IMG/VR virus record: IMGVR_UViG_2778260996_000020
Coordinates: 1-28,407 of that record
Source of the DNA: a virus
Lineage: Duplodnaviria > Heunggongvirae > Uroviricota > Caudoviricetes
Reading direction: 5' to 3' (one strand)
Length of the DNA stretch: 28,407 bases
Shown here: piece after piece, positions 1 to 28,407 of the stretch
Numbering within the stretch: the first letter of the stretch is position 1
Layout: the number at the start of each line of letters is the position of its first letter
The notes under the pieces: generated by a model
Told to the model about the DNA's origin: nothing
The model's input: only the letters and a program-made list of their open reading frames with translations
Databases searched by the model: none
Made by a program: the position numbers and the translations under genes

Positions 1-9262: not shown

Positions 9263-9559
9263 TTAAAACTCCATGAATTTAAAATATTCAACACCACCTT
9301 CACCCCCTAAACCAAAGGAGACGGTGCAGCCAGCAGGAACAAACGAATTTATAGTAGATCCCCAATTGGTCCCACCACGACGACGAGCAACGGTCAAACC
9401 ATCTACGTTAATATGTGCATCAGACCACCCACCACCAGCATTATGACGCATTACAGCGACACCAGCACGAGCAGTACCATAGCCGTTAGGAATATCAAAT
9501 ACATGCCATTTTAAAGCATCGATTTTAGTATTAATTTCACTACTTACCCAATATCCCAT
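9263..9559 (-). CDS. Hypothetical protein, FDIPNGW-motif paralog 1 of 3, 98 aa
   Basis: VFDIPNGY motif, Gly-rich, C-terminal YFKF. TAAGGA SD. Immediately downstream of the fiber gene. Confidence 0.55.
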   Translation of the reverse strand: MGYWVSSEINTKIDALKWHVFDIPNGYGTARAGVAVMRHNAGGGWSDAHINVDGLTVARRRGGTNWGSTINSFVPAGCTVSFGLGGEGGVEYFKFMEF

Positions 9560-9597
9560 ATAAGAATCCTTAGCGGAGATTTCTCCCCGCTTTCCAA

Positions 9598-12500
9598 TTA
9601 CCCTAATTTAGCTTCAATTGCAGCAAGACGTTCACGAAGAAGTTTATTTTCTTCGCTCATTTCTTGGACCGCTTTAATTAAAAGCGCGTTCACTGCGGAG
9701 TTTGAAATTGTTAAAATTTCTTCTGGGTTATCAAAACCACCAATTTTTGCGGTTTTAACAGCTTCCGGTAATACCTCTTGTAAATCCTGTGCGATAATAC
9801 CAATCTCATGACCTATAACTTCTCGGTCATTAAGAGATTTAACTTTATCGTAGGTTTTAACTTTGAGTTTATTTACCTTATCCACCGCATTTTCTTCGTA
9901 ATCTTCAACATTAATTTTCAGACGACGATCGGAACGAATATAAACATCGTTAAAGTTTCCGTTACCAGTGGCATGAAATTCTCCACTTGCATGGAATTGA
10001 TAATCAGCACCCTGAACATGAAGAACCGCTGCCGCAGTATTATTACCATCACCCGGACAATGAACGTCCATAGCAGCGATATATTGACGCCCCCAATCAA
10101 CCGCTTTCCAAACAGCATGAGCACTGTCAATACTTTTCTGGCAGTCAACCAACAAACCAGCAGGGCGGTCTCTCCATGCAACATATGCACCACCATCAAC
10201 TTCACCACGGATAAGTCCTTGATCTGCGGCATAAGGAACACGCCCTTCCAGTTTAATCATCGCGCCCTGGAAGTGATGTGTAAATTGTCCACCGTGGTTA
10301 TTGCGAATATGTAAAATACCCTCATCTGTAGCCCAGATAACAGCCTTTTCCGTATCGCTATCATCTCTAAACCAGACGTGGCGAGCACCAGCAGAGTTTT
10401 TGATAGTAATCCCGGAAGGTCCATGCACAGTAAAAGCGCCAGCAACATCAAACATCAAACTGTTATCTGTCCTACGTTCAGTATAGAAGTGATAACCTTT
10501 GGAATCACCGACTTCCATCACTGCCGCGCGACCAACTTCTGAATTTCCCCAATTATTAATAGAGAATCGTTCAGAGCTATTATTCATCTGATTTAGGTAT
10601 AATGTACCATCAGTGAATGTTTCGCCAAAGAATCTGGTTTTAACGCCGTTAGTACCCCCCACGCGTTCAAATTCAGCCAAGAAACCTTTGGAATCTCGCA
10701 TACTCAAAACGTTATTGCGTCCTGTATTACTGTTACCCCAATGGATTAATTCAATATAGTCCATTGACTGACGAGACCCTGATCTAAACACCATATTATC
10801 TTCGATGCGGGTGCTACCATCAATTCCCAGATGTAAACAGCGTGCGGTAGCTGTGCCACCTAGATCTAATCCACCTTCGGCGAAATCATAACTAAATGGT
10901 CTACGAGTATTCCACGTCCCAAAGGAATCTTTTAAATCGGTAGTAAGAATATGGAAGCTAGAACCATCATTACGAAGGATTAAACCATAGTTACCACCTT
11001 TAACAGCCAAACGAGCATTTTCAGATAATGCAACTTCGCTATTCATTACAATTTTCTGGCCTCTACCGCCAGTAATATGTAATTCACCGTCTTCAATCAG
11101 GTTTATAGAGTTTTGACCGTTGTCGTTCCACCAAATAAAATCTTTGGTCTGACCATCACCGAAGCCAAACCAGCCATTACGAACATCTTGTCCAGTGCGA
11201 TAATCCATGAAATTAAAATGACTTGATTCGTTTGGTCCTCGACGAATATCAATACCAGCATTAGAACCGGAACCTAAGCCACCATCGATGGTCAATCTAC
11301 GAATATGCAAACCAGTCCCAGAAGACAACAATAGTTGTTGACCTGAGTCTGTACCTCCAGTGGCAAGACGATAATTCTGGTCATCAACGGTTTCATGCCA
11401 GATTGTCGCGCTGGCAGAGCTTCGAAACCGACGCAACATCTTTTTAGCATTTGTCGGTTGTTCGTTCATATGCTCAATGTCATATTGTCCTTGATGGTTT
11501 CCAGCAAAGTTTAACGTCCCACGGTTGCTAAAGTTATTGAACGATGAAATGTTAAGAGCATCAAAAATTTCGTCTGCAACAGGTTTTTCACCACCCAGAT
11601 ATTCAGGAGTATCCAACAGGTTTAAAGAAACACCACCGGAAGAAACTTGATATTCTGCTAAAACAAATCCTGTATGTGCACCGTAGTAAGCGTAAAGATC
11701 GTAATTGTCGCCATCGGTTGGAATAGCGCAAAAATGTTGTTCATAATGCCAAATAGTATAATACGCATTGAATACAACACCTTTCGGGCTATTGTTGCCG
11801 CATCGAATCACCAATTCGATAATATTGGCTTGTCCATTATGTCCTACGTTATAACCGTTACCACCAACCAAACGGATCTTAGCCGTGCGACCGTGTTGTT
11901 GTGGCATTGTCAAAGTGCCTAGTTTAAACCAACCACCCTCGATACCAAAATTAAGCGTCTTCTGGAACAGTCGGTCAATTTCTGCTTTCGAATATGCGCC
12001 AATTTCAGCCGGAGTAGGTTTATCGCCTTCATGATACATGCGGTGAGAATATGACAAATTACCTAATTCATCATAGCCGTATGTTCTTACAGTAGCATGT
12101 GGATTAGACCCATAAGTGAACTCGAAGCCACGAGCATGATTAACACCAGATGGATGCGGAACATGCAAGATCATTGCAATATGACCCGCCAGGTCATTCA
12201 TGCGGAATGCACCAAAGTAATCAAGATTACGCGCATTTGGATCATCAAAATAGTTTGCGGTCTTAGACAGCAAATAACCATCAGTATAAGTGTTTACGTG
12301 TTTTTTGATGTACTTGCCATCAGCAGATCCATCGGCTGCATCAATACGGCTTTCTAAACGTGCCAGTTCAGAATCAGTGTAAGACTTGTTATTGTCAACT
12401 TTGCTATGAATTGCTGTATTTTTGGCTTCAACATCACGGGTTAATGCTGCGACGTTATCCGCTGCCTCTTGCTTATTGGCTGCAATCACACCAGTAAGGT

Positions 12501-12963
12501 TATTGTAGGTGTCAGTTAACTGATTTTCCGCATAGACTTTATTTGCTGCGATAGTGCGGTCAGTTTCTGCCTTAATCAAATCAACCTTGTCATTGATTGC
12601 TTTGTCATTGCTTGCGATGGTTGCATCGGTGCGGGATTTAATATCATCAACTTTATTGTTAATTTCTGCGTGATTTGCTGCGATGGTTGCATCAGTAGTT
12701 TGTTTAATTTCATCTACTTTAGCGTGAATATTGCGGTCATTTACTGCAATTGTGCTATCTAGTTCTTGTTTGTTAGCATCAACTTTAGATTCTAGTGCCG
12801 CGTGAGTTTCAGGAGAAACAGAGATTTGAACTACTTCATGATCTCGGTCTTTGGTAAAAATAACATGGTCTTTAAGGTTGATTGCTACCTCACCGACCTG
12901 TAATTGTTCCGGCGTTGGTTTTTTGCCAGAAACATTAGTTCGTTTAAATTGGATTGATTGCAT
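9598..12963 (-). CDS. Tail/neck fiber protein with C-terminal intramolecular chaperone (peptidase S74-type) domain, 1121 aa
   Basis: C-terminal ~120 aa carry the Ser-Lys autoproteolysis motif SDRRLK followed by IGHEIGIIAQDLQEVLPEAV and a terminal coiled coil, typical of endosialidase / L-shaped-fiber chaperone domains. N-terminal ~150 aa of degenerate coiled-coil repeats (VDxIKxxTDATIAAN). Gly-rich central region. GAGGTGA SD. Confidence 0.8.
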   Translation of the reverse strand: MQSIQFKRTNVSGKKPTPEQLQVGEVAINLKDHVIFTKDRDHEVVQISVSPETHAALESKVDANKQELDSTIAVNDRNIHAKVDEIKQTTDATIAANHAEINNKVDDIKSRTDATIASNDKAINDKVDLIKAETDRTIAANKVYAENQLTDTYNNLTGVIAANKQEAADNVAALTRDVEAKNTAIHSKVDNNKSYTDSELARLESRIDAADGSADGKYIKKHVNTYTDGYLLSKTANYFDDPNARNLDYFGAFRMNDLAGHIAMILHVPHPSGVNHARGFEFTYGSNPHATVRTYGYDELGNLSYSHRMYHEGDKPTPAEIGAYSKAEIDRLFQKTLNFGIEGGWFKLGTLTMPQQHGRTAKIRLVGGNGYNVGHNGQANIIELVIRCGNNSPKGVVFNAYYTIWHYEQHFCAIPTDGDNYDLYAYYGAHTGFVLAEYQVSSGGVSLNLLDTPEYLGGEKPVADEIFDALNISSFNNFSNRGTLNFAGNHQGQYDIEHMNEQPTNAKKMLRRFRSSASATIWHETVDDQNYRLATGGTDSGQQLLLSSGTGLHIRRLTIDGGLGSGSNAGIDIRRGPNESSHFNFMDYRTGQDVRNGWFGFGDGQTKDFIWWNDNGQNSINLIEDGELHITGGRGQKIVMNSEVALSENARLAVKGGNYGLILRNDGSSFHILTTDLKDSFGTWNTRRPFSYDFAEGGLDLGGTATARCLHLGIDGSTRIEDNMVFRSGSRQSMDYIELIHWGNSNTGRNNVLSMRDSKGFLAEFERVGGTNGVKTRFFGETFTDGTLYLNQMNNSSERFSINNWGNSEVGRAAVMEVGDSKGYHFYTERRTDNSLMFDVAGAFTVHGPSGITIKNSAGARHVWFRDDSDTEKAVIWATDEGILHIRNNHGGQFTHHFQGAMIKLEGRVPYAADQGLIRGEVDGGAYVAWRDRPAGLLVDCQKSIDSAHAVWKAVDWGRQYIAAMDVHCPGDGNNTAAAVLHVQGADYQFHASGEFHATGNGNFNDVYIRSDRRLKINVEDYEENAVDKVNKLKVKTYDKVKSLNDREVIGHEIGIIAQDLQEVLPEAVKTAKIGGFDNPEEILTISNSAVNALLIKAVQEMSEENKLLRERLAAIEAKLG

Positions 12964-13034
12964 CTAATCACCTCACATAAAACAGGAATAAGGGAGGCGT
13001 TAACCTCCCCGTCATGTTTTATTTAGAGAAGCAA

Positions 13035-13868
13035 TCAGTATTCCCCGAAATCGATCCGGTCATGGATAGAAACGGCTTCAATCTCGGCTGGTGTCGGTTT
13101 TTCTTCTGTGGAATACAATTTCACCCATCCAGAATTACCGTCTTTCTGGACTGTGCGAACTCGTAAACGTGGTGCGCCGGAAGCGGTGCAAGTTAATTGC
13201 CATCCACCATCTTCATTAGGTTGAACGTGAATTAGTGAAGTATCAGCACTAAATGGGTTAGATGCGCTCGATCCCTGATAGGTTACGAAACGGTTTCCGG
13301 CTAATGCTTCGCTATCAATCGGACCTGTGAATGGGCTAATTCCCGCGCCAACACCATACATACCTTGCCGTAAAATAGCCCCCTCGGTCGCTATACCCCT
13401 TGCAAGAATCCCGCCATCTGGTTCAAGTTTAAATTCCAGTGTTACAGCTTTGTTATCACTACCACGGGTTTTGTGACTAGTGACATAAGCGTCATAGATG
13501 ACATAGTAACCAGTGTTAGCAGCACTATAGCCAGAGTTCACAACATAGAACATTCGGAAGCGTAAAGGTGTTTTATCCTCTACCGCTTTCATCAACATGT
13601 CTTGATGTTCGTCATCCAGAACACGGTTTACTACTAACGTAGTTGATTCAAGTTTACGATAACCAGCAAGTTTCCCCGTAGCGTCCTGATCATACTCTTC
13701 TAACGTCTGGATCTCTGTAGATTCGGTTATCGTCGGGAATGCTGCGATGTTCTCGATAGGACTAAATGCAGGATCGAAAAAGTCCGGCTGGTTATCCACC
13801 ATAGTAGACACGGAGACTTCAACATGCGACCCCGTGAAAATGTCTAAGTTATCTTGTGTAATATTCAT
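13035..13868 (-). CDS. Hypothetical virion structural protein, 277 aa (possible fiber-associated / neck protein)
   Basis: Lies in the head-to-tail junction region. C-terminal KPTPAEIEAVS motif recurs in the adjacent fiber protein (DKPTPAEIGAYS; N-terminal KKPTPEQLQVGE). Confidence 0.45.
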   Translation of the reverse strand: MNITQDNLDIFTGSHVEVSVSTMVDNQPDFFDPAFSPIENIAAFPTITESTEIQTLEEYDQDATGKLAGYRKLESTTLVVNRVLDDEHQDMLMKAVEDKTPLRFRMFYVVNSGYSAANTGYYVIYDAYVTSHKTRGSDNKAVTLEFKLEPDGGILARGIATEGAILRQGMYGVGAGISPFTGPIDSEALAGNRFVTYQGSSASNPFSADTSLIHVQPNEDGGWQLTCTASGAPRLRVRTVQKDGNSGWVKLYSTEEKPTPAEIEAVSIHDRIDFGEY

Positions 13869-13877
13869 TATTACCCC

Positions 13878-14300
13878 TTAAAAACGCGCTACATAAGAAA
13901 ATTTAAGGCTAAGTGTCCCAACGATACCCCCATCACTAGAATCATCGTCATAATCGGTATTAGAAGCTACTGGAGTGATATCTGAAATAGAGAAGCCCAA
14001 ATCTTTAAATCGTGGGTTATCCGGCTGAATCTGGATTATCTGGCAAATACCCTCATGAATTTTGGTTTCATGATTCTGAGAATACAACTGCATTTCGATA
14101 ACGCATTCAGCTTGCATTGCATTACCACCACGAACACGCGTATAAGTCTCATTCATTCCAGTAATCCAACAAACCACGTCATCACTAAAGCCTTGCTGAG
14201 TTTGTTCTACGTTTAAAGCCAGACCTAAATCTTGTTCGATAATATCCTGCAAGGCGCGTTTGATTTTCAGTCTAGGCATATTATTAACGGTAGCGAGCAT
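13878..14300 (-). CDS. Hypothetical head-tail connector/completion protein, ~141 aa
   Basis: Track ORF 13878-14381 trimmed to the ATG at 14300 (AGGGGG SD), which removes most of the overlap with the upstream ORF. Position between capsid and tail genes. Confidence 0.4.
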   Translation of the reverse strand: MLATVNNMPRLKIKRALQDIIEQDLGLALNVEQTQQGFSDDVVCWITGMNETYTRVRGGNAMQAECVIEMQLYSQNHETKIHEGICQIIQIQPDNPRFKDLGFSISDITPVASNTDYDDDSSDGGIVGTLSLKFSYVARF

Positions 14301-14574
14301 GTGTACCCCCTGCACGAGCAATAAAGCAATCAGAAGTATTATCACCATTGCGCTTAACGTATTGAACTTTGAAGCGTTCACCGTCTACAATGACAACATC
14401 ACCCTGATTTAAGTTTCCCTCACGACAAAATAGAAATTCTGATTCTGTAATTACCCCCTGTTCGTCGGTAGTAGTAATTTCATGGTAAGCACGAATTGAT
14501 TTACCACCTTCCACCGAAAATACAGGAGCACTTTTAAACATTCTTGATAATTGTGATTCTGATAATTTGAACAT
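14284..14574 (-). CDS. Hypothetical head-tail connector protein, 96 aa
   Basis: First ORF after the capsid gene terminator. AAGGGGG SD. Function by position only. Confidence 0.4.
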   Translation of the reverse strand: MFKLSESQLSRMFKSAPVFSVEGGKSIRAYHEITTTDEQGVITESEFLFCREGNLNQGDVVIVDGERFKVQYVKRNGDNTSDCFIARAGGTHARYR

Positions 14575-14603
14575 AGTTACCCCCTTTATGGAGTATTTAC
14601 ATA

Positions 14604-14631
14604 CAAAAAAGCCCCACCGTTAGGCAGGGCT
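14604..14631 (-). terminator. Intrinsic terminator downstream of capsid gene
   Basis: Minus-strand RNA: AGCCCUGCC-UAAC-GGUGGGGCU hairpin (9 bp with two G-U pairs) followed by UUUUUUG. Confidence 0.65.
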
Positions 14632-14768
14632 AATTATTATTTTGCTTTAGTCTTACGTTCTTTTTTAACTGTGGCTTTCGCCGTAACCGTCTGGGAATCT
14701 TCTTCCGGTTCAGGAATCAGATTATCTTCCCCCAAATCGGGGGAAGGAACAGAAGGTTCTACGTTAGT

Positions 14769-16772
14769 TCATTCAGAGATATGAAGAACTTTCAGAGCTT
14801 CCGGCTGGGTTACAACGTAATCCAGATCTACCCAGATACGCGGAACAATTGCGGACTGTGCACGGTAGGTGGTGTCGTCCATATCCAGTTCCAGACCGCC
14901 CCACTCACCGATAGTAATACCGGAGAAGTCACCCAGAACGATGTGGTCTGCCGGAATAACACCAGAAGTAACTACTTCGTAACCAGCCAGTTTGCCGTTT
15001 TCGATGATATAACCGGAAACGCCGTTATCTTTCAGGGTAGATTCCAGTTCAGCAGCAGTTGCACCGCTCATTGCAAACTTGATGGACTGTGCCGGAACGC
15101 CAGCGTCGGTCAGTTTAGCAATTTCTTTCAGGAAGTCTTTGTAGGTGAAAGCAGCTTTCTTCTCAACGCGGCTAGCGTCTACCAGTTGTTTAACCAGACC
15201 AGCCGGACCACGATCGTTAGCTTTATCAGACAGAATCAGTTGTTCCAGTTTGATACGAACAGCCTGGTTGATGTGATCAGTGATCAGGGTAGCGATACCC
15301 GGAACGGTTTTAATGCTCTGACGGCTGATCGGGTTGCCACCAGCAAAAGTCTTAGGAGACAGTTTCACGTTTGCAAATTCAGCTTTGCCTTCCGGTGCAG
15401 CACCGTTTTCATCAACGAAGCCGAAAGCGTCAACGCTGGATTTAGTCATTTTTGGAATAGCGGTCGGAGCAGTCAAGCCACTGTAAACAGTCACACCCAG
15501 ACGACCCAGAACGGATTCCGGCATCAGCATTTCGATGTAGGATTCAGTCATCAGTTTTTCATCGGTGATAGCAGTCAGGTCAGCTTTGGTGTTACCAGCA
15601 GCAGCAGCACGCATAGCAGCAGCCGGAACGAATACAGAGCCACCACGAGCAGCACGACCACGCTGCATAGTTGCAGTAGCAGCCATCGCAGAAAACTCGG
15701 CTTCGTGAGCACCCAGAGCTTCACCATCTACCAGAGAGCGAATTACGTTGTTCAGGTCAAAAGTTTTTTCCATTTTAGAGTCCTTAATTTGTTGTTCGTT
15801 ATTACGTTGAGCATTGACGAGATTATTTAGTGCCTTAGTGCGGAATGCTTCCGGCGTCATATCTTTAACTGCCAATGCGCGTTCTAATTCTTCGTCGTTA
15901 ATATTTAGTTCGCGAGCTATCTCGCGAATTTCTAATTCGTCTTCTTCGGAACGTTCAGCCACTTCCTCGATTTTTTCTTCTTCAACCGGAGCGGCTTCAC
16001 GTTCTTCTTTTACTTCTTCTGCTTCCCGAACAGTTGAACTATCATCATCAACACTTTCAGGATGTTCAGCGTCTTTTCCGTCTTCGAGATTTTCATCTTC
16101 TTTATTCTCTTCAACTTGGCGCTCTTGAGTTTCTTCTACTTCCGGTTCTTTAATTTCTTCTACCGGAGTTTCTTCAACCTGAGCGGGTTCTTGTTCTTCT
16201 TTGATTTCTTCGATTTGTTCTTTAGTCATATCGCGTTTAGCCTCCAAATTAACTGTGATAGTATTTAGAGAGCGATTTAAACCGACCGTATCGTCAGCAG
16301 GAACGGTAACGAAACTTAATTCGTATGGTGCCCACTTAGTAACAATTAATTGCCCTTTGGCGTAATCGATGTGATATTCTTTAATGTCATAACCGACAGA
16401 AATTTTTTCCATCGTACCTTCAATGACTTTATTGCGAATATCATTAGCCAAAGTCCCATGCTTGGAGAATTTAACCAGAGCACGACCTACGTTATCCGCA
16501 TCGATTCGAGCGTTACAAACAACACCAATGTGATTATCGAAATTATGATTGAACAGCAACGGAGCGTTATTATTCAGACGAGACAGATCAACCGCTTCCG
16601 GTGTATGTACCAGAATTTCATCTAATACCACCATTTCTTGATTTTGCTCATCCCAAAATTGGCGCTGATAAGGCTGTGTACTTGAGAAAGCAATTTCAAA
16701 TTCGTATTGATCGTTATGCCCTTCGTTAATAACTCCACCGTAACCGTTAAGATCGCGGCGAAATTTAAGCAT
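14769..16772 (-). CDS. Fused prohead protease (HK97 S78-like) - acidic scaffold-like linker - HK97-fold major capsid protein, 667 aa
   Basis: N-terminal ~170 aa resemble a prohead protease domain. Central ~130 aa are extremely Glu-rich and coiled-coil-like. C-terminal ~330 aa resemble an HK97-type major capsid protein. AAAGGTGA SD. Directly downstream of portal. Confidence 0.75.
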   Translation of the reverse strand: MLKFRRDLNGYGGVINEGHNDQYEFEIAFSSTQPYQRQFWDEQNQEMVVLDEILVHTPEAVDLSRLNNNAPLLFNHNFDNHIGVVCNARIDADNVGRALVKFSKHGTLANDIRNKVIEGTMEKISVGYDIKEYHIDYAKGQLIVTKWAPYELSFVTVPADDTVGLNRSLNTITVNLEAKRDMTKEQIEEIKEEQEPAQVEETPVEEIKEPEVEETQERQVEENKEDENLEDGKDAEHPESVDDDSSTVREAEEVKEEREAAPVEEEKIEEVAERSEEDELEIREIARELNINDEELERALAVKDMTPEAFRTKALNNLVNAQRNNEQQIKDSKMEKTFDLNNVIRSLVDGEALGAHEAEFSAMAATATMQRGRAARGGSVFVPAAAMRAAAAGNTKADLTAITDEKLMTESYIEMLMPESVLGRLGVTVYSGLTAPTAIPKMTKSSVDAFGFVDENGAAPEGKAEFANVKLSPKTFAGGNPISRQSIKTVPGIATLITDHINQAVRIKLEQLILSDKANDRGPAGLVKQLVDASRVEKKAAFTYKDFLKEIAKLTDAGVPAQSIKFAMSGATAAELESTLKDNGVSGYIIENGKLAGYEVVTSGVIPADHIVLGDFSGITIGEWGGLELDMDDTTYRAQSAIVPRIWVDLDYVVTQPEALKVLHISE

Positions 16773-16817
16773 TTAATCACCTTTAATTAATTGGGGGCAT
16801 TGCGCCCCCGTTGGTTA

Positions 16818-18329
16818 TTAGGGATCGGCTGGGGAATTTTTTTCTTCACCCTCGCCATTAACGATAATATTTAGTGCGCTCTTTTCGGCTTGAATCTCTG
16901 AGAATACTTTTTCAGGATCATCACCACGTTCTAATATAACGGCAGTACGTGATTTAAGTCCTTTATCAATTAAAGCAATCTCGGCGTTTACGTCTTTAAT
17001 AGGATCGACGGATTCAAAACGCGGACGAATAATAGTAGTGTTGTCGATAATATGCGGAATTGCAGTAATACGAATCGGAACAATACCACGCGCGGAATAA
17101 TGGCGTAGATATGCTTCGAAAATTGGCAATACCACTGTTTCAATTAATTTGTTTTGCAGTGCTTTAATGCGGTTACGCTGAGTTAATTCACCAAAACGTG
17201 CGGCTGAGTAGTTGATCTGTGAACAATCTCCTGTTAAGCCCTGTTTAAACACGCCAAGACCCATCGCTATATGGGTGAACATGCCATCGTTGAAGCTGAT
17301 AAAGTCATCACCGTTTTGCGTCGCCTGAATACTCTTGATCGTTGCCCCTTCCGGCAATTCCTGAATAGTACCAGGTGCAAAATCCTGTACTACTTCCGGC
17401 GCTTGATATTGTTCATCCTCTTCACCAGTATCAAAATCGTCACCAGAATCTTTCGGACGTTCAATAAAGCCCATAGAGCTAGCTGCAATACGTTTCTGGA
17501 TGATCGCGGTTTCGCGGAACGCTTCTTGATGAGCAATATCCTTAATCACTGGCAGGAAGTCAGTCACACCACGTAAACTTTCCGCGCACAGTGGCTGGTA
17601 GTAGTGGCACACCTGAGAAGCATCTACGCGATAATTTTCGCCAGTGTAGGTCTGAGTCAGTAGATTGATTTTTCTAAACCAGTATGCTACAGGGCGCATT
17701 GTTTCTACGTCATACTCAATCCCTTGAAAGATCGCGCGGTCTTTGCTTATTTCACGACTAAGCGACCAGTCGCACCTATCAGCAGACAGAATAGAAACTT
17801 GTAACTCGTTGTTTTCTTTGGTTAAAACGATGAAGCATTCTCCACCCTGAACACGTTCAGATTCTGCCATTGCCAGCATTTCACGGAAGTTAAAGCGACC
17901 GTTGCGAGAGAAGCGTTTAGCACTCTGCGCCCACTTCCAGAAAGCATTCTCGATCTGCTTATTCAGTGCGGTGTCAAGTTTGCCATTTGATTTAACGATT
18001 GATGGTTTCGGATCAAGCCCCGTACCAACAACTTGGTCAACGATATACTGCTTGTATCGCTTGCCTACAGCATTGTTTATAGCCAGAGTACGACCCTGAT
18101 CATAAAGGCGCTTACCGTTCGATTTGAGAGCCTTATTGAAGGTTCCGGTAATGGTGTCTTGTTGAAGCTGTCCATCAATGCGATCACCGACCAAGCCCAA
18201 AGAACGCTTAGACAAATCTTTCTGGAATTTTTCTACTTGTTTGTCGATAAAGATTTTTTGTTGTTGCTGGCGGTGATTAGTTTTAACTGGAGTTTCTACC
18301 GCCTTTTTGCGTCGAAAAAGATTAAACAT
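16818..18329 (-). CDS. Portal protein (lambda gpB family), 503 aa
   Basis: Position after terminase. Motif HIAMGLGVFKQGLTG...YSAARF resembles the conserved lambda-family portal core (IAAGLGV...YSTAR). Confidence 0.75.
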   Translation of the reverse strand: MFNLFRRKKAVETPVKTNHRQQQQKIFIDKQVEKFQKDLSKRSLGLVGDRIDGQLQQDTITGTFNKALKSNGKRLYDQGRTLAINNAVGKRYKQYIVDQVVGTGLDPKPSIVKSNGKLDTALNKQIENAFWKWAQSAKRFSRNGRFNFREMLAMAESERVQGGECFIVLTKENNELQVSILSADRCDWSLSREISKDRAIFQGIEYDVETMRPVAYWFRKINLLTQTYTGENYRVDASQVCHYYQPLCAESLRGVTDFLPVIKDIAHQEAFRETAIIQKRIAASSMGFIERPKDSGDDFDTGEEDEQYQAPEVVQDFAPGTIQELPEGATIKSIQATQNGDDFISFNDGMFTHIAMGLGVFKQGLTGDCSQINYSAARFGELTQRNRIKALQNKLIETVVLPIFEAYLRHYSARGIVPIRITAIPHIIDNTTIIRPRFESVDPIKDVNAEIALIDKGLKSRTAVILERGDDPEKVFSEIQAEKSALNIIVNGEGEEKNSPADP

Positions 18330-18339
18330 GATTTACCCC

Positions 18340-18837
18340 TTATCGCGTAAGACGTACTTTAATATTTTTAATCGGGCTAATTCCCTGTTTACGTCGTTCG
18401 GCTTGAATTAATTTTGATAACTGACGTTCATAATCGACTTTTAGAGTCTGGAGAACAGCCAATGACTCATAGGCGAAAGTATTCCCTTTCACTGTCATTG
18501 CTGATAATGCGGCTTCGTCCCCAAATAAACGGGCGAAAATAACTTGCTCGATTAAGTCGATAGTTTCCCGCAGATATTCTTTTTTGGATTGTTTGGCGAA
18601 TACTGGCAAAACAGTTAATTCTTGCATCGATACCAGTTCTTCATCAAGAGTAATAACAATGGTCATCTTCCCTTCTGGAAAGTCTAACGTTTTAATCTCG
18701 TGATTAGCCGGAGAATCATCAACCTGATAGATGATACCTTTATTATTATTTCCTACCTGAATTGTTACACCCTCTTCATTCGCCAGCGTGATTTTTTCGC
18801 CTTTACGAATTACTAAGGGAATTAGTTCTAAACTCAT
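18340..18837 (-). CDS. Hypothetical protein between terminase and portal, 165 aa
   Basis: ORF in the position occupied by gpW-type head completion genes in lambda-like phages. No recognisable motif. Confidence 0.45.
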   Translation of the reverse strand: MSLELIPLVIRKGEKITLANEEGVTIQVGNNNKGIIYQVDDSPANHEIKTLDFPEGKMTIVITLDEELVSMQELTVLPVFAKQSKKEYLRETIDLIEQVIFARLFGDEAALSAMTVKGNTFAYESLAVLQTLKVDYERQLSKLIQAERRKQGISPIKNIKVRLTR

Positions 18838-18909
18838 AATTACCCCTTATTTAATTGTTATTGGATTAACAATATTTAGGAGTAAGCCGCCCCGAAGGAC
18901 GGCGAGTTA

Positions 18910-20817
18910 TTAGAACGATGTTACCCAGCTACGGCCTCTATTTGGGCGTCTGGCGATGTTTTGACGTTGCGGTCGTGTGATTGGCTTAGTTTCTTCGATT
19001 TGCTCGTTAGATTGCGATTTAGGAGCTTCTACGGATTCTTCAACAACACGGTTTAAGCTGTCTTTCATTGCAATGAGTTTATCCCATGACATTTTTGAAA
19101 GGACGTAGCGAGAAGCCGCATAGCTATAAACCAGACAGTCGAGAGCCTCGTTTCGGGTACTACCTGGATTTTTCACCCAACGCACGCCAGTAGTAGTACG
19201 CTTGATGGATTCACTCAAAAGCTGATCGAGATAATCATCAGGAACGGTTTCTGATATTTCTAAGCCAATATGAGGATTATCTTTCAGGTTTCTAACCAGC
19301 ATTTCACGAACAGCGGATTTGCCAACGTTAACACCCAACATAAGCAATTCATGACCACCTGTGCGGGTAGGTTTAACCGGAATCACTGGAGCATTACCAG
19401 ATGAACTACCTTTGATCGCGTGTAGGTTCTTCCACTTGCCGCAAATACGGTATCCGGCTTGAGTGAATCGACCGTTCGATGTATCAAGGAAGCTGGCGAG
19501 CATAGGAACACGTTCACCCTTAACGTTATAGAATTTGGTTTTCTTGAAGTTAACCAGACGATCCCAAACAGGTGATTCATATCGTTCACAGTTATGATCG
19601 TAAAAGCTGCGGTGATCCAGAATGTAAACCTTATCTTTCGCTACACCTAAGATGGTAGATTCTGCGCGGTCCAATTGCTGGTCAATTCCTGAACACAAGA
19701 AAATAACGTCATCAGGAATATTCTCGATAGAAACATCTGTTTTGAGTTGTTCCAGTTCATTTGCTTCTACTGCCGTGTCCTGATCGTCGTACACCTTACC
19801 TAATACGGTGTTAAAAAATGATTGTAAATCAAAGGATTGCCACGCATGACTAAAATCAACCACACAAGCGCGGATCGTGCTGAAAGGTGAATACAGACGG
19901 CTGATCCAGAATCCTGCTACCTCACTTTCGCGGGTTGCTCTCCACTCGCCTTGCGCTACTGCCCTGATTCGTTCCCCTTCTGTCCATGCGTTCTTACAGT
20001 GGGGGCAAATATAACGAGCGGTATCAGGATCGGGTAAGTTCTTACCATCGATGTTACGCCATTCAAATTGAACGTTTTCCCACTCGATCACCTGGTGTTC
20101 CCCGCAATGCGGACACGGAACAAAAAACATACGCATATCGCTTGATAACCATTGCTGGTTAATGCTTCCGAGCTTACTGGTCGGGGTACTGGATACGACT
20201 AATCGGCCTTCATCGCCAAAGGTAGTTAAACGGTTAGCAGCCAGTGCCACCGGATCACCTTCTTCTGAGGCTGTAGCAGCATCGATTTCGTCTAGTAGTC
20301 CGACCTTTGCAGTCTTACCGCGCAGGGTTGATGGACTGGTAAGCGATACCATGTACAGGAAGTGATTCGTTTTTAGCTGGAGTTGGTTATTGTTGTTAAC
20401 CGCATTGCGATCATTCTTGTCTGTAACCACGTCTTTTAATGCATCACATGCTTCGATAGACGGTCGGATCTTACCAGCGAGATATTGAGACATTTCTTTA
20501 GCGGTTGATTGTCCGATAATCATATTGCATGGATCGTTAGCCATCTGGTTAAACAGGATGCCATTCAGGATGGTAGTCTTTCCGATCTGCGCACTGGTCA
20601 TCAGAACATACTTTTTCTTGTTCTCAAGGAAAGGAGCATCAATCATACCTTTCTGGAATGACAGCAATTTAACTTTATCCCCAGCTTGAGGACCATCTAC
20701 CAGCACCATATTAGCTTCGCACCATTCCGATGGAAGGAGTTTAGGCGGTGGCGTAATATATTTGGCTGCATTTCTGAGAATCTTTTTTAATTTGGCCTTA
20801 TTAGAAATTAGTTTCAT
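18910..20817 (-). CDS. terL: Terminase large subunit (GpA-like), 635 aa
   Basis: Walker A-like SAQIGKTT and Walker B-like VGLLDEID in the N-terminal ATPase half. Cys-x2-Cys pairs (CPHCGEHQ...CPHCKNAW). Acidic nuclease-like C-terminal half. GAGGGT SD. Confidence 0.85.
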
Positions 20818-20905
20818 GTAATTACCCTCATTACGAAATATGAGAGTATTTATTAAATTGTTGATTTTCTGATAAATACGGGTATTAAGATTTAAGGGGG
20901 GTTGT

Positions 20906-21508
20906 ATGCTAATTAATCAGCAAGAAAGAGATGAATTAGAATTAGCCTTGTCTTGTACCGATCATGAATATCGTTTGCCAGTGAAGCACCATCACAAGAA
21001 GACTGATTACACAACATCTGGGTTTAGCCGTGAGGAAGCTAAACAGATTTTAATCGAGTTGTATCGTGATCATGGGTATACCGATATTCATAACTTCTTT
21101 AAGAAGCATCGCACATCACAGACAGAGTTTCAGCGAGTCCGTGAATGGTTTGATTTTGACATTAAGCGATTCTATCGAGTGGATGACGGTCCTATCTATC
21201 GGTTGCACTGGAAGCCGATCCGAGAAGTGTTGAAACAGAAGAGACTAAATCACGCAATTACACGCTATCGTAACGAGGCTTTCAAGAAAGGCTATGGTGA
21301 TACAAGGGAACTATTCGTTGAACTCGCTAACGTGCGTTATAGCCACTATTACAGGAATCCTAAAGAGTTCTTCGAAGTGCTGCGCAAGGTTGATATAAGT
21401 CGGGGTACATACTATTCACGGTTGAAGAAGTACGGGATTAGGGCAGAGTTCTTTATGAGTATTGACGACGGAGAACTTTTTCCTATAAAATGTAAGTCCT
21501 CTAAATAA
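20906..21508 (+). CDS. Hypothetical basic protein, 200 aa
   Basis: AAGGGGGG SD 6 nt upstream. Arg/Lys/Tyr-rich. Divergent from the terminase gene. Followed by a small HTH gene and a strong terminator. Confidence 0.5.
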
Positions 21509-21543
21509 AGGTGAACATTCACTTTAATTTGGAGAAAATGACT

Positions 21544-21768
21544 ATGACTACTAAAGCTACTCGCGGTCGTCCGGCACGTTTTAATCGTGAACAACTGGCA
21601 GCGATTGTAAAAGCGTACTATCAAGCGCCGAAAGGTAAAGCCGAAAAAGAACAAGTATTGAGTGAACACGGTATTTCAATTGCTCAATTCTACAAATCAC
21701 TCCATAAAGTTGATTTGAAATTCTTTGTTCAGGTTGACGGTGAAATGGTAGAAGCAACAGGAATTTGA
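21544..21768 (+). CDS. Small HTH DNA-binding protein, ~75 aa (paralog of 24965-25144)
   Basis: Track ORF starts at a GTG (21511). The ATG at 21544 has a GGAG SD at 9 nt. N-terminal RGRPARFNREQLAAIVKAYY resembles TetR/transposase-type HTH openings. Terminator follows. Confidence 0.5.
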   Translation: MTTKATRGRPARFNREQLAAIVKAYYQAPKGKAEKEQVLSEHGISIAQFYKSLHKVDLKFFVQVDGEMVEATGI

Positions 21769-21781
21769 TTCGATTCTCTAG

Positions 21782-21808
21782 GCCAATCCTTCGGGGTTGG
21801 CTTTTTTT
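21782..21808 (+). terminator. Intrinsic terminator after small HTH gene
   Basis: GCCAAUCC-UUCG-GGGUUGGC hairpin followed by UUUUUUUAU on the plus strand. Confidence 0.75.
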
Positions 21809-21821
21809 ATACCTACAGATA

Positions 21822-21847
21822 CAAAAAAAGCCCCTGAAATTCAGGGG
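21822..21847 (-). terminator. Intrinsic terminator after Rha-family gene
   Basis: Minus-strand RNA: GCCCCUGAAUUUCAGGGGC hairpin followed by UUUUUUUG. Forms a convergent terminator pair with 21782-21808. Confidence 0.7.
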
Positions 21848-21856
21848 CAAAAATTA

Positions 21857-22699
21857 TTACAGTCCGAAGACTTCCAGTGATCCAACATTCTGGCGAATCA
21901 GCAAAGCAGTGTTATTGACAATTGCTCGTGAGTTGTTCGGCTGTGGCAATTTCAAAGTTGCGGCCTTTTCTTCTTCAAGCAATCCGAGTTTTACGAGATG
22001 CGGGATAGCATCAGCAGTGAACTCGATCTGACCGTGTGCCGACATACGAGCGAACATATAGCCAGGAGGAAGCAGATCATAGCCTTTAGGCTTACCAGAA
22101 GCATCCAGACGACGCTCAAGAACACCAGCAGCACATAAACCTTTCAGAATCATTTGTACCGTCGTAGAGCCTCGTTTTTCGCCTAATAAGCGGCTAAGAC
22201 TGTGTGTGTCGATAGCTTTACGAACATGCAATTCAACCAGTTGTTTCTTTTCTTGAATCAGTTGTTCGTTTGCGGCTTCCAATTCCATTGCCTCACGAAT
22301 CCAGTCGAGCTTAGTCATGTTTGCGTAAGGGTTGATTTGCTGAGAACGCAGTTTTTCATTTTCTTCTTTCAGTCGTTTCCATTCCTGAATAACAACCATT
22401 CGACGCTTAACATCGTAACCAGTAACAAGAGTCAGAGTCATTTCTTCGTCTAAGTGATATACCGGTTCTTTAACAGCATACCCTAAGTTATTGATTCTCT
22501 CGACAAATTCAGTTTTGAGCTGATCGATAATACCTAAAGATTCGTACATTTCGCGAATATCGCGCATTACATTGCTGTGTTTCTTTCCGGTAAATTCAGC
22601 GATCTGACGAGAAGACATGGTCAGCGGTTTGGTGTTATCAACAACCAGAGACACGGAAGCAGTTTTAACAGCAGTATTCATAGCAGTAACAGTATTCAT
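21857..22699 (-). CDS. Rha-family phage regulatory protein (antirepressor-like), 280 aa
   Basis: N-terminal LTMSSRQIAEFTGKKHSNVMRDIREM matches the Rha/pRha domain signature. Coiled-coil middle. AAGGGG SD. Own terminator downstream. Confidence 0.7.
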   Translation of the reverse strand: MNTVTAMNTAVKTASVSLVVDNTKPLTMSSRQIAEFTGKKHSNVMRDIREMYESLGIIDQLKTEFVERINNLGYAVKEPVYHLDEEMTLTLVTGYDVKRRMVVIQEWKRLKEENEKLRSQQINPYANMTKLDWIREAMELEAANEQLIQEKKQLVELHVRKAIDTHSLSRLLGEKRGSTTVQMILKGLCAAGVLERRLDASGKPKGYDLLPPGYMFARMSAHGQIEFTADAIPHLVKLGLLEEEKAATLKLPQPNNSRAIVNNTALLIRQNVGSLEVFGL

Positions 22700-22788
22700 A
22701 ATTAAATTCCCCTTAAACGGTTTAGTGATATTGATCCTCCTAGTTCCGGCAGCATCACCGGAACATTTTTATTTATGATAGAAATTTA

Positions 22789-23121
22789 TTACCAATCGAT
22801 TTCTACTTGGTCTTCTTCATAATAAGGAATCGCATATTCATAACGCCAATTTTCGATGATTTCACGTTCTTCATTAGTAAGAAGGTGATTGTTAACTGGA
22901 GTCGCATTGTGATTACCAGCTTCGAATTGCTCGCGAACTTCCAGCATTGCATGAATACCAGTTAAGGTCATCAGATCAAACGGAACATGCATACTACGGG
23001 AGATAGTTTCACGGGATACGCCCCAATCATTTTCTACATGGCTAGGGGTTACAGAAACGGTTTTGCCGGAGATTTTAACAGTCCAGTCATACAGGGATTT
23101 AGTGATGGTAAATTCTTTCAT
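22789..23121 (-). CDS. Hypothetical protein, 110 aa
   Basis: ORF preceded by SD AAGAGGATG and a near-consensus sigma70 promoter (23178-23206). Confidence 0.5.
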   Translation of the reverse strand: MKEFTITKSLYDWTVKISGKTVSVTPSHVENDWGVSRETISRSMHVPFDLMTLTGIHAMLEVREQFEAGNHNATPVNNHLLTNEEREIIENWRYEYAIPYYEEDQVEIDW

Positions 23122-23177
23122 GTTACATCCTCTTTACAAATCCAGGTCAAATATAATAAAAGTTGTCAAGTGCGATA

Positions 23178-23206
23178 ATCATAAAAAAGTCATAAATTTT
23201 TGTCAA
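23178..23206 (-). promoter_or_regulatory. Near-consensus sigma70 promoter driving the 110 aa gene
   Basis: On the minus strand: TTGACA (23206-23201), 17 nt spacer, TATGAT (23183-23178). Confidence 0.55.
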
Positions 23207-23241
23207 TATACCTTGACAAGACGCCAAAGGGTTGACCTAAC

Positions 23242-23700
23242 TTACAGCATATCTAAGCCTTCATCGTAACCGTAGAAGCCACCGTGAGAAGAGAAAGCGA
23301 TTGGTGCGTAGTCTTCGTCTTCCTCATCTTCTTCATCTTGTTCTGGGGCTTCCTGAGCGGTTTCTTTGCCGTAATCAGCCATAATCTGGTCAAGATCGGC
23401 GATCCCATAGTAAGAGCCTAAATCAACGTCATATTCACGGACTTGAAACGGCAGATCATCACGAACAATAATTGCTGGAATATCGTTGTATTGAAGACGA
23501 CCTTCATCAGTAAAACAGTCGATGATCACAGTAGGACGACCATTTCGTTTTAAAGCGTAGAAAGCAGTTGAGTAGTTGGAGTCTTCGGAATGACGAATGA
23601 TGTTATAACCACGATTAGCGAAAACTTCTAGCATATGGAAGTTGCCATAGTTTTCAGAGTCCAGACCCAGAAGTACGAAAGGAGTTTTAGTATTGATCAT
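23242..23700 (-). CDS. Hypothetical protein with strongly acidic C-terminal tail, 152 aa
   Basis: ORF with AGAGGA SD. C-terminal EQDEEDEEDEDY stretch. Confidence 0.5.
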   Translation of the reverse strand: MINTKTPFVLLGLDSENYGNFHMLEVFANRGYNIIRHSEDSNYSTAFYALKRNGRPTVIIDCFTDEGRLQYNDIPAIIVRDDLPFQVREYDVDLGSYYGIADLDQIMADYGKETAQEAPEQDEEDEEDEDYAPIAFSSHGGFYGYDEGLDML

Positions 23701-23923
23701 AGTGGAAATCCTCTAAAAGAAAGTGAATCAAGTAAGTTCACTATTATTTATAACGAGAATTTTTTATCTATTTGGAAGTGATTGGATTCAGTCGGGCTAA
23801 AGCCCTCCTTCATATATTTGATTAAATCATCATCAAAACGAAGAAGTATCTTTAGAATATAAGAATCTTTCTTTTGGAGAAATTATAATCAGGAAGCAAT
23901 TTAGCAACCGAAGGTTGCAATCC

Positions 23924-23969
23924 CGAAGGGATACCAATCACTTTCTAGAAAGTGATTGGTATCCCTTCG
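23924..23969. repeat. 46 bp perfect palindrome
   Basis: CGAAGGGATACCAATCACTTTC-TA-GAAAGTGATTGGTATCCCTTCG; every position is self-complementary. A GCAACCGAAGGTTGC hairpin lies immediately upstream. Confidence 0.9.
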
Positions 23970-24277
23970 TTCGTTTACTAGAATCAGTTAGTAACTAGTA
24001 TTAAATCCCTTTCTAAGAAAATCCTTTCAAAAGCGAGTGAACGCCGTAGGCGTGAACGTGAGCGAAGCGAACTATCCAATCCCTTTCGAATCCTGCTTGC
24101 AGGTCTTAGAAGGTGTTGATGGGCGCTTCGCGCACGGCTACGCCGTATTCTTTTTGCGAGATCTTTCTTGAACGTAGTGAGAGAAAACGAGCAAAAAGGA
24201 GAACGTTAGTTCGAATTTTATATTCTATGGTCTGTGGGGTGAAATGTCTTTCAAGATCATACACTTATGAGATTGAA

Positions 24278-24399
24278 GTGTAGGGTTAGTGTAGGTGTGT
24301 AGGTTTCATAGTGTAGGTTTGAGGGTGTTATAGTGTAGGTTTACTGACTAGTGTAGTGTAGGCCAATACCTTTAAAGCGTAGGTTTGTAGTGTAGGTTT
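24278..24399. repeat. Iteron array: about 8 direct copies of (A)GTGTAGGTTT
   Basis: Copies at about 24278, 24290, 24297, 24311, 24333, 24356, 24377 (GCGTAGGTTT) and 24390. All same orientation, irregular 0-14 bp spacing. Confidence 0.85.
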
Positions 24400-24593
24400 T
24401 TCATCAAAAATTTTGATAGAAAATTCTTGTATATTATTTAACCGGAAAATCACCAAAAATCGCTGTAAATGCATGATTTAAAAAGAATTATCAAAAGGTC
24501 GCCGTGCTATAATAGGTTATAAAGGTTGATAATCGTTATCCGCCATTTTCACACAAAAATTTTGATAGTCATTTCTCGCTTAGGTCAAGTGCA

Positions 24594-24622
24594 TTGACAA
24601 CTGTCAAGGATTATTTTATACT
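24594..24622 (+). promoter_or_regulatory. Near-consensus sigma70 promoter for the 59 aa HTH / 339 aa / 80 aa operon
   Basis: TTGACA (24594-24599), 17 nt spacer, TATACT (24617-24622). The -35 lies inside a TTGACAACTGTCAA palindrome. Confidence 0.55.
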
Positions 24623-24964
24623 TTTTCTCATTGGTAGGGGTTGAAATTTTAGAAACAATCCCCATATTGATGATAAACAAGATTTTTTCGTGTATAAATA
24701 CATGCATGAAATGATTGTTCACTTCTGAAAATCCCCTGATTCACTGTTAACACACACAGCACTGGTTAAACACACAGTGCTTTTTCGATTGAATAATGTA
24801 CGAATTGATTAATTATTAATCTTCTCTTTAGCAATTCGTGCTCCCGCTGATCAGATATACAGTGGTTTTGCAGGGTTTTCTGAAATGACTTTTATAAATA
24901 GAAGTATCGAGGGCGAAAAGCTCTTTTTATTATCCTTATTAATCCACATTTGAGGAATCTACTT

Positions 24965-25144
24965 ATGGCTAGACCTGTTAAGTTTACTCGTGAAATGATT
25001 GTTGATATTGCTAAACGCTTTTATGGCGATACTGAACGAGGCGGCGAGAATTTCTTTAAGAAGGAAGGAATTGATAGAAGCGGATTCTATAAGCTAATGA
25101 AGAAATACGAAATTCAGATAAAGATTAACGTTCAAGTTTGTTAA
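24965..25144 (+). CDS. Small HTH DNA-binding protein, ~59 aa (paralog of 21544-21768)
   Basis: Track ORF starts at TTG (24950). The ATG at 24965 has a TGAGGAA SD. ARPVKFTREMIVDIAKRFY aligns with GRPARFNREQLAAIVKAYY of the paralog. Shared GI...FYK motif. Confidence 0.5.
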   Translation: MARPVKFTREMIVDIAKRFYGDTERGGENFFKKEGIDRSGFYKLMKKYEIQIKINVQVC

Positions 25145-25175
25145 TCCACTTTCACTGAGAATTATACGATGGCTT

Positions 25176-25216
25176 TAAAAATAAAAAGCCTCCCTTGTTG
25201 CAGCAAAGGAGGCTTG
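25176..25216 (-). terminator. Minus-oriented hairpin + T-run (antisense terminator candidate) between small HTH gene and 339 aa gene
   Basis: AAGCCUCC...GGAGGCUU 8 bp stem. On the minus strand it is followed by UUUUUAUUUUU. On the plus strand no U-tract follows. Confidence 0.4.
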
Positions 25217-25260
25217 AAATGAACAATTAAAACTAACACAGCATTCAGGAGTATTTATAA

Positions 25261-26280
25261 ATGAAAAATTCTAAGCGCATCACCTTCAACCTGTTTATTA
25301 AATCCAACGGCAAACTGAACATTACCGTCATGGAAGGTAAAGCAAGCAAACAAGACAAATCCTTTGAAGTAGTATCCGGTAAGACTCTGACCGAAATGCG
25401 TCAGAATGCTGGCATCAAAGACGGTGCTGAATGGCAGATCACTAACCGTTTCGACAAACGTCACGTTAAACCTACACTGGTAGAAGGTGAATCCGTTTAT
25501 TGCTTCGCTCGTGCTGCTAAAGCCGATGAAACTTACTATCTCGCTGTTGTTAAAACTGCTTCCGGCTTCCGTGCTGTAATGCATCACAAGAGCAAGCGTA
25601 ACGAATACGGCGTAGAGACCCAGGAAGTTGCTAAACGCTTCCGTACTGTTGCTACCGAATCCACTGTAAAAGATGTTTCTGGTACTGTTAACACCACTAA
25701 AGGCGGTTCCTTCTACAACCACGCATTACAGGTTACTTCCTCCTTCTTCTGCAAAAAAGAAGCACAGAAAGAAGTTGCTCCGGTAGTAGTTGAAGAAGTT
25801 AAAGAAGAAGTTGCAGTGGTTGAATCTTCCGAAGTTGAAGCACTGAACGCACGCATTGCTGAACTGGAAGCAGAAATGGCAGCAGTTAAAGCAGAAAACG
25901 CATCTCTGAAAGCTGAACTGTCAGCACAGGAAACCACTTTCGAAGTAGCAGCGGTTGAAGTTGAAGCAGTTGAAGAAAAATCCATTGATGAAGAACTGGA
26001 AGAACTCCTTAACTATCGTTGGGGTAACGGTGAAGAAGTAGAACAGAAAGAAGCTGATCCGGTAGTAGTTCCGGTTCCGGTTGAAGCAGAATCCGCACCA
26101 GTTACCAACTTTGAAACACTGCGCAATAACTTTATGGCTAAATTCAAAACCACTTGGGAAGATACCGAAGAAGAACAAGAAGAGATTGAAGTAAACGAAG
26201 ACGAGATCCGCGAAGCACATATGGCACTGCATGACGCTATCTATGACACCAACTACAGCGCCTACGCATACGCAGCTTAA
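25261..26280 (+). CDS. Hypothetical acidic coiled-coil protein, 339 aa, probable highly expressed early protein
   Basis: AGGAG SD. Codon usage strongly biased toward major E. coli-type codons (CTG, CGT, GAA, AAA, GTT, ACC, TCC), unlike neighbouring genes. Central Ala/Glu coiled coil. Acidic C-terminal third. Confidence 0.6.
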   Translation: MKNSKRITFNLFIKSNGKLNITVMEGKASKQDKSFEVVSGKTLTEMRQNAGIKDGAEWQITNRFDKRHVKPTLVEGESVYCFARAAKADETYYLAVVKTASGFRAVMHHKSKRNEYGVETQEVAKRFRTVATESTVKDVSGTVNTTKGGSFYNHALQVTSSFFCKKEAQKEVAPVVVEEVKEEVAVVESSEVEALNARIAELEAEMAAVKAENASLKAELSAQETTFEVAAVEVEAVEEKSIDEELEELLNYRWGNGEEVEQKEADPVVVPVPVEAESAPVTNFETLRNNFMAKFKTTWEDTEEEQEEIEVNEDEIREAHMALHDAIYDTNYSAYAYAA

Positions 26281-26295
26281 TAGAGGGGTGAATCT

Positions 26296-26538
26296 ATGAT
26301 GAATCAAAACAAAGAATTTCTGGGTAATCTGATGTTAGAAATTACCAAAATGAAAGAAAGAATGGTAGCGATGGAATCAGAGATTAAAACACTTAAAGCT
26401 GATAATAAGGCGTTGAGAAAGTCCTTAAAGCTGATTGATGAGACTAATGCGGTTATGATGGATCATGTATTCCCTGAGTGGCGAAATGAAACTAAACCTA
26501 CACAACATAAGAAACTTACACTTCGAATTGTTGCATAA
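26296..26538 (+). CDS. Hypothetical coiled-coil protein, 80 aa
   Basis: GAGGGG SD. Translationally close to the upstream gene. Heptad-like sequence. Confidence 0.5.
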   Translation: MMNQNKEFLGNLMLEITKMKERMVAMESEIKTLKADNKALRKSLKLIDETNAVMMDHVFPEWRNETKPTQHKKLTLRIVA

Positions 26539-26560
26539 AAAAAAGGACTCCGAAGAGTCC
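26537..26560 (-). terminator. Minus-oriented intrinsic terminator
   Basis: Minus-strand RNA: GGACUC-UUCG-GAGUCC followed by UUUUUUUU. Confidence 0.6.
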
Positions 26561-26636
26561 CTAGTAAGTTTAGGTTAGGTTTGCACAACAAAGATGAGGT
26601 TATAATGAACATAATGCTACATTATTCTTTAAAGCC

Positions 26637-26662
26637 AGAAAAATAACCGCCCCGAAGGGCGG
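26637..26662 (-). terminator. Minus-oriented intrinsic terminator
   Basis: Minus-strand RNA: CCGCCC-UUCG-GGGCGG followed by UUAUUUUUCU. Confidence 0.55.
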
Positions 26663-26821
26663 GAGGATTAATACTCAATCTATACTTGTTATGTTTTTAT
26701 GTTGTATAGATCCTGACTATGAAAACACTGTACTGGAAGTGTGTTTTTATGGCTTTTAATCGGGAATCCTCAAAGAAGATCCCCTGTTAATAACCATAAG
26801 GAGAAAAGGCAGATTACACTA

Positions 26822-26995
26822 TTATTTAGTATCCTTTTTACAGCAACTAAAAAGAATAAACAAAAAGAAGCATACCCAGCCGTAAGGCGTACCGATTAGA
26901 AATTTGAAAAACACCACCAGCGATATAAAAATCAATTTAATGCCAGCGACGATAGTCAAAAACAGCAGAGTAGCAAAGTAGACAAAAAGATCCAT
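26822..26995 (-). CDS. Small hydrophobic membrane protein, 57 aa (not in ORF track)
   Basis: Hand-translated: MDLFVYFATLLFLTIVAGIKLIFISLVVFFKFLIGTPYGWVCFFLFILFSCCKKDTK. AGAGGA SD 7 nt upstream of ATG. Two predicted hydrophobic helices. Confidence 0.4.
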   Translation of the reverse strand: MDLFVYFATLLFLTIVAGIKLIFISLVVFFKFLIGTPYGWVCFFLFILFSCCKKDTK

Positions 26996-27048
26996 AGATA
27001 ATCCTCTTTGAAAACGACCATCATCTATAGTTCAATTCATCGATTTAA

Positions 27049-27150
27049 TTAATGATACTTGAAAGCGTTACACAAAGTAGAAATGCCAATATGTGCCAGT
27101 GAATATACGATAGTTAATCCTACAGCCAGATAAATCAAAAATTCAACCAT
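27049..27150 (-). CDS. Small hydrophobic peptide, 33 aa (not in ORF track)
   Basis: Hand-translated: MVEFLIYLAVGLTIVYSLAHIGIFYFVNAFKYH. GAGGA SD 8 nt upstream. Single predicted TM helix. Sits directly after a hairpin terminator. Confidence 0.3.
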   Translation of the reverse strand: MVEFLIYLAVGLTIVYSLAHIGISTLCNAFKYH

Positions 27151-27170
27151 AGGTAAATCCTCAAATAAGA

Positions 27171-27199
27171 AAAAGGTTAGCGGGGGATGTTCTCCCCCG
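27171..27199 (-). terminator. Weak terminator downstream of Nu1-like gene
   Basis: 7 bp GC stem (CGGGGGA/UCCCCCG) followed, after CUAACC, by UUUUUCUUAUUU on the minus strand. Confidence 0.4.
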
Positions 27200-27250
27200 T
27201 AGACGTTGACCAGCTCAACATCCTTCACGTATATATTTAGTATCTAATTT

Positions 27251-27802
27251 TTAAGACACATCAAATTCATCGTCTTCTTCTGGTTCTTGTTCCGGTTCAT
27301 CCATTAATGGTAATTCTTCTTCCTCGTCTTCTCCCAAATCTGCATTTTCGAACAAGTCCCCTACTTCATTTAAACGACGCTCGATAATCTCTCTTAGCTT
27401 ATTCTTCAATGTTTTCTGGTCATTGGCAGATTCGAGAATTTCTAGGGCATCGATTGTGGCGATCTGCAAAATAGTCTGCTTCACTTTCCCGCAATATTCC
27501 GCTAGCTCCTGCTCCACATACCCGACGGGAATCAGGAGATTCATCGCTTCCTGGTTCTCTCGTTCGGCTGCATCTGCTAATGCTCTCTCACGGCGTAATT
27601 TCTCTACGTCGATTTGTTCCTTGACAGTAGTTTCTTTAAGCGGGTTGATGATATTTTTCAAGACCCATTCTGTTCCTTCTTTGGCTGGCACGCGGCGGGT
27701 ATTGGTATTAAATGGCATTCCTCGTTCTTGCCATTTCTTAGCGGCGTTAATTGTATAGCCGTATAAACGGGAAATTTCTGTAAGGGTTAATTCTTCTTTC
27801 AT
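27251..27802 (-). CDS. Nu1-like DNA-binding protein (candidate terminase small subunit), ~183 aa
   Basis: Start placed at second ATG (27802), which has a GGAGGA SD. N-terminal LTEISRLYGYTINAAKKWQERGMPF resembles the winged-HTH of lambda Nu1 (IRTIQNWQEQGMPV). Followed by EKLRRE coiled coil and acidic C-terminus. Confidence 0.5.
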   Translation of the reverse strand: MKEELTLTEISRLYGYTINAAKKWQERGMPFNTNTRRVPAKEGTEWVLKNIINPLKETTVKEQIDVEKLRRERALADAAERENQEAMNLLIPVGYVEQELAEYCGKVKQTILQIATIDALEILESANDQKTLKNKLREIIERRLNEVGDLFENADLGEDEEEELPLMDEPEQEPEEDDEFDVS

Positions 27803-28101
27803 CCGGTTATCCTCCATTAAATTTGCGTAAAATTATTTATCTGATCTGCGCATTCAGGAGAGCGCCTAAAACGCTTTATAACGAAGGGAAAGATCGAGGC
27901 ATGGAAAGGGATTGGCGGGTGTTAATAGTCGCGTAGCGACCGCGCTGGTGGGCTGCACTGCACCTGTTTTGAAATCTCACACGTACATCAAAAACCGGGG
28001 TGCCGAAAACTCCCTTTATTTCACCCGTGGAACAGTACCTTTTGATTTGGTCAAGTCTTTTTTATAAATAATCGAAAATATTTTTCACGCGAGGGCAAAT
28101 C

Positions 28102-28407
28102 ATGAAGACTAAAGATATTAAGATTGAATTTGAAACTGTTGATGACGTTCGGGAACATCGCATTGATTCTACTGGCTGCATCTTCCAGCTTACTAACTCC
28201 CCTATTGGATTGATTATCTATGTAGCAGAAGATGACGTGTACGCTATATGGGATGGACAGGATGAGTTTAAAGGCGGGAATAGCCATCTGATCAATACTC
28301 ATGAGGGATTTGATCCGACTCCTGTCTGTATGCTTGCTTATCACGTAACACTGGATGAACTACCGGAAGCAAGCGCGCGTATCCGTAGAATGAAAGACAT
28401 TAAGTGA
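28102..28407 (+). CDS. Hypothetical protein, 101 aa
   Basis: Complete ORF with GAGGG SD. Stop is the last codon of the window. Confidence 0.45.
   Translation: MKTKDIKIEFETVDDVREHRIDSTGCIFQLTNSPIGLIIYVAEDDVYAIWDGQDEFKGGNSHLINTHEGFDPTPVCMLAYHVTLDELPEASARIRRMKDIK

Follow-up and report, generated by a model that had tools for sequence, protein, structure and literature searches.

In the long tail fibre of T4, gp36 trimers bind the N-terminal region of gp37 (PMC3004832), and in T2 and T6 gp37 is cleaved at its C-terminus, after which gp38 caps the fibre (PMC3157838). Stf, the side fibre of the lambda-like tail of Ur-lambda, swaps modules with T4 gp37 (PMC3157838); it has its own N-terminal collar domain, and 12 copies encircle the gpV/gpM junction (PMC12617516). 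In T5, the side fibre pb1 is anchored non-covalently at the distal end via a separate 12-mer collar protein, p132 (PMC12617516). Neck appendages such as the T4 fibritin whiskers, phi29 gp12*, the lactococcal neck passage structure and the XM1 collar spike are also encoded near, or attached at, the head-tail junction. Of these, phi29 gp12* also self-cleaves a C-terminal chaperone; T5 pb1 is S74-processed, and a specialised tube-fold ring, p140, is present at its attachment site. The XM1 collar spike binds its neck via an Ig-like domain (PMC10457771).

The window, by which we mean the whole 28,407-nucleotide stretch analysed (virus record IMGVR_UViG_2778260996_000020, Caudoviricetes), encodes on its minus strand a 1121-aa protein (9598..12963) that is, judging by its sequence, a T4-family gp37 homolog with the architecture of the outer half of a T4 long tail fibre. 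The protein functions like gp37, though in another kind of virion. Our overall reading, which we consider fairly probable, is that a receptor-binding gp37 side fibre of a prophage with a non-contractile tail docks on a ring made of a tail-tube paralog, and that this fibre is S74-processed, capped and swapped as a cassette. We found no description of fibre anchoring on a duplicated tail-tube protein. The anchor proposed here, which is represented in more than 100 protein clusters, would be a third type of siphophage side-fibre attachment besides the lambda Stf collar and the T5 p132 collar.

Gene order around the fibre gene

On the minus strand, the gene order starts with terminase, a 165-aa protein, portal, a protease-capsid fusion, a 96-aa FII-like protein, a 140-aa protein, a 277-aa protein and the fibre. 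Three genes of ~100 aa, the 156-aa tube protein, the chaperones and the tape measure follow the fibre, and after the tape measure come a Dit-like protein, a hub-like protein, a DUF6950 protein and a J-like tip protein. An earlier note on this DNA had placed the fibre gene between the head genes and the tail tube gene and not after the tip genes, and the gene order shows that this was correct. This position does not, however, put the gene within a head-tail junction module, as the note had it: the protein encoded directly upstream of the fibre has a tube fold and is not a connector, being a tube paralog with a gp36-like C-terminus. Three small genes stand between the fibre gene and the tube gene.

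The 156-aa protein (8128..8598, minus strand) is the canonical tail tube protein and matches phrog_158 (E 1e-20) and, weakly, the lambda TTP families of Pfam. Its gene is located directly upstream of the chaperone pair, with a strong terminator-like hairpin after it (8119-8100). The tail module of this phage is lambda/GTA-like, and no gp34 or gp35 homologs, sheath or baseplate genes were detected within the window; a four-protein hinged gp34-gp35-gp36-gp37 fibre on a contractile-tail baseplate is thus not encoded there. No second side-fibre gene was found in the window either. We tried to identify the 140-aa protein as the tail terminator and obtained no support from Pfam, PHROGs or PDB: permissive searches of the first two gave no class, and a profile built from four sequences found nothing in the third. 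The position of the fibre gene between the post-capsid genes and the tube gene is kept in all 12 related elements examined (12/12), and the slot is filled in every family member examined.

Joint domain, stalk, shaft and S74 domain of the fibre

The fibre ORF starts with ATG, preceded just upstream by GAGGTGA, and its translation matches phrog_1699, annotated as 'long tail fiber protein distal subunit' (E 1e-138, PHROGs profile search), in addition to the Pfam families described below. Residues 1-55 (12799..12963, minus strand) correspond to a joint domain of the gp37 N-terminal type, proposed to be the socket that receives a gp36-type C-terminus. This domain matches positions 6-49 of phrog_1699 (E 9e-19) and aligns with the gp37 N-termini of T4, RB49, G37-3 and phiS, with invariant R, G, P, GE, IN and D; the pattern of the domain is IQFKR...GELAINL.D...TKD. 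The joint domain is kept in prophage relatives whose distal fibre parts differ, and the EC24 homolog shares only its first ~55 aa with the window's fibre. In RefSeq, the EC24 homolog is labelled 'phage head spike fiber domain', a name that presumably describes the variable distal part of that protein. A word-indexed homolog search with residues 1-234 as the query returned only 8 proteins.

Residues 56-227 (12283..12798, minus strand) form an Ala/Asp/Asn/Lys-rich stalk with three ~22-aa repeats, which we read as helical; a tandem repeat at the DNA level was looked for in the stalk and not found. The stalk is specific to the prophage lineage. It is missing from Krischvirus gp37, its length varies among relatives (strains 14EC017 and TO6 have 55 additional residues), and its counterpart in Proteus is a separate 198-aa adaptor protein. 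The gp37 shaft and tip, assigned by homology to residues 228-1010 (9934..12282, minus strand), are the predicted mature distal part and share ~82% amino acid identity with gp37 of the Krischvirus phages phiS and Skers and 77% with that of G37-3. Residues 228-1121 taken together are ~82% identical to gp37 of virulent Krischvirus phages. Within the shaft, residues 591-692 match Pfam Gp34_trimer, and the PDB search matched the shaft and tip to T4 gp34 and P2-type fibre structures.

The S74 intramolecular chaperone covers residues 1011-1121 (9601..9933, minus strand), as established by Pfam, PDB alignment and motif. PF13884 (Peptidase_S74) matches residues 1011-1070 over its full length (profile positions 1-58 of 58, E 5e-15) with 56 bits, against a curated threshold of 22 bits. 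The SDRRLK motif occupies residues 1011-1016 (Ser codon 9931-9933, Lys codon 9916-9918) and is followed by IGHEIGIIAQDLQEVLPEAV. Ser1011 and Lys1016 mark the N-terminal edge of the domain with a spacing of five residues, and we take residues of this type to be the catalytic dyad, as in endoNF and T5 pb1. In PDB, the C-terminal 150 aa align with chain 6F45_A of S16 gp37 (SSDRRIK, E 5.5e-6), and also with the phage tail fibre 8jov and the MYRF autoprocessing domain 7dc3. The S74-type C-terminal chaperone signature reported in the earlier note is thus borne out by the full-length profile match and the motif, and the Peptidase_S74 alignment that it suggested as a check, which we ran, gives a match above the cutoff. 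From this homology we soundly infer that the fibre C-terminus would be released by autoproteolysis; the predicted cut at Ser1011 would release 111 aa rather than the ~120 aa foreseen in the note, and would leave a chain ending in ...NDVYIR. With the endosialidase-type S74 proteins (K1F endoNF and MYRF), the fibre has in common the full profile match, the Ser-x4-Lys at the domain start and the C-terminal helical region. However, only this domain is common to them, as the passenger here is a gp37 fibre and not a sialidase or a transcription factor.

With the long tail fibre of T2, S16 and Krischvirus phages (gp36-gp37-gp38), the likeness extends to the gp37 joint domain, the shaft, the S74 domain with SDRR(I/L)K and extra genes in the position of gene 38, with identities of up to 82% in amino acids and 99.4% in nucleotides locally; the partner of the window's fibre also ends in a gp36-type ...DFGx[FY]. 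In contrast to that system, the phage is temperate and has a non-contractile tail with neither gp34 nor gp35, the gp36-like part is joined covalently to a tail-tube paralog instead of hanging from a knee joint, and the 172-aa stalk, read as helical, is inserted after the joint domain. T5 pb1 resembles the fibre in being a side fibre on an E. coli siphophage, but T5 has no gp36/gp37 joint and its fibre gene does not adjoin a tube-like gene. The Ur-lambda system, Stf with Tfa, differs in that the Stf gene follows J and a separate assembly chaperone takes the place of an S74 domain. For the neck appendages, we found no meaningful relationship in sequence or fold, and a known neck-binding domain was not detected with Pfam, PHROGs, NCBIfam or PDB. 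The one match to the XM1 collar spike (E 0.14) was ruled out, as it involves a generic fibre motif outside the neck-binding domain.

The tail-tube paralog and the proposed mounting of the fibre

The gene immediately upstream of the fibre (13035..13868, minus strand) encodes a 277-aa protein, the proposed fibre anchor, that comprises a tail-tube paralog (residues ~6-164), then a middle domain, then a C-terminus that is gp36-like and ends in EKPTPAEIEAVSIHDRIDFGEY, the last residues being IDFGEY. A terminator-like hairpin detected by hairpin search (12991..13010, minus strand) separates the two genes. We ruled out a read-through or frameshift fusion of the two proteins, because their ORFs are out of frame and are separated by a 71-nt gap containing this hairpin. 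BLASTP alone showed no paralogy between the 277-aa and 156-aa proteins and profile comparison was needed; hhalign aligned the 277-aa protein with the phage's own tube protein over the whole length of the latter (Prob 99.1, E 1.5e-18). The protein also has a tube-protein fold; its AF2 model is poor past residue 163. At the other end, the C-terminus of the 277-aa family aligns with gp36 to the very last residues (hhalign Prob 96, E 4.6e-9). This match is significant because family profiles were used, whereas the single 277-aa sequence matches gp36 weakly (E 1.5e-4 over 28 aa). Consistent with this, the 482-aa protein of a relative matches RB49 gp36 (E 1.7e-16) and T4 gp36 likewise ends in DFGYY. 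When the 277-aa protein and Krischvirus gp36 were used as queries against PDB sequences, no solved gp36 or gp36-gp37 joint came up. NCBIfam gave no match for the fibre, the 277-aa protein, the 140-aa protein or the small proteins.

The two ends vary together in relatives. In 15 of 15 pairs, D[FL]Gx[FYE] is found at the end of the upstream protein and a gp37-N domain at the beginning of the downstream one; DFGE[YF] endings are paired with M[QK]S starts in 7/7 cases, and DFG[TY][FY] endings with MA[DTE][LI] starts in 6/6. In the 198-aa adaptor of Proteus, a gp37-N domain and DFGTF occupy opposite ends, and a further gp37-N fibre comes after this adaptor. These two co-varying flavours of the joint coexist in one Proteus phage and are directly useful for fibre engineering. 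The same tube domain is fused directly to fibres of 600-1500 aa in more than 100 clusters of a library of 1.84 billion proteins, and in Rouxiella such a fusion is the sole fibre gene in the slot. Since the upstream partner is a tube paralog with a gp36-like end and the pairing is found in 15/15 cases, we take the fibre to be, most probably, a side fibre carried by a specialised tube-like ring. The earlier note had offered either a neck or collar fibre or a side fibre anchored near the tail tube, and it is the tube-anchored option that the tube paralog and its gp36-like end back.

According to this model, the gene product would be the receptor-binding side fibre of a temperate E. coli prophage with a non-contractile tail. 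The tube-like domain of the 277-aa protein would build into the tail as a ring, and its gp36-like C-terminal arms would trimerise and end in IDFGEY, on which the N-terminal domain of the fibre would dock as gp37 does on gp36. This docking is inferred from homology, synteny and co-variation, and the specific contact of the gp36 C-terminus with the gp37 N-terminus is suggested by the parallel N-to-C topology of the T4 fibre. The S74 domain would drive trimerisation from the C-terminus and then cut itself off at Ser1011 through the Ser1011-Lys1016 dyad. A point against docking on a tube ring is that a hexameric ring would provide only two trimeric arms, an unusual number of fibres.

Being a complete tube paralog, including the inter-ring hairpin region, the 277-aa protein might alternatively serve as a co-major tube protein or decorate the tube in many rings, with fibres or stubs lining the tail, all the more so as C-terminal display domains are common on major tail proteins. 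We consider this improbable. The 277-aa protein does not hold the position of a major tube subunit directly before the chaperone pair; the 156-aa protein does, with its strong terminator-like hairpin, and the homolog of the latter in a relative has a C-terminal extension that we read as Ig-like. Dozens of 1121-aa fibres per tail would also be costly and, to our knowledge, are without precedent.

The height of the ring on the tail is a separate matter, and for the side fibre on a tube-paralog ring we lean slightly toward the head-proximal end. In one version, the ring would be the last one, under the tail terminator, and the fibre a neck or collar fibre, with the same anchoring and a difference in location only. 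Lambda-type modules encode head-proximal tail parts at this gene position, and in 12/12 family members the paralog and the fibre are encoded between two small post-capsid genes, of which one is FII-like, and the tube gene; the extra stalk of 172-227 aa would help a high-anchored fibre to reach the cell. This version is nevertheless somewhat unlikely, because the fibre (~70 nm, a rough estimate) is short against the ~120-130 nm tail predicted from the 809-aa tape measure, so that a neck fibre would not reach the plane of the tip, and because the searches did not bring out the 140-aa upstream protein as a terminator, so that the list of neck parts is incomplete. In addition, the side fibres of Ur-lambda and T5, the two structurally solved E. 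coli siphophages, are at the tube/Dit junction (PMC12617516). The ring might instead be the first one, atop Dit like T5 p140, with fibres arranged around the tip like lambda Stf and T5 pb1. However, the gene lies on the upstream side of the tube gene, a long way from those for Dit and hub, and no sequence feature ties it to the Dit-like protein, which makes this distal location somewhat unlikely as well.

Exchange with virulent phages and the small downstream proteins

A block (8637..12264) comprising the three small genes and the distal four fifths of the fibre gene is shared with virulent Krischvirus phages, as detected by blastn and megablast. Against G37-3, the block gives a single 3.65-kb blastn alignment with 83.7% identity (86.9% with megablast), and positions 9292-9968 of the window are 99.4% identical to KFS-EC. 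The nucleotide comparisons suggest recent and repeated exchange of the fibre cassette with virulent Krischvirus phages; for at least one transfer, a recombination scar records which way it went. We searched the cassette for the T4 late-promoter motif TATAAATA, which is absent from it.

The 99.4% identity of part of the cassette to a virulent phage raises the question whether the fibre belongs to the virion of this prophage at all, or is a passenger cassette from a T4-like phage or the remnant of a defective prophage. In some relatives IS elements interrupt the region (the copy in E. coli PK8568, for example, is free of them), and in some the tape measure genes are missing; in an Enterobacter relative without tape measure, a hub-tip protein fusion was looked for and is not present. 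This explanation is very improbable, since the joint domain and the stalk belong specifically to the prophage lineage, which retains them despite variation in the distal parts, all family members examined have the slot filled, the ORFs are intact and the window has no other side-fibre gene. Relatives with the same anchor and different distal fibre parts exist, and exchange of the distal four fifths of the fibre gene together with three cap genes would retarget the host range of the prophage.

Fibres set phage host range, and near-identical receptor-binding cassettes (to 99.4% in nucleotides) move between a resident E. coli prophage family and virulent T4-like phages of the type employed for therapy and biocontrol. 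A gp36-type tail that meets a gp37-type N-terminal domain suggests a simple and portable joint that can be put onto quite different scaffolds. Tentatively, and with less confidence than for the window's own fibre, we propose that this represents a widespread and undescribed mounting of fibres on non-contractile tails, in which the arms of tube-paralog rings are either the fibre itself or end in a gp36-type plug for any fibre with a gp37-type socket, and the cassettes are swappable; in the window's cassette, a C1q-like head built from the three paralogous 100-aa proteins would cap the self-cleaved tip and replace gp38 as a new adhesin class. If true, the plug and socket would let temperate enterobacterial phages swap receptor-binding cassettes with virulent T4-like phages.

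The three small proteins, all on the minus strand, are predicted to form C1q/TNF-like heads. The first (98 aa, 9263..9559) is in the position of gene 38 in T4-type phages and is 99% identical in amino acids to the Krischvirus G37-3 protein encoded just after gp37. The second (101 aa, 8955..9260) has an N-terminal helix and a predicted C1q/TNF-like jelly roll, and the third (100 aa, 8653..8955) is a paralog of the other two. The family alignment shows an invariant Trp4 and an FDIPNG motif. They may cap the processed tip of the fibre: the tip exposed by the cut would be capped by three such proteins as gp38 caps gp37 in T2, T6 and S16, and C1q-like small proteins could be a new type of adhesin in T4-like phages too. 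The small proteins had no match in Pfam, PHROGs or NCBIfam, to the gp38 adhesin domains (Gp38_N, glycine-rich specificity) or to anything else, and blastp gave no significant match to the gp38-like proteins of TO6 and phiS. In contrast to the 260-aa polyglycine adhesin gp38 of T4-type fibres, there are three ~100-aa C1q-like proteins here, which share with gp38 only the gene position and, at the N-terminus, a helix with a Trp that is reminiscent of the Trp-bearing helices in the attachment domain of gp38.

The fibre as a gp37-type protein

Judged by its sequence, the 1121-aa fibre (9598-12963, minus strand) is a gp37-type protein with a Peptidase_S74 (S74) intramolecular chaperone domain and predicted self-processing, an already known kind of fibre. 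Over residues 231-1110 it shares 82.5% identity with Krischvirus phiS gp37, with similar values for Skers and G37-3, and the protein matches phrog_1699, annotated as long tail fiber protein distal subunit (E 1e-138). Its ~46 N-terminal residues match the start of this family (E 9e-19) and align with the gp37 N-termini of T4, RB49, G37-3 and phiS. Between this gp37-N domain and the shaft lies an Ala/Asp/Asn/Lys-rich stalk of ~22-aa repeats (residues 56-227), read as helical, that is absent from Krischvirus gp37 and varies in length among the prophage relatives.

The S74-type C-terminal chaperone proposed in the earlier note is borne out by Pfam, with Peptidase_S74 matched over its whole profile at residues 1011-1070 (E 5e-15). 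The SDRRLK motif it had pointed to is found at residues 1011-1016, with its Ser and Lys spaced as in the known catalytic dyad. The last 150 aa can be aligned to the S16 gp37 chain 6F45_A (SSDRRIK), a further phage fibre and the MYRF autoprocessing domain. The predicted cleavage at Ser1011 would remove 111 aa.

A tail-tube paralog with a gp36-like end

Directly upstream is encoded a 277-aa protein (13035-13868, minus strand). Compared by profile with the family to which the phage's 156-aa tail tube protein (8128-8598, minus strand) belongs, it gives a match over the entire tube protein (Prob 99.1, E 1.5e-18) and is thus a tube paralog. The major tube subunit is more likely the 156-aa protein, given its canonical position, the strong hairpin after its gene and the C-terminal extension, read from sequence as Ig-like, on a relative's homolog. 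Terminator-like hairpins on the minus strand follow the capsid gene (14610-14631), the 277-aa gene (12991-13010) and the tube gene (8100-8119); those after the capsid and tube genes are what one would expect of major structural genes with high expression.

In hhalign, the C-terminal part of the 277-aa family matches that of gp36 from end to end (Prob 96, E 4.6e-9), and a 482-aa protein of a relative matches RB49 gp36 (E 1.7e-16). The window protein ends in ...EKPTPAEIEAVSIHDRIDFGEY, Krischvirus gp36 in ...NKPTPADVGAVPLNAVIDFGTF and T4 gp36 in ...DSVQDFGYY. In T4, the N-terminal region of gp37 is bound by trimeric gp36 (PMC3004832). The literature searched contained no case of a fibre anchored by a tail-tube paralog that is fused to a gp36-like plug.

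Among 1.84 billion representative proteins scanned, 330 relatives were found, more than 100 of which are proteins of 600-1500 aa whose first ~245 residues are the tube paralog and middle domain. Serratia, Rouxiella, Pantoea and Yersinia are among the genera with such direct fusions to a fibre (in Rouxiella no other fibre gene is present in the interval from the neck genes to the tube gene), so that the tube-like domain looks like a fibre anchor. The lineage of the window appears to have the fibre cut at a gp36/gp37-type joint. One pattern recurs in 15 of 15 pairs examined (T4, two Krischviruses and 12 prophage joints): D[FL]Gx[FYE] closes the upstream protein, and a gp37-N domain opens the downstream one. 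A DFGE[YF] tail is paired with an M[QK]S start in all seven cases and a DFG[TY][FY] tail with an MA[DTE][LI] start in all six. In a Proteus relative the window-type fibre is split into a 198-aa adaptor (gp37-N domain, stalk and C-terminal DFGTF) and a 675-aa fibre with a gp37-N domain of its own, thus placing two joints, of both flavours, within one phage.

The domain identities, paralogy, synteny, co-variation and Krischvirus exchange are shown by homology. For assembly, we infer that the tube paralog would form a ring in the tail and that its arms would trimerise, exposing the IDFGEY end at which the fibre would dock; the S74 domain would then trimerise the fibre and cut at Ser1011. A hexameric ring would give just two trimeric arms, a difficulty for the ring model. 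The gene order agrees with the earlier placement of the fibre gene between the head genes and the tail tube gene; of the readings attached to that position, a side fibre anchored on the tail tube gains support from homology, and a neck fibre may still apply. A head-proximal ring is suggested by the gene order, conserved in 12 of 12 elements, and the extra stalk would lengthen the reach of the fibre. About equal weight falls on a distal ring: the tube/Dit junction is the mount of the side fibres in Ur-lambda and T5 (PMC12617516), and rough estimates put the fibre at ~70 nm and the tail at ~120-130 nm.

Small proteins and cassette exchange with Krischvirus

Between the fibre and tube genes (8653-9559, minus strand) are three tandem ~100-aa paralogs (ORFs at 9263-9559, 8955-9260 and 8653-8955), 95-99% identical to G37-3 proteins in the gene 38 position, for which no family assignment was found. 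They are predicted to fold into an N-terminal helix, in which Trp4 is invariant, and a C1q/TNF-like jelly roll; the literature searched yielded no C1q-like protein at the gene 38 position. They would cap the newly made fibre tip, as suggested by this fold together with three further observations. In T2/T6, gp37 is cleaved and the gp38 cap added afterwards (PMC3157838); S16 gp37 shares the motif, as SDRRIK, with the window fibre; and in the relative from strain TO6 an identical fibre end (...NGNFNDVYIR|SDRRLK) is paired with a gp38-type adhesin.

A single continuous 3.65-kb alignment with G37-3 (8637-12264) covers the fibre gene's distal four fifths together with the three small genes, which in G37-3 come after gene 37, and 9292-9968 is 99.4% identical to Krischvirus KFS-EC. 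The shared cassettes vary: KFS-EC has one small ORF, whose gene overlaps the region matching the first small gene, RB49 has none, and phiS has a gp38 adhesin in their place. In prophage relatives the 277-aa gene and the initial ~55-65 fibre codons are retained and the distal parts differ; examples are a pyocin-knob S74 fibre without small genes, a fibre with a 259-aa gp38-type adhesin encoded after it, and an 824-aa fibre with a second fibre bearing S74. The TO6 prophage carries a 70-aa ORF (L007, 2554-2766) whose opening 9 codons derive from the gene that lies downstream of gene 38 in Krischvirus and whose last 53 are the end of small protein 3. By its sequence this is a recombination scar, indicating that a Krischvirus gp37-gp38 cassette overwrote an older three-small-gene cassette. 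Cytosine is unmodified in Krischvirus DNA (PMC6563267), which may ease such exchange.

The prophage family

The window has all its structural genes on the minus strand, with a lambda/GTA-like arrangement: gpA-type terminase (18910-20817), a 165-aa head-tail joining-like protein, portal, protease-major capsid fusion (14769-16772), a 96-aa FII-like protein, a 140-aa protein (13878-14381; the ORF gives 167 aa from an upstream GTG), the tube paralog, the fibre, the small proteins, the tube protein, a chaperone pair, an 809-aa tape measure, Dit-like, hub-like and DUF6950 proteins, and a 1063-aa J-like tip protein (1-3192). The 140-aa protein is conserved across the prophage family, has no match in Pfam, PHROG or PDB sequences and, by position, may be a tail terminator or completion protein. 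The C-terminal third of the tip protein is a long Ala/Thr/Lys-rich region with repeats (…ATKIDQVKAELKGDITKEVSASATTLKQAIATSEAASASKIDQVRVEMDGK…) akin to those of the fibre stalk.

A chromosomal prophage of ~38 kb matches the window at 92-95% identity and is present in ~60 of the 5426 complete genomes of E. coli; strain 14EC017 has it inserted in hicB, adjoining a recombinase gene. Several copies have IS elements (IS421, IS1, IS3, IS903B) and a GIY-YIG nuclease gene within or beside the fibre region (L001, a related locus, 21263-22375 and 12864-13561; other relatives), so many copies may be inactive. Related elements in Enterobacter hormaechei (L010, 12747-17592) and Klebsiella pneumoniae (L016, 13338-15188) retain terminase, portal, capsid, tube paralog, S74 fibre and 156-aa tube protein. 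They lack chaperones, tape measure, Dit and hub, the tube gene being followed directly by DUF6950 and a tip protein without hub fusion; they are either a conserved defective remnant or encode a tail made without a tape measure.

Only one of 50,697 phage records has a related backbone, the 141-kb Escherichia phage DCP80 (L004, GenBank PQ671644), classified as a T4-like Gaprivervirus. Positions 1-22000 of this record hold a head and tail module of siphophage type that is related to the window prophage (capsid protein 46% identical), and the record was probably assembled as a chimera. The 698-aa protein encoded there is a tube paralog joined directly to a fibre.

Follow-up and report, generated by a model that had tools for sequence, protein, structure and literature searches.

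A single open reading frame encoding protease, acidic spacer, helical domain and HK97-fold capsid protein in a lambda-like prophage of Escherichia coli, with candidate internal starts

The locus and its neighbours

The window, that is, the whole stretch of 28,407 nucleotides that was analysed, is IMG/VR virus record IMGVR_UViG_2778260996_000020 (Caudoviricetes), and the features identified in it are collected in Table 1. The central element is an ORF on the minus strand, listed among the ORFs of the window as intact from an ATG to a TGA and encoding a fusion protein of 667 aa, 73.7 kDa and pI 4.6. The first-pass annotation of this DNA had left the strand unstated. The annotated ATG is preceded by AAGGTGAT, a Shine-Dalgarno (SD)-like element complementary to the 3' end of 16S rRNA.

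The gene order is terminase, gpW-like protein, portal, fusion gene, a weak gpFII-like gene and tail genes, and the RefSeq annotation of a relative agrees with it. No separate protease or scaffold gene was found in the head module of the window. The fusion gene occupies the slot filled in lambda by C, Nu3, D and E. Two hairpins flank it, one in the 45-nt gap that follows the portal gene and the other, resembling an intrinsic terminator, downstream of the stop codon. Putative terminators are annotated in HK97 at the equivalent places, between the portal and protease genes and after gp5.

Of 5426 complete E. coli genomes searched, 55 gave a megablast match to the 8-kb region surrounding the gene, and the locus was always chromosomal. 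In strain 14EC017 the prophage carrying it adjoins hicAB/yncJ. Some carriers present IS insertions in the tail region of the prophage, and particular copies may therefore be defective. The prophage is a lambda-like siphovirus, common in E. coli and Shigella, and the ORF is its head-assembly gene. No match was found among 50,697 phage records by megablast of the gene, so it has no close cultured relative there. The best tblastn match was "Escherichia phage DCP80" (46%), which was set aside as a characterised phage relative since the record looks chimeric.

Table 1. Features of the fusion gene and its surroundings (positions in the window)
Feature	Position	Strand	Remarks
Intrinsic-terminator-like hairpin and T-run	14610..14631	-	138 nt 3' of the stop codon
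Complete ORF: protease, acidic spacer, helical domain, HK97-fold capsid protein	14769..16772	-	TGA stop at 14769-14771
Predicted mature HK97-fold major capsid protein	14772..15608	-	aa 389-667, 279 aa, 29.6 kDa
Conserved all-helical domain	15594..15959	-	aa 272-393; pLDDT 77-95; proposed scaffold/delta-domain equivalent
Predicted maturation cleavage site	15606..15611	-	Arg388/Ala389 (alternative Lys396/Ala397)
Candidate start 2	15771..15785	-	AAGGA (15781-15785), 7 nt, ATG of Met334 (15771-15773)
Acidic low-complexity spacer	15960..16265	-	aa 170-271; predicted disordered; composition, pLDDT <50
Candidate start 1	16227..16245	-	GGAGG (16241-16245), 11 nt, ATG of Met182 (16227-16229); protease/spacer boundary
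Prohead serine protease domain	16278..16712	-	aa 21-165; Peptidase_S78 / HK97 gp4 family
Invariant His76, Ser125 and Glu151	16545-16547, 16398-16400, 16320-16322	-	within the protease domain
Shine-Dalgarno-like element	16776..16783	-	5' of the annotated ATG (16770-16772); sequence reading
G+C-rich hairpin	16792..16810	.	in the gap between portal gene and fusion gene
Lambda-family portal protein	16818..18329	-	upstream neighbour
gpW-like head-tail joining protein	18340-18837		upstream
GpA-type large terminase	18910-20817		upstream

Domains of the fusion protein and its predicted maturation

The first-pass annotation had proposed that protease, acidic linker and capsid protein lie in one 667-aa polypeptide, and the ORF and the profile matches of both halves agree with it. 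In the N-terminal half PF04586 (Peptidase_S78) matches aa 40-162 with 41.4 bits, for a gathering score of 21; TIGR01543 gives 35 bits, short of the equivalog cut-off of 59, so the assignment to Peptidase S78 is made at the family level and not at the equivalog level. The fold of this domain is confidently that of gp21/assemblin (T4 gp21-like). His76 aligns to H65 of HK97 gp4 (hhalign) and Ser125 to S114 (BLASTP); both are invariant in sets of 40 and of 149 diverse sequences, and Glu151 is, like them, invariant across representatives of 24-45% identity. Proteolysis of the capsid precursor is the putative function of this domain, with His76 and Ser125 as catalytic residues.

The protease is followed by the acidic spacer. 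It had been described beforehand as extremely acidic and of low complexity, and this was borne out: the stretch quoted then is found at about aa 186-215, and residues 181-300 comprise 43% Asp plus Glu with a net charge of -38. The spacer varies across the family in length and sequence, the acidic stretch being the least conserved part of the protein; in distant homologs it is not alignable and the tblastn matches break into two pieces. The helical domain after it contains six predicted helices (276-288, 293-301, 307-337, 340-349, 355-370 and 384-391). It is the one part of the middle region with conserved motifs, E..R..EI...A....AI..G.S...F and RG-FF-VP-x-DV-x-R. Structure comparison of aa 272-393 found no specific match to a known scaffold or fold, so that the scaffold-like or delta-like role suggested for the domain is drawn from position and conservation only. 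Weak matches to DUF2316 and ULD of Pfam and to QhpR and Ig-blocking of NCBIfam were below cut-off and were set aside.

The predicted structure continues with a hinge of low confidence at 394-408, where pLDDT dips, and with the HK97 fold, comprising N-arm, E-loop, P and A domains, at 409-667. PF05065 (Phage_capsid) matches aa 410-664 with 89.6 bits (cut-off 24.2). Among solved structures it matches the capsid of roseophage R4C (8GTA; phmmer E 3.5e-24; Foldseek E 2.9e-18, TM 0.71 to target), and the Foldseek matches also include HK97 1ohg and the D3 and GTA capsids. Against HK97 gp5 the capsid part gave an hhalign probability of 96%. In this remote alignment, which is indicative only, the cross-link residues of HK97 are absent (K169 is replaced by A459, N356 by Ser and the catalytic E363 by Trp) and a covalent chainmail is therefore unlikely here.

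The best prediction for maturation is cleavage between Arg388 and Ala389, from the conservation of Arg388, the register of the HK97 junction (K103/S104) and the Arg/Ser junction of phage Nocturne116. Arg388 is conserved in 144 of 149 representatives, where it ends the motif RG-(F/I/L)(F/Y)(V/I)-P-x-(D/E)-(V/I)-x-R and is followed by an arm rich in Thr, Ser, Ala and Gly and then by LVxT.....SFIDxLR. Leu115 and Arg130 of HK97 gp5 are 15 residues apart, as are the corresponding L402 and R417 of the family; counting back from this Leu, the P1 residue of HK97, Lys103, is 12 residues away, and Arg388 of the family 13-14. The predicted mature protein would be 279 aa long versus 282 aa in HK97. Cleavage between Lys396 and Ala397 had been the first choice from the 8GTA alignment and the pLDDT dip; it was demoted in favour of the near-invariant Arg388 and is kept as an alternative. 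The R4C capsid chain has 268 aa and its paper is silent on processing.

Candidate internal starts and the readings of the locus

Two in-frame Met codons within the ORF are preceded by SD motifs. Met182, at the boundary between protease and spacer, would start a product of 486 aa and 53.1 kDa with spacer, helical domain and capsid protein. A strict column-wise test for conserved Met on the alignment of 149 sequences failed because the linker columns are not alignable, and it was replaced by offsets relative to anchor residues. In the 149 representatives the density of Met from +11 to +25 after the conserved Arg167 is 4.1% versus 1.3% in the next 25 residues; Met occurs at +6 to +30 in 103 of the 149, versus 51-73 in control windows of equal width, and Met182 lies at +15. 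Approximately one quarter to one third of family members have no boundary Met.

At the DNA level 82 loci were compared (the window, DCP80 and 80 IMG/VR contigs). An in-frame boundary ATG is found in 64 of them; like the start of a nested gene, this candidate is conserved in relatives together with an SD motif, although not universally. Pairing with the anti-SD at -5 kcal/mol or below was identified at 62% of boundary ATGs, 47% of called gene starts, 16% of 1127 other internal Mets and 14% of all codons (Mann-Whitney p=2e-12). After de-replication to 31 clusters of less than 50% identity, which are still not fully independent phylogenetically, the best SD plus ATG of the ORF fell in the 25-codon boundary segment in 9 of the 31, versus about 5% expected (p=1.7e-5); in the window gene this site ranks first. 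The mRNA shows less folding at the boundary ATG than across the gene on average (z=+1.23; 20 of 21 clusters); it is also more open there than in the linker that follows (z=0.34; p=7e-4). The A-rich coding sequence of the linker accounts for part of this low structure. In a recoding test the peptide was kept fixed and the six upstream codons were resampled by the codon usage of each gene: the native sequence pairs better than the majority of recodings, with a median percentile of 0.17 at site 1 and 57% of loci below 0.2 versus 19% of control Mets (p=8e-4) and the window at 0.05. GGAGG contains GAG, the codon used for 9 of the 79 Glu residues of the fusion gene. The spacing from GGAGG to the ATG of Met182 is longer than optimal.

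Met334 would start a product of 334 aa and 35.4 kDa with a 55-aa propeptide. It was studied in the clade of the window, comprising 17 loci of 30-92% identity, where a Met is present just 5' of the conserved "..AIRS..GD" helix in all 17. In 16 loci AAGGA stands 7-13 nt ahead of this Met, and one locus has GGTGAT instead; the motif persists while the residues encoded between it and the Met are not conserved. AAG is the less used Lys codon, at 17% in the window gene, and among the 12 Lys codons before Asp or Glu the only AAG is the one at site 2. By the recoding test, values below 0.2 were obtained for 92% of 12 lineages (p=2e-6), with the window at 0.045. Site 2 is confined to this clade and is kept in five loci lacking the boundary Met. 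In distant clades a Met peak at -20 from G350 corresponds to a structural "IG-M/L-T/S" residue; it was rejected as a start because no SD precedes it. Met182 and Met334, together with M1, H76, S125, E151 and R388, are invariant in the best 120 database clusters (95-100% identity).

The explanation that best accounts for the locus, and which we consider very probable, is a single chain of S78 protease, scaffold and HK97-fold major capsid protein with maturation at Arg388, complemented by nested starts that are suggested by the features above. The C-terminal capsid domains would assemble on the portal to form a procapsid enclosing the protease, the acidic spacer and the helical domain, the last of these acting like the delta domain of HK97. 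The high local concentration would switch on the protease (His76/Ser125) after assembly; it would cut after Arg388 and degrade the internal parts, the fragments would exit, DNA would be packaged and the 279-aa mature protein would expand into the shell. Interior placement, activation, cleavage, exit and expansion are modelled on HK97 and Nocturne116. Initiation at Met182 and Met334 would probably add protease-free products to the full-length one, giving predicted co-C-terminal forms of 73.7, 53.1 and 35.4 kDa; this step is taken from comparative sequence statistics only.

Two readings deny the fused enzyme itself. According to one of them a frameshift or a lost stop during sequencing or assembly joined two real genes, a protease and a scaffold-capsid gene. 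It is an a priori possibility only, recalling HK97, where gp4 and gp5 are adjacent separate genes 2 nt apart, and its probability is negligible: NCBI and UniRef already hold the identical 667-aa protein from E. coli, present on 7 contigs; the best 120 database clusters (E. coli and Shigella) include more than 100 independent near-identical variants, every one of 665-669 aa; PGAP annotates a single CDS, "phage major capsid protein", in the 55 complete genomes; and the fused arrangement recurs in hundreds of distant homologs. Since independent assemblies and near-identical variants keep the ORF whole, a frameshift joining two genes is excluded. According to the other the N-terminal domain is a degenerate, dead protease that contributes scaffold mass only, maturation being carried out by a host or another phage protease or not at all. 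The modest profile scores speak for it, yet the three residues invariant at 24-45% identity, His76 and Ser125 among them aligned to the catalytic residues of HK97 gp4, the confident gp21/assemblin fold and the head module devoid of another protease gene make it very unlikely.

The reading that concerns the products is harder to set aside. The ORF may act as a fusion only, with a single 74-kDa product and a protease on every subunit, the internal Met codons and SD motifs being either non-functional relics of genes that were once separate or by-products of Lys/Glu-rich coding. Published accounts of such fusions assume one product; the absence of the boundary Met from part of the family and the 11-nt spacing at Met182 also point this way, and the literature searched, mainly outside the subscription journals, contained no experimental report of internal initiation in protease-capsid fusions. 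However, relics should decay at 25-40% identity and SD plus ATG is enriched; the SD motifs are favoured over synonymous recodings and made from minor codons; they lie with their ATG in locally unstructured mRNA; and AAGGA before the equivalent of Met334 outlasts changes in the encoded peptide. We regard a single product as possible but somewhat doubtful. To the nested gene, in which ribosome-binding sites at Met182 and Met334 would yield abundant protease-free forms of 53 and 35 kDa, we give an even chance; with such forms only a minority of capsid subunits would carry the protease.

A stoichiometry puzzle also bears on the nested gene. By a rough estimate of ours, 415 copies of the 388-aa internal part amount to about 18 MDa per T=7 procapsid, roughly double the scaffold mass carried by well-studied T=7 phages. 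A gene acting as a fusion only would thus put about 415 proteases and this mass of internal protein in each procapsid. The estimate is compatible with nested starts, and the conserved internal start signals are a simple and directly testable answer to the puzzle. If they are confirmed, gene callers and annotators would have to treat such "fusion" genes as multi-product loci.

Comparison with known systems

The architecture itself belongs to a large and catalogued class, and the first-pass annotation was correct about it. A phmmer search against 1.84 billion representatives gave 6704 hits, of which 455 reach E<=1e-30; of the best 150 representatives 148 have 540-780 aa, and nearly all have 560-760 aa and match both halves. 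At least 455 sequence clusters share the fused layout of protease, linker/scaffold and HK97-fold capsid protein in one uninterrupted ORF. PHROG 617 ("major head protein") aligns with the protein over its whole length (aa 23-663 on positions 26-621 of the 626 of the profile, E 1.7e-91), and phrog_4523, named "major head and protease protein", also matches. NCBIfam NF045541 (scaf_prot_MCP2) is described as "prohead protease/major capsid protein fusion protein"; only the N-terminal half of the window protein matches it (model positions 5-282 of 634), with 131.5 bits versus a cut-off of 525, which places this protein outside the model, with the same architecture in a different lineage. An approved SEA-PHAGES name exists for the protease-scaffold-capsid fusion. 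With its own PHROG and NCBIfam families, published fusions and a cryo-EM precedent for the cleavage, the fused architecture is not novel. It carries little weight as a discovery and is useful mainly for annotation, the protease being concealed by the RefSeq name "phage major capsid protein". The one lead beyond the known architecture is the nested-start signal.

HK97 presents the same protease family (gp4, MEROPS S78) and capsid fold (gp5), a helical scaffold-like domain fused to the capsid protein, a basic P1 residue that precedes the N-arm in matching register and hairpins flanking the genes, as here. Its protease, however, comes from a separate gene ending just short of gp5 and has a C-terminal tail that targets it, whereas here it is in frame, and the fusion protein has an extra acidic disordered spacer of about 100 aa. 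Fusions of protease, scaffold and capsid protein with the identical domain order have been described in many actinobacteriophage clusters (PMC7302621; bioRxiv 10.1101/2020.01.10.891226), with different hosts and low sequence identity. In Pseudomonas phage MD8, a lambdoid temperate phage, gp5 is a triple fusion of similar size, 690 aa, comprising a ClpP-type protease, a scaffold and the major capsid protein (PMC8508860); its protease has an unrelated ClpP/S14-type fold and the fusion therefore arose independently. The c2-like Lactococcus phage Nocturne116 has the same three-part order in a single ORF (ORF18), and by cryo-EM its mature capsid protein begins at residue 243, implying cleavage between Arg242 and Ser243 (PMC13595954). 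The Arg before the mature protein agrees with the junction predicted here at Arg388/Ala389, and the likeness is drawn from domain order and cleavage junction. Nocturne116 differs in that its precursor part is much shorter (242 aa versus about 388 aa), its head is prolate with a separate vertex protein, isopeptide bonds are present and the host is Gram-positive.

Nested, co-terminal genes for protease and scaffold are C/Nu3 in lambda and I/Z in Mu. In these, as in UL26/UL26.5 of herpesviruses, an in-frame start yields an abundant protease-free scaffold which shares its C-terminus with a rarer protease form. A further protease/scaffold pair of herpesviruses is that of OsHV-1, with protease/scaffold isoforms (PMC11565193). 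The protease of the fusion gene has the same assemblin fold as that of herpesviruses. All these nested systems encode the capsid protein in a gene of its own; here it would itself form the shared C-terminus, and internal initiation is predicted. If true, the locus would be a bacterial-virus counterpart of UL26/UL26.5 reaching into the capsid gene, and this arrangement may be widespread among protease-capsid fusions.

Relatives of the capsid fusion

Many of the marine and metagenomic relatives have an open frame that begins 150-290 aa before the protease domain, with stop-to-stop ORFs of up to 1044 aa and proteins of 740-893 aa (examples are loci L016-L019, L021, L024, L026, L028, L029, L032-L034, L039 and others, and proteins P0166, P0187 and P0196). 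The extension suggests either a further N-terminal domain fused before the protease or an open frame coming out of the upstream gene.

The nearest cultured-phage match to the fusion, with 46% identity, was identified in PQ671644.1, Escherichia phage DCP80 (L002 and L084; 1-52000), a record of 141 kb that is assigned to the T4-like genus Gaprivervirus. A siphovirus-type module syntenic with the window takes up the first ~23 kb of the record; after it come T4-like genes (motA, ndd) and rIIA in two inverted copies. The sequence appears to be a chimera or a misassembly.

Insertion sequences were identified: IS1A and IS421 in the tail region of the related prophage of E. coli 14EC017 (L001, NZ_CP024134.1; 4730-5427 and 13129-14241), and IS1B under the match in another strain, UTME-12. 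Many copies of the prophage may be defective.

Genes downstream of the capsid gene

Features of the window in and around the region downstream of the capsid gene
Feature	Positions	Strand	Description
156-aa protein	8128-8598	-	PHROG 158 'major tail protein' match
1121-aa protein	9598-12963	-	T4-like long-tail-fibre protein; Gp34_trimer domain and C-terminal Peptidase_S74 intramolecular chaperone
277-aa protein	13035-13868	-	PHROG 158 'major tail protein' match
167-aa ORF	13878-14381	-	GTG start
96-aa ORF	14284-14574	-	gpFII-like
Hairpin	14610-14631	-	terminator-like, with T-run; 138 nt downstream of capsid gene
Hairpin	16792-16810		G+C-rich; within 45-nt gap between portal and capsid genes

As listed, the gpFII-like ORF shares 98 nt with the 167-aa ORF. 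No family match was found for the latter, which is probably overlong, its GTG start being placed too far upstream, because RefSeq gives this gene a later start in a relative (a CDS of 423 nt).

The long-tail-fibre gene is placed amid head-tail connector and tail-tube genes, which is an unusual order, and the two proteins on either side of it match the same PHROG. One of these two proteins is possibly a tail-tube paralog.

Capsid stabilisation and flanking hairpins

No decoration-protein gene was recognised. In a remote hhalign alignment, the HK97 chainmail residues K169, N356 and E363 correspond to A459, Ser and Trp in the capsid domain (15546-14772) and so are not conserved, which makes covalent cross-linking of the HK97 type unlikely.

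The two hairpins flanking the capsid gene may control the level or the stability of its mRNA. In HK97, annotated putative terminators flank gp4-gp5 (prohead protease and capsid protein), and the hairpins of the window lie in corresponding places.

Follow-up and report, generated by a model that had tools for sequence, protein, structure and literature searches.

Two small HTH proteins, A (74 aa) and B (59 aa), and a 200-aa basic protein are paralogs encoded in a temperate prophage of E. coli, Salmonella, and Proteus. We give somewhat better than even chances to a reading in which the three are core regulators, B acting on the replication operon and the 200-aa protein and A on the divergent promoters next to the large terminase gene. 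The 339-aa protein encoded after B is most likely an iteron-binding replication initiator, as judged from its match to the repeat array upstream. A sequence-only reading had proposed that A and B belong to anti-defense or host-takeover loci of the acr-aca type. The part of that idea that survives is a small regulatory HTH protein inside the operon that it would control.

Prophage and gene order

The window, which is the whole 28,407-nt stretch of DNA analyzed, is the bulk of an undescribed temperate prophage of ~36 kb (E. coli/Salmonella/Proteus). Of 5,426 complete E. coli genomes, 64 (~1%) carry a related copy in the chromosome, and the prophage family is also present in Salmonella, Shigella, and Proteus. 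The prophage of strain 2014EL-1346-6 splits hicB and encodes a large serine recombinase. No DNA-level relative of the region was detected by megablast in a collection of 50,697 phage records, and no homolog of the 200-aa and 339-aa proteins was detected in the same collection by tblastn. The closest match to TerL in that collection is only 43% identical. A search of the remaining prophage turned up no further HTH or repressor gene, and the phage has no recognizable CI/Cro-type repressor.

TerL and TerS are encoded on the same strand, 6.4 kb apart, and the whole early/replication region lies between them (Table 1). This block begins with the 200-aa gene and A, both plus-strand. Next come a leftward operon for the 152-aa, 110-aa, and Rha-family proteins and 1.26 kb of noncoding DNA, and then, again on the plus strand, B followed by the 339-aa and 80-aa genes. 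The order TerL, 200-aa gene and A, Rha through 152-aa gene, 1.3 kb of noncoding DNA, B and Rep-like (339-aa-type) gene, TerS is the same in 33 IMG/VR contigs, three Salmonella genomes, and Proteus mirabilis (~40 loci, three genera). The 200-aa gene is present in every related locus, and together with A it always abuts TerL. A B-like gene precedes the Rep-like gene in every sufficiently long locus. The gene after B is seemingly variable but is actually one gene with one architecture and several types. The A, B, 200-aa, and 339-aa genes are syntenic core genes, not variable cargo.

Other genes of the region were noted. The probable start codon of the TerS gene is its second ATG (27802), where GGAGG serves as ribosome-binding site. 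The 152-aa protein heads the leftward early operon, is very acidic (pI 4.06, 32 D+E residues), and has no family match. An anti-restriction or DNA-mimic candidate, if the region has one, would be sought in the 152-aa protein sooner than in the 200-aa or the 339-aa protein. Right-end cargo is strain-dependent: the window carries a 101-aa ORF with no assigned function, and strain 2014EL-1346-6 carries a lysozyme-inhibitor LprI-family gene at that position (locus L002, 27246–28025).

Table 1. Features of the TerL–TerS region and right end, in window coordinates.
Feature	Position	Strand	Description
TerL	18910–20817	minus	Large terminase subunit
Dyad GTATTTAT-N18-ATAAATAC	20846–20879	.	In the 88-bp TerL/200-aa intergenic region
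200-aa basic protein	20906–21508	+	Two tandem A/B-type HTH domains, ~residues 40–98 and 133–200
Protein A, 74 aa	21544–21768	+	RGRPxRF arm, three-helix HTH, C-terminal beta-hairpin
Intrinsic terminator	21780–21803	+	Ends the 200-aa/A transcription unit
152-aa protein	23242–23700	minus	Heads the leftward early operon
46-bp palindrome	23924–23969		Perfect and loopless
GC-rich block	24030–24150		Long-range inverted repeat 24049–24069/24124–24144
Direct repeats TAGTGTAGG(T/G)TT	24276–24400	+	~8–9 copies; candidate origin iterons
AT-rich stretch	24400–24479	.	25% GC; adjoins repeats; candidate DNA-unwinding element
Sigma-70-type promoter of B operon	24594–24622	+	TTGACA-17-TATACT, 11/12
Dyad TTGAC-N4-GTCAA	24594–24607		Overlaps the -35 of the B promoter
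Structured leader, ~340 nt	24629–24964	+	Folding z-score -4.3
Leader 5' hairpin	24637–24663	+	
Leader terminator-like hairpins	24758–24786, 24909–24935	+	
Protein B, 59 aa	24965–25144	+	A-type HTH domain, single C-terminal strand; first gene of the replication operon
Hairpin and T-run between B and 339-aa gene	25186–25215	minus	Reads as a minus-strand intrinsic terminator
339-aa protein	25261–26280	+	Basic N-terminal domain, coiled coil, acidic C-terminal half; putative initiator
Promoter-like site	25297–25268	minus	9/12
80-aa coiled-coil protein	26296–26538	+	Last gene of the B operon
TerS homolog	27251–27817	minus	phrog_57, E = 7e-16
101-aa ORF	28102–28407	+	Right-end cargo

A family of small HTH proteins

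The ORFs of A and B exist as the sequence-only reading had described them. Both have ribosome-binding sites (GGAG, 9 nt upstream, for A), and database proteins of equal length match them at 96–100% identity. Their positions, A downstream of the 200-aa basic protein (pI 9.5) and B upstream of the 339-aa protein, were also correctly given. The proposed paralogy holds by BLASTP (31% identity over 58 aa, E = 2e-8) and by hhalign comparison of the A-family and B-family profiles (probability 97.9%, E = 5e-13). An N-terminal arm, RP.(K/R)F.RE, and a GI....FYK element, both proposed earlier, are common to A and B in the alignment. An AlphaFold2 model of A (pLDDT 80) has a disordered basic arm (RGRPARF) followed by three helices (residues 15–27, 32–41, and 46–55) and a C-terminal beta-hairpin. 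Across the A family, overall identity drops to 60% with no change in the arm or anywhere in the third helix (GISIAQFYK). Such invariance of the arm and putative recognition helix is the pattern expected of a DNA-contact surface facing a conserved site.

A and B have no significant model in Pfam, NCBIfam, PHROG, or PADLOC. A Foldseek search of the PDB with the modeled structure of A gave no significant match (best E = 0.84), and a profile search of PDB sequences returned none. The only recurrent weak Pfam matches were HTH_Tnp_1 (E = 0.017–0.078), HTH_7, HTH_10, and UPF0175. In the comparison with HTH_Tnp_1, 4 of 19 family members had weak matches, and the match is sub-threshold, with 13.7 bits against a gathering threshold of 24.1 (E = 0.078). 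No Pfam match at E ≤ 1 was obtained to Xre-type HTH, DUF1870, or RHH models. The family profile gave 26 matches among 1.84 billion representative proteins: the true family members are all from this prophage lineage, and the rest are proteins of repeated HTH_Tnp_1/HTH_23/HTH_28/HTH_7 units. The B profile had no match in species-representative genomes.

An HMM built from the A and B families only detects two domains in the 200-aa protein of the window (pI 9.47; E = 1.7e-7) and in its Salmonella (7.9e-13) and Proteus (2e-10) orthologs. Aside from the 200-aa protein, it has no further match among the 273 reading frames of the window. The 200-aa protein had been taken for an unknown cargo protein; because it carries two A/B-type domains, this "unknown partner" of A is a tandem paralog. 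A, B, and the 200-aa protein form a narrow new family, essentially confined to this prophage lineage, whose HTH is transposase/Hin/homeodomain-like and not of the Xre class. Taken alone, A and B are ordinary, one more small HTH family in a prophage.

The A/B fold resembles the three-helix HTHs of transposases and recombinases (HTH_Tnp_1, HTH_28, HTH_23, and HTH_7; Hin, Tc3, and the CENP-B N-terminal domain). Unlike these, A and B stand alone as proteins, extended by a C-terminal beta strand or hairpin and lacking a catalytic domain. They also have no mobile-element context and fall below every Pfam gathering threshold.

Other families were considered. Neither A nor B combines a TetR_N HTH with a C-terminal ligand-binding domain, as the TetR family does. 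A match of the small proteins to the terminase small subunit or another structural family was sought and none was found: A, B, and the 200-aa protein have no PHROG or Pfam TerS match, and a separate TerS homolog is encoded in the window.

The 200-aa and TerL genes diverge across 88 bp. This intergenic region is near-invariant between E. coli and Salmonella even where the flanking proteins are 50–56% identical. Both half-sites of its dyad, GTATTTAT and ATAAATAC, are kept in Proteus with a different spacer (N26), and the dyad is either an operator or an overlapping divergent -10 pair. A promoter proposed earlier at 20860–20890 fell below the scan threshold. We regard the 88-bp region as a late-operon control region, and the 200-aa protein and A suggest themselves as the proteins that would act on it.

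Motif counts were also compared with expectation. GTATTTAT occurs four times in the whole window against 1.6 expected, marginally above chance. All four copies are in early regulatory DNA, and the motif occurs at other promoters too. As an operator, GTATTTAT is ambiguous since its count is barely above chance and it resembles a -10 element. The motifs TTCTAGAA and CTAGAA are not enriched. The dyads at the B and 200-aa promoters do not co-vary with protein type, and none of the three paralogs could be linked to a specific DNA site.

A YCTTG pentanucleotide repeat is found at codons 15–18 of the 200-aa gene (window ~20950–20965). It has two units in most loci and is expanded to nine units in locus L009 (~7370–7410) and seven in L039 (~7380–7410), where the ORF is shortened to 37 and 28 aa, respectively. 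The expansion could be decay or slipped-strand on/off switching.

The 339-aa protein and the proposed replication operon

The 339-aa protein has an N-terminal domain of pI 9.7 and a C-terminal half of pI 4.1. The repeat array upstream has 12 matches against 3.3 expected, and all repeats are in the same orientation. Type I proteins, including that of the window, occur with repeat core GTGTAGG (16/16 loci), type II with AGGGGCAA (15/15 loci), type III with CGGGGA (2/2 loci), and the Proteus type with CTAGGGAT (1 locus). Protein type thus matches the type of the upstream array in 33/33 loci, plus Proteus. One locus carries two Rep-like genes and, with them, two repeat families. The initiator/array specificities number at least five or six (loci including L004, L010, L017, L021, and L040).

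The promoter, leader, and B gene sit between the repeats and the 339-aa gene, yet they reassort independently of the protein–repeat pairing. B2a is found with types I and II, and alpha and beta leaders are found with both. The linkage of repeats and protein is therefore best explained as functional, not merely physical. The type-matched arrays, and the two arrays found where there are two genes, argue that the 339-aa protein is most likely an iteron-binding replication initiator. The repeats and the AT-rich stretch have the anatomy of an iteron origin with its initiator, and probably constitute a modular origin/initiator system; the basic character of the N-terminal domain fits this assignment. 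The earlier view of the 339-aa protein as unknown cargo does not agree with this initiator signature.

Repeats, an AT-rich region, and a type match are present as in iteron–initiator systems; homology to a known Rep family is not. The 339-aa protein has no match in Pfam, PHROG, NCBIfam, or PADLOC, where NCBIfam and PADLOC returned coiled-coil noise only, and no homology to known initiators. Its structural model (pLDDT 58) is too poor for an informative fold search. No DnaA box is present. Lambdoid O proteins have type-specific N-terminal domains paired with type-specific ori iterons. The 339-aa protein shares with them a type-specific N-terminal domain matched to type-specific repeats and a more conserved C-terminal part. 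In contrast to lambdoid O, it has no sequence similarity to these proteins, its repeats lie ~0.9 kb upstream and not within the gene, and no P-like or helicase-loader gene was recognized here.

The promoter proposed for the B operon was borne out as a strong sigma-70 match. The arms of the TTGAC-N4-GTCAA dyad, a candidate operator at this promoter, are kept in 21 loci with six different 4-nt centers; the dyad is absent in beta-type leaders carrying the same B type. B types (B1, B2a, B2b, and B3) do not co-vary with promoter/leader type, and a comparison of the two for an operator of B gave no signal because they reassort freely. The structure of the leader suggests attenuation, antitermination, or, by analogy with the RNA-based immunity of phage P4, a leader-derived small RNA. 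The leader also contains an invariant box, TTTAGCAATTCGTGCT.

The hairpin between B and the 339-aa gene is kept with every type of 339-aa protein, Proteus included, and may be the terminator of an antisense RNA. A minus-strand promoter-like site within the 339-aa gene would yield an ~85-nt antisense RNA spanning the ribosome-binding site and start codon of that gene. This promoter reaches 9/12 with type I only and is not conserved across initiator types, and for this reason the antisense RNA is treated as hypothetical.

Further elements were found in the noncoding region. The palindrome, with halves CGAAGGGATACCAATCACTTTCT and AGAAAGTGATTGGTATCCCTTCG, contains two inverted copies of ATC[CA]CTT[TC]C and is itself not conserved in Salmonella. 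The ATC[CA]CTT[TC]C motif has eight copies in the window against 0.84 expected and is enriched in the origin region. Further copies lie just upstream of the promoter of the 152-aa gene (23774) and upstream of the TerS gene (27904). The GC-rich block is common to E. coli and Salmonella prophages, has no Rfam match, and could be a non-coding RNA or an origin element. No Rfam family was detected in 20700–28407, where the sole matches are artifacts of the palindrome.

Proposed roles and alternatives

Each HTH gene is co-oriented with its neighbor, so a regulatory or autoregulatory role is reasonable. From the observed paralogy, fold class, gene order, and initiator–repeat match, we infer DNA binding, its targets, and the sign of regulation as follows. 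In this domain, a three-helix HTH would be preceded by a basic arm of the minor-groove type and followed by a beta strand or hairpin, probably for dimerization, and the double-domain 200-aa protein would be a covalent pseudo-dimer. The three paralogs would be lineage-specific, sequence-specific DNA-binding proteins and core regulators of the ~36 kb temperate phage. The replication operon is read as a strong promoter, a leader with two terminators, B, a hairpin, the initiator-like 339-aa gene, and the 80-aa gene. B would regulate transcription of this operon, and the 200-aa protein and A would repress or activate the divergent TerL/200-aa promoters.

The role proposed for B, as transcriptional regulator of the replication operon, is based on a layout that matches copB-copA-repA of R1 and copG-RNAII-repB of pMV158. 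R1 CopB and pMV158 CopG are small repressors cotranscribed with rep (PMC5717011). They are small DNA-binding proteins, as B is predicted to be, and are encoded immediately upstream of, and co-oriented with, an initiator gene, as B is with the putative initiator gene; the cop-rep operons and the B operon all have a strong promoter. The hairpin between B and the 339-aa gene faces the opposite strand, which in R1 and pMV158 encodes the antisense RNAs CopA and RNAII. The layout is that of a Cop-type system, the rep identity of the 339-aa gene being suggested by the repeat match and cotranscription across the hairpin between the genes being presumptive. CopG, however, is a ribbon-helix-helix protein, whereas B is a predicted three-helix HTH protein, with no homology or Pfam match. 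The element here is an integrated phage and not a plasmid, the antisense promoter is not conserved, and repression by B is suggested by analogy.

Phage Mu encodes Mor and C, two paralogous small HTH activators of middle and late promoters. A and B would resemble them as paralogous small dimeric DNA-binding regulators of successive phage stages, one of which adjoins the late operon. In contrast to this likeness in arrangement, no homology to Mor or C was detectable, and for A and B activation is one of two possible signs. A more far-reaching proposal is that the three paralogs are the whole transcriptional switch of this phage lineage, which lacks a CI/Cro-type repressor, that B, the hairpin, and the initiator form a plasmid-style copy control, and that initiator and array are swapped as matched cassettes. 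We consider this proposal doubtful.

The main competing explanation assigns accessory functions to the same proteins. B would be an origin accessory that aids initiator binding or remodeling or recruits host factors, and A and the 200-aa protein would be architectural or packaging factors. In its favor are the constant company of B and the Rep-like gene, the constant position of the 200-aa and A genes beside TerL, and the unusual 6.4-kb distance between the two terminase genes. The ATC[CA]CTT[TC]C motif, enriched in the origin region (8 vs 0.84) and also found upstream of the TerS gene, fits as well. However, the types of B assort freely with those of the initiator and its iterons, which leaves B without a type-specific partner among the initiators. 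For A and the 200-aa protein, a complete TerS homolog is already present (phrog_57, E = 7e-16) and no packaging-family similarity was found. We judge accessory functions to be rather improbable. A or B could also be a recombination directionality factor (excisionase-like) for the large serine integrase. Directionality factors of serine integrases are diverse and often small, and A and B are predicted small basic DNA-binding proteins of a prophage with a serine recombinase. Their genes, however, lie 15–20 kb from the integrase and attachment sites, and the three paralogs are at promoters and the replication operon, with no tie to the attachment sites. There is very little probability in this assignment. 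The least credible alternative, to which we give next to no weight, is that the A/B similarity is a relic of IS OrfA-type HTH fragments with no present function. It would accommodate the sub-threshold HTH_Tnp_1 matches (E = 0.017–0.078) and the transposase-type HTH repeat proteins among distant profile matches. Against it, no transposase or IS context was found in the window or related loci and no IS ends lie nearby, ~40 loci of three genera keep intact ORFs together with their ribosome-binding sites and terminators, and the putative DNA-contact residues are invariant.

The acr-aca reading, with A and B as Aca-like autorepressors and the 200-aa and 339-aa proteins as anti-defense or host-takeover effectors, is very unlikely. 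Real features speak for it: each small HTH gene forms a short pair with a co-oriented neighbor, the B promoter has a dyad across its -35, and no library assigns a function to the partner proteins. Aca regulators (PMC9410906, PMC13551039) are alike in being small HTH proteins in a short operon with a promoter-overlapping dyad and a structured 5' UTR. What stood of the reading is that A and B are small, basic, HTH-type paralogs, as a small HTH/RHH DNA-binding regulator would be; its anti-defense part did not. Judged from sequence, the neighbors here are not Acr proteins or other anti-defense genes of the same operon, but a paralogous DNA-binding protein with two copies of the A/B-type domain and an iteron-linked, initiator-like protein. 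The type of the latter matches the array at every examined locus, and array number equals gene number. Aca loci pair a conserved regulator with variable cargo, whereas these gene pairs are syntenic core in three genera with an order fixed in ~40 loci, the opposite of variable neighbors, and the variation of the 339-aa protein is allelic and repeat-linked. No match to Acr, Aca (including Aca-type Pfam models), or defense families was found in Pfam, NCBIfam, PADLOC, or PHROG.

The value of the analysis of A and B is mainly corrective: the locus is not to be mined as an acr-aca or anti-defense candidate. An uncharacterized replicon with exchangeable initiator/iteron pairs is a more interesting result than the HTH family. 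If the copy-control proposal is true, a phage integrated in the chromosome would carry a copy-control module like those of R1 and pMV158, its initiator/array cassettes coming in at least five or six specificities. No early-region gene of this prophage family was previously annotated, and the analysis provides its first functional map, with a likely origin with exchangeable initiator/iteron pairs, a small putative regulator heading the replication operon, and a candidate divergent late-gene control region.

Follow-up and report, generated by a model that had tools for sequence, protein, structure and literature searches.

A perfect 46-bp palindrome in an Escherichia coli prophage, probably a young allele of a conserved quasipalindrome

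Template-switch mutations at quasipalindromes are dependent on replication and are suppressed by the exonucleases ExoI and ExoVII. In E. coli, such mutation has been demonstrated at thyA and in lacZ reporters (PMC7202029). Imperfect inverted repeats were also proposed to be corrected preferentially to perfect ones, which would explain why perfect repeats persist in proteobacteria (PMC5941160). In the current study, a perfect palindrome of 46 bp in the intergenic DNA of an E. coli prophage was compared with its relatives, and the comparison indicates that it is probably a young allele, derived from a conserved 47-nt quasipalindrome by templated correction, i.e. quasipalindrome-associated template switching.

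The locus has much in common with the described hotspots (Ripley 1982 model; thyA; lacZ QP5 and QP6; PMC7202029). An imperfect repeat became perfect through clustered changes of several bases that include an indel, every change is the complement of the opposite arm, and the host is E. coli. Unlike the reporter alleles, which were selected, this is a natural prophage allele recognised by comparison. In addition, the classic hotspots show one patch, whereas here five imperfections were removed in two patches of opposite direction, which requires at least two events or a repair-type process. The model of Lavi et al. 2018 (PMC5941160), in which template switching turns imperfect inverted repeats perfect, is common to both cases, but the short repeats considered there are perfect across species, while in the present case conservation is seen for the imperfect state and the perfect one is private.

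The window, i.e. the whole stretch of 28,407 nt that was analysed, belongs to a chromosomal E. coli prophage of about 37 kb and carries genes for a GpA-type large terminase (18910-20817, minus strand), a portal protein, a protease-capsid fusion and a Rha/Ant-family protein. The palindrome lies inside a stretch of 1.25 kb without long ORFs (23701-24949), which is flanked by a leftward 152-aa gene and by rightward genes of 64, 339 and 80 aa. No informative match in Pfam, PHROGs, NCBIfam or the PDB sequences was obtained for the ORFs of 152, 339, 64, 80, 85, 110 and 200 aa, and a tRNA search found none. The exact 152-aa protein occurs on chromosomal contigs of E. coli, next to either ghrA/ycdX/phoH/efeB or ydcP/yncJ/hicAB. 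The region was found in 58 of 5426 complete E. coli genomes, at 61 places that are all chromosomal, and gave no match to GenBank phages or PLSDB plasmids by megablast; the representative E. coli genome is without the prophage. A contig set with one genome per species yielded neither a relative of the 152-aa protein nor a match to the conserved hairpin pattern.

The palindrome (features are collected in the table) is its own reverse complement, with 100% complementary arms and no mismatch. About 4e-10 such palindromes are expected by chance in uniform random sequence of the window length, and no other long close inverted repeat was detected in the window, the next best having arms of 15–16 nt. 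The earlier note was therefore right that the sequence is real and far beyond chance, and the scan for uniqueness that it had proposed supports it. Its layout of 22+2+22 bp has to be corrected, as the arms are 23 nt each (23924-23946, CGAAGGGATACCAATCACTTTCT; 23947-23969, AGAAAGTGATTGGTATCCCTTCG) and abut with a spacer of 0 nt. Copies resembling an arm (up to three mismatches) were absent elsewhere in the window and from 100 shuffles.

Folded as a single strand, the sequence forms 21 pairs around an AT-rich centre and closes with a CTAG (RNA: CUAG) loop on either strand. The predicted free energy is -22.9 kcal/mol for DNA (z about -11) and -34 kcal/mol for RNA (z -10.3). The cruciform or RNA hairpin suggested in the earlier note is thus very stable on paper, but it has 21 pairs rather than 22, and the ancestral form described below folds weakly. 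The UUCG-type loop that had been expected on the minus transcript does not belong to it; read on the minus strand, the small hairpins next to it (23904-23918 and 23920-23932) both have UUC(G) loops. The latter hairpin shares the end of the left arm and would therefore compete with the long hairpin in the derived allele.

Table. Features of the non-coding region around the palindrome (positions are those of the window)
Feature	Positions	Strand	Remarks
Perfect palindrome, 46 bp	23924-23969	.	Derived allele of a 47-nt quasipalindrome
Left-arm inner patch	23939-23940	.	AC to CA (AATACC to AATCAC); pairs with right-arm GTG; two mismatches fixed
Right-arm outer patch	23959-23964	.	GTTACTCAC to GGTATCCC; T to G, C lost, A to C
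RRAAGTGAWT copy GGAAGTGATT	23774-23783	+	Right-arm-like; semi-conserved in relatives
RRAAGTGAWT copy GAAAGTGAAT	23719-23728	+	
Block right of the variable junction, conserved in all structural alleles	23975-24036	.	-10-like TAGAAT (23979-23984) and two AATNCCTTTC repeats
Small hairpin GCAACC-GAA-GGTTGC	23904-23918	+	Conserved C-GNA-G triloop; loop GCA in some relatives
Small hairpin ATCCC-GAA-GGGAT	23920-23932	+	Conserved; its 3' half doubles as the outer end of the left arm
Iteron array (TAGTGTAGGTTT-type)	24270-24400 (about)	+	Co-varies with the 339-aa protein, not with palindrome type

Relatives were sampled from 19 IMG/VR loci (found through the 152-aa protein), ten draft or Logan assemblies with the exact 152-aa protein and one complete genome. 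A further 25 loci were collected with a degenerate DNA pattern that accepted ancestral, intermediate and derived forms equally. The perfect palindrome was absent from all collected relatives, including draft assemblies with 100% identical flanking genes, and the exact perfect core was absent from the viral and metagenome contig collections. When conservation was examined among related genomes, as the earlier note had proposed, only one near-identical sister assembly (see below) shared the perfect form. This is the outcome that the note itself had named as speaking against its proposal.

The commonest state, type A, is a quasipalindrome of 47 nt in which CGAAGGGATACCAATACCTTTCT is followed by AGAAAGTGATTGTTACTCACTTCG; it was seen at 41 loci (34 distinct contigs after removal of duplicates). 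Three minor variants of type A occur, among them an extra A in GGGATAACC and TTGATAC, and none of them improves the pairing. Among complete E. coli genomes, 55 carried the 121-nt segment with a best identity of 95.9%, i.e. five differences, and 28 gave full-length matches. The fold of the quasipalindrome contains four mismatches (G·A, C·T, A·G and C·T) and one bulged C, with a predicted DNA energy of -6.1 kcal/mol (z -2.2). The corresponding RNA has no single-hairpin fold (-9.6 kcal/mol, z -1.5). Judged from this distribution, the perfect palindrome appears to be a recent allele private to one small lineage, and the imperfect form appears to be ancestral.

In a second structural state, type B, the left arm is kept as far as ACCTTTC and is followed by ATGATCATTAAAGTGAT and 0–50 extra bases. 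Twelve loci showed this state at the equivalent of 23946-23975 of the window (L002-L005, L007-L009, L012, L016, L018, L019 and L031), and these alleles contain one or two copies of a unit composed of AAAGTGAT, CTAGAATCA and TAGTAAC. Homology between the alleles is lost no more than a few bases away from the palindrome centre, and the junction of types A and B suggests unequal recombination between short repeats. A third arrangement was found in L030/L062 (GCA_017761045.1), where 130 nt, equivalent to 23946-24075 of the window, are deleted between two CCAAT(N)CC(C)TTTC repeats. As a result, the quasipalindrome is without its right half and the first hairpins are missing; apart from this, the prophage and the window share 99.4% identity.

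The derived allele differs very little from its closest relatives. Between 23172 and 24367, the window and L027/L028 show only five differences, all inside the repeat; they span 26 nt, and the 767 nt and 403 nt to either side are identical. The window has C for A at 23939, A for C at 23940, G for T at 23959 and C for A at 23964, and has lost a single C between 23961 and 23962. The same five differences were present in L029, which is 99.8% identical to the window over 16789-24036. Two further features of L029, the extra A in GGGATAACC and a set of four differences at 23991-24002, are common to a subgroup of the relatives.

Each of the five changes removes exactly one imperfection of the ancestral state, and the edit distance from ancestor to derived allele is five. 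The right-arm outer patch is now complementary to GGGATACC of the left arm, so that two mismatches and one bulge have disappeared. For five or more of nine differences to lie within a stretch of 46 nt, P is about 4e-5, and none of 3e6 random sets of four substitutions and one deletion gave a perfect palindrome. Chance is not a credible source of the five changes.

Perfect palindromes are known to cause difficulties for assemblers, and this one was seen only in the window and in one short-read assembly, so that an assembly or polishing artefact had to be considered. The window flanks are collinear with the relatives on both sides, and therefore no fold-back chimera is present. The independent Logan assembly ERR13952777 (L064) agrees with the derived allele at 23940, 23959 and 23964 and in the deletion, and its identity to the window is 99.955% over 23940-28407 (2 mismatches in 4468 positions). 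Because of this second occurrence and the collinear flanks, an artefact is very improbable. The contig of ERR13952777 starts seven bases left of the palindrome centre, with ACTTTCT followed by AGAAAGTGATTGGTATCCCTTCG; such a break within a perfect palindrome would be the expected behaviour of a k-mer assembler. Short-read contigs of this prophage tend to end in the palindrome (L064) or in the iteron array (L065 and L066), and draft assemblies will often miss or split this region.

The changes have the character of templated correction: an ancestral imperfect repeat is present, the changes are clustered and directional, and an indel is among them. They do not form a single contiguous patch, as the inner left arm was matched to the right arm and the outer right arm was matched to the left. 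Because of these opposite directions, one simple switch is insufficient, and two events or hairpin-directed repair are needed. In the proposed pathway, the nascent strand would fold back during replication and copy the opposite arm. A first event would use the right arm as the template to correct the two inner mismatches of the left arm (AC to CA), so that the perfect core, 12 bp at the outset (CTTTCTAGAAAG), would reach 24 bp. Fold-back, now more stable, would then favour a second event, in which the outer right arm would be corrected from the left (T to G, loss of C, A to C). Alternatively, hairpin-directed repair could have made all changes in one episode. From the pattern of changes we infer how the allele arose in replication, how many events occurred and in what order, and that the outcome is likely neutral.

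The ancestral fold-back reaches only about -6 kcal/mol, which means that the first switch would not have been especially favoured. The possible one-patch intermediates are CCAATCACTTTCTAGAAAGTGATTGTTACTC and CCAATACCTTTCTAGAAAGTGATTGGTATCC, and neither was found among the 41 loci (34 distinct contigs) or the complete genomes. Patch conversion from an unsampled donor is a conceivable source of the same changes, and selection for a symmetric protein site could produce an identical result. One long switch between the strands was worked out by hand as well; it gives AGAAAGGTATTGG on the right arm, which mismatches the window, and was rejected.

The template-switch process itself is already known, and the palindrome is a new natural example of it, in which five imperfections were removed by five changes, an indel included, with the ancestor visible in dozens of genomes. 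It may serve as a natural control for template-switch models, and for annotation pipelines that call long palindromes operators, terminators or tel sites. Even a conspicuous palindrome without any mismatch does not have to indicate a functional site in a phage genome.

No conserved role is supported by the comparison, since the perfect form is private and the ancestral fold is weak, and the palindrome is read as a mutational footprint rather than a conserved functional site: its non-randomness appears to be mutational, and no conserved function seems to require perfection. The ancestral sequence is unlikely to be a structural hairpin; two short plus-strand motifs that recur nearby, CCAATNCCTTTC and RRAAGTGAWT, seem to have met there by chance, at a junction prone to rearrangement. 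With the perfection of the repeat, the derived allele would have gained a high potential for hairpin or cruciform formation, and RRAAGTGAWT would be present a second time, in inverted orientation. Both RRAAGTGAWT and AATNCCTTTC may be protein sites. The latter occurs at 23936, 24004, 24019, 24078, 24243 and 24365. The recurrence of a half-site near 23790, mentioned in the earlier note, holds for GTGATTGG, but its position is 23778-23785, inside AAGTGATTGG (23776-23785). A composite motif CCTTTC-N(1-10)-AAGYGA had one match, which was not significant.

A regulatory effect was kept as the main rival to mutational origin without function, because perfection adds an inverted motif copy and shortens the spacer of a promoter-like site. 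In its broad form, the perfected palindrome would be an adaptive regulatory or origin allele in a prophage family with no recognisable repressor or replication genes. The non-coding region would represent a novel type of control or origin region, composed of RRAAGTGAWT and CCAATNCCTTTC repeats, of strand-switched C-GNA-G triloop hairpins that cassettes of RB49-type phages also have, and of swappable modules of iterons and 339-aa protein. A perfect dyad would then alter the binding of a putative dimeric factor, or the formation of a cruciform. This reading is considered unlikely, and the same holds for its narrower version, an 'operator-up' allele selected for two identical half-sites (GAAAGTGATTGG) upstream of a promoter and bound by a dimeric phage or host protein. 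RRAAGTGAWT is indeed over-represented (five copies in the window against 1.2 expected), with four copies within 23719-23957; three of these start at 23719, 23774 and 23948, and perfection created the inverted copy at 23936-23945. A dimeric protein, as suggested in the earlier note, may thus bind here. A weak promoter-like sequence, TTGGTA-17-TAGAAT, overlaps the right arm, its spacer having been reduced from 18 to 17 by the 1-nt deletion, and TAGAAT is kept in all alleles. The locus thus resembles the dyad operators of temperate phages in having symmetry upstream of a promoter-like site and a half-site motif that recurs nearby. Unlike such operators, however, it has relatives without symmetry, a spacing that varies by allele and no identified cognate protein. 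The left half reads ACC in all relatives against CAC in the window, so that half-sites and spacing are not conserved as in a dyad operator; type B inserts 8–9 extra bases between the half-site-like motifs, and L030 is without the right half. Moreover, the outer corrected bases (GGTATCCCTTCG) lie outside the recurring motif, and family searches recognised no DNA-binding domain in the flanking ORFs other than that of the Rha-family protein. The neighbouring proteins of 152, 64 and 339 aa are 100% identical in relatives with the ancestral allele, and a co-evolved binding partner is therefore not indicated.

Other functions that have been attributed to long palindromes fit the data less readily. 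The stability of the RNA fold, together with a consensus scan that flagged the derived allele as terminator-like on the plus strand with the tail TTCGTTTACT, could point to a 21-bp hairpin acting as a terminator, an RNase III site or a stabiliser. This is quite improbable, as the ancestral RNA does not form one hairpin, compensatory variation is absent among the variants of the relatives, the T-tail is poor on the plus strand and missing on the minus strand, and the matches in Rfam were limited to miRNA look-alikes that the hairpin had triggered and that scored below threshold (27.7 bits, with a gathering score of 90). The clustering of an AT-rich palindrome centre, iterons and C-GNA-G triloops in one 1.25-kb non-coding region would suit a cruciform or ssDNA hairpin linked to an origin and acting with the iterons, e.g. 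in unwinding or priming, like the ssi sites borne on inverted repeats in iteron plasmids. This reading is highly doubtful, since the A/B type assorts independently of iteron type and 339-aa protein, the perfect form is private and the right half can be deleted in the otherwise intact prophage L030. The palindrome was described as next to the iterons, and they do share one non-coding region, but are about 300 nt apart. A target of a DNA-processing enzyme, i.e. a protelomerase site (telRL-like, as in N15), a recombinase core or cosN, is close to refuted. Phage protelomerase substrates are perfect palindromes of 40–56 bp, and the prophage encodes a GpA-type terminase, an enzyme that cuts cos sites. 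Like telRL of N15 (and the sites of PY54 and phiKO2), the sequence is a long perfect palindrome in an enterobacterial temperate phage, near replication-type repeats; unlike them, it belongs to an integrated prophage rather than a linear plasmid, has no protelomerase gene beside it and is not kept among related phages. In the complete genome of strain UTME-9, the prophage (about 37 kb) splits ycdX, and its annotation contains no replication, repressor or protelomerase gene; a large serine recombinase, encoded at the far end and about 30 kb away from the palindrome, is the sole recombinase in the annotation. The region is found on chromosomes only and never on plasmids, and nearby contig ends lie at differing positions that coincide with module junctions. 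A protelomerase or tel site and a cos end were accordingly rejected.

The non-coding region of this prophage family is a more promising object than the palindrome, with its iterons co-varying with an ORFan protein and hairpin cassettes common to T4-like Krischvirus. GNA triloops closed by a C-G pair are unusually stable in DNA, and five of the seven C-GNA-G triloop hairpins of the window are located in 23904-24146. They lie on the plus strand at 23904, 23920 and 24041, and then on the minus strand at 24123 and 24134. An alternative module in L029/L041 has other stems with the same loop type (GCCAC-GCA-GTGGC and CGTC-GCA-GACG). The plus-strand sequence 24123-24155 was scored as terminator-like; it consists of the adjacent hairpins GCGC-TTC-GCGC and ACGGC-TAC-GCCGT followed by ATTCTTTTTG, and in the alternative module the second stem has one compensatory pair (GGGC..GCCC) with the T-run kept. 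Together with TAGAAT at 23979-23984, this element could delimit a putative plus-strand RNA of about 165 nt.

The type of iteron showed perfect co-variation with the 339-aa protein (25261-26280) over loci L001-L057. Loci with a homologue of this protein had 8–14 GTGTAGG repeats, and loci without one had 5–9 CAGGGGCAA repeats, e.g. L029, which encodes a 320-aa protein at this place. Iterons and 339-aa protein look like an initiator/origin pair, or a similar specificity pair, that swaps as a module. Since the A/B type assorts independently of the iteron type, the palindrome is not part of this specificity module. Among the best 120 homologues listed for the 339-aa protein, all were at least 92% identical and came from E. 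coli or Shigella, with no detectable family.

A distant blastn search against GenBank phages revealed one similarity only, that of a conserved 84-nt block immediately left of the palindrome (23809-23892) to intergenic DNA without annotation in T4-type phages of the genus Krischvirus (RB49-like), with 76–82% identity (L058, 1501-1584; L059, 1501-1575). There the block occurs at up to two places per genome, one of them between the tail-fibre genes gp35 and gp36, and is followed, as in the window, by two adjacent triloop hairpins (GTGCC-TAC-GGCAC and TCGC-GAA-GCGA). Inspection by eye revealed no convincing -35/-10 pair in the Krischvirus-like block on either strand. Phages of the RB49/phi1 type contain promoter-early stem-loop (PeSL) cassettes, a repeated intergenic motif with a sigma-70-like promoter and a stem-loop, which mediate module shuffling in RB49-type phages (Arbiol et al. 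2010, PMC2839356). By description, rather than by comparison with PeSL sequences, the block resembles these cassettes, as it sits at a module-exchange junction with hairpins adjacent, but the palindrome itself is outside the segment shared with Krischvirus. The block is possibly a putative PeSL-type mobile promoter/stem-loop cassette common to a temperate E. coli prophage and virulent myoviruses.

Some further properties of the prophage family (window 1-28407; NZ_CP157110.1, 3380617-3417838) were noted. It either integrates into ycdX by means of the large serine recombinase or adjoins yncJ/hicAB, and it has no recognisable repressor, replication or excisionase genes. Its GC content (about 42%) is lower than that of E. 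coli, and most non-structural genes are ORFans. Three small plus-strand proteins (24950-25144, 21511-21768 and 20906-21508) share, as judged by eye, RP-x-(K/R)-F-x-RE at the N or C terminus, with a short stretch of helix-like character after it (ARPVKFTREMIV; GRPARFNREQLAAIV). The arrangement resembles the HTH of recombinases or terminases and had no library match.

The large terminase gene is the first of its operon, with no small subunit gene upstream. The sole gene resembling a small terminase (27251-27817, minus strand; PHROG 57, E 7e-16) is located 6.4 kb from it, the two being separated by oppositely oriented genes and the non-coding region. The closest terminase of a GenBank phage (43% identity; L020) belongs to Escherichia phage DCP80 (PQ671644.1), a record of 141 kb assigned to Straboviridae/Gaprivervirus. 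At the start of this record stand a GpA-type terminase and a block of hypothetical genes, an arrangement that one would not expect in a T4-like phage, and the record may be chimeric or misclassified.

Follow-up and report, generated by a model that had tools for sequence, protein, structure and literature searches.

The DNA analysed here (the window, 28.4 kb in full) was found to comprise most of a ~35-kb E. coli prophage of the serine-recombinase type. In FDAARGOS_946, this prophage (~35 kb) interrupts hicB; it carries a 559-aa large serine recombinase at its far end, modules for lysis and for a siphovirus-type tail and head, and a large terminase of the lambda gpA type (TerL); in other strains, the prophage is inserted in ycdX. 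A T4 gp37-like fibre is encoded in the part of the tail/head module that falls within the window. The closest cultured relative found for the terminase shared only 43% identity, near-identical phage DNA was absent from 50,697 phage records, a sensitive search matched only a short Krischvirus intergenic element, and no relative was found among species-representative genomes; the element represents a prophage family without a cultured relative. The non-coding region described below was matched in 58 of 5,426 complete E. coli genomes (~1%), chromosomal in every case, and the 152-aa protein encoded beside it (p152) was identical residue for residue in many E. coli assemblies, with a constant gene order. 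One member of the family has acquired mcr-1. Anywhere in the ~35-kb prophage, we recognised no replication enzyme, known initiator or CI-type repressor, no ParA, ParM or TubZ-type motor gene and no other repeat-rich candidate origin.

The widest gap between credible genes of the window is a non-coding region (Table 1) in whose equivalent RefSeq annotation of related genomes places no feature; a tRNA scan and Rfam searches (gathering and E-value modes) gave no match. An earlier reading made from the letters alone (the sequence-only reading) had described this gap as the largest non-coding stretch, with about eight same-orientation copies of a 10-mer within ~120 bp, a 46-bp perfect palindrome, AT-rich DNA and strong promoters around them and a Nu1-like protein encoded nearby. 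All of these were recovered: eight plus-strand copies, the palindrome, a flank of 27% G+C, a rightward promoter with an 11/12 match and a small terminase (TerS) of the Nu1 type (phrog_57, E = 7e-16). The promoter calls are consensus matches only.

Table 1. Features of the array region, the downstream genes and the blocks exchanged between array types (positions in the window)
Feature	Position	Strand	Remarks
Non-coding region	23701–24964		widest gap between credible genes
Perfect palindrome, 46 bp	23924–23969
Long imperfect hairpin followed by U/T run; terminator-like site	24033–24157	+	dG −55.8 kcal/mol, z = −4.4
Two overlapping leftward sigma-70-like sites, AAGACA-17-TAGAAT and TTCACC-17-TAAAAT	24215–24250	−	9/12 matches each, weak
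Type-A array, eight same-orientation copies of G(T/C)GTAGG(T/G)TT	24278–24399	+	~11 bp phase
Array copy	start 24278	+	GTGTAGGGTT
Array copy	start 24289	+	GTGTAGGTGT
Array copies, exact 10-mer, four	starts 24297, 24311, 24333, 24390	+	GTGTAGGTTT
Array copy	start 24356	+	GTGTAGGCCA
Array copy	start 24377	+	GCGTAGGTTT
AT-rich stretch with A-tracts, abutting the array; candidate unwinding region	24400–24520		27% G+C
Further extended −10, TGcTATAAT	about 24508–24516	+	sequence reading
Near-consensus rightward promoter TTGACA-17-TATACT, before the p59-p339-p80 genes	24594–24622	+	11/12 match
p59, small HTH protein, between array and p339 gene	24965–25144	+	weak HTH_Tnp_1 match, L134 allele
p339, putative cognate array binder, 339 aa	25261–26280	+	50/50 allele concordance; swap starts at its start codon
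p80, small coiled-coil protein, swapped along with p339	26296–26538	+
Nu1-type small terminase (TerS)	27251–27817	−	phrog_57
Left block	up to ~24036		homologous to L132 (B) and L143 (C)
Module 1, cis cassette: long hairpin, leftward promoter-like sites, array	24037–24401 vs B (~24012–24399 vs C)		swapped
Spacer block including p59	24402–25260 vs B; 24400–25215 vs C		homologous, 94% to L132, 80% to L143
Module 2: p339 start codon to p80 stop	25261–26534		swapped; same boundaries vs B and C
Right block	from 26535		homologous to L132 (B) and L143 (C)

The copies of the array, here called type A, have start-to-start spacings of 11, 8, 14, 22, 23, 21 and 13 and an extended consensus of TAGTGTAGGTTT. 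They lie in helical phase, with a best period of 11.2 bp (R = 0.83, P = 0.013 against random placement), and the array was kept in all A-type relatives. On the two strands of the 28.4-kb window, the 7-mer GTGTAGG occurs 11 times, as against 1.45 ± 1.31 (maximum 5) in 100 dinucleotide shuffles of the window, and 7 of the 11 copies fall inside the 122-bp array stretch; the array is real and enriched in the motif. That the array is not a CRISPR, as the sequence-only reading had also stated, was borne out, since in CRISPR arrays repeats of 23–50 bp alternate with unique spacers about as long and cas genes usually accompany them, whereas the repeats here are 10-mers with 0–13 bp between them and cas genes were found neither in the window nor in the rest of the prophage. 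Two exact copies of the 10-mer that the sequence-only reading had not noted were located on the minus strand, inverted relative to the array, one inside the p339 gene (25468–25477) and one inside the p80 gene (26494–26503), the latter with a one-mismatch copy at 26512–26521. By our own estimate, ~0.05 exact 10-mer copies would be expected by chance, and a chance origin of these two is unlikely; they are not conserved in a 77%-identical relative (L155). A scan of viral contigs for two copies of the 10-mer returned 119 mostly unrelated contigs and was not useful.

Relatives of the prophage were found to carry, at the same position in an otherwise homologous non-coding region, arrays of three further types, unrelated in sequence. 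Type B consists of 9–10 same-orientation copies of TTTCAGGGGCAAAAAT, with one further inverted copy 54 bp upstream of the array; type C repeats (A/C)CGGGGA at least 16 times, the copies forming two clusters with a 45-bp AT-rich spacer between them; and type A' has five copies of TTAGTGCAGGG plus one degenerate copy. All four types are helically phased at 10.5–11.3 bp (R 0.73–0.94, P 0.001–0.025 each), with best periods of 11.2–11.3 bp for A, 10.5 bp for A', 10.7–10.8 bp for B and 10.7 bp for C; all are G-rich on the plus strand (GC skew +0.30 to +0.68, versus −0.05 for the window) and have in common a YAGG or GGG core. Repeats also occur at promoters of some relatives: in L136, a single repeat lies within the spacer of a near-consensus rightward promoter; in L169, a single repeat abuts the −35 of such a promoter; and in L155, an inverted repeat pair flanks a conserved TATAAAT. 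An isolated type-B 16-mer at 21843 was not counted as a binding site, being an arm of the terminator after the Rha gene. The helical phasing suggests that duplex DNA is read from one face, as in a cooperative nucleoprotein complex. That the eight repeats form a real protein-docking array, a specific multi-site binding platform, is strongly supported.

The array type was the same as the N-terminal allele of the 313–339-aa protein encoded downstream (p339 in the window) in 50 of the 50 loci that held both the array region and the gene, drawn from E. coli genomes, IMG/VR and metagenomes: 27 of type A, 20 of type B, 2 of type C and 1 of type A', the last with a 46%-identical protein. Since many of them are near-identical E. 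coli prophages, the 50 loci stand for far fewer independent events, and independent evidence comes from the existence of four types, from block boundaries that coincide and from the recombinant backgrounds of p59 and TerS. The divergence is graded, in that the 77%-identical protein of L155 lies beside a GTGTAGG array and the 46%-identical protein of L154 beside GTGCAGG; the closer relative of p339 keeps the motif, whereas the motif of the more distant one differs by one or two bases.

Comparison of the window with L132 (type B) and L143 (type C) by blastn revealed that the array and the gene lie in two disjoint swapped modules, separated by 860 bp common to the A, B and C types (Table 1). The right junction of module 1 coincides exactly with the last repeat. 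The hairpin in this module has 37 pairs with little covariation, its central stem (GAGCGAAGCG/CGCTTCGCGC) being invariant across the A, A' and B cassettes, and the leftward sigma-70-like sites, whose −35 is not conserved in L155, adjoin the left end of the array. The AT-rich stretch on the other side of the array, which is also promoter-upstream DNA, has homologues in both L132 and L143. The spacer between the modules recombines freely: the p59 allele of the window occurs with B arrays in L132 and L159, and the other p59 allele with A arrays in L148–151, L164, L169 and L190. Similarly, TerS is 88–100% identical among phages with A, B or C arrays, each of its two N-terminal HTH alleles was found with both A and B arrays, and the alleles of TerL (two), Rha, p152, p200 and p74 also occur with both. 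Two intact prophages of the family, at hicB and ycdX, were found in strain BS74R-D; they have an identical B-type protein and p59 and differ in Rha, p200, p74, p152 and TerS. UTME-9 carries an A-type plus a B-type prophage, and an apparent homotypic double prophage in HeN100 was really an IS insertion splitting one non-coding region.

As the array and the gene are only 0.9 kb apart, their association is partly one of physical linkage, but because the spacer recombines, linkage is not the whole explanation; the array and the protein co-vary strictly across it. The Nu1-like protein, the small HTH proteins and the 200-aa basic protein, which the sequence-only reading had named as possible binders, have alleles unlinked to the array type and are excluded as readers; this leaves p339, a protein not mentioned in that reading, perhaps together with p80. 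Judged from these comparisons, the array and p339 are very probably a cognate binding pair, of which the array would be the cis half and p339 the trans half of a two-part specificity system.

The p339 protein has a basic N-terminal domain (aa 1–~168), a coiled coil (~190–235) and an acidic tail ending in ...NYSAYAYAA. The net charge of the N-terminal half is +12 in type A, +8 in B, +4 in A' and +1 in C, and the C-terminal halves are strongly acidic in all types (−34 in A, −23 in B). The A and B proteins align only across the coiled coil and the acidic C-terminal part, and in profile comparison only their last ~30 residues are significantly similar (hhalign 93%; ..MxLHDxxYxTN(Y/F)S), which fits a variable DNA-reading head joined to a common effector tail. 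The model of the full-length protein was poor (pLDDT 52.8), with a long helix at 190–235; that of the N-terminal domain was moderate (pLDDT 64.5, pTM 0.64; residues 30–110 at 77–91) and predicts a helix packed against an antiparallel sheet. No winged-helix, HTH or RHH signature was found in p339, and it matched neither the Rep, O and RepA_N families or folds nor Pfam-A, nor any of 50,697 phage records; no homologue was found on 72,556 plasmids, so that there is no independent sign of replicon function. Searches of Pfam, PHROGs and NCBIfam with p339, p80, p59, p152, p110, p200 and p74 gave only coiled-coil noise and the weak HTH_Tnp_1 match, word-indexed protein searches gave only near-identical hypothetical proteins of E. 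coli and Shigella, and an exhaustive phmmer search, in which the A-type N-terminal domain was compared with 1.84 billion representative proteins, gave only two real relatives (77% and 46%). The C-termini of p339 and p80 (..TLRIVA) resemble what we take to be ssrA-type ClpX tags. p80 is missing from the B type, and a 333-aa ORF is present in its place in the C type.

The sequence-only reading had left three options for the array, namely a replication origin, a packaging site and a regulator-binding platform. A multi-site platform is, as stated above, strongly supported; the packaging option with Nu1 was lost to the unlinked TerS alleles; and an origin with its initiator, rather than a packaging site, is the most likely function, the phased repeats and the co-varying protein speaking for it and the absence of DnaA boxes against it. 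We put at about even the chance that the array is an origin of the iteron type and p339 its orphan initiator, resembling lambda O and possibly autoregulating as well; for this we infer the following course, from physical binding and oligomerisation through unwinding and recruitment to origin function. Early rightward transcription, from promoters at about 24510 and at the near-consensus site, would yield p59, p339 and p80. p339 would oligomerise via its central coiled coil, and its basic N-terminal domain would occupy the eight GTGTAGG sites, which their phasing places on one face of the helix, to give a nucleoprotein complex that is either wrapped or filamentous. Like lambda O at ori-lambda, or plasmid Rep proteins at their iterons, this complex may destabilise the adjoining AT-rich DNA, and the acidic C-terminal tail, perhaps with p80, may bring in host replication proteins. 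p339 may also autoregulate its operon, as suggested by some relatives (L136, L169 and L155) whose rightward promoter has sites in it or close by, an arrangement that fits autoregulation in the style of Rep proteins; iteron initiators usually autoregulate their own operon.

Several observations are in favour of the origin. The AT-rich stretch abuts the array, the 11/22-bp spacing is typical of iterons, no replication gene or other candidate origin was recognised in the ~35-kb prophage, and the gene order (small HTH protein, binder, small protein) resembles cro/cII-O-P. Of the marks of an iteron origin, same-orientation phased repeats were present in type A and in the three other types, and repeat and binding domain changed together in all 50 loci and the four types. 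On the other side, no DnaA box (TTWTNCACA) was found in the whole window, one-mismatch sites lying only >290 bp from the array; the co-varying protein matches no known Rep-family initiator; no helicase loader was recognised in the prophage; the repeats, at 10–16 bp, are shorter than the classic iterons of 17–22 bp; and the array lies between divergent promoter regions, which is the usual position of an operator. Origin mapping by GC skew was set aside as uninformative, since gene orientation flips at the same place. More tentatively, and with less than even confidence, p339 and its B and C counterparts may constitute an unrecognised class of sequence-specific DNA-binding initiators. In such a class, a basic alpha+beta head unlike known iteron binders would be joined to a coiled coil, and all members would have the C-terminal docking peptide in common; the heads and cognate arrays would be exchanged as two separate cassettes, giving at least four replicon specificities, within a family of common, unstudied E. 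coli prophages that encode no other replication function.

The position between promoters leads to the main alternative, in which the repeats are an operator or architectural array and p339 is a regulator of lysis/lysogeny or of early transcription, repressing or activating the divergent early promoters. p339 would then coat the repeats cooperatively, like P2 Cox, omega of pSM19035 or ParR at parC, and the cassettes would be regulatory or immunity types rather than replicon types. The leftward sites (24250 to 24215) and the rightward promoters do lie on the two sides of the array; the repeats in the promoter spacer of L136, at the −35 of L169 and around the TATAAAT of L155 suit this view as well; the two type-C clusters around a 45-bp AT-rich segment are arranged as in parC of R1; the exchange of repressor-plus-operator cassettes is classic in heteroimmune phages; and with no CI-like repressor recognisable in the prophage, the switch regulator is also missing. 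However, no repeat is present at the window's own rightward promoters, phased direct repeats numbering 8 to >16 are met more typically at origins or centromeres than at phage operators, p339 lacks an HTH or RHH signature, and the phage would be left without a candidate origin or initiator. In an immunity module, operators overlap the early promoters and homoimmune phages exclude each other. The two intact prophages of BS74R-D, with identical protein and array type, are unexpected on that account and hard to reconcile with the pair being an immunity determinant, albeit in one genome. We regard a regulatory role in place of an origin as less likely than the origin. Operator and origin functions are not exclusive, given that Rep proteins autoregulate.

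Three further readings together hold only a small part of the probability. In one, the array would act as a G-rich repeat RNA that binds or titrates p339, as a sponge of the CsrB type, or that forms an R-loop or a primer. All array copies do lie on one strand, the four types are G-rich on that same plus strand, and promoter-like sites and structured hairpins lie upstream on it; yet the helical phasing at 10.5–11.3 bp in all types is a feature that belongs to recognition of duplex DNA, inverted copies that look functional exist (the type-B copy 54 bp upstream and the pair in L155), and no Rfam family was matched, so that an RNA role is quite improbable. An equally poor prospect is a centromere or tether, in which p339 would serve partition or positioning by anchoring the phage DNA to a structure or motor of the host. 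Phased short repeats with a binder of coiled coil and acidic tail bring to mind what we take to be ParR/parC-type or KfrA-like arrangements, and the peptide conserved at the C-terminus (..LHDxxYxTN(Y/F)S) resembles a docking motif; against this, a type II partition centromere has iteron clusters around the par promoter and an adjacent ParM or ParA motor gene, and no such gene, nor one of the TubZ type, was found anywhere in the ~35-kb element, the binder has no RHH signature, the serine recombinase keeps the element integrated, and plasmids carry no homologue. Least probable of all is a cosB- or pac-like packaging site read by the Nu1-like small terminase, which we reject, even though the prophage has a Nu1-type TerS with a lambda gpA-type TerL and lambda cosB also consists of repeated R sites, because the alleles of TerS, TerL, Rha, p200 and p59 are not linked to the array type, whose co-varying partner is p339, and because the array adjoins neither the TerS gene (2.9 kb away) nor that of TerL (3.5 kb away), whereas the repeats of a lambda-type cosB lie beside cosN and the small-terminase gene and co-vary with the TerS HTH.

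Returning to the origin, the array and p339 would, by analogy, work most like lambda ori/O and the plasmid iteron origins, while standing outside all compared families by sequence or fold. As in lambda, several phased repeats lie beside an AT-rich stretch, the protein has a variable N-terminal half that would read the DNA and a C-terminal effector half, its gene is downstream of that of a small early regulator and the protein is probably unstable; in lambdoid phages, too, repeat and N-terminal domain are exchanged together between relatives. However, the lambda iterons are 19-bp inverted-repeat sites inside the O gene, whereas the repeats here are direct, of 10–16 bp, and form a separate cassette 0.9 kb upstream; p339 has no match to the O family, and a P-like helicase loader was not recognisable. 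With the iteron plasmids (P1 RepA, F RepE, R6K pi, RK2 TrfA and pSC101 RepA), the element shares same-orientation ~11/22-bp repeats beside AT-rich DNA, a cognate protein encoded alongside and, in some relatives, extra repeats at the promoter; but the plasmid Rep proteins are winged-helix proteins and their origins contain DnaA boxes, whereas p339 has no winged-helix or Rep signature and no plasmid homologue, the window has no DnaA box and the repeats are shorter.

The closest described arrangement is that of the Vibrio PLE, a serine-recombinase mobile element with an iteron origin in a large non-coding region, whose RepA binds DNA through its N-terminal domain, has a C-terminal domain that is uncharacterised and shows no helicase or primase activity (PMC7145576). 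The PLE is a satellite that uses the replisome of its helper, whereas the element here is a complete phage. SaPI/PICI elements resemble type C in having short (6–8 bp) repeats in two sets around an AT-rich spacer, and their iteron and Rep specificities co-vary; the SaPI Rep is, however, a helicase with its origin downstream of rep, and p339 has no ATPase. ParR/parC of R1, omega and its heptads (pSM19035) and the P2 Cox boxes likewise offer short phased repeats coated cooperatively near promoters, but their binders are RHH or HTH proteins of about 70–120 aa, p339 has 339 aa and neither motif, and here there is no partition motor and the array is not at an att site. These comparisons suggest ordinary-looking iterons read by an orphan class of protein, with site and reader exchanged as separate cassettes.

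If the proposed origin and initiator are real, a function would be given to an orphan protein of at least about 1% of complete E. coli genomes, and an origin would be identified for a prophage family without recognisable replication genes. The heads of p339 and its counterparts would represent a DNA-recognition domain of a new kind, available in four natural variants of specificity whose target sequences are known, a ready system for following the evolution of specificity, and the cassettes split across a recombining spacer would show cleanly how, in nature, selection maintains the match between cis and trans partners. Were the regulatory reading to hold instead, the array and p339 would define the switch types of this phage family.

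Two elements with potential for secondary structure and one palindrome were located left of the array, which consists of eight repeats with the type-A core GTGTAGG. In the first, a TAGAAT box and an AT-rich stretch accompany a GGGCtaaaGCCC stem-loop; this sequence had 76-82% identity to an intergenic repeat found in Krischvirus phages (RB49-like, T4-type). It is consistent with the promoter/stem-loop "PeSL" cassettes that have been described in that group (PMC2839356), and its occurrence in a temperate prophage of siphovirus type suggests that DNA was exchanged with T4-type phages. The perfect palindrome was found among the relatives only in those with A-type arrays; since the B and C relatives possess a single arm, it is a product of inverted duplication and not a conserved functional core. 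A small RNA of ~110 nt could be bounded by the palindrome and the promoter-like element that precedes it. In the long imperfect hairpin, the central stem (GAGCGAAGCG/CGCTTCGCGC) was unchanged across the A, A' and B cassettes and the loop was variable; this hairpin could be an RNA or a cruciform.

Coordinates of the features (window positions unless a relative locus is named)
Feature	Position	Strand	Remark
Tail fibre, 1121 aa	9598-12963	-	phrog_1699 match, E = 1e-138
Large terminase gene	18910-20817
Small terminase gene	27251-27817
p200	20906-21508		common HTH motif
p74	21544-21768		common HTH motif
p59	24965-25144		common HTH motif
Bidirectional terminator after Rha gene	21825-21858
GGGCtaaaGCCC stem-loop, AT-rich stretch, TAGAAT box	23793-23892	+	identity to Krischvirus element
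Perfect palindrome, 46 bp	23924-23969
Long imperfect hairpin, then T run	24033-24157	+	dG -55.8 kcal/mol, z = -4.4
Near-palindrome ATCAAAA(A)TTTTGAT, two copies	24403-24417, 24552-24566		each upstream of rightward promoter
CACTG(T)TAACACACACAG, two in tandem	24742-24777
CTCTTTAGCAATTCGTGCT box	24826-24845
ssrA-like C-terminal tails	26265-26280, 26521-26538		..YAYAA, ..TLRIVA
GTGTAGG copies in B-type phages	L136 ~7325-7390, L134 6873-6925, L169 ~7180-7225

The two near-palindromes, between the array and p59, recur in two relatives that share the window's right flank, L132 (type B) and L143 (type C), and look like candidate operators of a dimeric regulator distinct from p339, the putative array-binding protein. 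The CACTG(T)TAACACACACAG tandem and the CTCTTTAGCAATTCGTGCT box, the latter conserved in every relative and present twice in L134 (type B) and L154 (type A'), are candidates for additional regulatory sites upstream of p59.

Repeat units were also found outside their own array type. One arm of the terminator after the Rha gene, ATTCAGGGGCAAAAAT, is an exact type-B repeat unit and was seen in A-type and B-type phages alike; the B repeat may have evolved from it, or it may serve the B protein as an additional site. Conversely, where the right flank is of the alternative kind, B-type phages (L136, L134 and L169) retained 2-3 copies of GTGTAGG, one of which falls within the spacer of a TTGACA-17-TATAAT promoter. 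These could be a leftover recombination junction within an A array, or a cross-regulation site for a co-resident A-type phage.

The motif F[TN]RE ... GI.[RK]S.FYKL.KKY, of the resolvase/IS-type HTH, was common to p200 (two or three copies), p74 and p59, small DNA-binding proteins that form one family of paralogues; this family may hold the switch or excision functions of the prophage. Because the swapped-module proteins of the window and the L143 C-type ORFs end in ssrA-like tails (..YAYAA, ..TLRIVA, ..LLDFAA and ..TLRLVA), their sequences suggest ClpXP-dependent turnover.

Between the large and the small terminase gene lie 6.4 kb that contain the entire early control region, and the small-terminase gene adjoins the attachment site, at the extreme end of the prophage; this layout is unusual for a lambda-type terminase. 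Within the siphovirus-type tail module lies a fibre gene whose product resembles, in its C-terminal half, the T4 gp37 long-tail-fibre distal subunit. A 141-kb record, Escherichia phage DCP80 (PQ671644.1; L156), has the T4-type genes motA, rIIA and ndd alongside a siphovirus-like structural block and a terminase of the lambda type, and is either a genuine hybrid or a chimeric assembly. In the prophage of E. coli HeN100 (NZ_CP044443.1, 2390000-2403500; L171), ISKpn26 was inserted in the non-coding region and ISApl1-mcr-1-pap2 immediately after the B-type protein gene. As seen in HeN100, this phage family harbours the colistin-resistance gene mcr-1.

Follow-up and report, generated by a model that had tools for sequence, protein, structure and literature searches.

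A codon-optimised prophage gene paired with type-specific upstream iterons: a candidate replication initiator in an Escherichia/Salmonella prophage family

Iteron-matched initiators and the prophage locus

The lambda O protein, which recognises the origin and initiates replication, combines a variable N-terminal part with a constant C-terminal part, a modularity mirrored by the protein family described here. Both lambda O and the plasmid protein TrfA are ClpX clients. In the Rep-ori modules of SaPI/PICI elements, an AT-rich stretch is flanked by iterons, and these move together with the specificity domain of the initiator when otherwise related elements exchange modules. As for genetic layout, the basic replicon of plasmid R1 is organised as copB - copA - tap - repA, an order and geometry found again at the locus under study.

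This locus lies in a window of 28,407 nucleotides (i.e., the whole stretch of DNA that was analysed, IMG/VR record IMGVR_UViG_2778260996_000020, Caudoviricetes). It belongs to a ~35-kb Escherichia/Salmonella prophage family which about 1% of complete E. coli genomes carry and which also occurs in Shigella, E. albertii and Salmonella. The family has no isolated representative, and no replication gene, CI-type repressor or other immunity gene is recognisable across the ~35-kb prophage. The literature search returned nothing relevant on this prophage (hicB or ycdX integration) or on codon-biased prophage genes.

One gene of this family (hereafter, the target), together with an iteron array upstream of it, is the best candidate for the missing core function, and the pair defines at least five exchangeable specificity types. 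Our preferred reading, put forward tentatively, is that the target encodes a type-specific iteron-binding protein under SOS control, most likely the origin-binding replication initiator of the phage; no other replication gene is recognisable in this phage. As an initiator, the target would found a new, unannotated initiator family with swappable N-domains drawn from two unrelated sequence families, and its expression signature would run counter to the common view that initiators are scarce and rate-limiting. In any case, the locus offers a compact natural case of layered control, whose putative layers are: (i) LexA boxes; (ii) a leader terminator; (iii) a small regulator; (iv) an antisense RNA; and (v) a mini-ORF.

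Codon usage and domain layout of the target

The target is a real prophage gene with ribosomal-protein-like codon usage: an open reading frame with an ATG start (25261-26280, + strand, as first delimited) that encodes 339 amino acids. A first-pass annotation had described it as using the major codons of the host more consistently than the structural genes, and this description is borne out. With weights taken from 29 E. coli ribosomal-protein and elongation-factor genes, the target has a codon adaptation index (CAI) of 0.750, the highest in the window (the other 29 ORFs: 0.410 ± 0.101; z = 3.35) and within the span of the reference genes (0.56-0.84), while on the same scale the major capsid protein reaches 0.607 and the tail tube 0.698. 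Synonymous resampling of the target protein gave 0.499 ± 0.026 under the average usage of the phage and 0.646 ± 0.028 under capsid plus tail-tube usage, with 0 of 2000 sequences reaching 0.750 in either case; under ribosomal-protein usage, 3.2% did. Since the + strand ORFs flanking the target have CAI values of 0.27 and 0.32, its codon bias is not a strand effect. Furthermore, the bias is family-wide, with alleles at 0.64-0.76, each at the top of its locus wherever neighbours were scored. The very high expression previously proposed from codon usage is, hence, well supported by CAI and resampling, and extends to the whole family.

The Shine-Dalgarno sequence had been called consensus. It is a good site (AGGAG, 25247-25251, 9-nt spacer), yet it falls short of the full consensus and is replaced by AAAGG in other lineages. 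Together with its conserved spacer GTATTTATAA, it occupies 25247-25260 on the + strand. Early expression, also suggested at that stage, is plausible given the strand opposite to the structural operon, the near-consensus sigma-70 promoter 5' of the gene and the LexA-like boxes in its leader; the alternative description as an abundant non-virion protein is compatible with the data.

The three-part composition reported for the protein holds, with some refinement. Residues 1-168 have a pI of 9.77 and a net charge of +12, and residues 169-339, the acidic C-terminal half, have a pI of 4.05 and a net charge of -34. An AlphaFold2 model of low confidence (pLDDT 52-59) shows a beta-rich N-domain with the predicted order beta1-beta2-beta3-alpha-beta..., a long helix at 189-254 and C-terminal helices. 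The following modules can be differentiated: (i) a beta-rich N-terminal domain of type N2 (aa 1-168; 25261-25764, + strand), which is the type-specific module; (ii) a leucine-zipper-like coiled coil (aa ~189-225; 25825-25935, + strand); and (iii) an acidic Val/Glu/Pro-rich linker followed by a C-terminal helical module (aa ~280-339) ending in ...LHDAIYDTNYSAYAYAA (25936-26277, + strand). The coiled coil is short: read by eye, the hydrophobic heptad register runs only from ~190 to 221, with Asn211 at an 'a' position, and weak Pfam matches to TSC22 and bZIP zippers are consistent with a short zipper. Its core EN-x-x-L-K/R-x-E is kept in all types, and indels of heptad size occur among alleles. 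Two unrelated N-domain families sit on this common scaffold.

The tail of the target, ...YAYAA, places a C-terminal Ala-Ala after non-polar residues and matches the ClpX C-motif-1 (ssrA-like) pattern. Of 123 full-length homologues of types A and B, 122 have this -AA terminus, as do 6 of the 8 mutually unalignable C-module classes, the exceptions among the classes being C1 (-YCQ) and C7 (-MFA). The idea that every allele carries an ssrA-like degron loses weight, since the commonest allele, type C, ends in -YCQ.

No sequence or fold homologue of known function was found for the target in Pfam, PHROGs, PADLOC, NCBIfam and PDB profiles or by fold search; its sole PADLOC matches are weak, lie in the coiled-coil region and point to LmuB. 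Likewise, no annotated relative appeared in a tblastn search against 50,697 phages and 72,556 plasmids, or in databases of 5.8 billion proteins and 1.8 billion representatives. The GTDB species representatives gave no match to the target or to the ~60-aa protein encoded upstream of it, and Rfam gave none within the window. Judging from these searches, the target family is confined to this Escherichia/Salmonella prophage family. More specifically, HMM and fold comparisons (the latter with low-confidence models) revealed no similarity to Rep, O or winged-helix families; the Ant and Rha domains (PHROG 63 / Phage_pRha, ANT) gave no match in the target either, a Rha/Ant domain being carried by another gene of the window (21857-22699).

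Iterons, their pairing with the N-domain and the leader

Upstream of the target, at 24276-24398 on the + strand, lies a type A iteron array of about nine same-strand copies of TAGTGTAGGTT(T), ~8-22 bp apart. It had been missed in the first-pass annotation. Allowing at most one mismatch, GTGTAGGTT has 17 matches versus 4.2 expected, and 7 of them fall in the array. Iteron arrays occupy the same position in all 35 loci compared, with copies on one strand, spaced ~11 or 21-23 bp, and a repeat unit set by the cassette type: A, TAGTGTAGGTT; B, TAGTGCAGGGT; C, TTTCAGGGGCAAAA; D, ACGGGGA with 11-bp spacing; and E, TTCAAATGCTACTTT with 21-bp spacing. One extra copy adjoins the promoter in L004 and L005. 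Reverse-oriented copies within the target and a neighbouring 80-aa ORF (25469, 26495, 26513) are lineage-specific, probably due to chance, and were discarded.

Directly 3' of the iterons there is an AT-rich patch (24390-24480; GC 0.23-0.27) which could be a DNA-unwinding element, even though it is unremarkable in an intergenic region whose GC content is 0.28-0.38 throughout. Two CAAAAATTTTGATAG boxes (24405-24427 and 24554-24576) bracket this patch and are also present in type D loci.

Each of five N-domain types goes with one, and only one, of five upstream iteron types across the 35 loci. Relatedness matches too: iterons A and B have 8 of 11 positions in common, with 40-45% identity between the corresponding N-domains (N2 and N3), whereas type C shows no relationship to A and B in either its iteron or its N-domain, N1. 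The ~60-aa gene located between the iterons and the target, as well as the C-module of the latter, reassort freely with respect to iteron type, and the N-domain alone tracks the iterons. This pattern suggests that the N-domain recognises its matching upstream repeats. The comparison contains no more than five independent types, and part of the pairing is explained simply by joint inheritance, since the iterons are physically linked to the gene.

A natural exchange is provided by the UTME-12 prophage, which is near-isogenic to the window (96-99% identical in MCP, TerL, the TerS-like gene and others; TerL 99%). Between the two, segment 24036-26538 has been swapped, with similarity resuming at 26538; iterons and N-domain change together, and the N-domain of the target is the only categorically different protein in that segment. 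The right part of the cassette carries an accessory 80-aa coiled-coil ORF (26296-26538, + strand), present in type A cassettes and missing from type C, whose C-terminal part and ...PTLRxVA tail are common to a 286-aa protein of L006. Two minus-strand intrinsic terminators (26562-26543 and 26662-26647) form the right border of the swappable cassette at 26543-26662. The 55 genomes with this TerL comprise 18 type A and 37 type C. Every prophage of the family thus has the gene in some allele (18 + 37 = 55), at a position kept across lineages, and the idea of a moron or lysogenic-conversion gene was rejected on these grounds.

The sequence 5' of the target includes a candidate sigma-70 promoter, TTGACA-17-TATACT (24594-24622, + strand; 11 of 12 matches), whose -35 lies within the inverted repeat TTGACA-AC-TGTCAA; this promoter cassette is kept in L004, L005 and L006. 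Three LexA-operator-like boxes of the form CTG-N10-CAG follow within 24742-24864 (24744-24759, 24762-24777 and 24847-24862), i.e., three of the five such sites in the window fall in the target leader. Their positions are kept in L001, L005 (16/20 to the LexA consensus), L032, L046, L047 and L050, and the Salmonella locus L006 has a box, TACTGTATGAATATACAGTA, that reaches 18/20. No such boxes occur in L004, L020 and L028; where present, they lie 3' of the strongest promoter candidate. The leader also includes a conserved box CTCTTTAGCAATTCGTGCTCC (24824-24844) and, after ~300 nt, ends at an intrinsic terminator (hairpin plus T-run; 24909-24932, + strand) whose stem shows compensatory changes across lineages.

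Just 3' of this terminator, between the iterons and the target, lies a small conserved ORF of about 60 aa (59 aa here; MARPVKFTRE...EGIDxSxFxKLxKKYxI; 24965-25144, + strand). All cassette types share 45-64% identity in its product, for which Pfam and PHROGs gave no match; the product is possibly an Arc- or CopB-like regulator. The ORF is followed by a conserved box ACTTTCACTGAGAA and a -10-like TACGAT (TATGAT elsewhere) at 25148-25169 on the + strand, possibly the target's own promoter or operator. The box ACTTTCACTGAGAA is unique within the window, and the upstream box ACTTTsAsTGAGAA was rejected as a recurrent phage promoter motif, being found only here.

On the opposite strand, a minus-strand intrinsic terminator (25175-25215) consists of a 12-bp stem (25186-25215) and a T5AT5 tail (25175-25185). 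In 35 of 35 loci its T-run is present on the minus strand only, and 7 of 8 variants give an RNA hairpin that is 1.3-5.2 kcal/mol more stable when read from the minus strand than from the plus strand. The terminator may represent the 3' end of a putative short antisense RNA over the target 5' UTR, predicted to be ~70 nt long and to end at 25178. The spacer GTATTTATAA, read on the minus strand, gives TTATAAATAC, a -10-like element which could drive this RNA, but the proposed antisense promoter has no conserved -35 element; a sigma-70 candidate in the first codons of the target, TAAACA-18-TAGAAT (25297-25268), was rejected as a conserved antisense promoter, as it is confined to the lineage of the window. 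Finally, a GGAGG in the 3' arm of the hairpin precedes, with a 6-nt spacer, a mini-ORF (ATG AAC AAT TAA, 25219-25230; whole element 25208-25230, + strand). Mini-ORFs of 2-4 codons are found in 7 of 8 representative loci across types, and the order small ORF, antisense-oriented terminator, mini-ORF and large ORF is kept in all five types.

Possible roles of the target and relation to known systems

According to the reading we tentatively prefer, the target would be the DNA-recognition protein of an early control/origin module of the prophage. Its N-terminal domain would bind the iterons, which are helically phased and lie ~0.9 kb upstream, dimerisation would be provided by the short leucine zipper, and the acidic linker and small C-terminal helical module would contact a separate partner, phage- or host-encoded; the Ala-Ala end of the C-module in most alleles resembles a ClpX tag. 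The gene is probably off in the lysogen and would be switched on by SOS through the LexA-like boxes of the leader, with further gating by the leader terminator, the small upstream protein, the antisense RNA over the ribosome-binding site and the mini-ORF. Once on, the protein would be made in very large amounts, and its role would be origin recognition and replication initiation, as for lambda O or plasmid Rep, possibly after DNA damage. The arguments for it are the iteron/N-domain pairing with its matching relatedness, the reassortment of the small upstream gene and the C-module irrespective of iteron type, the UTME-12 exchange, a modularity like that of lambda O, the one-stranded and regularly spaced iterons with AT-rich DNA alongside, the lack of any recognisable replication or CI-type gene, the LexA-like boxes, and a control layout which is common to five types and has the geometry of P22 arc-sar-ant.

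Against this, the codon bias is atypical for an initiator: lambda O and P22 gp18 have CAI values of 0.34 and 0.31, compared to 0.64-0.76 here, and among lambda, T7 and P22 only the SSB of T7 exceeds its own capsid gene. The N-domain, predicted to be mostly beta-strand in low-confidence models, is unlike Rep, O or winged-helix proteins; the pairing comes from five independent types and is explained in part by linkage; and the AT-rich patch is ordinary for its surroundings. The absence of LexA-like boxes from three loci and their position 3' of the strongest promoter candidate elsewhere, the missing antisense -35 and the -YCQ end of the commonest allele weigh on the same side.

The pairing and the cassette swap also underlie a rather unlikely second reading, in which the target binds the iterons as a transcription regulator instead of an initiator, be it (i) an immunity-type repressor; (ii) an SOS-induced master activator; or (iii) a counter-silencer of H-NS, for which the array between the two divergent operons would be the nucleation site and spreading would take many copies. 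The array does separate the leftward late operon from the rightward cassette, L004 and L005 have a single iteron right beside the promoter, and the prophage has no recognisable repressor of the CI type. If the protein nucleates and then spreads, its need for abundance would also be explained. Nevertheless, the iterons overlap neither promoter candidate in the window, and known phage repressors are not codon-optimised (lambda cI, 0.34; P22 c2, 0.28). The allelic types resemble heteroimmunity, and strain UTME-9 has one type A and one type C prophage, whereas one genome with two places matching the type C allele, provided that both are complete prophages, would speak against a strict exclusion by immunity. 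For a maintenance repressor in particular, the LexA-like boxes argue against expression in the lysogen.

An unlikely third reading regards the target as neither a classical initiator nor a repressor, but as an SOS-induced, very abundant hub nucleating on its cognate iterons. Here, a large nucleoprotein assembly or condensate would form on the phage genome by means of the zipper, the long acidic disordered linker and the C-terminal short motif, and this assembly could recruit host replication factors or displace H-NS. Such a hub would explain both the ribosomal-protein-level codon optimisation of a sequence-specific DNA binder and the grafting of two unrelated DNA-binding domains onto one scaffold.

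The first-pass annotation had leaned towards a DNA mimic or nucleoid-associated inhibitor. In its broader form, this idea makes the target an abundant early non-specific nucleic-acid binder (SSB-like) or a DNA mimic (Ocr/ArdA-like), functionally unlinked to the iterons, that would protect or take over DNA metabolism, and we consider it improbable. In its favour, T7 gp2.5 SSB (0.67), T7 Ocr (0.59), lambda D (0.50) and lambda bet (0.48) are the phage genes whose CAI, on the same scale, equals or surpasses that of the capsid gene, and the target has a basic N-domain followed by an acidic tail, a position 3' of a strong sigma-70 promoter and a predicted element order compatible with an OB fold. 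An OB-fold core, however, was not detected by HMM or fold search, and neither was an SSB match; Pfam, PHROGs, PADLOC, NCBIfam and PDB gave no Ocr-, ArdA- or NAP-like match. The mimic proposal also fits poorly with an N-domain of pI 9.8, and the one-to-one co-variation of N-domain and iterons indicates a sequence-specific DNA binder rather than a mimic. Five N-domain types, each matching a different adjacent iteron, would be unexpected for a non-specific binder; further points against this idea are the two unrelated N-domain families on one scaffold and the N4 domain (pI 6.3), which is not basic.

A packaging-specificity factor is more improbable still. Small terminase subunits have the same three-part layout as the target, and the N-domain would then bind a cosB- or pac-like array by the conserved GC-rich blocks (24040-24150) that lie ~130 bp from the iterons, the coiled coil would oligomerise, and the C-tail would bind the large terminase. 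Over L005, L004 and L006, identities to the window roughly track between TerL (79/57/56%) and the target (67/43/38%). Yet the window has a separate Nu1-like small-terminase gene (27251-27817; PHROG 57, E = 7e-16), the target has no match to small terminase (TerS) families and lies on the strand opposite to TerL, 4.4 kb away, its C-module is only ~35% identical between prophages with 99% identical TerL, and small-terminase CAI values are low (lambda nu1, 0.36; T7 gene 18, 0.42).

Least probable of all is a virion decoration or fibre protein with the C-module anchored to the capsid, the variable N-domain facing outwards and an iteron link due to co-inheritance only. The lambda D-like CAI at or above that of the capsid gene, the variable distal domain typical of surface proteins, and C-modules homologous between types A and C (near-identical virion backbones) but not in type B (divergent backbone) are set against a position outside the late operon on the opposite strand, the sigma-70 promoter, LexA-like boxes and putative antisense control 5' of the gene, an Asn at a zipper 'a' position that, by eye, suggests a dimer over a trimer, a terminal -AA resembling a cytoplasmic degron, and the lack of a match to PHROG structural families. 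A scaffolding protein was also rejected, since the capsid gene is fused with the S78 protease and the target lies outside the head module.

Returning to the candidate initiator, the target resembles lambda O, P22 gp18 and plasmid Rep proteins (RepA, pi, TrfA) in having a type-specific N-module matched to direct repeats about one or two helical turns apart, next to AT-rich DNA, and a separable C-terminal partner-binding module within ~300 aa; a link to ClpX, as in lambda O and TrfA, is likely through the -AA of most alleles. It differs from them in sequence and predicted fold (beta-rich instead of winged helix), in iterons located 0.9 kb upstream instead of inside or beside the gene, in codon adaptation at the ribosomal-protein level (O and gp18, 0.31-0.34), and in its leucine zipper and 100-aa acidic linker.

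The immI region of P22 (arc - sar - ant) has the geometry of the target locus, with a small regulator ORF, an opposite-strand intergenic terminator, a leader mini-ORF and a gene of ~300 aa. In contrast, Arc, Ant, CopB and RepA have no sequence homologue at the target locus, where the antisense RNA is putative, P22 ant has a lower CAI (0.39), and neither immI nor R1 has a type-matched upstream iteron array.

T7 gp2.5 and phage SSBs are the only class in the three calibration phages with codon adaptation above the capsid gene and, like the target, combine an N-domain that binds nucleic acids (probably so in the target) with an acidic C-terminal tail and a conserved aromatic end; the target, unlike them, has a coiled coil, no OB-fold match and an N-domain that co-varies with specific DNA repeats. 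Finally, while SaPI Rep proteins are helicases with recognisable domains and the target has neither an NTPase motif nor an HMM match, the SaPI/PICI Rep-ori modules and the target cassette are alike in that specificity domain and iterons swap jointly.

A codon-adapted gene within an E. coli prophage

The window corresponds to the structural half of a tailed temperate phage, encoded on the minus strand, and the following genes were identified in it: large terminase (TerL), portal, a capsid-S78 protease fusion, tail tube, tape measure and fibre genes. The element is a prophage of about 35 kb present in E. coli chromosomes, with a large serine recombinase, inserted in hicB or adjoining ycdX. None of the deposited phages and plasmids searched matches this prophage, and no replication gene or CI-type repressor is recognisable anywhere in it. 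The major capsid protein (667 aa; 14769-16772, minus strand) has an S78 prohead protease domain fused to an HK97-type capsid domain; strong terminators follow both its gene (14631-14610) and the tail-tube gene (8119-8100).

The gene under study (hereafter, the target) is found in a short plus-strand cassette, with a 1.25-kb non-coding region on one side and a Nu1-like small-terminase gene on the other. The first-pass annotation had located it exactly (25261-26280, plus strand, 339 aa) and had called it codon-optimised, which the codon adaptation index (CAI) bears out. When weights are derived from 29 ribosomal-protein and elongation-factor genes of E. coli K-12 (whose own range is 0.56-0.84), the target reaches 0.750, the highest value among the 30 ORFs of the window (remaining 29: 0.410 +/- 0.101; z = 3.35), above the major capsid protein (0.607) and the tail tube (0.698). 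When synonymous codons were resampled with the amino-acid sequence kept constant, 0.750 was never attained with (i) phage average usage (0.499 +/- 0.026) or (ii) capsid and tail-tube usage (0.646 +/- 0.028), and fell in the top 3% with (iii) ribosomal-protein usage (0.708 +/- 0.022). Strand composition is not behind this bias, since the plus-strand ORFs neighbouring the target have a CAI of about 0.3. High expression and early timing, as previously proposed, are plausible. The alleged consensus Shine-Dalgarno (SD) sequence is a good site (AGGAG with a 9-nt spacer) that falls short of full consensus.

The domain description also holds: residues 1-168 are basic (pI 9.8, net charge +12), residues 169-339 are acidic (pI 4.05, net charge -34), and low-confidence AlphaFold2 models give a beta-rich N-domain, a long helix (189-254) and C-terminal helices. 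In our own reading, the heptads comprise V190, L193, I197, L200, M204, V207, N211, L214 and L218; an Asn at an 'a' position is a hallmark of dimeric leucine zippers. Pfam gives weak matches to zipper families and no others.

Regarding gene order, the Nu1-like homologue (27251-27817, minus strand) lies 6.4 kb from the gpA-like large terminase (18910-20817, minus strand), and the oppositely oriented cassette of the target intervenes, an arrangement unusual for a lambda-type terminase. The genes for a 1121-aa protein like the long-tail-fibre distal subunit (9598-12963, minus strand) and a 277-aa protein (13035-13868, minus strand) sit between capsid and head-tail connector genes, away from the tail-tip genes. 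The leftward operon opens with two genes (23242-23700, 152 aa, and 22789-23121, 110 aa; both minus strand) that are strongly codon-adapted (CAI 0.56 and 0.60; counterparts in related loci, 0.54-0.63). Neither product has family matches; the 152-aa one carries an acidic tail with a conserved end, ...DDYAPIxFSSxGxxYGYxEAFDML.

Iteron types, N-domain types and cassette exchange

An iteron array (24276-24398; about nine copies of TAGTGTAGGTT(T) on one strand) is followed on its 3' side by: (i) an AT-rich patch; (ii) a near-consensus sigma-70 promoter (24594-24622); (iii) a leader of about 300 nt closed by an intrinsic terminator (24909-24932); (iv) a conserved 59-aa ORF; (v) a conserved box with a TATGAT-like -10 element; (vi) a strong hairpin with a T-run on the minus strand (25215-25175); (vii) GGAGG and a 3-codon mini-ORF; and (viii) the SD and start of the target. 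All these elements are conserved in four aligned lineages whose proteins are just 40-80% identical, and both hairpins present compensatory changes across them. Between the iterons and the leftward operon is a perfect 46-bp palindrome (CGAAGGGATACCAATCACTTTCT/AGAAAGTGATTGGTATCCCTTCG; 23924-23969), conserved only in part among related loci; it could be a terminator, operator or cruciform. Two GC-rich blocks at 24040-24150 (AACGCCGTAGGCGTGAACG... and GCGCTTCGCGCACGGCTACGCCGTA), with a small hairpin in each, remain highly conserved between lineages that share just 40-60% protein identity; candidate roles are those of a cos site, a site for primosome assembly or a single-strand initiation site.

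Using the conserved 59/60-aa protein as probe, 29 further loci were gathered, and 35 loci were cross-tabulated. Five N-domain types (N1-N5) correspond one-to-one to five iteron types (A-E), the window being type A with N2. Types A and B have iterons alike at 8/11 positions and N-domains with 40-45% identity; type C is unrelated to both in iteron and in N-domain. The 60-aa protein, placed between iterons and target, reassorts (a single variant is found in cassettes of types A, C and D), and so does the C-terminal module. We infer from this pairing, which comprises just five independent types with gene and iterons physically linked, that iteron recognition resides in the N-domain. Type D iterons are spaced by 11 bp and type E iterons by 21 bp, and types A and B have intervals of about 11 or 20-23 bp; such spacing fits putative binding along one B-DNA face.

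N2, N3 and N4 are homologous (invariant W58, R63, K66, M107, H109, S111 and R113, plus an FF strand); N1 and N5 constitute a second family, for which no relationship to the first was detected. The zipper core EN-x-x-L-K/R-x-E, an acidic C-half and a CAI of 0.64-0.75 are common to all alleles. Six of the eight mutually unrelated C-module classes end in -AA, which suggests predicted ClpX recognition in most alleles; the commonest allele lacks this ending.

Among 5,426 complete genomes of E. coli, just 18 carry the target allele and 55 its TerL; the allele of the UTME-12 prophage occurs in 37 (18 + 37 = 55). The UTME-12 prophage is nearly identical to the window in major capsid protein (96%), TerL (99%), TerS-like protein (96%) and several others (97%). 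In the slot of the target it carries a 318-aa protein of the same architecture (CAI 0.71), whose N-domain is not alignable with that of the target and whose C-terminal module is homologous. The DNA replaced is exactly 24036-26538 of the window, iterons included, the UTME-12 iterons being eight copies of TTTCAGGGGCAAAA (type C).

Adjoining that type C array, at 15337-15385 of the UTME-12 locus, relic type A iterons (TAGTGTAGTGCTAGTGTAGGTTT...TATGTAGGTTT) look like the scar of a cassette exchange. UTME-9 (NZ_CP157110.1) has two prophages of the family, one of type A and the other of type C, and BS74R-D (NZ_CP063332.1) matches the type C allele in two places; such like or unlike types in one host bear on whether types define immunity or incompatibility. 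An 80-aa coiled-coil ORF 3' of the target (26296-26538, plus strand) marks a variable accessory slot, since it is absent from type C cassettes and its C-terminal ~75 residues, tail ...PTLRxVA included, are common to a 286-aa Salmonella protein (locus L006, 11070-11930).

SOS-like boxes and antisense hairpin

Of the five CTG-N10-CAG sites in the window, three are clustered in the leader (24744-24862). Type A, C and D cassettes have such boxes at the same positions, one of them matching the LexA consensus at 16/20; a Salmonella locus has TACTGTATGAATATACAGTA, an 18/20 match, and three of the loci compared have no LexA-like boxes. As judged from sequence, the leader boxes point to SOS control, with predicted expression at induction and not in the lysogen. 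The leader itself (24630-24932, plus strand) is non-coding and conserved, has no match in Rfam and contains the box CTCTTTAGCAATTCGTGCTCC once in the window and twice in the related locus L004; the leader is a candidate regulatory RNA or attenuator.

In 35/35 loci, the T-run of the hairpin 5' of the target is on the minus strand, and in 7/8 variants this hairpin folds better as minus-strand RNA, by 1.3-5.2 kcal/mol; therefore, a short antisense RNA across the ribosome-binding region of the target is predicted. It may start at a conserved TTATAAATAC element. With up to 1 mismatch, this element occurs 9 times against 3.7 expected, a count that AT-rich intergenic composition could inflate. Copies lie at 20846-20855, 20870-20879, 23744-23753, 24892-24901, 25251-25260 and 28062-28071, mostly 27-73 nt upstream of ORF starts and in sense orientation, and may represent a phage-specific -10-type promoter element. 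In locus L036, ~60-90 nt 5' of the target homologue (start 4298), the inner hairpin sequence is exactly the reverse complement of its counterpart in the window, with unchanged flanks; the stem-loop appears to have flipped in place.

Readings of protein function

The target family is unannotated, real and unusual. The reading with most support is that of a dimeric protein which binds iterons type-specifically, as part of an SOS-controlled early module. Binding to the iterons is likely; origin binding and replication initiation as its specific role is a more tentative proposal, held at somewhat under even chances. This initiator role is favoured because (i) a phage in which no other replication gene is recognisable requires a protein for origin recognition, and (ii) the modular layout and control circuit match those of initiator genes.

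The main tension with it is the atypically high CAI. On the same scale, the values are: in lambda, E 0.53, D 0.50, bet 0.48 and nu3 0.47 at the top, with nu1 0.36, O 0.34 and cI 0.34; in T7, gp2.5 SSB 0.67, capsid 0.63 and Ocr 0.59 at the top; and in P22, coat 0.56, ant 0.39, gp18 0.31 and c2 0.28. A CAI like that of the target is thus atypical for initiators, and equally for repressors and small terminases; by these values, only the SSB of T7 exceeds the capsid gene of its phage, as the target does. Rival readings are (i) an iteron-binding transcription regulator or counter-silencer, which would share the iteron pairing; (ii) a non-specific SSB-like protein or a DNA mimic, the latter being the idea of the first-pass annotation and not supported; (iii) a small-terminase-like packaging factor; and (iv) a virion decoration protein.

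On the favoured reading, the target would be an iteron-matched DNA-binding protein, with initiator as its most likely specific role. As for known systems, the region upstream of the target has the same geometry as arc-sar-ant of P22, and the copB-copA-tap-repA region of R1 is arranged likewise.

Follow-up and report, generated by a model that had tools for sequence, protein, structure and literature searches.

A pair of probable small membrane-protein genes behind the terminase small subunit gene in an Escherichia coli prophage family

Several groups of small membrane proteins provide the closest points of comparison for the locus described here. Holins of classes I and II are represented by S105 of lambda, Y of P2 and gp17.5 of T7, and two-gene holin or holin/antiholin sets include LydA/LydB of P1, Y/LysA of P2 and XhlA/XhlB of Bacillus. 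Holins are often replaced by unrelated holins between phages, and lysis genes lie near the gene for the terminase small subunit (terS) in T7 (17.5, 18, 18.5) as well as in lambda (S, R, Rz, cos, Nu1). Other very hydrophobic small peptides, such as AcrZ, MgtS and the exclusion proteins T4 Imm and HK97 gp15, commonly act by binding larger membrane proteins. Morons, the inserts delineated by Hendrix and Juhala, typically occur in only some members of a group of related phages. A further group to be considered is that of the type I toxins of the hok/mok kind.

The two ORFs analyzed here, ORF-A and ORF-B, lie behind terS in a stretch of 28,407 nucleotides of tailed phage DNA (hereafter, the window) and are new, only modestly unusual additions to the familiar small membrane proteins encoded by phages. 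What is noteworthy about them is their absence from annotation, the occurrence of a two-chain and a one-chain form at a single locus, and a conserved hairpin over the start of ORF-B.

The terS-linked cassette and its prophage

The window is part of an E. coli prophage, complete copies of which are about 36 kb long and are inserted at ycdX (the window's type) or at hicB. The prophage carries a large serine recombinase at its far end (phrog_95, E=4e-63) and a long head-tail operon that starts with a GpA-type terL. About 6.4 kb, taken up by genes of opposite orientation together with a Rha/Ant gene, separate terS from terL. The features of terS and of the region behind it, in the order of minus-strand transcription, are as follows.

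27251-27817, minus strand: terS, terminase small subunit, 188 aa (phrog_57, E=7e-16, residues 2-173)
27201-27223 and 27181-27199 (G+C-rich), minus strand: RNA hairpins in tandem, identified by folding, that separate the stop codon of terS from ORF-A
27158-27162, minus strand: ribosome-binding site of ORF-A, GAGGA, 7 nt 5' of the ATG, read from the sequence
27049-27150, minus strand: ORF-A, ATG start, 33 aa: MVEFLIYLAVGLTIVYSLAHIGISTLCNAFKYH
27002-27007, minus strand: ribosome-binding site of ORF-B, AGAGGA, 6 nt 5' of the ATG (AUG 26993-26995), read from the sequence
26981-27041, minus strand: hairpin over the start of ORF-B, -17.5 kcal/mol, z=-3.0 (2 of 200 shuffles fold as well)
26822-26995, minus strand: ORF-B, ATG start, 57 aa: MDLFVYFATLLFLTIVAGIKLIFISLVVFFKFLIGTPYGWVCFFLFILFSCCKKDTK
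26647-26662, minus strand: first intrinsic terminator past ORF-B, CCGCCC-TTCG-GGGCGG with a T-run behind it, from a terminator scan
26543-26562, minus strand: second terminator-like hairpin with a T-run, from the same scan, directly past the stop codon of a convergent 80-aa plus-strand gene

The first-pass annotation had placed in positions 26822-27150 two small minus-strand ORFs, of 57 and 33 aa, that have good Shine-Dalgarno sequences, encode mostly hydrophobic peptides with one or two predicted transmembrane helices, and lie between a Nu1-like gene and minus-strand terminators. This description holds in all its parts, whereas the roles proposed along with it (holin-like or antiholin protein, superinfection-exclusion membrane protein, toxin-like peptide) are candidates only. 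Both ORFs are present, with GAGGA-type sites 6-7 nt 5' of each ATG, and no other ORFs are found in the 429-nt gap that contains them. The Nu1-like gene is terS, as indicated by the phrog_57 match (the match to Pfam Phage_Nu1 is only faint, E=0.017, and one terS allele is labelled 'terminase small subunit' by PGAP), and two terminator-like hairpins follow the pair. The GRAVY values are 1.21 for ORF-A and 1.56 for ORF-B. The AlphaFold model of ORF-B (mean pLDDT 80) consists of two helices, residues 2-35 and 37-55, and ORF-A contains a single hydrophobic stretch that probably forms one helix with the N-terminus out and the C-terminus (K31) in. ORF-A ends in NAFKYH; ORF-B ends in the short, basic sequence KKDTK (5 residues) and has no dual-start motif. 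The observation that the ORF track had missed both ORFs extends to the reference databases, where the PGAP/RefSeq annotation under the pair is 'none' in all 30 complete E. coli genomes with this cassette.

The prophage family is rare and isolated. Of 5426 complete E. coli genomes, 63 contain it, as judged by the presence of terS. The DNA of the region has no match among 50,697 phage records in either near or distant search modes, and searches with terS and terL against one genome per species recovered no relative in the reference genomes of other species. The nearest cultured phage, DCP80, is distant (43% identity in terL, 32% in terS) and has no small membrane ORFs behind its terS-like gene, and is therefore uninformative with respect to the cassette; a literature search on prophages at ycdX returned nothing relevant. 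In a public assembly collection, the exact 57-aa ORF-B protein is listed in 1357 blocks, and in all 10 places examined it is encoded directly behind a terS-like gene in an E. coli prophage. ORF-B is called by the gene callers of other collections. The pair is intact in two prophage remnants (L004 and L009), and IS elements are inserted at the hairpin behind terS in two other copies (L006 and L032). Copies of the pair disrupted by a frameshift or by ISApl1 also occur and are tolerated.

Coding potential and the two forms of the cassette

The evidence that ORF-A and ORF-B encode proteins comes from 29 intact copies of the cassette, which yield 13 distinct sequences for each ORF. Both frames are open in all 29 copies. 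With the two ORFs pooled, third codon positions account for 24 of the 40 segregating sites (binomial p=5e-4). Of the 17 segregating sites in ORF-A, 10 are third-position sites and only one is at position 2, and the ratio of synonymous to non-synonymous changes is 12:5; among the 23 sites in ORF-B, 14 are at position 3 and the corresponding ratio is 13:10. The pN/pS values in the proposed frames are 0.14 for ORF-A and 0.20 for ORF-B, whereas those in the remaining two frames are at least 0.35 or undefined. This pattern of substitutions is the decisive evidence for coding, and we conclude with high confidence that ORF-A and ORF-B are real protein-coding genes.

The physical character of the predicted products is less telling. 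Of the 126 ATG-initiated ORFs in the window that encode 30 aa or more, 35 pass the same hydropathy cut-off, so that hydrophobicity alone does not go beyond chance, and among these 126 ORFs, ORF-A and ORF-B are the only ones that combine the hydropathy pass with a 5-mer ribosome-binding site. The notion that the two are chance ORFs in a T-rich spacer can draw on this abundance of hydrophobic chance ORFs and on the fact that PGAP never calls either of them, but is hardly credible in the face of the codon-position bias, the low pN/pS confined to the proposed frames, the ribosome-binding sites on both ORFs, and the lack of any other ORF in the gap. An extended version of ORF-A with a GTG start (59 aa, 27049-27228) was rejected: the added segment overlaps the hairpin, and it is not conserved between copies, in which the region 5' of the ORF-A ATG measures 96, 97, 98 or 100 nt, which shifts the frame.

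Two forms of the cassette are found behind terS, the ORF-A/ORF-B pair and a single ORF of 94 aa. Among the 63 complete E. coli genomes with terS, 30 have the pair and 31 have the 94-aa gene; the exceptions include a deleted remnant (L041) and copies with ISApl1 or mcr-1 insertions (L040 and L045). No empty allele is seen at the locus among the intact prophages. The 94-aa hypothetical proteins of the sister prophages are represented by WP_032192671.1, WP_063077181.1 and WP_000190126.1. The bounds of the cassette are sharp and the flanks are common to both forms: the identity between the two types ends just past the hairpins behind terS, which marks the left boundary, and the cassette extends to the last two codons of ORF-B. 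The final codons, TK-stop, are common to ORF-B and the 94-aa gene, the product of which ends in KQTK.

The AlphaFold model of the 94-aa protein, which is of low confidence (pLDDT 65), contains helices at residues 2-22, 26-61 and 66-92. The gene evolves under purifying selection (pN/pS 0.25), and identity among its variants is 78-99%; the changes are conservative, and the charges in the loops never vary. It is annotated by PGAP everywhere, the pair never. The two forms are similar in total length (90 aa for the pair vs 94 aa) and alike in strand, locus and three-helix order. By the positive-inside rule, both the pair and the 94-aa protein would adopt an N-out/C-in layout, with the break between ORF-A and ORF-B falling in a cytoplasmic loop.

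This resemblance does not translate into detectable sequence similarity. Comparison of the pair with the 94-aa protein yields nothing in BLASTP and p=0.11 in hhalign, and a DNA local alignment of the cassette interiors gives z=-0.3. A global protein alignment reaches z of about 4 against plain shuffles; when the shuffles preserve the architecture, that is, keep the helix/loop pattern, the score falls to z=1.0-1.7. The reading by eye in which the pair would be the 94-aa gene in split form is thus unsupported by BLASTP, hhalign, DNA alignment or the architecture-preserving shuffles. Because homology is not demonstrable, we regard the pair and the 94-aa protein as positional and architectural analogues only.

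The same comparisons bear on the possibility that the pair is a decaying remnant, the halves of a former 94-aa-type gene that was broken by mutation. Such a history would account for the near match in summed length, the common order of three helices, the shared TK-stop end and flanks, and the alignment score against plain shuffles. We nevertheless consider it highly improbable: the similarity vanishes once the null model retains the architecture, as well as at the DNA level, both halves are subject to purifying selection and remain open in the 29 intact copies analyzed, ORF-B has its own ATG and well-spaced ribosome-binding site, and the spacer between the ORFs is the most rather than the least conserved stretch of the region.

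The cassette has a history distinct from that of the adjacent gene. Cassettes 100% identical to that of the window sit behind terS alleles that are only 88-91% identical to the window's terS, and the terS alleles nearest to the window's carry the 94-aa form. Given this discordance, the cassette recombines independently of terS. The G+C content of the cassette is 30-39% vs 40-50% for terS.

Neither form of the cassette belongs to a known family. ORF-A, ORF-B and the 94-aa protein have no family match in Pfam, PHROGs, NCBIfam or PADLOC. In a word-indexed protein search, all sequences retrieved with ORF-B were from E. coli and at least 95% identical, and the 94-aa protein, like the pair found in E. 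coli only, retrieved only E. coli sequences at 78% identity or above. An exhaustive HMM search with the ORF-B profile against 1.84 billion representative proteins recovered only its own cluster, and the low-confidence AlphaFold model of the 94-aa protein has no match with E<1 in BFVD.

RNA structure, expression and possible functions

Folding of positions 27130-27255 on the minus strand yields -34.1 kcal/mol (z=-3.5). The hairpins behind terS (27181-27223) are not called by the terminator scan, and do not form a canonical terminator because the U-run begins 6 nt past the G+C-rich stem. No sigma-70-like site was detected on the minus strand in 26200-28407 by a consensus scan, and only about 30 nt separate the hairpin from the ATG of ORF-A; the pair probably lacks a promoter of its own and is co-transcribed with terS, which would be the first gene of a terS/ORF-A/ORF-B transcription unit.

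The hairpin at 26981-27041 pairs the AUG and part of the ribosome-binding site of ORF-B and includes the first ORF-B codons; its base begins 7 nt past the stop codon of ORF-A. Across 22 distinct sequences, the 53-nt spacer between the two ORFs varies at 2 sites, each of which falls in the loop of the hairpin. It is the most conserved stretch of the region; the share of variable columns is 13-16% for the ORFs, 30% for terS and 19-33% for the flanks. As the stem is invariant, covariation speaks neither for nor against the structure. The hairpin could hold down the translation of ORF-B or couple it to that of ORF-A; a ribosome terminating on ORF-A would reach only the outer base pairs, so that coupling is no more than plausible. 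The fold of the opposite strand is unremarkable (z=0.17), the scan finds no plus-strand terminator, and a single weak promoter-like site (26904-26932) compares with 6.0 expected by chance. Rfam has no match in the region or in the whole window, although a new, undescribed RNA would escape such a search.

The first-pass annotation saw no endolysin in the window and surmised that the lysis genes may be elsewhere, which the complete prophage copies bear out. In these, an endolysin of 117 aa (Peptidase_M15_3, E=3.5e-28; phrog_894, E=1.4e-45) is encoded beyond the tail genes, outside the window and in a transcription unit other than that of the pair. On the prophage map, it is about 30 kb away from the pair; in the circular genome, where the path leads across attP, the distance is about 6 kb. 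This protein has neither a hydrophobic N-terminus nor a signal sequence, and its direct neighbours are soluble proteins. The prophage as a whole contains no recognised holin family. Small membrane proteins of the phage are limited to those of the terS-linked cassette and a set of 92 aa (an N-terminal helix followed by a coiled coil) and 56 aa, the genes of which lie 1.1-1.5 kb upstream of the endolysin gene, in its operon, and are also present in a 94-aa-type prophage. The 92-aa and 56-aa proteins are at least as good holin candidates as the cassette, and better placed. The lysis region is alike in the one pair-type and the one 94-aa-type prophage that were compared, so that the type of cassette does not track the endolysin module.

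By elimination and from the context, we tentatively favor, at a level of confidence that remains low, a restrained, late-made, membrane-active module for lysis timing, either of the holin type or holin-modulating. Under this scenario, read-through of the weak hairpins behind terS would let the pair be made together with terS, late in lytic growth. ORF-B, with its ribosome-binding site and AUG buried in an invariant hairpin, would be made sparingly, or when ribosomes finishing ORF-A loosen the structure. The pair would be the two-chain counterpart of the 94-aa protein, with ORF-A as the equivalent of its first helix and ORF-B as that of the second and third. The case for lysis timing is that the M15 endolysin has no signal sequence and no recognised holin beside it, and that the cassette seems to be expressed late and under tight restraint and is hardly ever missing, one or the other form being nearly universal in the family. 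The habitual replacement of holins by unrelated ones and the lysis genes near terS in T7 and lambda count in its favor as well. Against this stand the lack of a holin family match and of a dual start, the tail of only 5 residues, the transcription unit different from that of the endolysin, and the better-placed 56-aa and 92-aa candidates. The late co-transcription and the translational coupling are themselves predictions from sequence, and the constant presence of the cassette may simply stem from its close linkage to terS, given that the lineage is young and of low diversity.

A more specific version of the lysis-timing role is that ORF-A and ORF-B together form the phage's holin, a split, two-chain, class-I-like three-helix protein interchangeable with the single-chain 94-aa form. 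The stoichiometry and timing of the chains would then be set by the translational-coupling hairpin, and the holin gene would lie behind terS and not by the endolysin. We consider this version unlikely.

Nearly as likely as lysis timing, and accordingly also only a possibility, is the role of an accessory envelope protein, that is, superinfection exclusion or modulation of a host inner-membrane protein, such as might keep the DNA of related phages from entering, with the two cassettes as alternative specificities. Two unrelated alleles at one locus, with sharp bounds, lower G+C and terminators of their own, amount to a moron-like anatomy. The recombination of the cassette independently of terS, its confinement to a single E. 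coli prophage lineage with no wider family, and its persistence in an intact state in the prophage remnants L004 and L009 fit the same role, and small, very hydrophobic peptides commonly bind larger membrane proteins. However, the consensus scan reveals no promoter-like site for expression from a repressed prophage, there is no PADLOC match and no empty allele among the intact prophages, and a hairpin that throttles the translation of ORF-B would be unexpected for a protective protein.

A type I-like toxin, addiction or abortive-infection module, in which ORF-B would depolarise the membrane and ORF-A would serve as a coupled leader, as mok does for hok, appears improbable. ORF-B does have the appearance of such a toxin, being shorter than 60 aa and extremely hydrophobic, with its start in a stable, invariant hairpin just past an upstream ORF, and the pair is retained in prophage remnants beside IS elements. 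However, ORF-A is a conserved hydrophobic peptide under purifying selection and so is more than a leader, the pair has neither its own promoter nor an Rfam antitoxin RNA, and the opposite strand offers, in place of the 6.0 promoter-like sites expected, the lone weak one, with no terminator. Moreover, the other allele encodes a three-helix protein of 94 aa that is ordinary in character, and disruption of the pair by a frameshift or by ISApl1 is tolerated. The remaining probability belongs to some other membrane role.

Whichever role applies, two genes that are kept by selection and yet are absent from the reference annotation exemplify a blind spot for tiny membrane proteins. The locus is also a natural setting in which to compare two-chain and one-chain versions of what seems to be the same three-helix module, in which the RNA hairpin of the two-chain form could set the ratio of the chains. 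If lysis control is the true function, the missing holin of an uncharacterised, serine-recombinase family of E. coli temperate phages would be identified; if exclusion is, a new exclusion family would be added. Either way, this would be a modest, testable addition that introduces no new principle and holds little surprise for phage biologists.

Comparison with known systems

Among the described systems, the type I toxins of the hok/mok kind share with the locus a hydrophobic protein of less than 60 aa (here, ORF-B), the initiation region of which is contained in an mRNA structure and lies just past another frame. In contrast to hok/mok, the pair shows no signal of an antisense RNA, whether in Rfam or in the scan, and no promoter of its own. 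Furthermore, the upstream ORF-A is a conserved membrane peptide and not an overlapping leader, and the allelic partner is a protein of 94 aa. From this 94-aa partner, in turn, the pair differs in consisting of two chains and in lacking PGAP annotation.

The exclusion proteins T4 Imm and HK97 gp15 are, like the products of the cassette, small inner-membrane proteins, and the cassette resembles their genes in that it is an exchangeable insert of deviating composition, flanked by conserved phage genes and equipped with a terminator. Unlike the cassette, in which no promoter-like site is found, the genes for these proteins are expressed from the prophage or early, from their own promoters; furthermore, the cassette has no sequence similarity to these systems and no PADLOC match. 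With respect to the moron concept of Hendrix and Juhala, the cassette is an insert that differs among relatives and has its own terminators as well as a deviating G+C content, but a promoter of its own is not seen in the consensus scan.

From the holins, the pair is set apart by the lack of a sequence family match and of a dual start, and by the C-terminal tail of 5 residues; neither ORF-A nor ORF-B nor the 94-aa protein ends in a long, hydrophilic, highly charged domain. Nor is the pair located beside the endolysin or in the endolysin operon, and the prophage encodes other candidate holins. Nevertheless, the likeness to holins involves several distinct features. The proteins of the pair are small, with 1-3 transmembrane helices, and the 94-aa protein, as well as ORF-A and ORF-B taken together, is predicted to have the N-out/C-in three-helix layout. 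The probable late expression of the pair and the apparent restraint of its translation by mRNA structure are holin-like as well. Finally, as with holins, the genes at this locus undergo non-homologous replacement between related phages, and their location close to terS recalls that of the lysis genes in T7 and, on the other side of cos, in lambda.

Gene order and a candidate origin

The ~36-kb E. coli prophage, represented by the window and by three other copies (L037, L012 and L046), encodes a large serine recombinase and is inserted within ycdX, or, in other strains, within hicB. The terminase small subunit gene terS (window 27251-27817, minus) lies 6.4 kb from the GpA-type terL (window 18910-20817), and the interval between the two holds oppositely oriented genes along with a Rha/Ant gene. 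No replication or repressor genes were recognised in the prophage by PGAP. A stretch of ~1.25 kb that lacks a convincing ORF and is flanked by divergent genes (window 23701-24949) is a candidate prophage origin of replication or operator region; it contains two repeat features:

window 23924-23969: perfect palindrome, 46 bp
window 24287-24399: iteron-like direct repeats T[TC]ATAGTGTAGGTTT, 4-6 copies

The region upstream of terS and the circular form

One gene upstream of terS bears on gene order in the circular form (window 27818-28407; L037 10041-13175):

window 28102-28407, plus: 101-aa gene, divergent from terS and directed at the attachment site

Upon excision and circularisation, this gene would become co-directional with the genes for 90-, 128- and 135-aa proteins and the serine recombinase, such that expression of the recombinase could depend on the circular form of the phage. 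A G+C-rich stretch is present at window ~27850-28000 and may include cos.

The lysis region outside the window

The Peptidase_M15_3 (M15) endolysin of the prophage is encoded beyond the tail genes:

L037 14294-16560, outside the window: M15 endolysin operon region

Two genes of the operon are located 1.1-1.5 kb upstream of the endolysin: one encodes a 92-aa protein with an N-terminal helix and a coiled coil, the other a hydrophobic protein of 56 aa. Within L037 14294-16560, no membrane protein is encoded directly beside the endolysin, and no lipoprotein was observed that would be a candidate for the outer-membrane spanin.

Variation, insertions and decay behind terS

The G+C-rich hairpin that follows terS has a 5-nt loop (window 27187-27191) whose sequence is inverted between the window and the copy L013 (GAACA vs TGTTC, minus strand), and this inversion is unlinked to the cassette type, that is, the ORF-A/ORF-B pair or the single 94-aa gene. 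The short region from this hairpin to ORF-B is a repeated target of mobile elements: in two copies (L006 and L032), IS elements reside exactly at the hairpin (equivalent of window 27181-27199), and in two others (L040 and L045), the equivalent of ORF-B and the spacer is affected, with ORF-B replaced by an mcr-1/pap2 unit in strain HeN100 and truncated by ISApl1 in strain PE15. A further copy, L044 (NZ_CP043414.1), is a prophage remnant adjoining an IS3 pseudogene, in which ORF-A is frameshifted by a 1-nt deletion and ORF-B carries three amino-acid changes, damage that is consistent with relaxed selection after the death of the phage.

Follow-up and report, generated by a model that had tools for sequence, protein, structure and literature searches.

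A probable Nu1-family small terminase gene, 6.4 kb from terL and next to a candidate cos site, in an uncharacterised Escherichia coli prophage

The terS locus and its surroundings

The stretch of DNA analysed here (28,407 nucleotides, hereafter the window) belongs to an E. coli prophage of a group that 64 of 5,426 complete E. coli genomes carry and that is found in Salmonella as well. Integration is carried out by a large serine recombinase, and the sites used are codB, hicB, and a position beside a 2-hydroxyacid dehydrogenase gene. IS elements or deletions are found in several of the prophage copies (L001, L002, and L023; individual loci are given as L numbers). The gene under study, terS, lies ~0.5-1.7 kb from one prophage end and is placed near attP and the recombinase gene on the circular map.

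The terS open reading frame occupies positions 27251-27802 of the minus strand and encodes a protein of 183 amino acids that opens with MKEELTLTEISRLYGYTINAAKKWQERGMPF. The ATG at 27802 is preceded by GGAGG, and the stop codon lies at 27251-27253. An alternative in-frame ATG at 27817 is the less likely start, because it overlaps the ribosome-binding site. The gene for a gpA-type large terminase subunit, terL, is encoded on the same strand with terS upstream of it, and 6,433 nt separate the stop codon of terS from the ATG of terL. Directly downstream of terL are a gpW-like gene and a portal gene, giving the order terL-W-portal. An earlier note on this DNA had described a separation of about 6.4 kb, with accessory genes on both strands and iterons in between, and the measured distance and the contents of the interval bear this description out. 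The genes and features from the portal gene to terS are as follows.

16818-18329, minus strand: lambda-family portal gene (Pfam Phage_portal_2, 1.6e-65)
18340-18837, minus strand: gpW-like head-tail joining gene (phrog_5774)
18910-20817, minus strand: terL, gpA-type large terminase (Pfam GpA_ATPase, 1.5e-56; GpA_nuclease, 8.2e-44)
20776-20817, minus strand: codons for TerL residues 1-14, a proposed TerS-docking peptide (co-variation with the C-terminal half of terS)
20906-27228, both strands: intervening early or regulatory/replication block (open reading frames, family scans, repeats)
Within the intervening block, adjoining terL, plus strand: p200 and p85
21857-22699, minus strand: Rha-family gene of the intervening block
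Within the intervening block, minus strand: p110 and p152
Within the intervening block, plus strand: p59
Within the intervening block, plus strand: p339 (25261-26280) and p80
Within the intervening block, minus strand: two small hydrophobic open reading frames
27181-27199: hairpin of the intervening block
27251-27802, minus strand: terS, Nu1-family small terminase subunit (phrog_57; hhalign against Nu1; AlphaFold2 and Foldseek; orthologues overlapping terL)

A non-coding stretch of 1.5 kb between terS and terL contains a perfect 46-bp palindrome (23924-23969) and a cluster of GTGTAGG iterons (24278-24399); GTGTAGG occurs 16 times in the window against 1.6 expected.

TerS and the Nu1 family

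The earlier note had pointed to a WQERGMP motif, an N-terminal winged helix-turn-helix (HTH), and a likeness to lambda Nu1, and had proposed a profile search as the check. All three features are upheld. WQERGMP is found at residues 24-30. TerS matches phrog_57 ("terminase small subunit") over nearly its full length (E 1.6e-15; residues 1-168 on profile positions 9-190 of 199), and the same profile is matched by all 20 TerS family members tested and by lambda Nu1 itself (E 1.3e-76; query sequence confirmed against NC_001416). The Pfam profile Phage_Nu1 (PF07471) gives TerS only 15.3 bits against a gathering cut-off of 30 bits and covers the HTH only. Matches to Phage_Nu1 below threshold are found in 12 of 20 TerS relatives, the best with E 3.7e-5. 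An NCBIfam scan of TerS gave nothing useful. When the TerS family profile was aligned with lambda Nu1 by hhalign the probability was 92% (E 5.6e-7), and TerS and Nu1 share ~25% identity across 85 aligned columns. Among terminase structures, a PDB profile search with TerS placed 6hn7_B (0.027) and 1j9i (0.084), the Nu1 DNA-binding domain, at the top.

The structure of TerS was modelled with AlphaFold2 from an input alignment of 18 sequences (mean pLDDT 77). The model predicts a winged HTH at residues 7-39 (helices 7-13 and 18-26, strand 37-39), followed by helices at 40-89 (~50 residues), 93-125, and 129-152, and by an acidic tail (153-183) that is predicted to be disordered and ends in DDEFDVS. 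The top Foldseek match of the model is again 6hn7_B (probability 0.96; TM-score 0.62 on the target). An exhaustive profile search for the family recovered 124 related cluster representatives, mostly of ~160-190 amino acids. Some 110 residues of the helical region are conserved and are common to the terS orthologues that overlap terL. On these comparisons TerS is a divergent branch of the Nu1 family that falls outside the boundary of the Pfam family, and the open reading frame at 27251-27802 very likely encodes the small subunit of the packaging enzyme of this uncharacterised prophage.

Gene order among relatives

Homologous terS genes occur in two arrangements. In the clade to which the window belongs, which comprises 44 loci from the E. 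coli family, Salmonella (P0049), and P0071-like and P0072-like prophages with terS identity to the window down to ~34%, terS and terL share a strand, with terS 4.8-8.6 kb upstream. In this clade the interval is filled by an early block with genes on both strands and by a non-coding stretch of ~1 kb; two distant relatives (L032 and L034) have the same kind of two-strand block and ~1-kb intergenic region between terS and terL. Sister clades, represented by 22 loci (P0075-like and P0079-like prophages, metagenomic phages, and a Rouxiella sp. prophage, L079), share with the window a homologous TerS (25-32% identity), a gpA-type TerL (39-43% identity), gpW-like and portal genes, and a conserved block upstream of terS, but differ in that terS adjoins or overlaps terL and is followed after it by the gpW-like and portal genes. 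In one of these loci (L031) the called terS and terL genes overlap by 29 nt. Since the orthologues of the sister clades adjoin or overlap a gpA-type terL, the TerS family is the small-subunit partner of this TerL lineage. Because the 44 closer relatives all share the 4.8-8.6 kb separation, the distance between terS and terL is an old, derived, and stable trait of one clade. The layout had previously been called atypical, a view with which the 22 adjoining or overlapping orthologues agree.

A canonical terS beside terL, which the earlier note had named as a refutation, was looked for and not found: the DNA upstream of terL is contained in the window and has only two divergently transcribed small genes, p200 and p85. 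Both were considered as terS and rejected: they are encoded on the opposite strand, lack a match to the family, have a paralogue in an origin-like region, and are not kept beside terL in distant relatives with separated terminase genes. A search for another candidate had been suggested by the earlier note. Neither the window nor the prophage L002, a complete copy, has a second terS-like open reading frame according to a PHROG scan and a six-frame search with the family HMM; the six-frame search gave a single match per prophage, and the remaining open reading frames of L002 were assigned by PHROG only to integrase, endolysin, and tail genes.

Among 50,697 phage records no cultured relative was found by megablast of a 10.4-kb region or by tblastn of TerS. 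The record with the best TerL match, "phage DCP80", is apparently chimeric and has neither a terS match nor a cos-like block. A description of this prophage group, or of a lambda-type phage in which an early region separates terS from terL, was not found in the literature covered, which is a weak negative as that coverage was incomplete. Other phage groups include members in which terS and terL are not neighbours, and the separation is therefore unusual but not unprecedented in kind.

A conserved block upstream of terS

Alignment of the DNA upstream of terS revealed a non-coding block that is conserved even where the TerS proteins are only 34-45% identical. The block and the interval between it and terS contain the following features, the functional assignments being proposals drawn from the comparison with lambda.

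27958-28043, minus strand: conserved non-coding block of ~86 nt, proposed cosQ-cosN equivalent (model R1; lambda alignment)
28034-28040, minus strand: heptamer AGGTACT, proposed cosQ-like (pattern NGGT[A/T/C]C[T/C] in relatives)
27986-28012, minus strand: core GAGTTTTCGGCACCCCGGTTTTTGATG, proposed cosN-like nicking region (conservation of the block is strongest here, in both clades)
27995-28004: GC-rich GGCACCCCGG in the proposed cosN-like core
27803-27957, minus strand: proposed cosB-like interval between core and terS (exchanged together with terS codons 1-83 in L064-L066)
Within 27928-27945: GTCGC-NNN-GCGAC, candidate TerS site in the cosB-like interval
27903-27912 and 27883-27894: T/C-rich repeats ATCCCTTTCC and ATCTTTCCCTTC, respectively, candidate TerS sites in the cosB-like interval
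27824-27852: dyad TGCGCA-N17-TACGCA (pattern TGCGYA-N17-TRCGCA), candidate TerS site in the cosB-like interval

The layout of the block is a heptamer (NGGT[A/T/C]C[T/C]), a spacer of 24-27 nt, GTTTCG with a GC-rich stretch, a T-rich run, and TATGTGA...TTTxAAAAC. In 22 relatives the heptamer is separated by 24-27 nt from the GTTTCG/GC-rich core that follows it. The block was also modelled from sequence alone (model R1), with 36 of the matched loci left out of the building, and R1 scores the block of the window at 49.7 bits (E 1.4e-13). One confident match per source was obtained in 45 of 47 sources and in all six further loci (51 sources), and every confident match lies on the terS strand upstream of terS, whether or not terS is separated from terL. 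In one relative, L027, the block scores weakly and sits downstream of terS. In the sister clades the block is found 67-113 nt from terS in most loci and ~500-700 nt from it in a few.

Several properties of the block resemble the cos region of lambda. The lambda heptamer GGGTCCT is taken here to be its cosQ. The same heptamer is found in the block of one relative (L062) and lies upstream of the lambda cohesive-end junction (NC_001416), where, as in the block, it is followed by a spacer, a GC-rich sequence (that of the cohesive ends in lambda), and a T/A-rich segment. The 7-bp cosQ is highly conserved (PMC4669245). In a MAFFT alignment the cosQ-cosN-I2 junction of lambda falls in register with the block, a likeness that is short and partly compositional. 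The proposed core lies ~200 nt from the terS ATG, compared with 190 nt from cosN to the Nu1 ATG in lambda. The sequence proposed for the cohesive ends differs from the GGGCGGCGACCT of lambda. By analogy, 27958-28043 would be the equivalent of cosQ-cosN and 27803-27957 that of cosB; the positions of the nicks and of the sites bound by TerS are predictions.

Metagenome contigs were scanned for ends in the block; five carriers were found, all of which run through it and have no end in the core. The consensus fold of the block (RNAalifold) contained zero base pairs, which makes an RNA element unlikely; in Rfam no family was found for the block, and the only matches were chance hairpins on the palindrome.

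Natural mosaics and the TerL N-terminus

Some relatives have terS genes that are natural mosaics. In L064-L066 the block is 98% identical to that of the window, the DNA from about -200 to terS codon 83 is only 46-72% identical, and the remaining 3' part of terS is again 90-98% identical. In the core itself the window and L064 share 98% identity, against 46-72% in the flanking DNA. As judged from these identities, the piece that has been swapped is the proximal upstream DNA together with the HTH domain of TerS. Hybrids between lambda and phage 21 and between lambda and N15 (hy51 and hy4) identified the unit of packaging specificity as cosB plus the 5' end of terS, which encodes the HTH; these hybrids have cosQ/cosN and the 3' end of terS, which binds TerL, in common, while cosB and the recognition helix of TerS differ (PMC4669245). 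The pattern of breaks in L064-L066 is the same and supports the reading of the upstream DNA as cos. The hybrids were studied experimentally, whereas the pattern in L064-L066 is read from sequence mosaicism.

Mosaicism also extends to TerL, which has two alleles with 56% identity over most of their length. The first 14 residues are invariant wherever the window-type C-terminal half of terS is present, and this holds for both alleles. The TerL proteins of L025-type and Salmonella prophages begin with VKKLSNKFKLKRIF and MKHISNKNKLKRIF, respectively, and the C-terminal halves of their terS genes differ as well; the body of the L025-type TerL is 84% identical to that of the window despite its different N-terminus. 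This co-variation fits a contact between TerL residues 1-14 and the C-terminal half of TerS, as in lambda. It reflects about three independent recombination events, and linkage could mimic such a contact.

A proposed packaging module and its alternatives

It is likely that the gene at 27251-27802 encodes TerS, a divergent Nu1 member and the partner of a gpA-type TerL, and that a cos site lies next to it. By analogy with lambda, the winged HTH of TerS would bind sites in the ~150-nt interval that precedes terS (the cosB equivalent), much as small terminases of the Nu1 type bind repeated R sites in cosB, and this binding would position TerL on the GC-rich core at ~27986-28012 (the cosN equivalent). 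TerL would be held by the helical C-terminal half of TerS, probably through its first ~14 residues. The AGGTACT heptamer 25-30 nt upstream of the core (the cosQ equivalent) may serve in the termination of packaging. Within this clade, whose members are temperate siphoviruses, cos and terS would have been kept together as a unit, while the early/replication module came to be placed between terS and terL. Because that module sits between them, the two terminase subunits would be transcribed separately and not from overlapping genes.

The main open alternative to a cos site, though a rather unlikely one, accepts the assignment of TerS and takes the upstream block as a promoter or regulator site, for example for a late activator, with the true packaging site lying elsewhere or being ill-defined. 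The block is located where a promoter would be expected, and conservation upstream of terS is what a late promoter or regulator site would show too. The heptamer of the enterobacterial members has a TTGACA/TTGACC hexamer directly before it, and the absence of termini in the core of the five metagenome contigs is consistent with this reading too. The TTGAC hexamer, however, is not kept in distant carriers of the block (L034, L031, and L043-L056), and a promoter scan detected no sigma-70-like site upstream of terS. A heptamer, a fixed spacer of 24-27 nt, and a GC core is an arrangement of cosQ and cosN and not of -35 and -10 elements. Finally, the block is 98% identical where the DNA between block and terS has been swapped, as is cosN between lambda and phage 21 (PMC4669245).

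It is very unlikely that TerS is a regulator of Nu1 fold, a possibility left open by the earlier note, or the recombination directionality factor of the large serine recombinase, with no part in packaging. The fold does match Xis, RdfS, BldC, and MerR-type proteins in Foldseek, lambda Nu1 and two family members weakly match an excisionase family (phrog_66), and the prophage, in which terS is close to attP and the recombinase gene, has no annotated directionality factor. The matches to Xis and Rdf folds, however, cover ~50 residues only and are weaker than that to Nu1, and homology within the TerS family extends across the whole protein, beyond the HTH. Proteins of the Xis/RDF type have ~50-100 amino acids and are essentially a winged HTH alone, whereas TerS has 183 amino acids with a helical region of ~110 residues. 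The 22 orthologues that overlap or adjoin terL speak against a role unrelated to packaging, and at least one of the loci concerned (L031) carries a serine recombinase as well. A gpA-type terminase also needs a small subunit, for which there was no other candidate. A combination of both functions, in which TerS is made on its own schedule and acts as a directionality factor or regulator through its Xis-like HTH besides marking cos, is decidedly improbable; it is suggested by the uncoupling of terS from terL and by the position of cos next to the attP/serine-recombinase arm. If this is true, a single DNA-binding protein would connect excision with packaging.

The earlier note had also raised the iterons or the palindrome as the packaging recognition site, which is now highly improbable. 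They are prominent features of the non-coding stretch between the terminase genes, and the exact 9-mer ATCCCTTTC occurs in the window in three copies only, two near the palindrome and one upstream of terS. Allowing one mismatch, however, ATCCCTTTC shows no enrichment (12 found, 7.8 expected), and none of the 24 related loci checked has the palindrome. The iterons follow the p339/p80 module rather than terS: GTGTAGG is present in 8-14 copies per locus in 11 of 11 sequences that carry p339 (the window and 10 related loci), and none of the 14 loci that lack it has such a cluster (at most four copies each), even though terS is 89-99% identical in most of these. In Salmonella and L025-type relatives unrelated iterons occupy the same position. 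Since the iterons track p339 and are missing from several loci in which terS is 98-99% identical, they belong to an exchangeable module and not to packaging, and probably have a role in replication. Scarcely credible is the idea of a defective remnant in which the separation of terS from terL is a recent rearrangement of no functional meaning, for which the IS elements and deletions of L001, L002, and L023 could be cited; the layout recurs in 44 loci with terS down to ~34% identity, varied hosts and integration sites, and intact genes.

Comparison with lambda and implications

The proposed packaging module of cos, TerS, and TerL is a gene-order variant of the known Nu1/gpA/cos system of lambda and not a new mechanism, and the accepted mechanism of terminase is not overturned by it. 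The two systems have in common the family of the small subunit (PHROG 57), that of the large subunit (GpA_ATPase and GpA_nuclease), and the order of terL, gpW-like, and portal genes. They differ in that Nu1 (191-736) overlaps A (from 711) in lambda, whereas terS and terL are 6.4 kb apart with early/replication genes between them, and in the acidic tail of ~30 residues of TerS, which Nu1 lacks. Lambda-type subunits are normally made from overlapping genes. As this clade maintains terS and terL in separate transcription units, the ratio of the subunits and the timing of their synthesis would be set in another way, and the clade is a natural setting in which to study subunits whose expression is uncoupled.

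RefSeq annotates terS as "hypothetical protein" in the majority of its carrier genomes, and tools that seek terS beside terL will fail to find it. Used together, the profile of the family and the DNA block linked to terS provide a way to locate terS and the probable cos site in this group of prophages. The natural mosaics offer a system for dissecting the DNA-reading and TerL-holding parts of TerS: one set exchanges the proposed cosB and the HTH region, and another exchanges the body of TerL while the N-terminal peptide is kept.

Exchange of the Large Terminase Body

The gpA-type large terminase gene, terL (18910-20817, minus strand), exists as two alleles in the window and the related loci L003-L026, and near-identical genes for the Nu1-family small terminase (terS) accompany both. 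The two TerL proteins share approximately 56% identity over residues 26-590, and both ends of the protein, namely the first 14 and the last ~45 residues, are conserved between the alleles. The central part of this motor protein is thus swapped as a cassette.

DNA and Small Genes Flanking terS

A conserved non-coding block, the proposed equivalent of cosQ-cosN, lies just upstream of terS, and the sole exception to this rule is found in a P0070-type relative (L027), in which the cos-like block scores weakly (10614-10671, E 0.042) and is located just downstream of terS. Several further features border the gene in the window:

27824-27852, minus strand: dyad TGCGCA-N17-TACGCA, directly upstream of the terS ribosome-binding site
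27049-27150, minus strand: hydrophobic open reading frame (ORF) of 33 aa, just downstream of terS
26822-26995, minus strand: hydrophobic ORF of 57 aa, just downstream of terS

The dyad, which has TAAATA near its centre, is retained in all enterobacterial variants, even where adjacent DNA was exchanged, and resembles an operator or a proximal TerS site. On the other side of the gene, a GC-rich hairpin (27181-27199) followed by a T-rich run separates terS from the two hydrophobic ORFs. These may encode membrane peptides, for example an exclusion protein, a toxin, or a holin-like protein.

Iterons and a Possible Replication Module

The region between terS and terL holds repeats, a promoter, and several small genes:

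20906-21508, plus strand: 200-aa HTH-like protein, its two halves both paralogous to the 85-aa and 59-aa proteins
21511-21768, plus strand: 85-aa HTH-like protein, paralogue of the 59-aa protein
24278-24399: cluster of GTGTAGG iterons, followed by an AT-rich stretch
24594-24622: near-consensus promoter TTGACA-17-TATACT, after the iterons and AT-rich stretch
24965-25144, plus strand: 59-aa HTH-like protein, paralogue of the 85-aa protein
25261-26538, plus strand: genes for proteins of 339 aa and 80 aa

The iterons, AT-rich stretch, and promoter strictly co-occur with the 339-aa and 80-aa genes, and loci without these two genes carry different DNA at the iteron position; this pattern suggests that replication origins or initiators are present as alternative modules, although nothing in the whole ~34-kb prophage can be recognised as a known replication protein. 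Two of the three HTH-like paralogue genes are divergent from terL and one adjoins the iteron region; the 85-aa and 59-aa proteins align with a pairwise E of 3e-8, and none of the three matches any family in Pfam, PHROG, or NCBIfam. The region also contains a perfect 46-bp palindrome (23924-23969), with arms of 23 nt and no spacer; it is specific to the prophage copy in the window, as none of the 24 related E. coli loci checked has it.

Structural Genes, Integration Sites, and Related Records

The head and tail regions include these genes:

14769-16772, minus strand: major head protein of 667 aa, matching major-head and "major head and protease" families (phrog_617 and phrog_4523)
9598-12963, minus strand: 1,121-aa protein, its C-terminus resembling the T4-like long-tail-fibre distal subunit (phrog_1699, 1e-138)
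1-3192: second large fibre or tail-tip gene

The major head protein may be a capsid protein fused to its own maturation protease or scaffold, and the 1,121-aa fibre-like gene is positioned between the head and tail modules. Prophages of this one type, which encode a large serine recombinase (L001, L002, and L064-L069), occupy different sites in different strains: codB, hicB, or a position next to a 2-hydroxyacid dehydrogenase gene. The terS-proximal prophage end carries variable cargo, including an LprI-family lysozyme inhibitor, a CapR-like gene, and a TIR-domain gene (the last in L032). The 141-kb GenBank record "Escherichia phage DCP80" (PQ671644.1, L072), classified in the Straboviridae, starts with a gpA-type terL whose product is 43% identical to the TerL of the window, and its later ORFs are arranged like the window's head module; the record looks like a chimeric assembly containing a siphovirus or prophage fragment.
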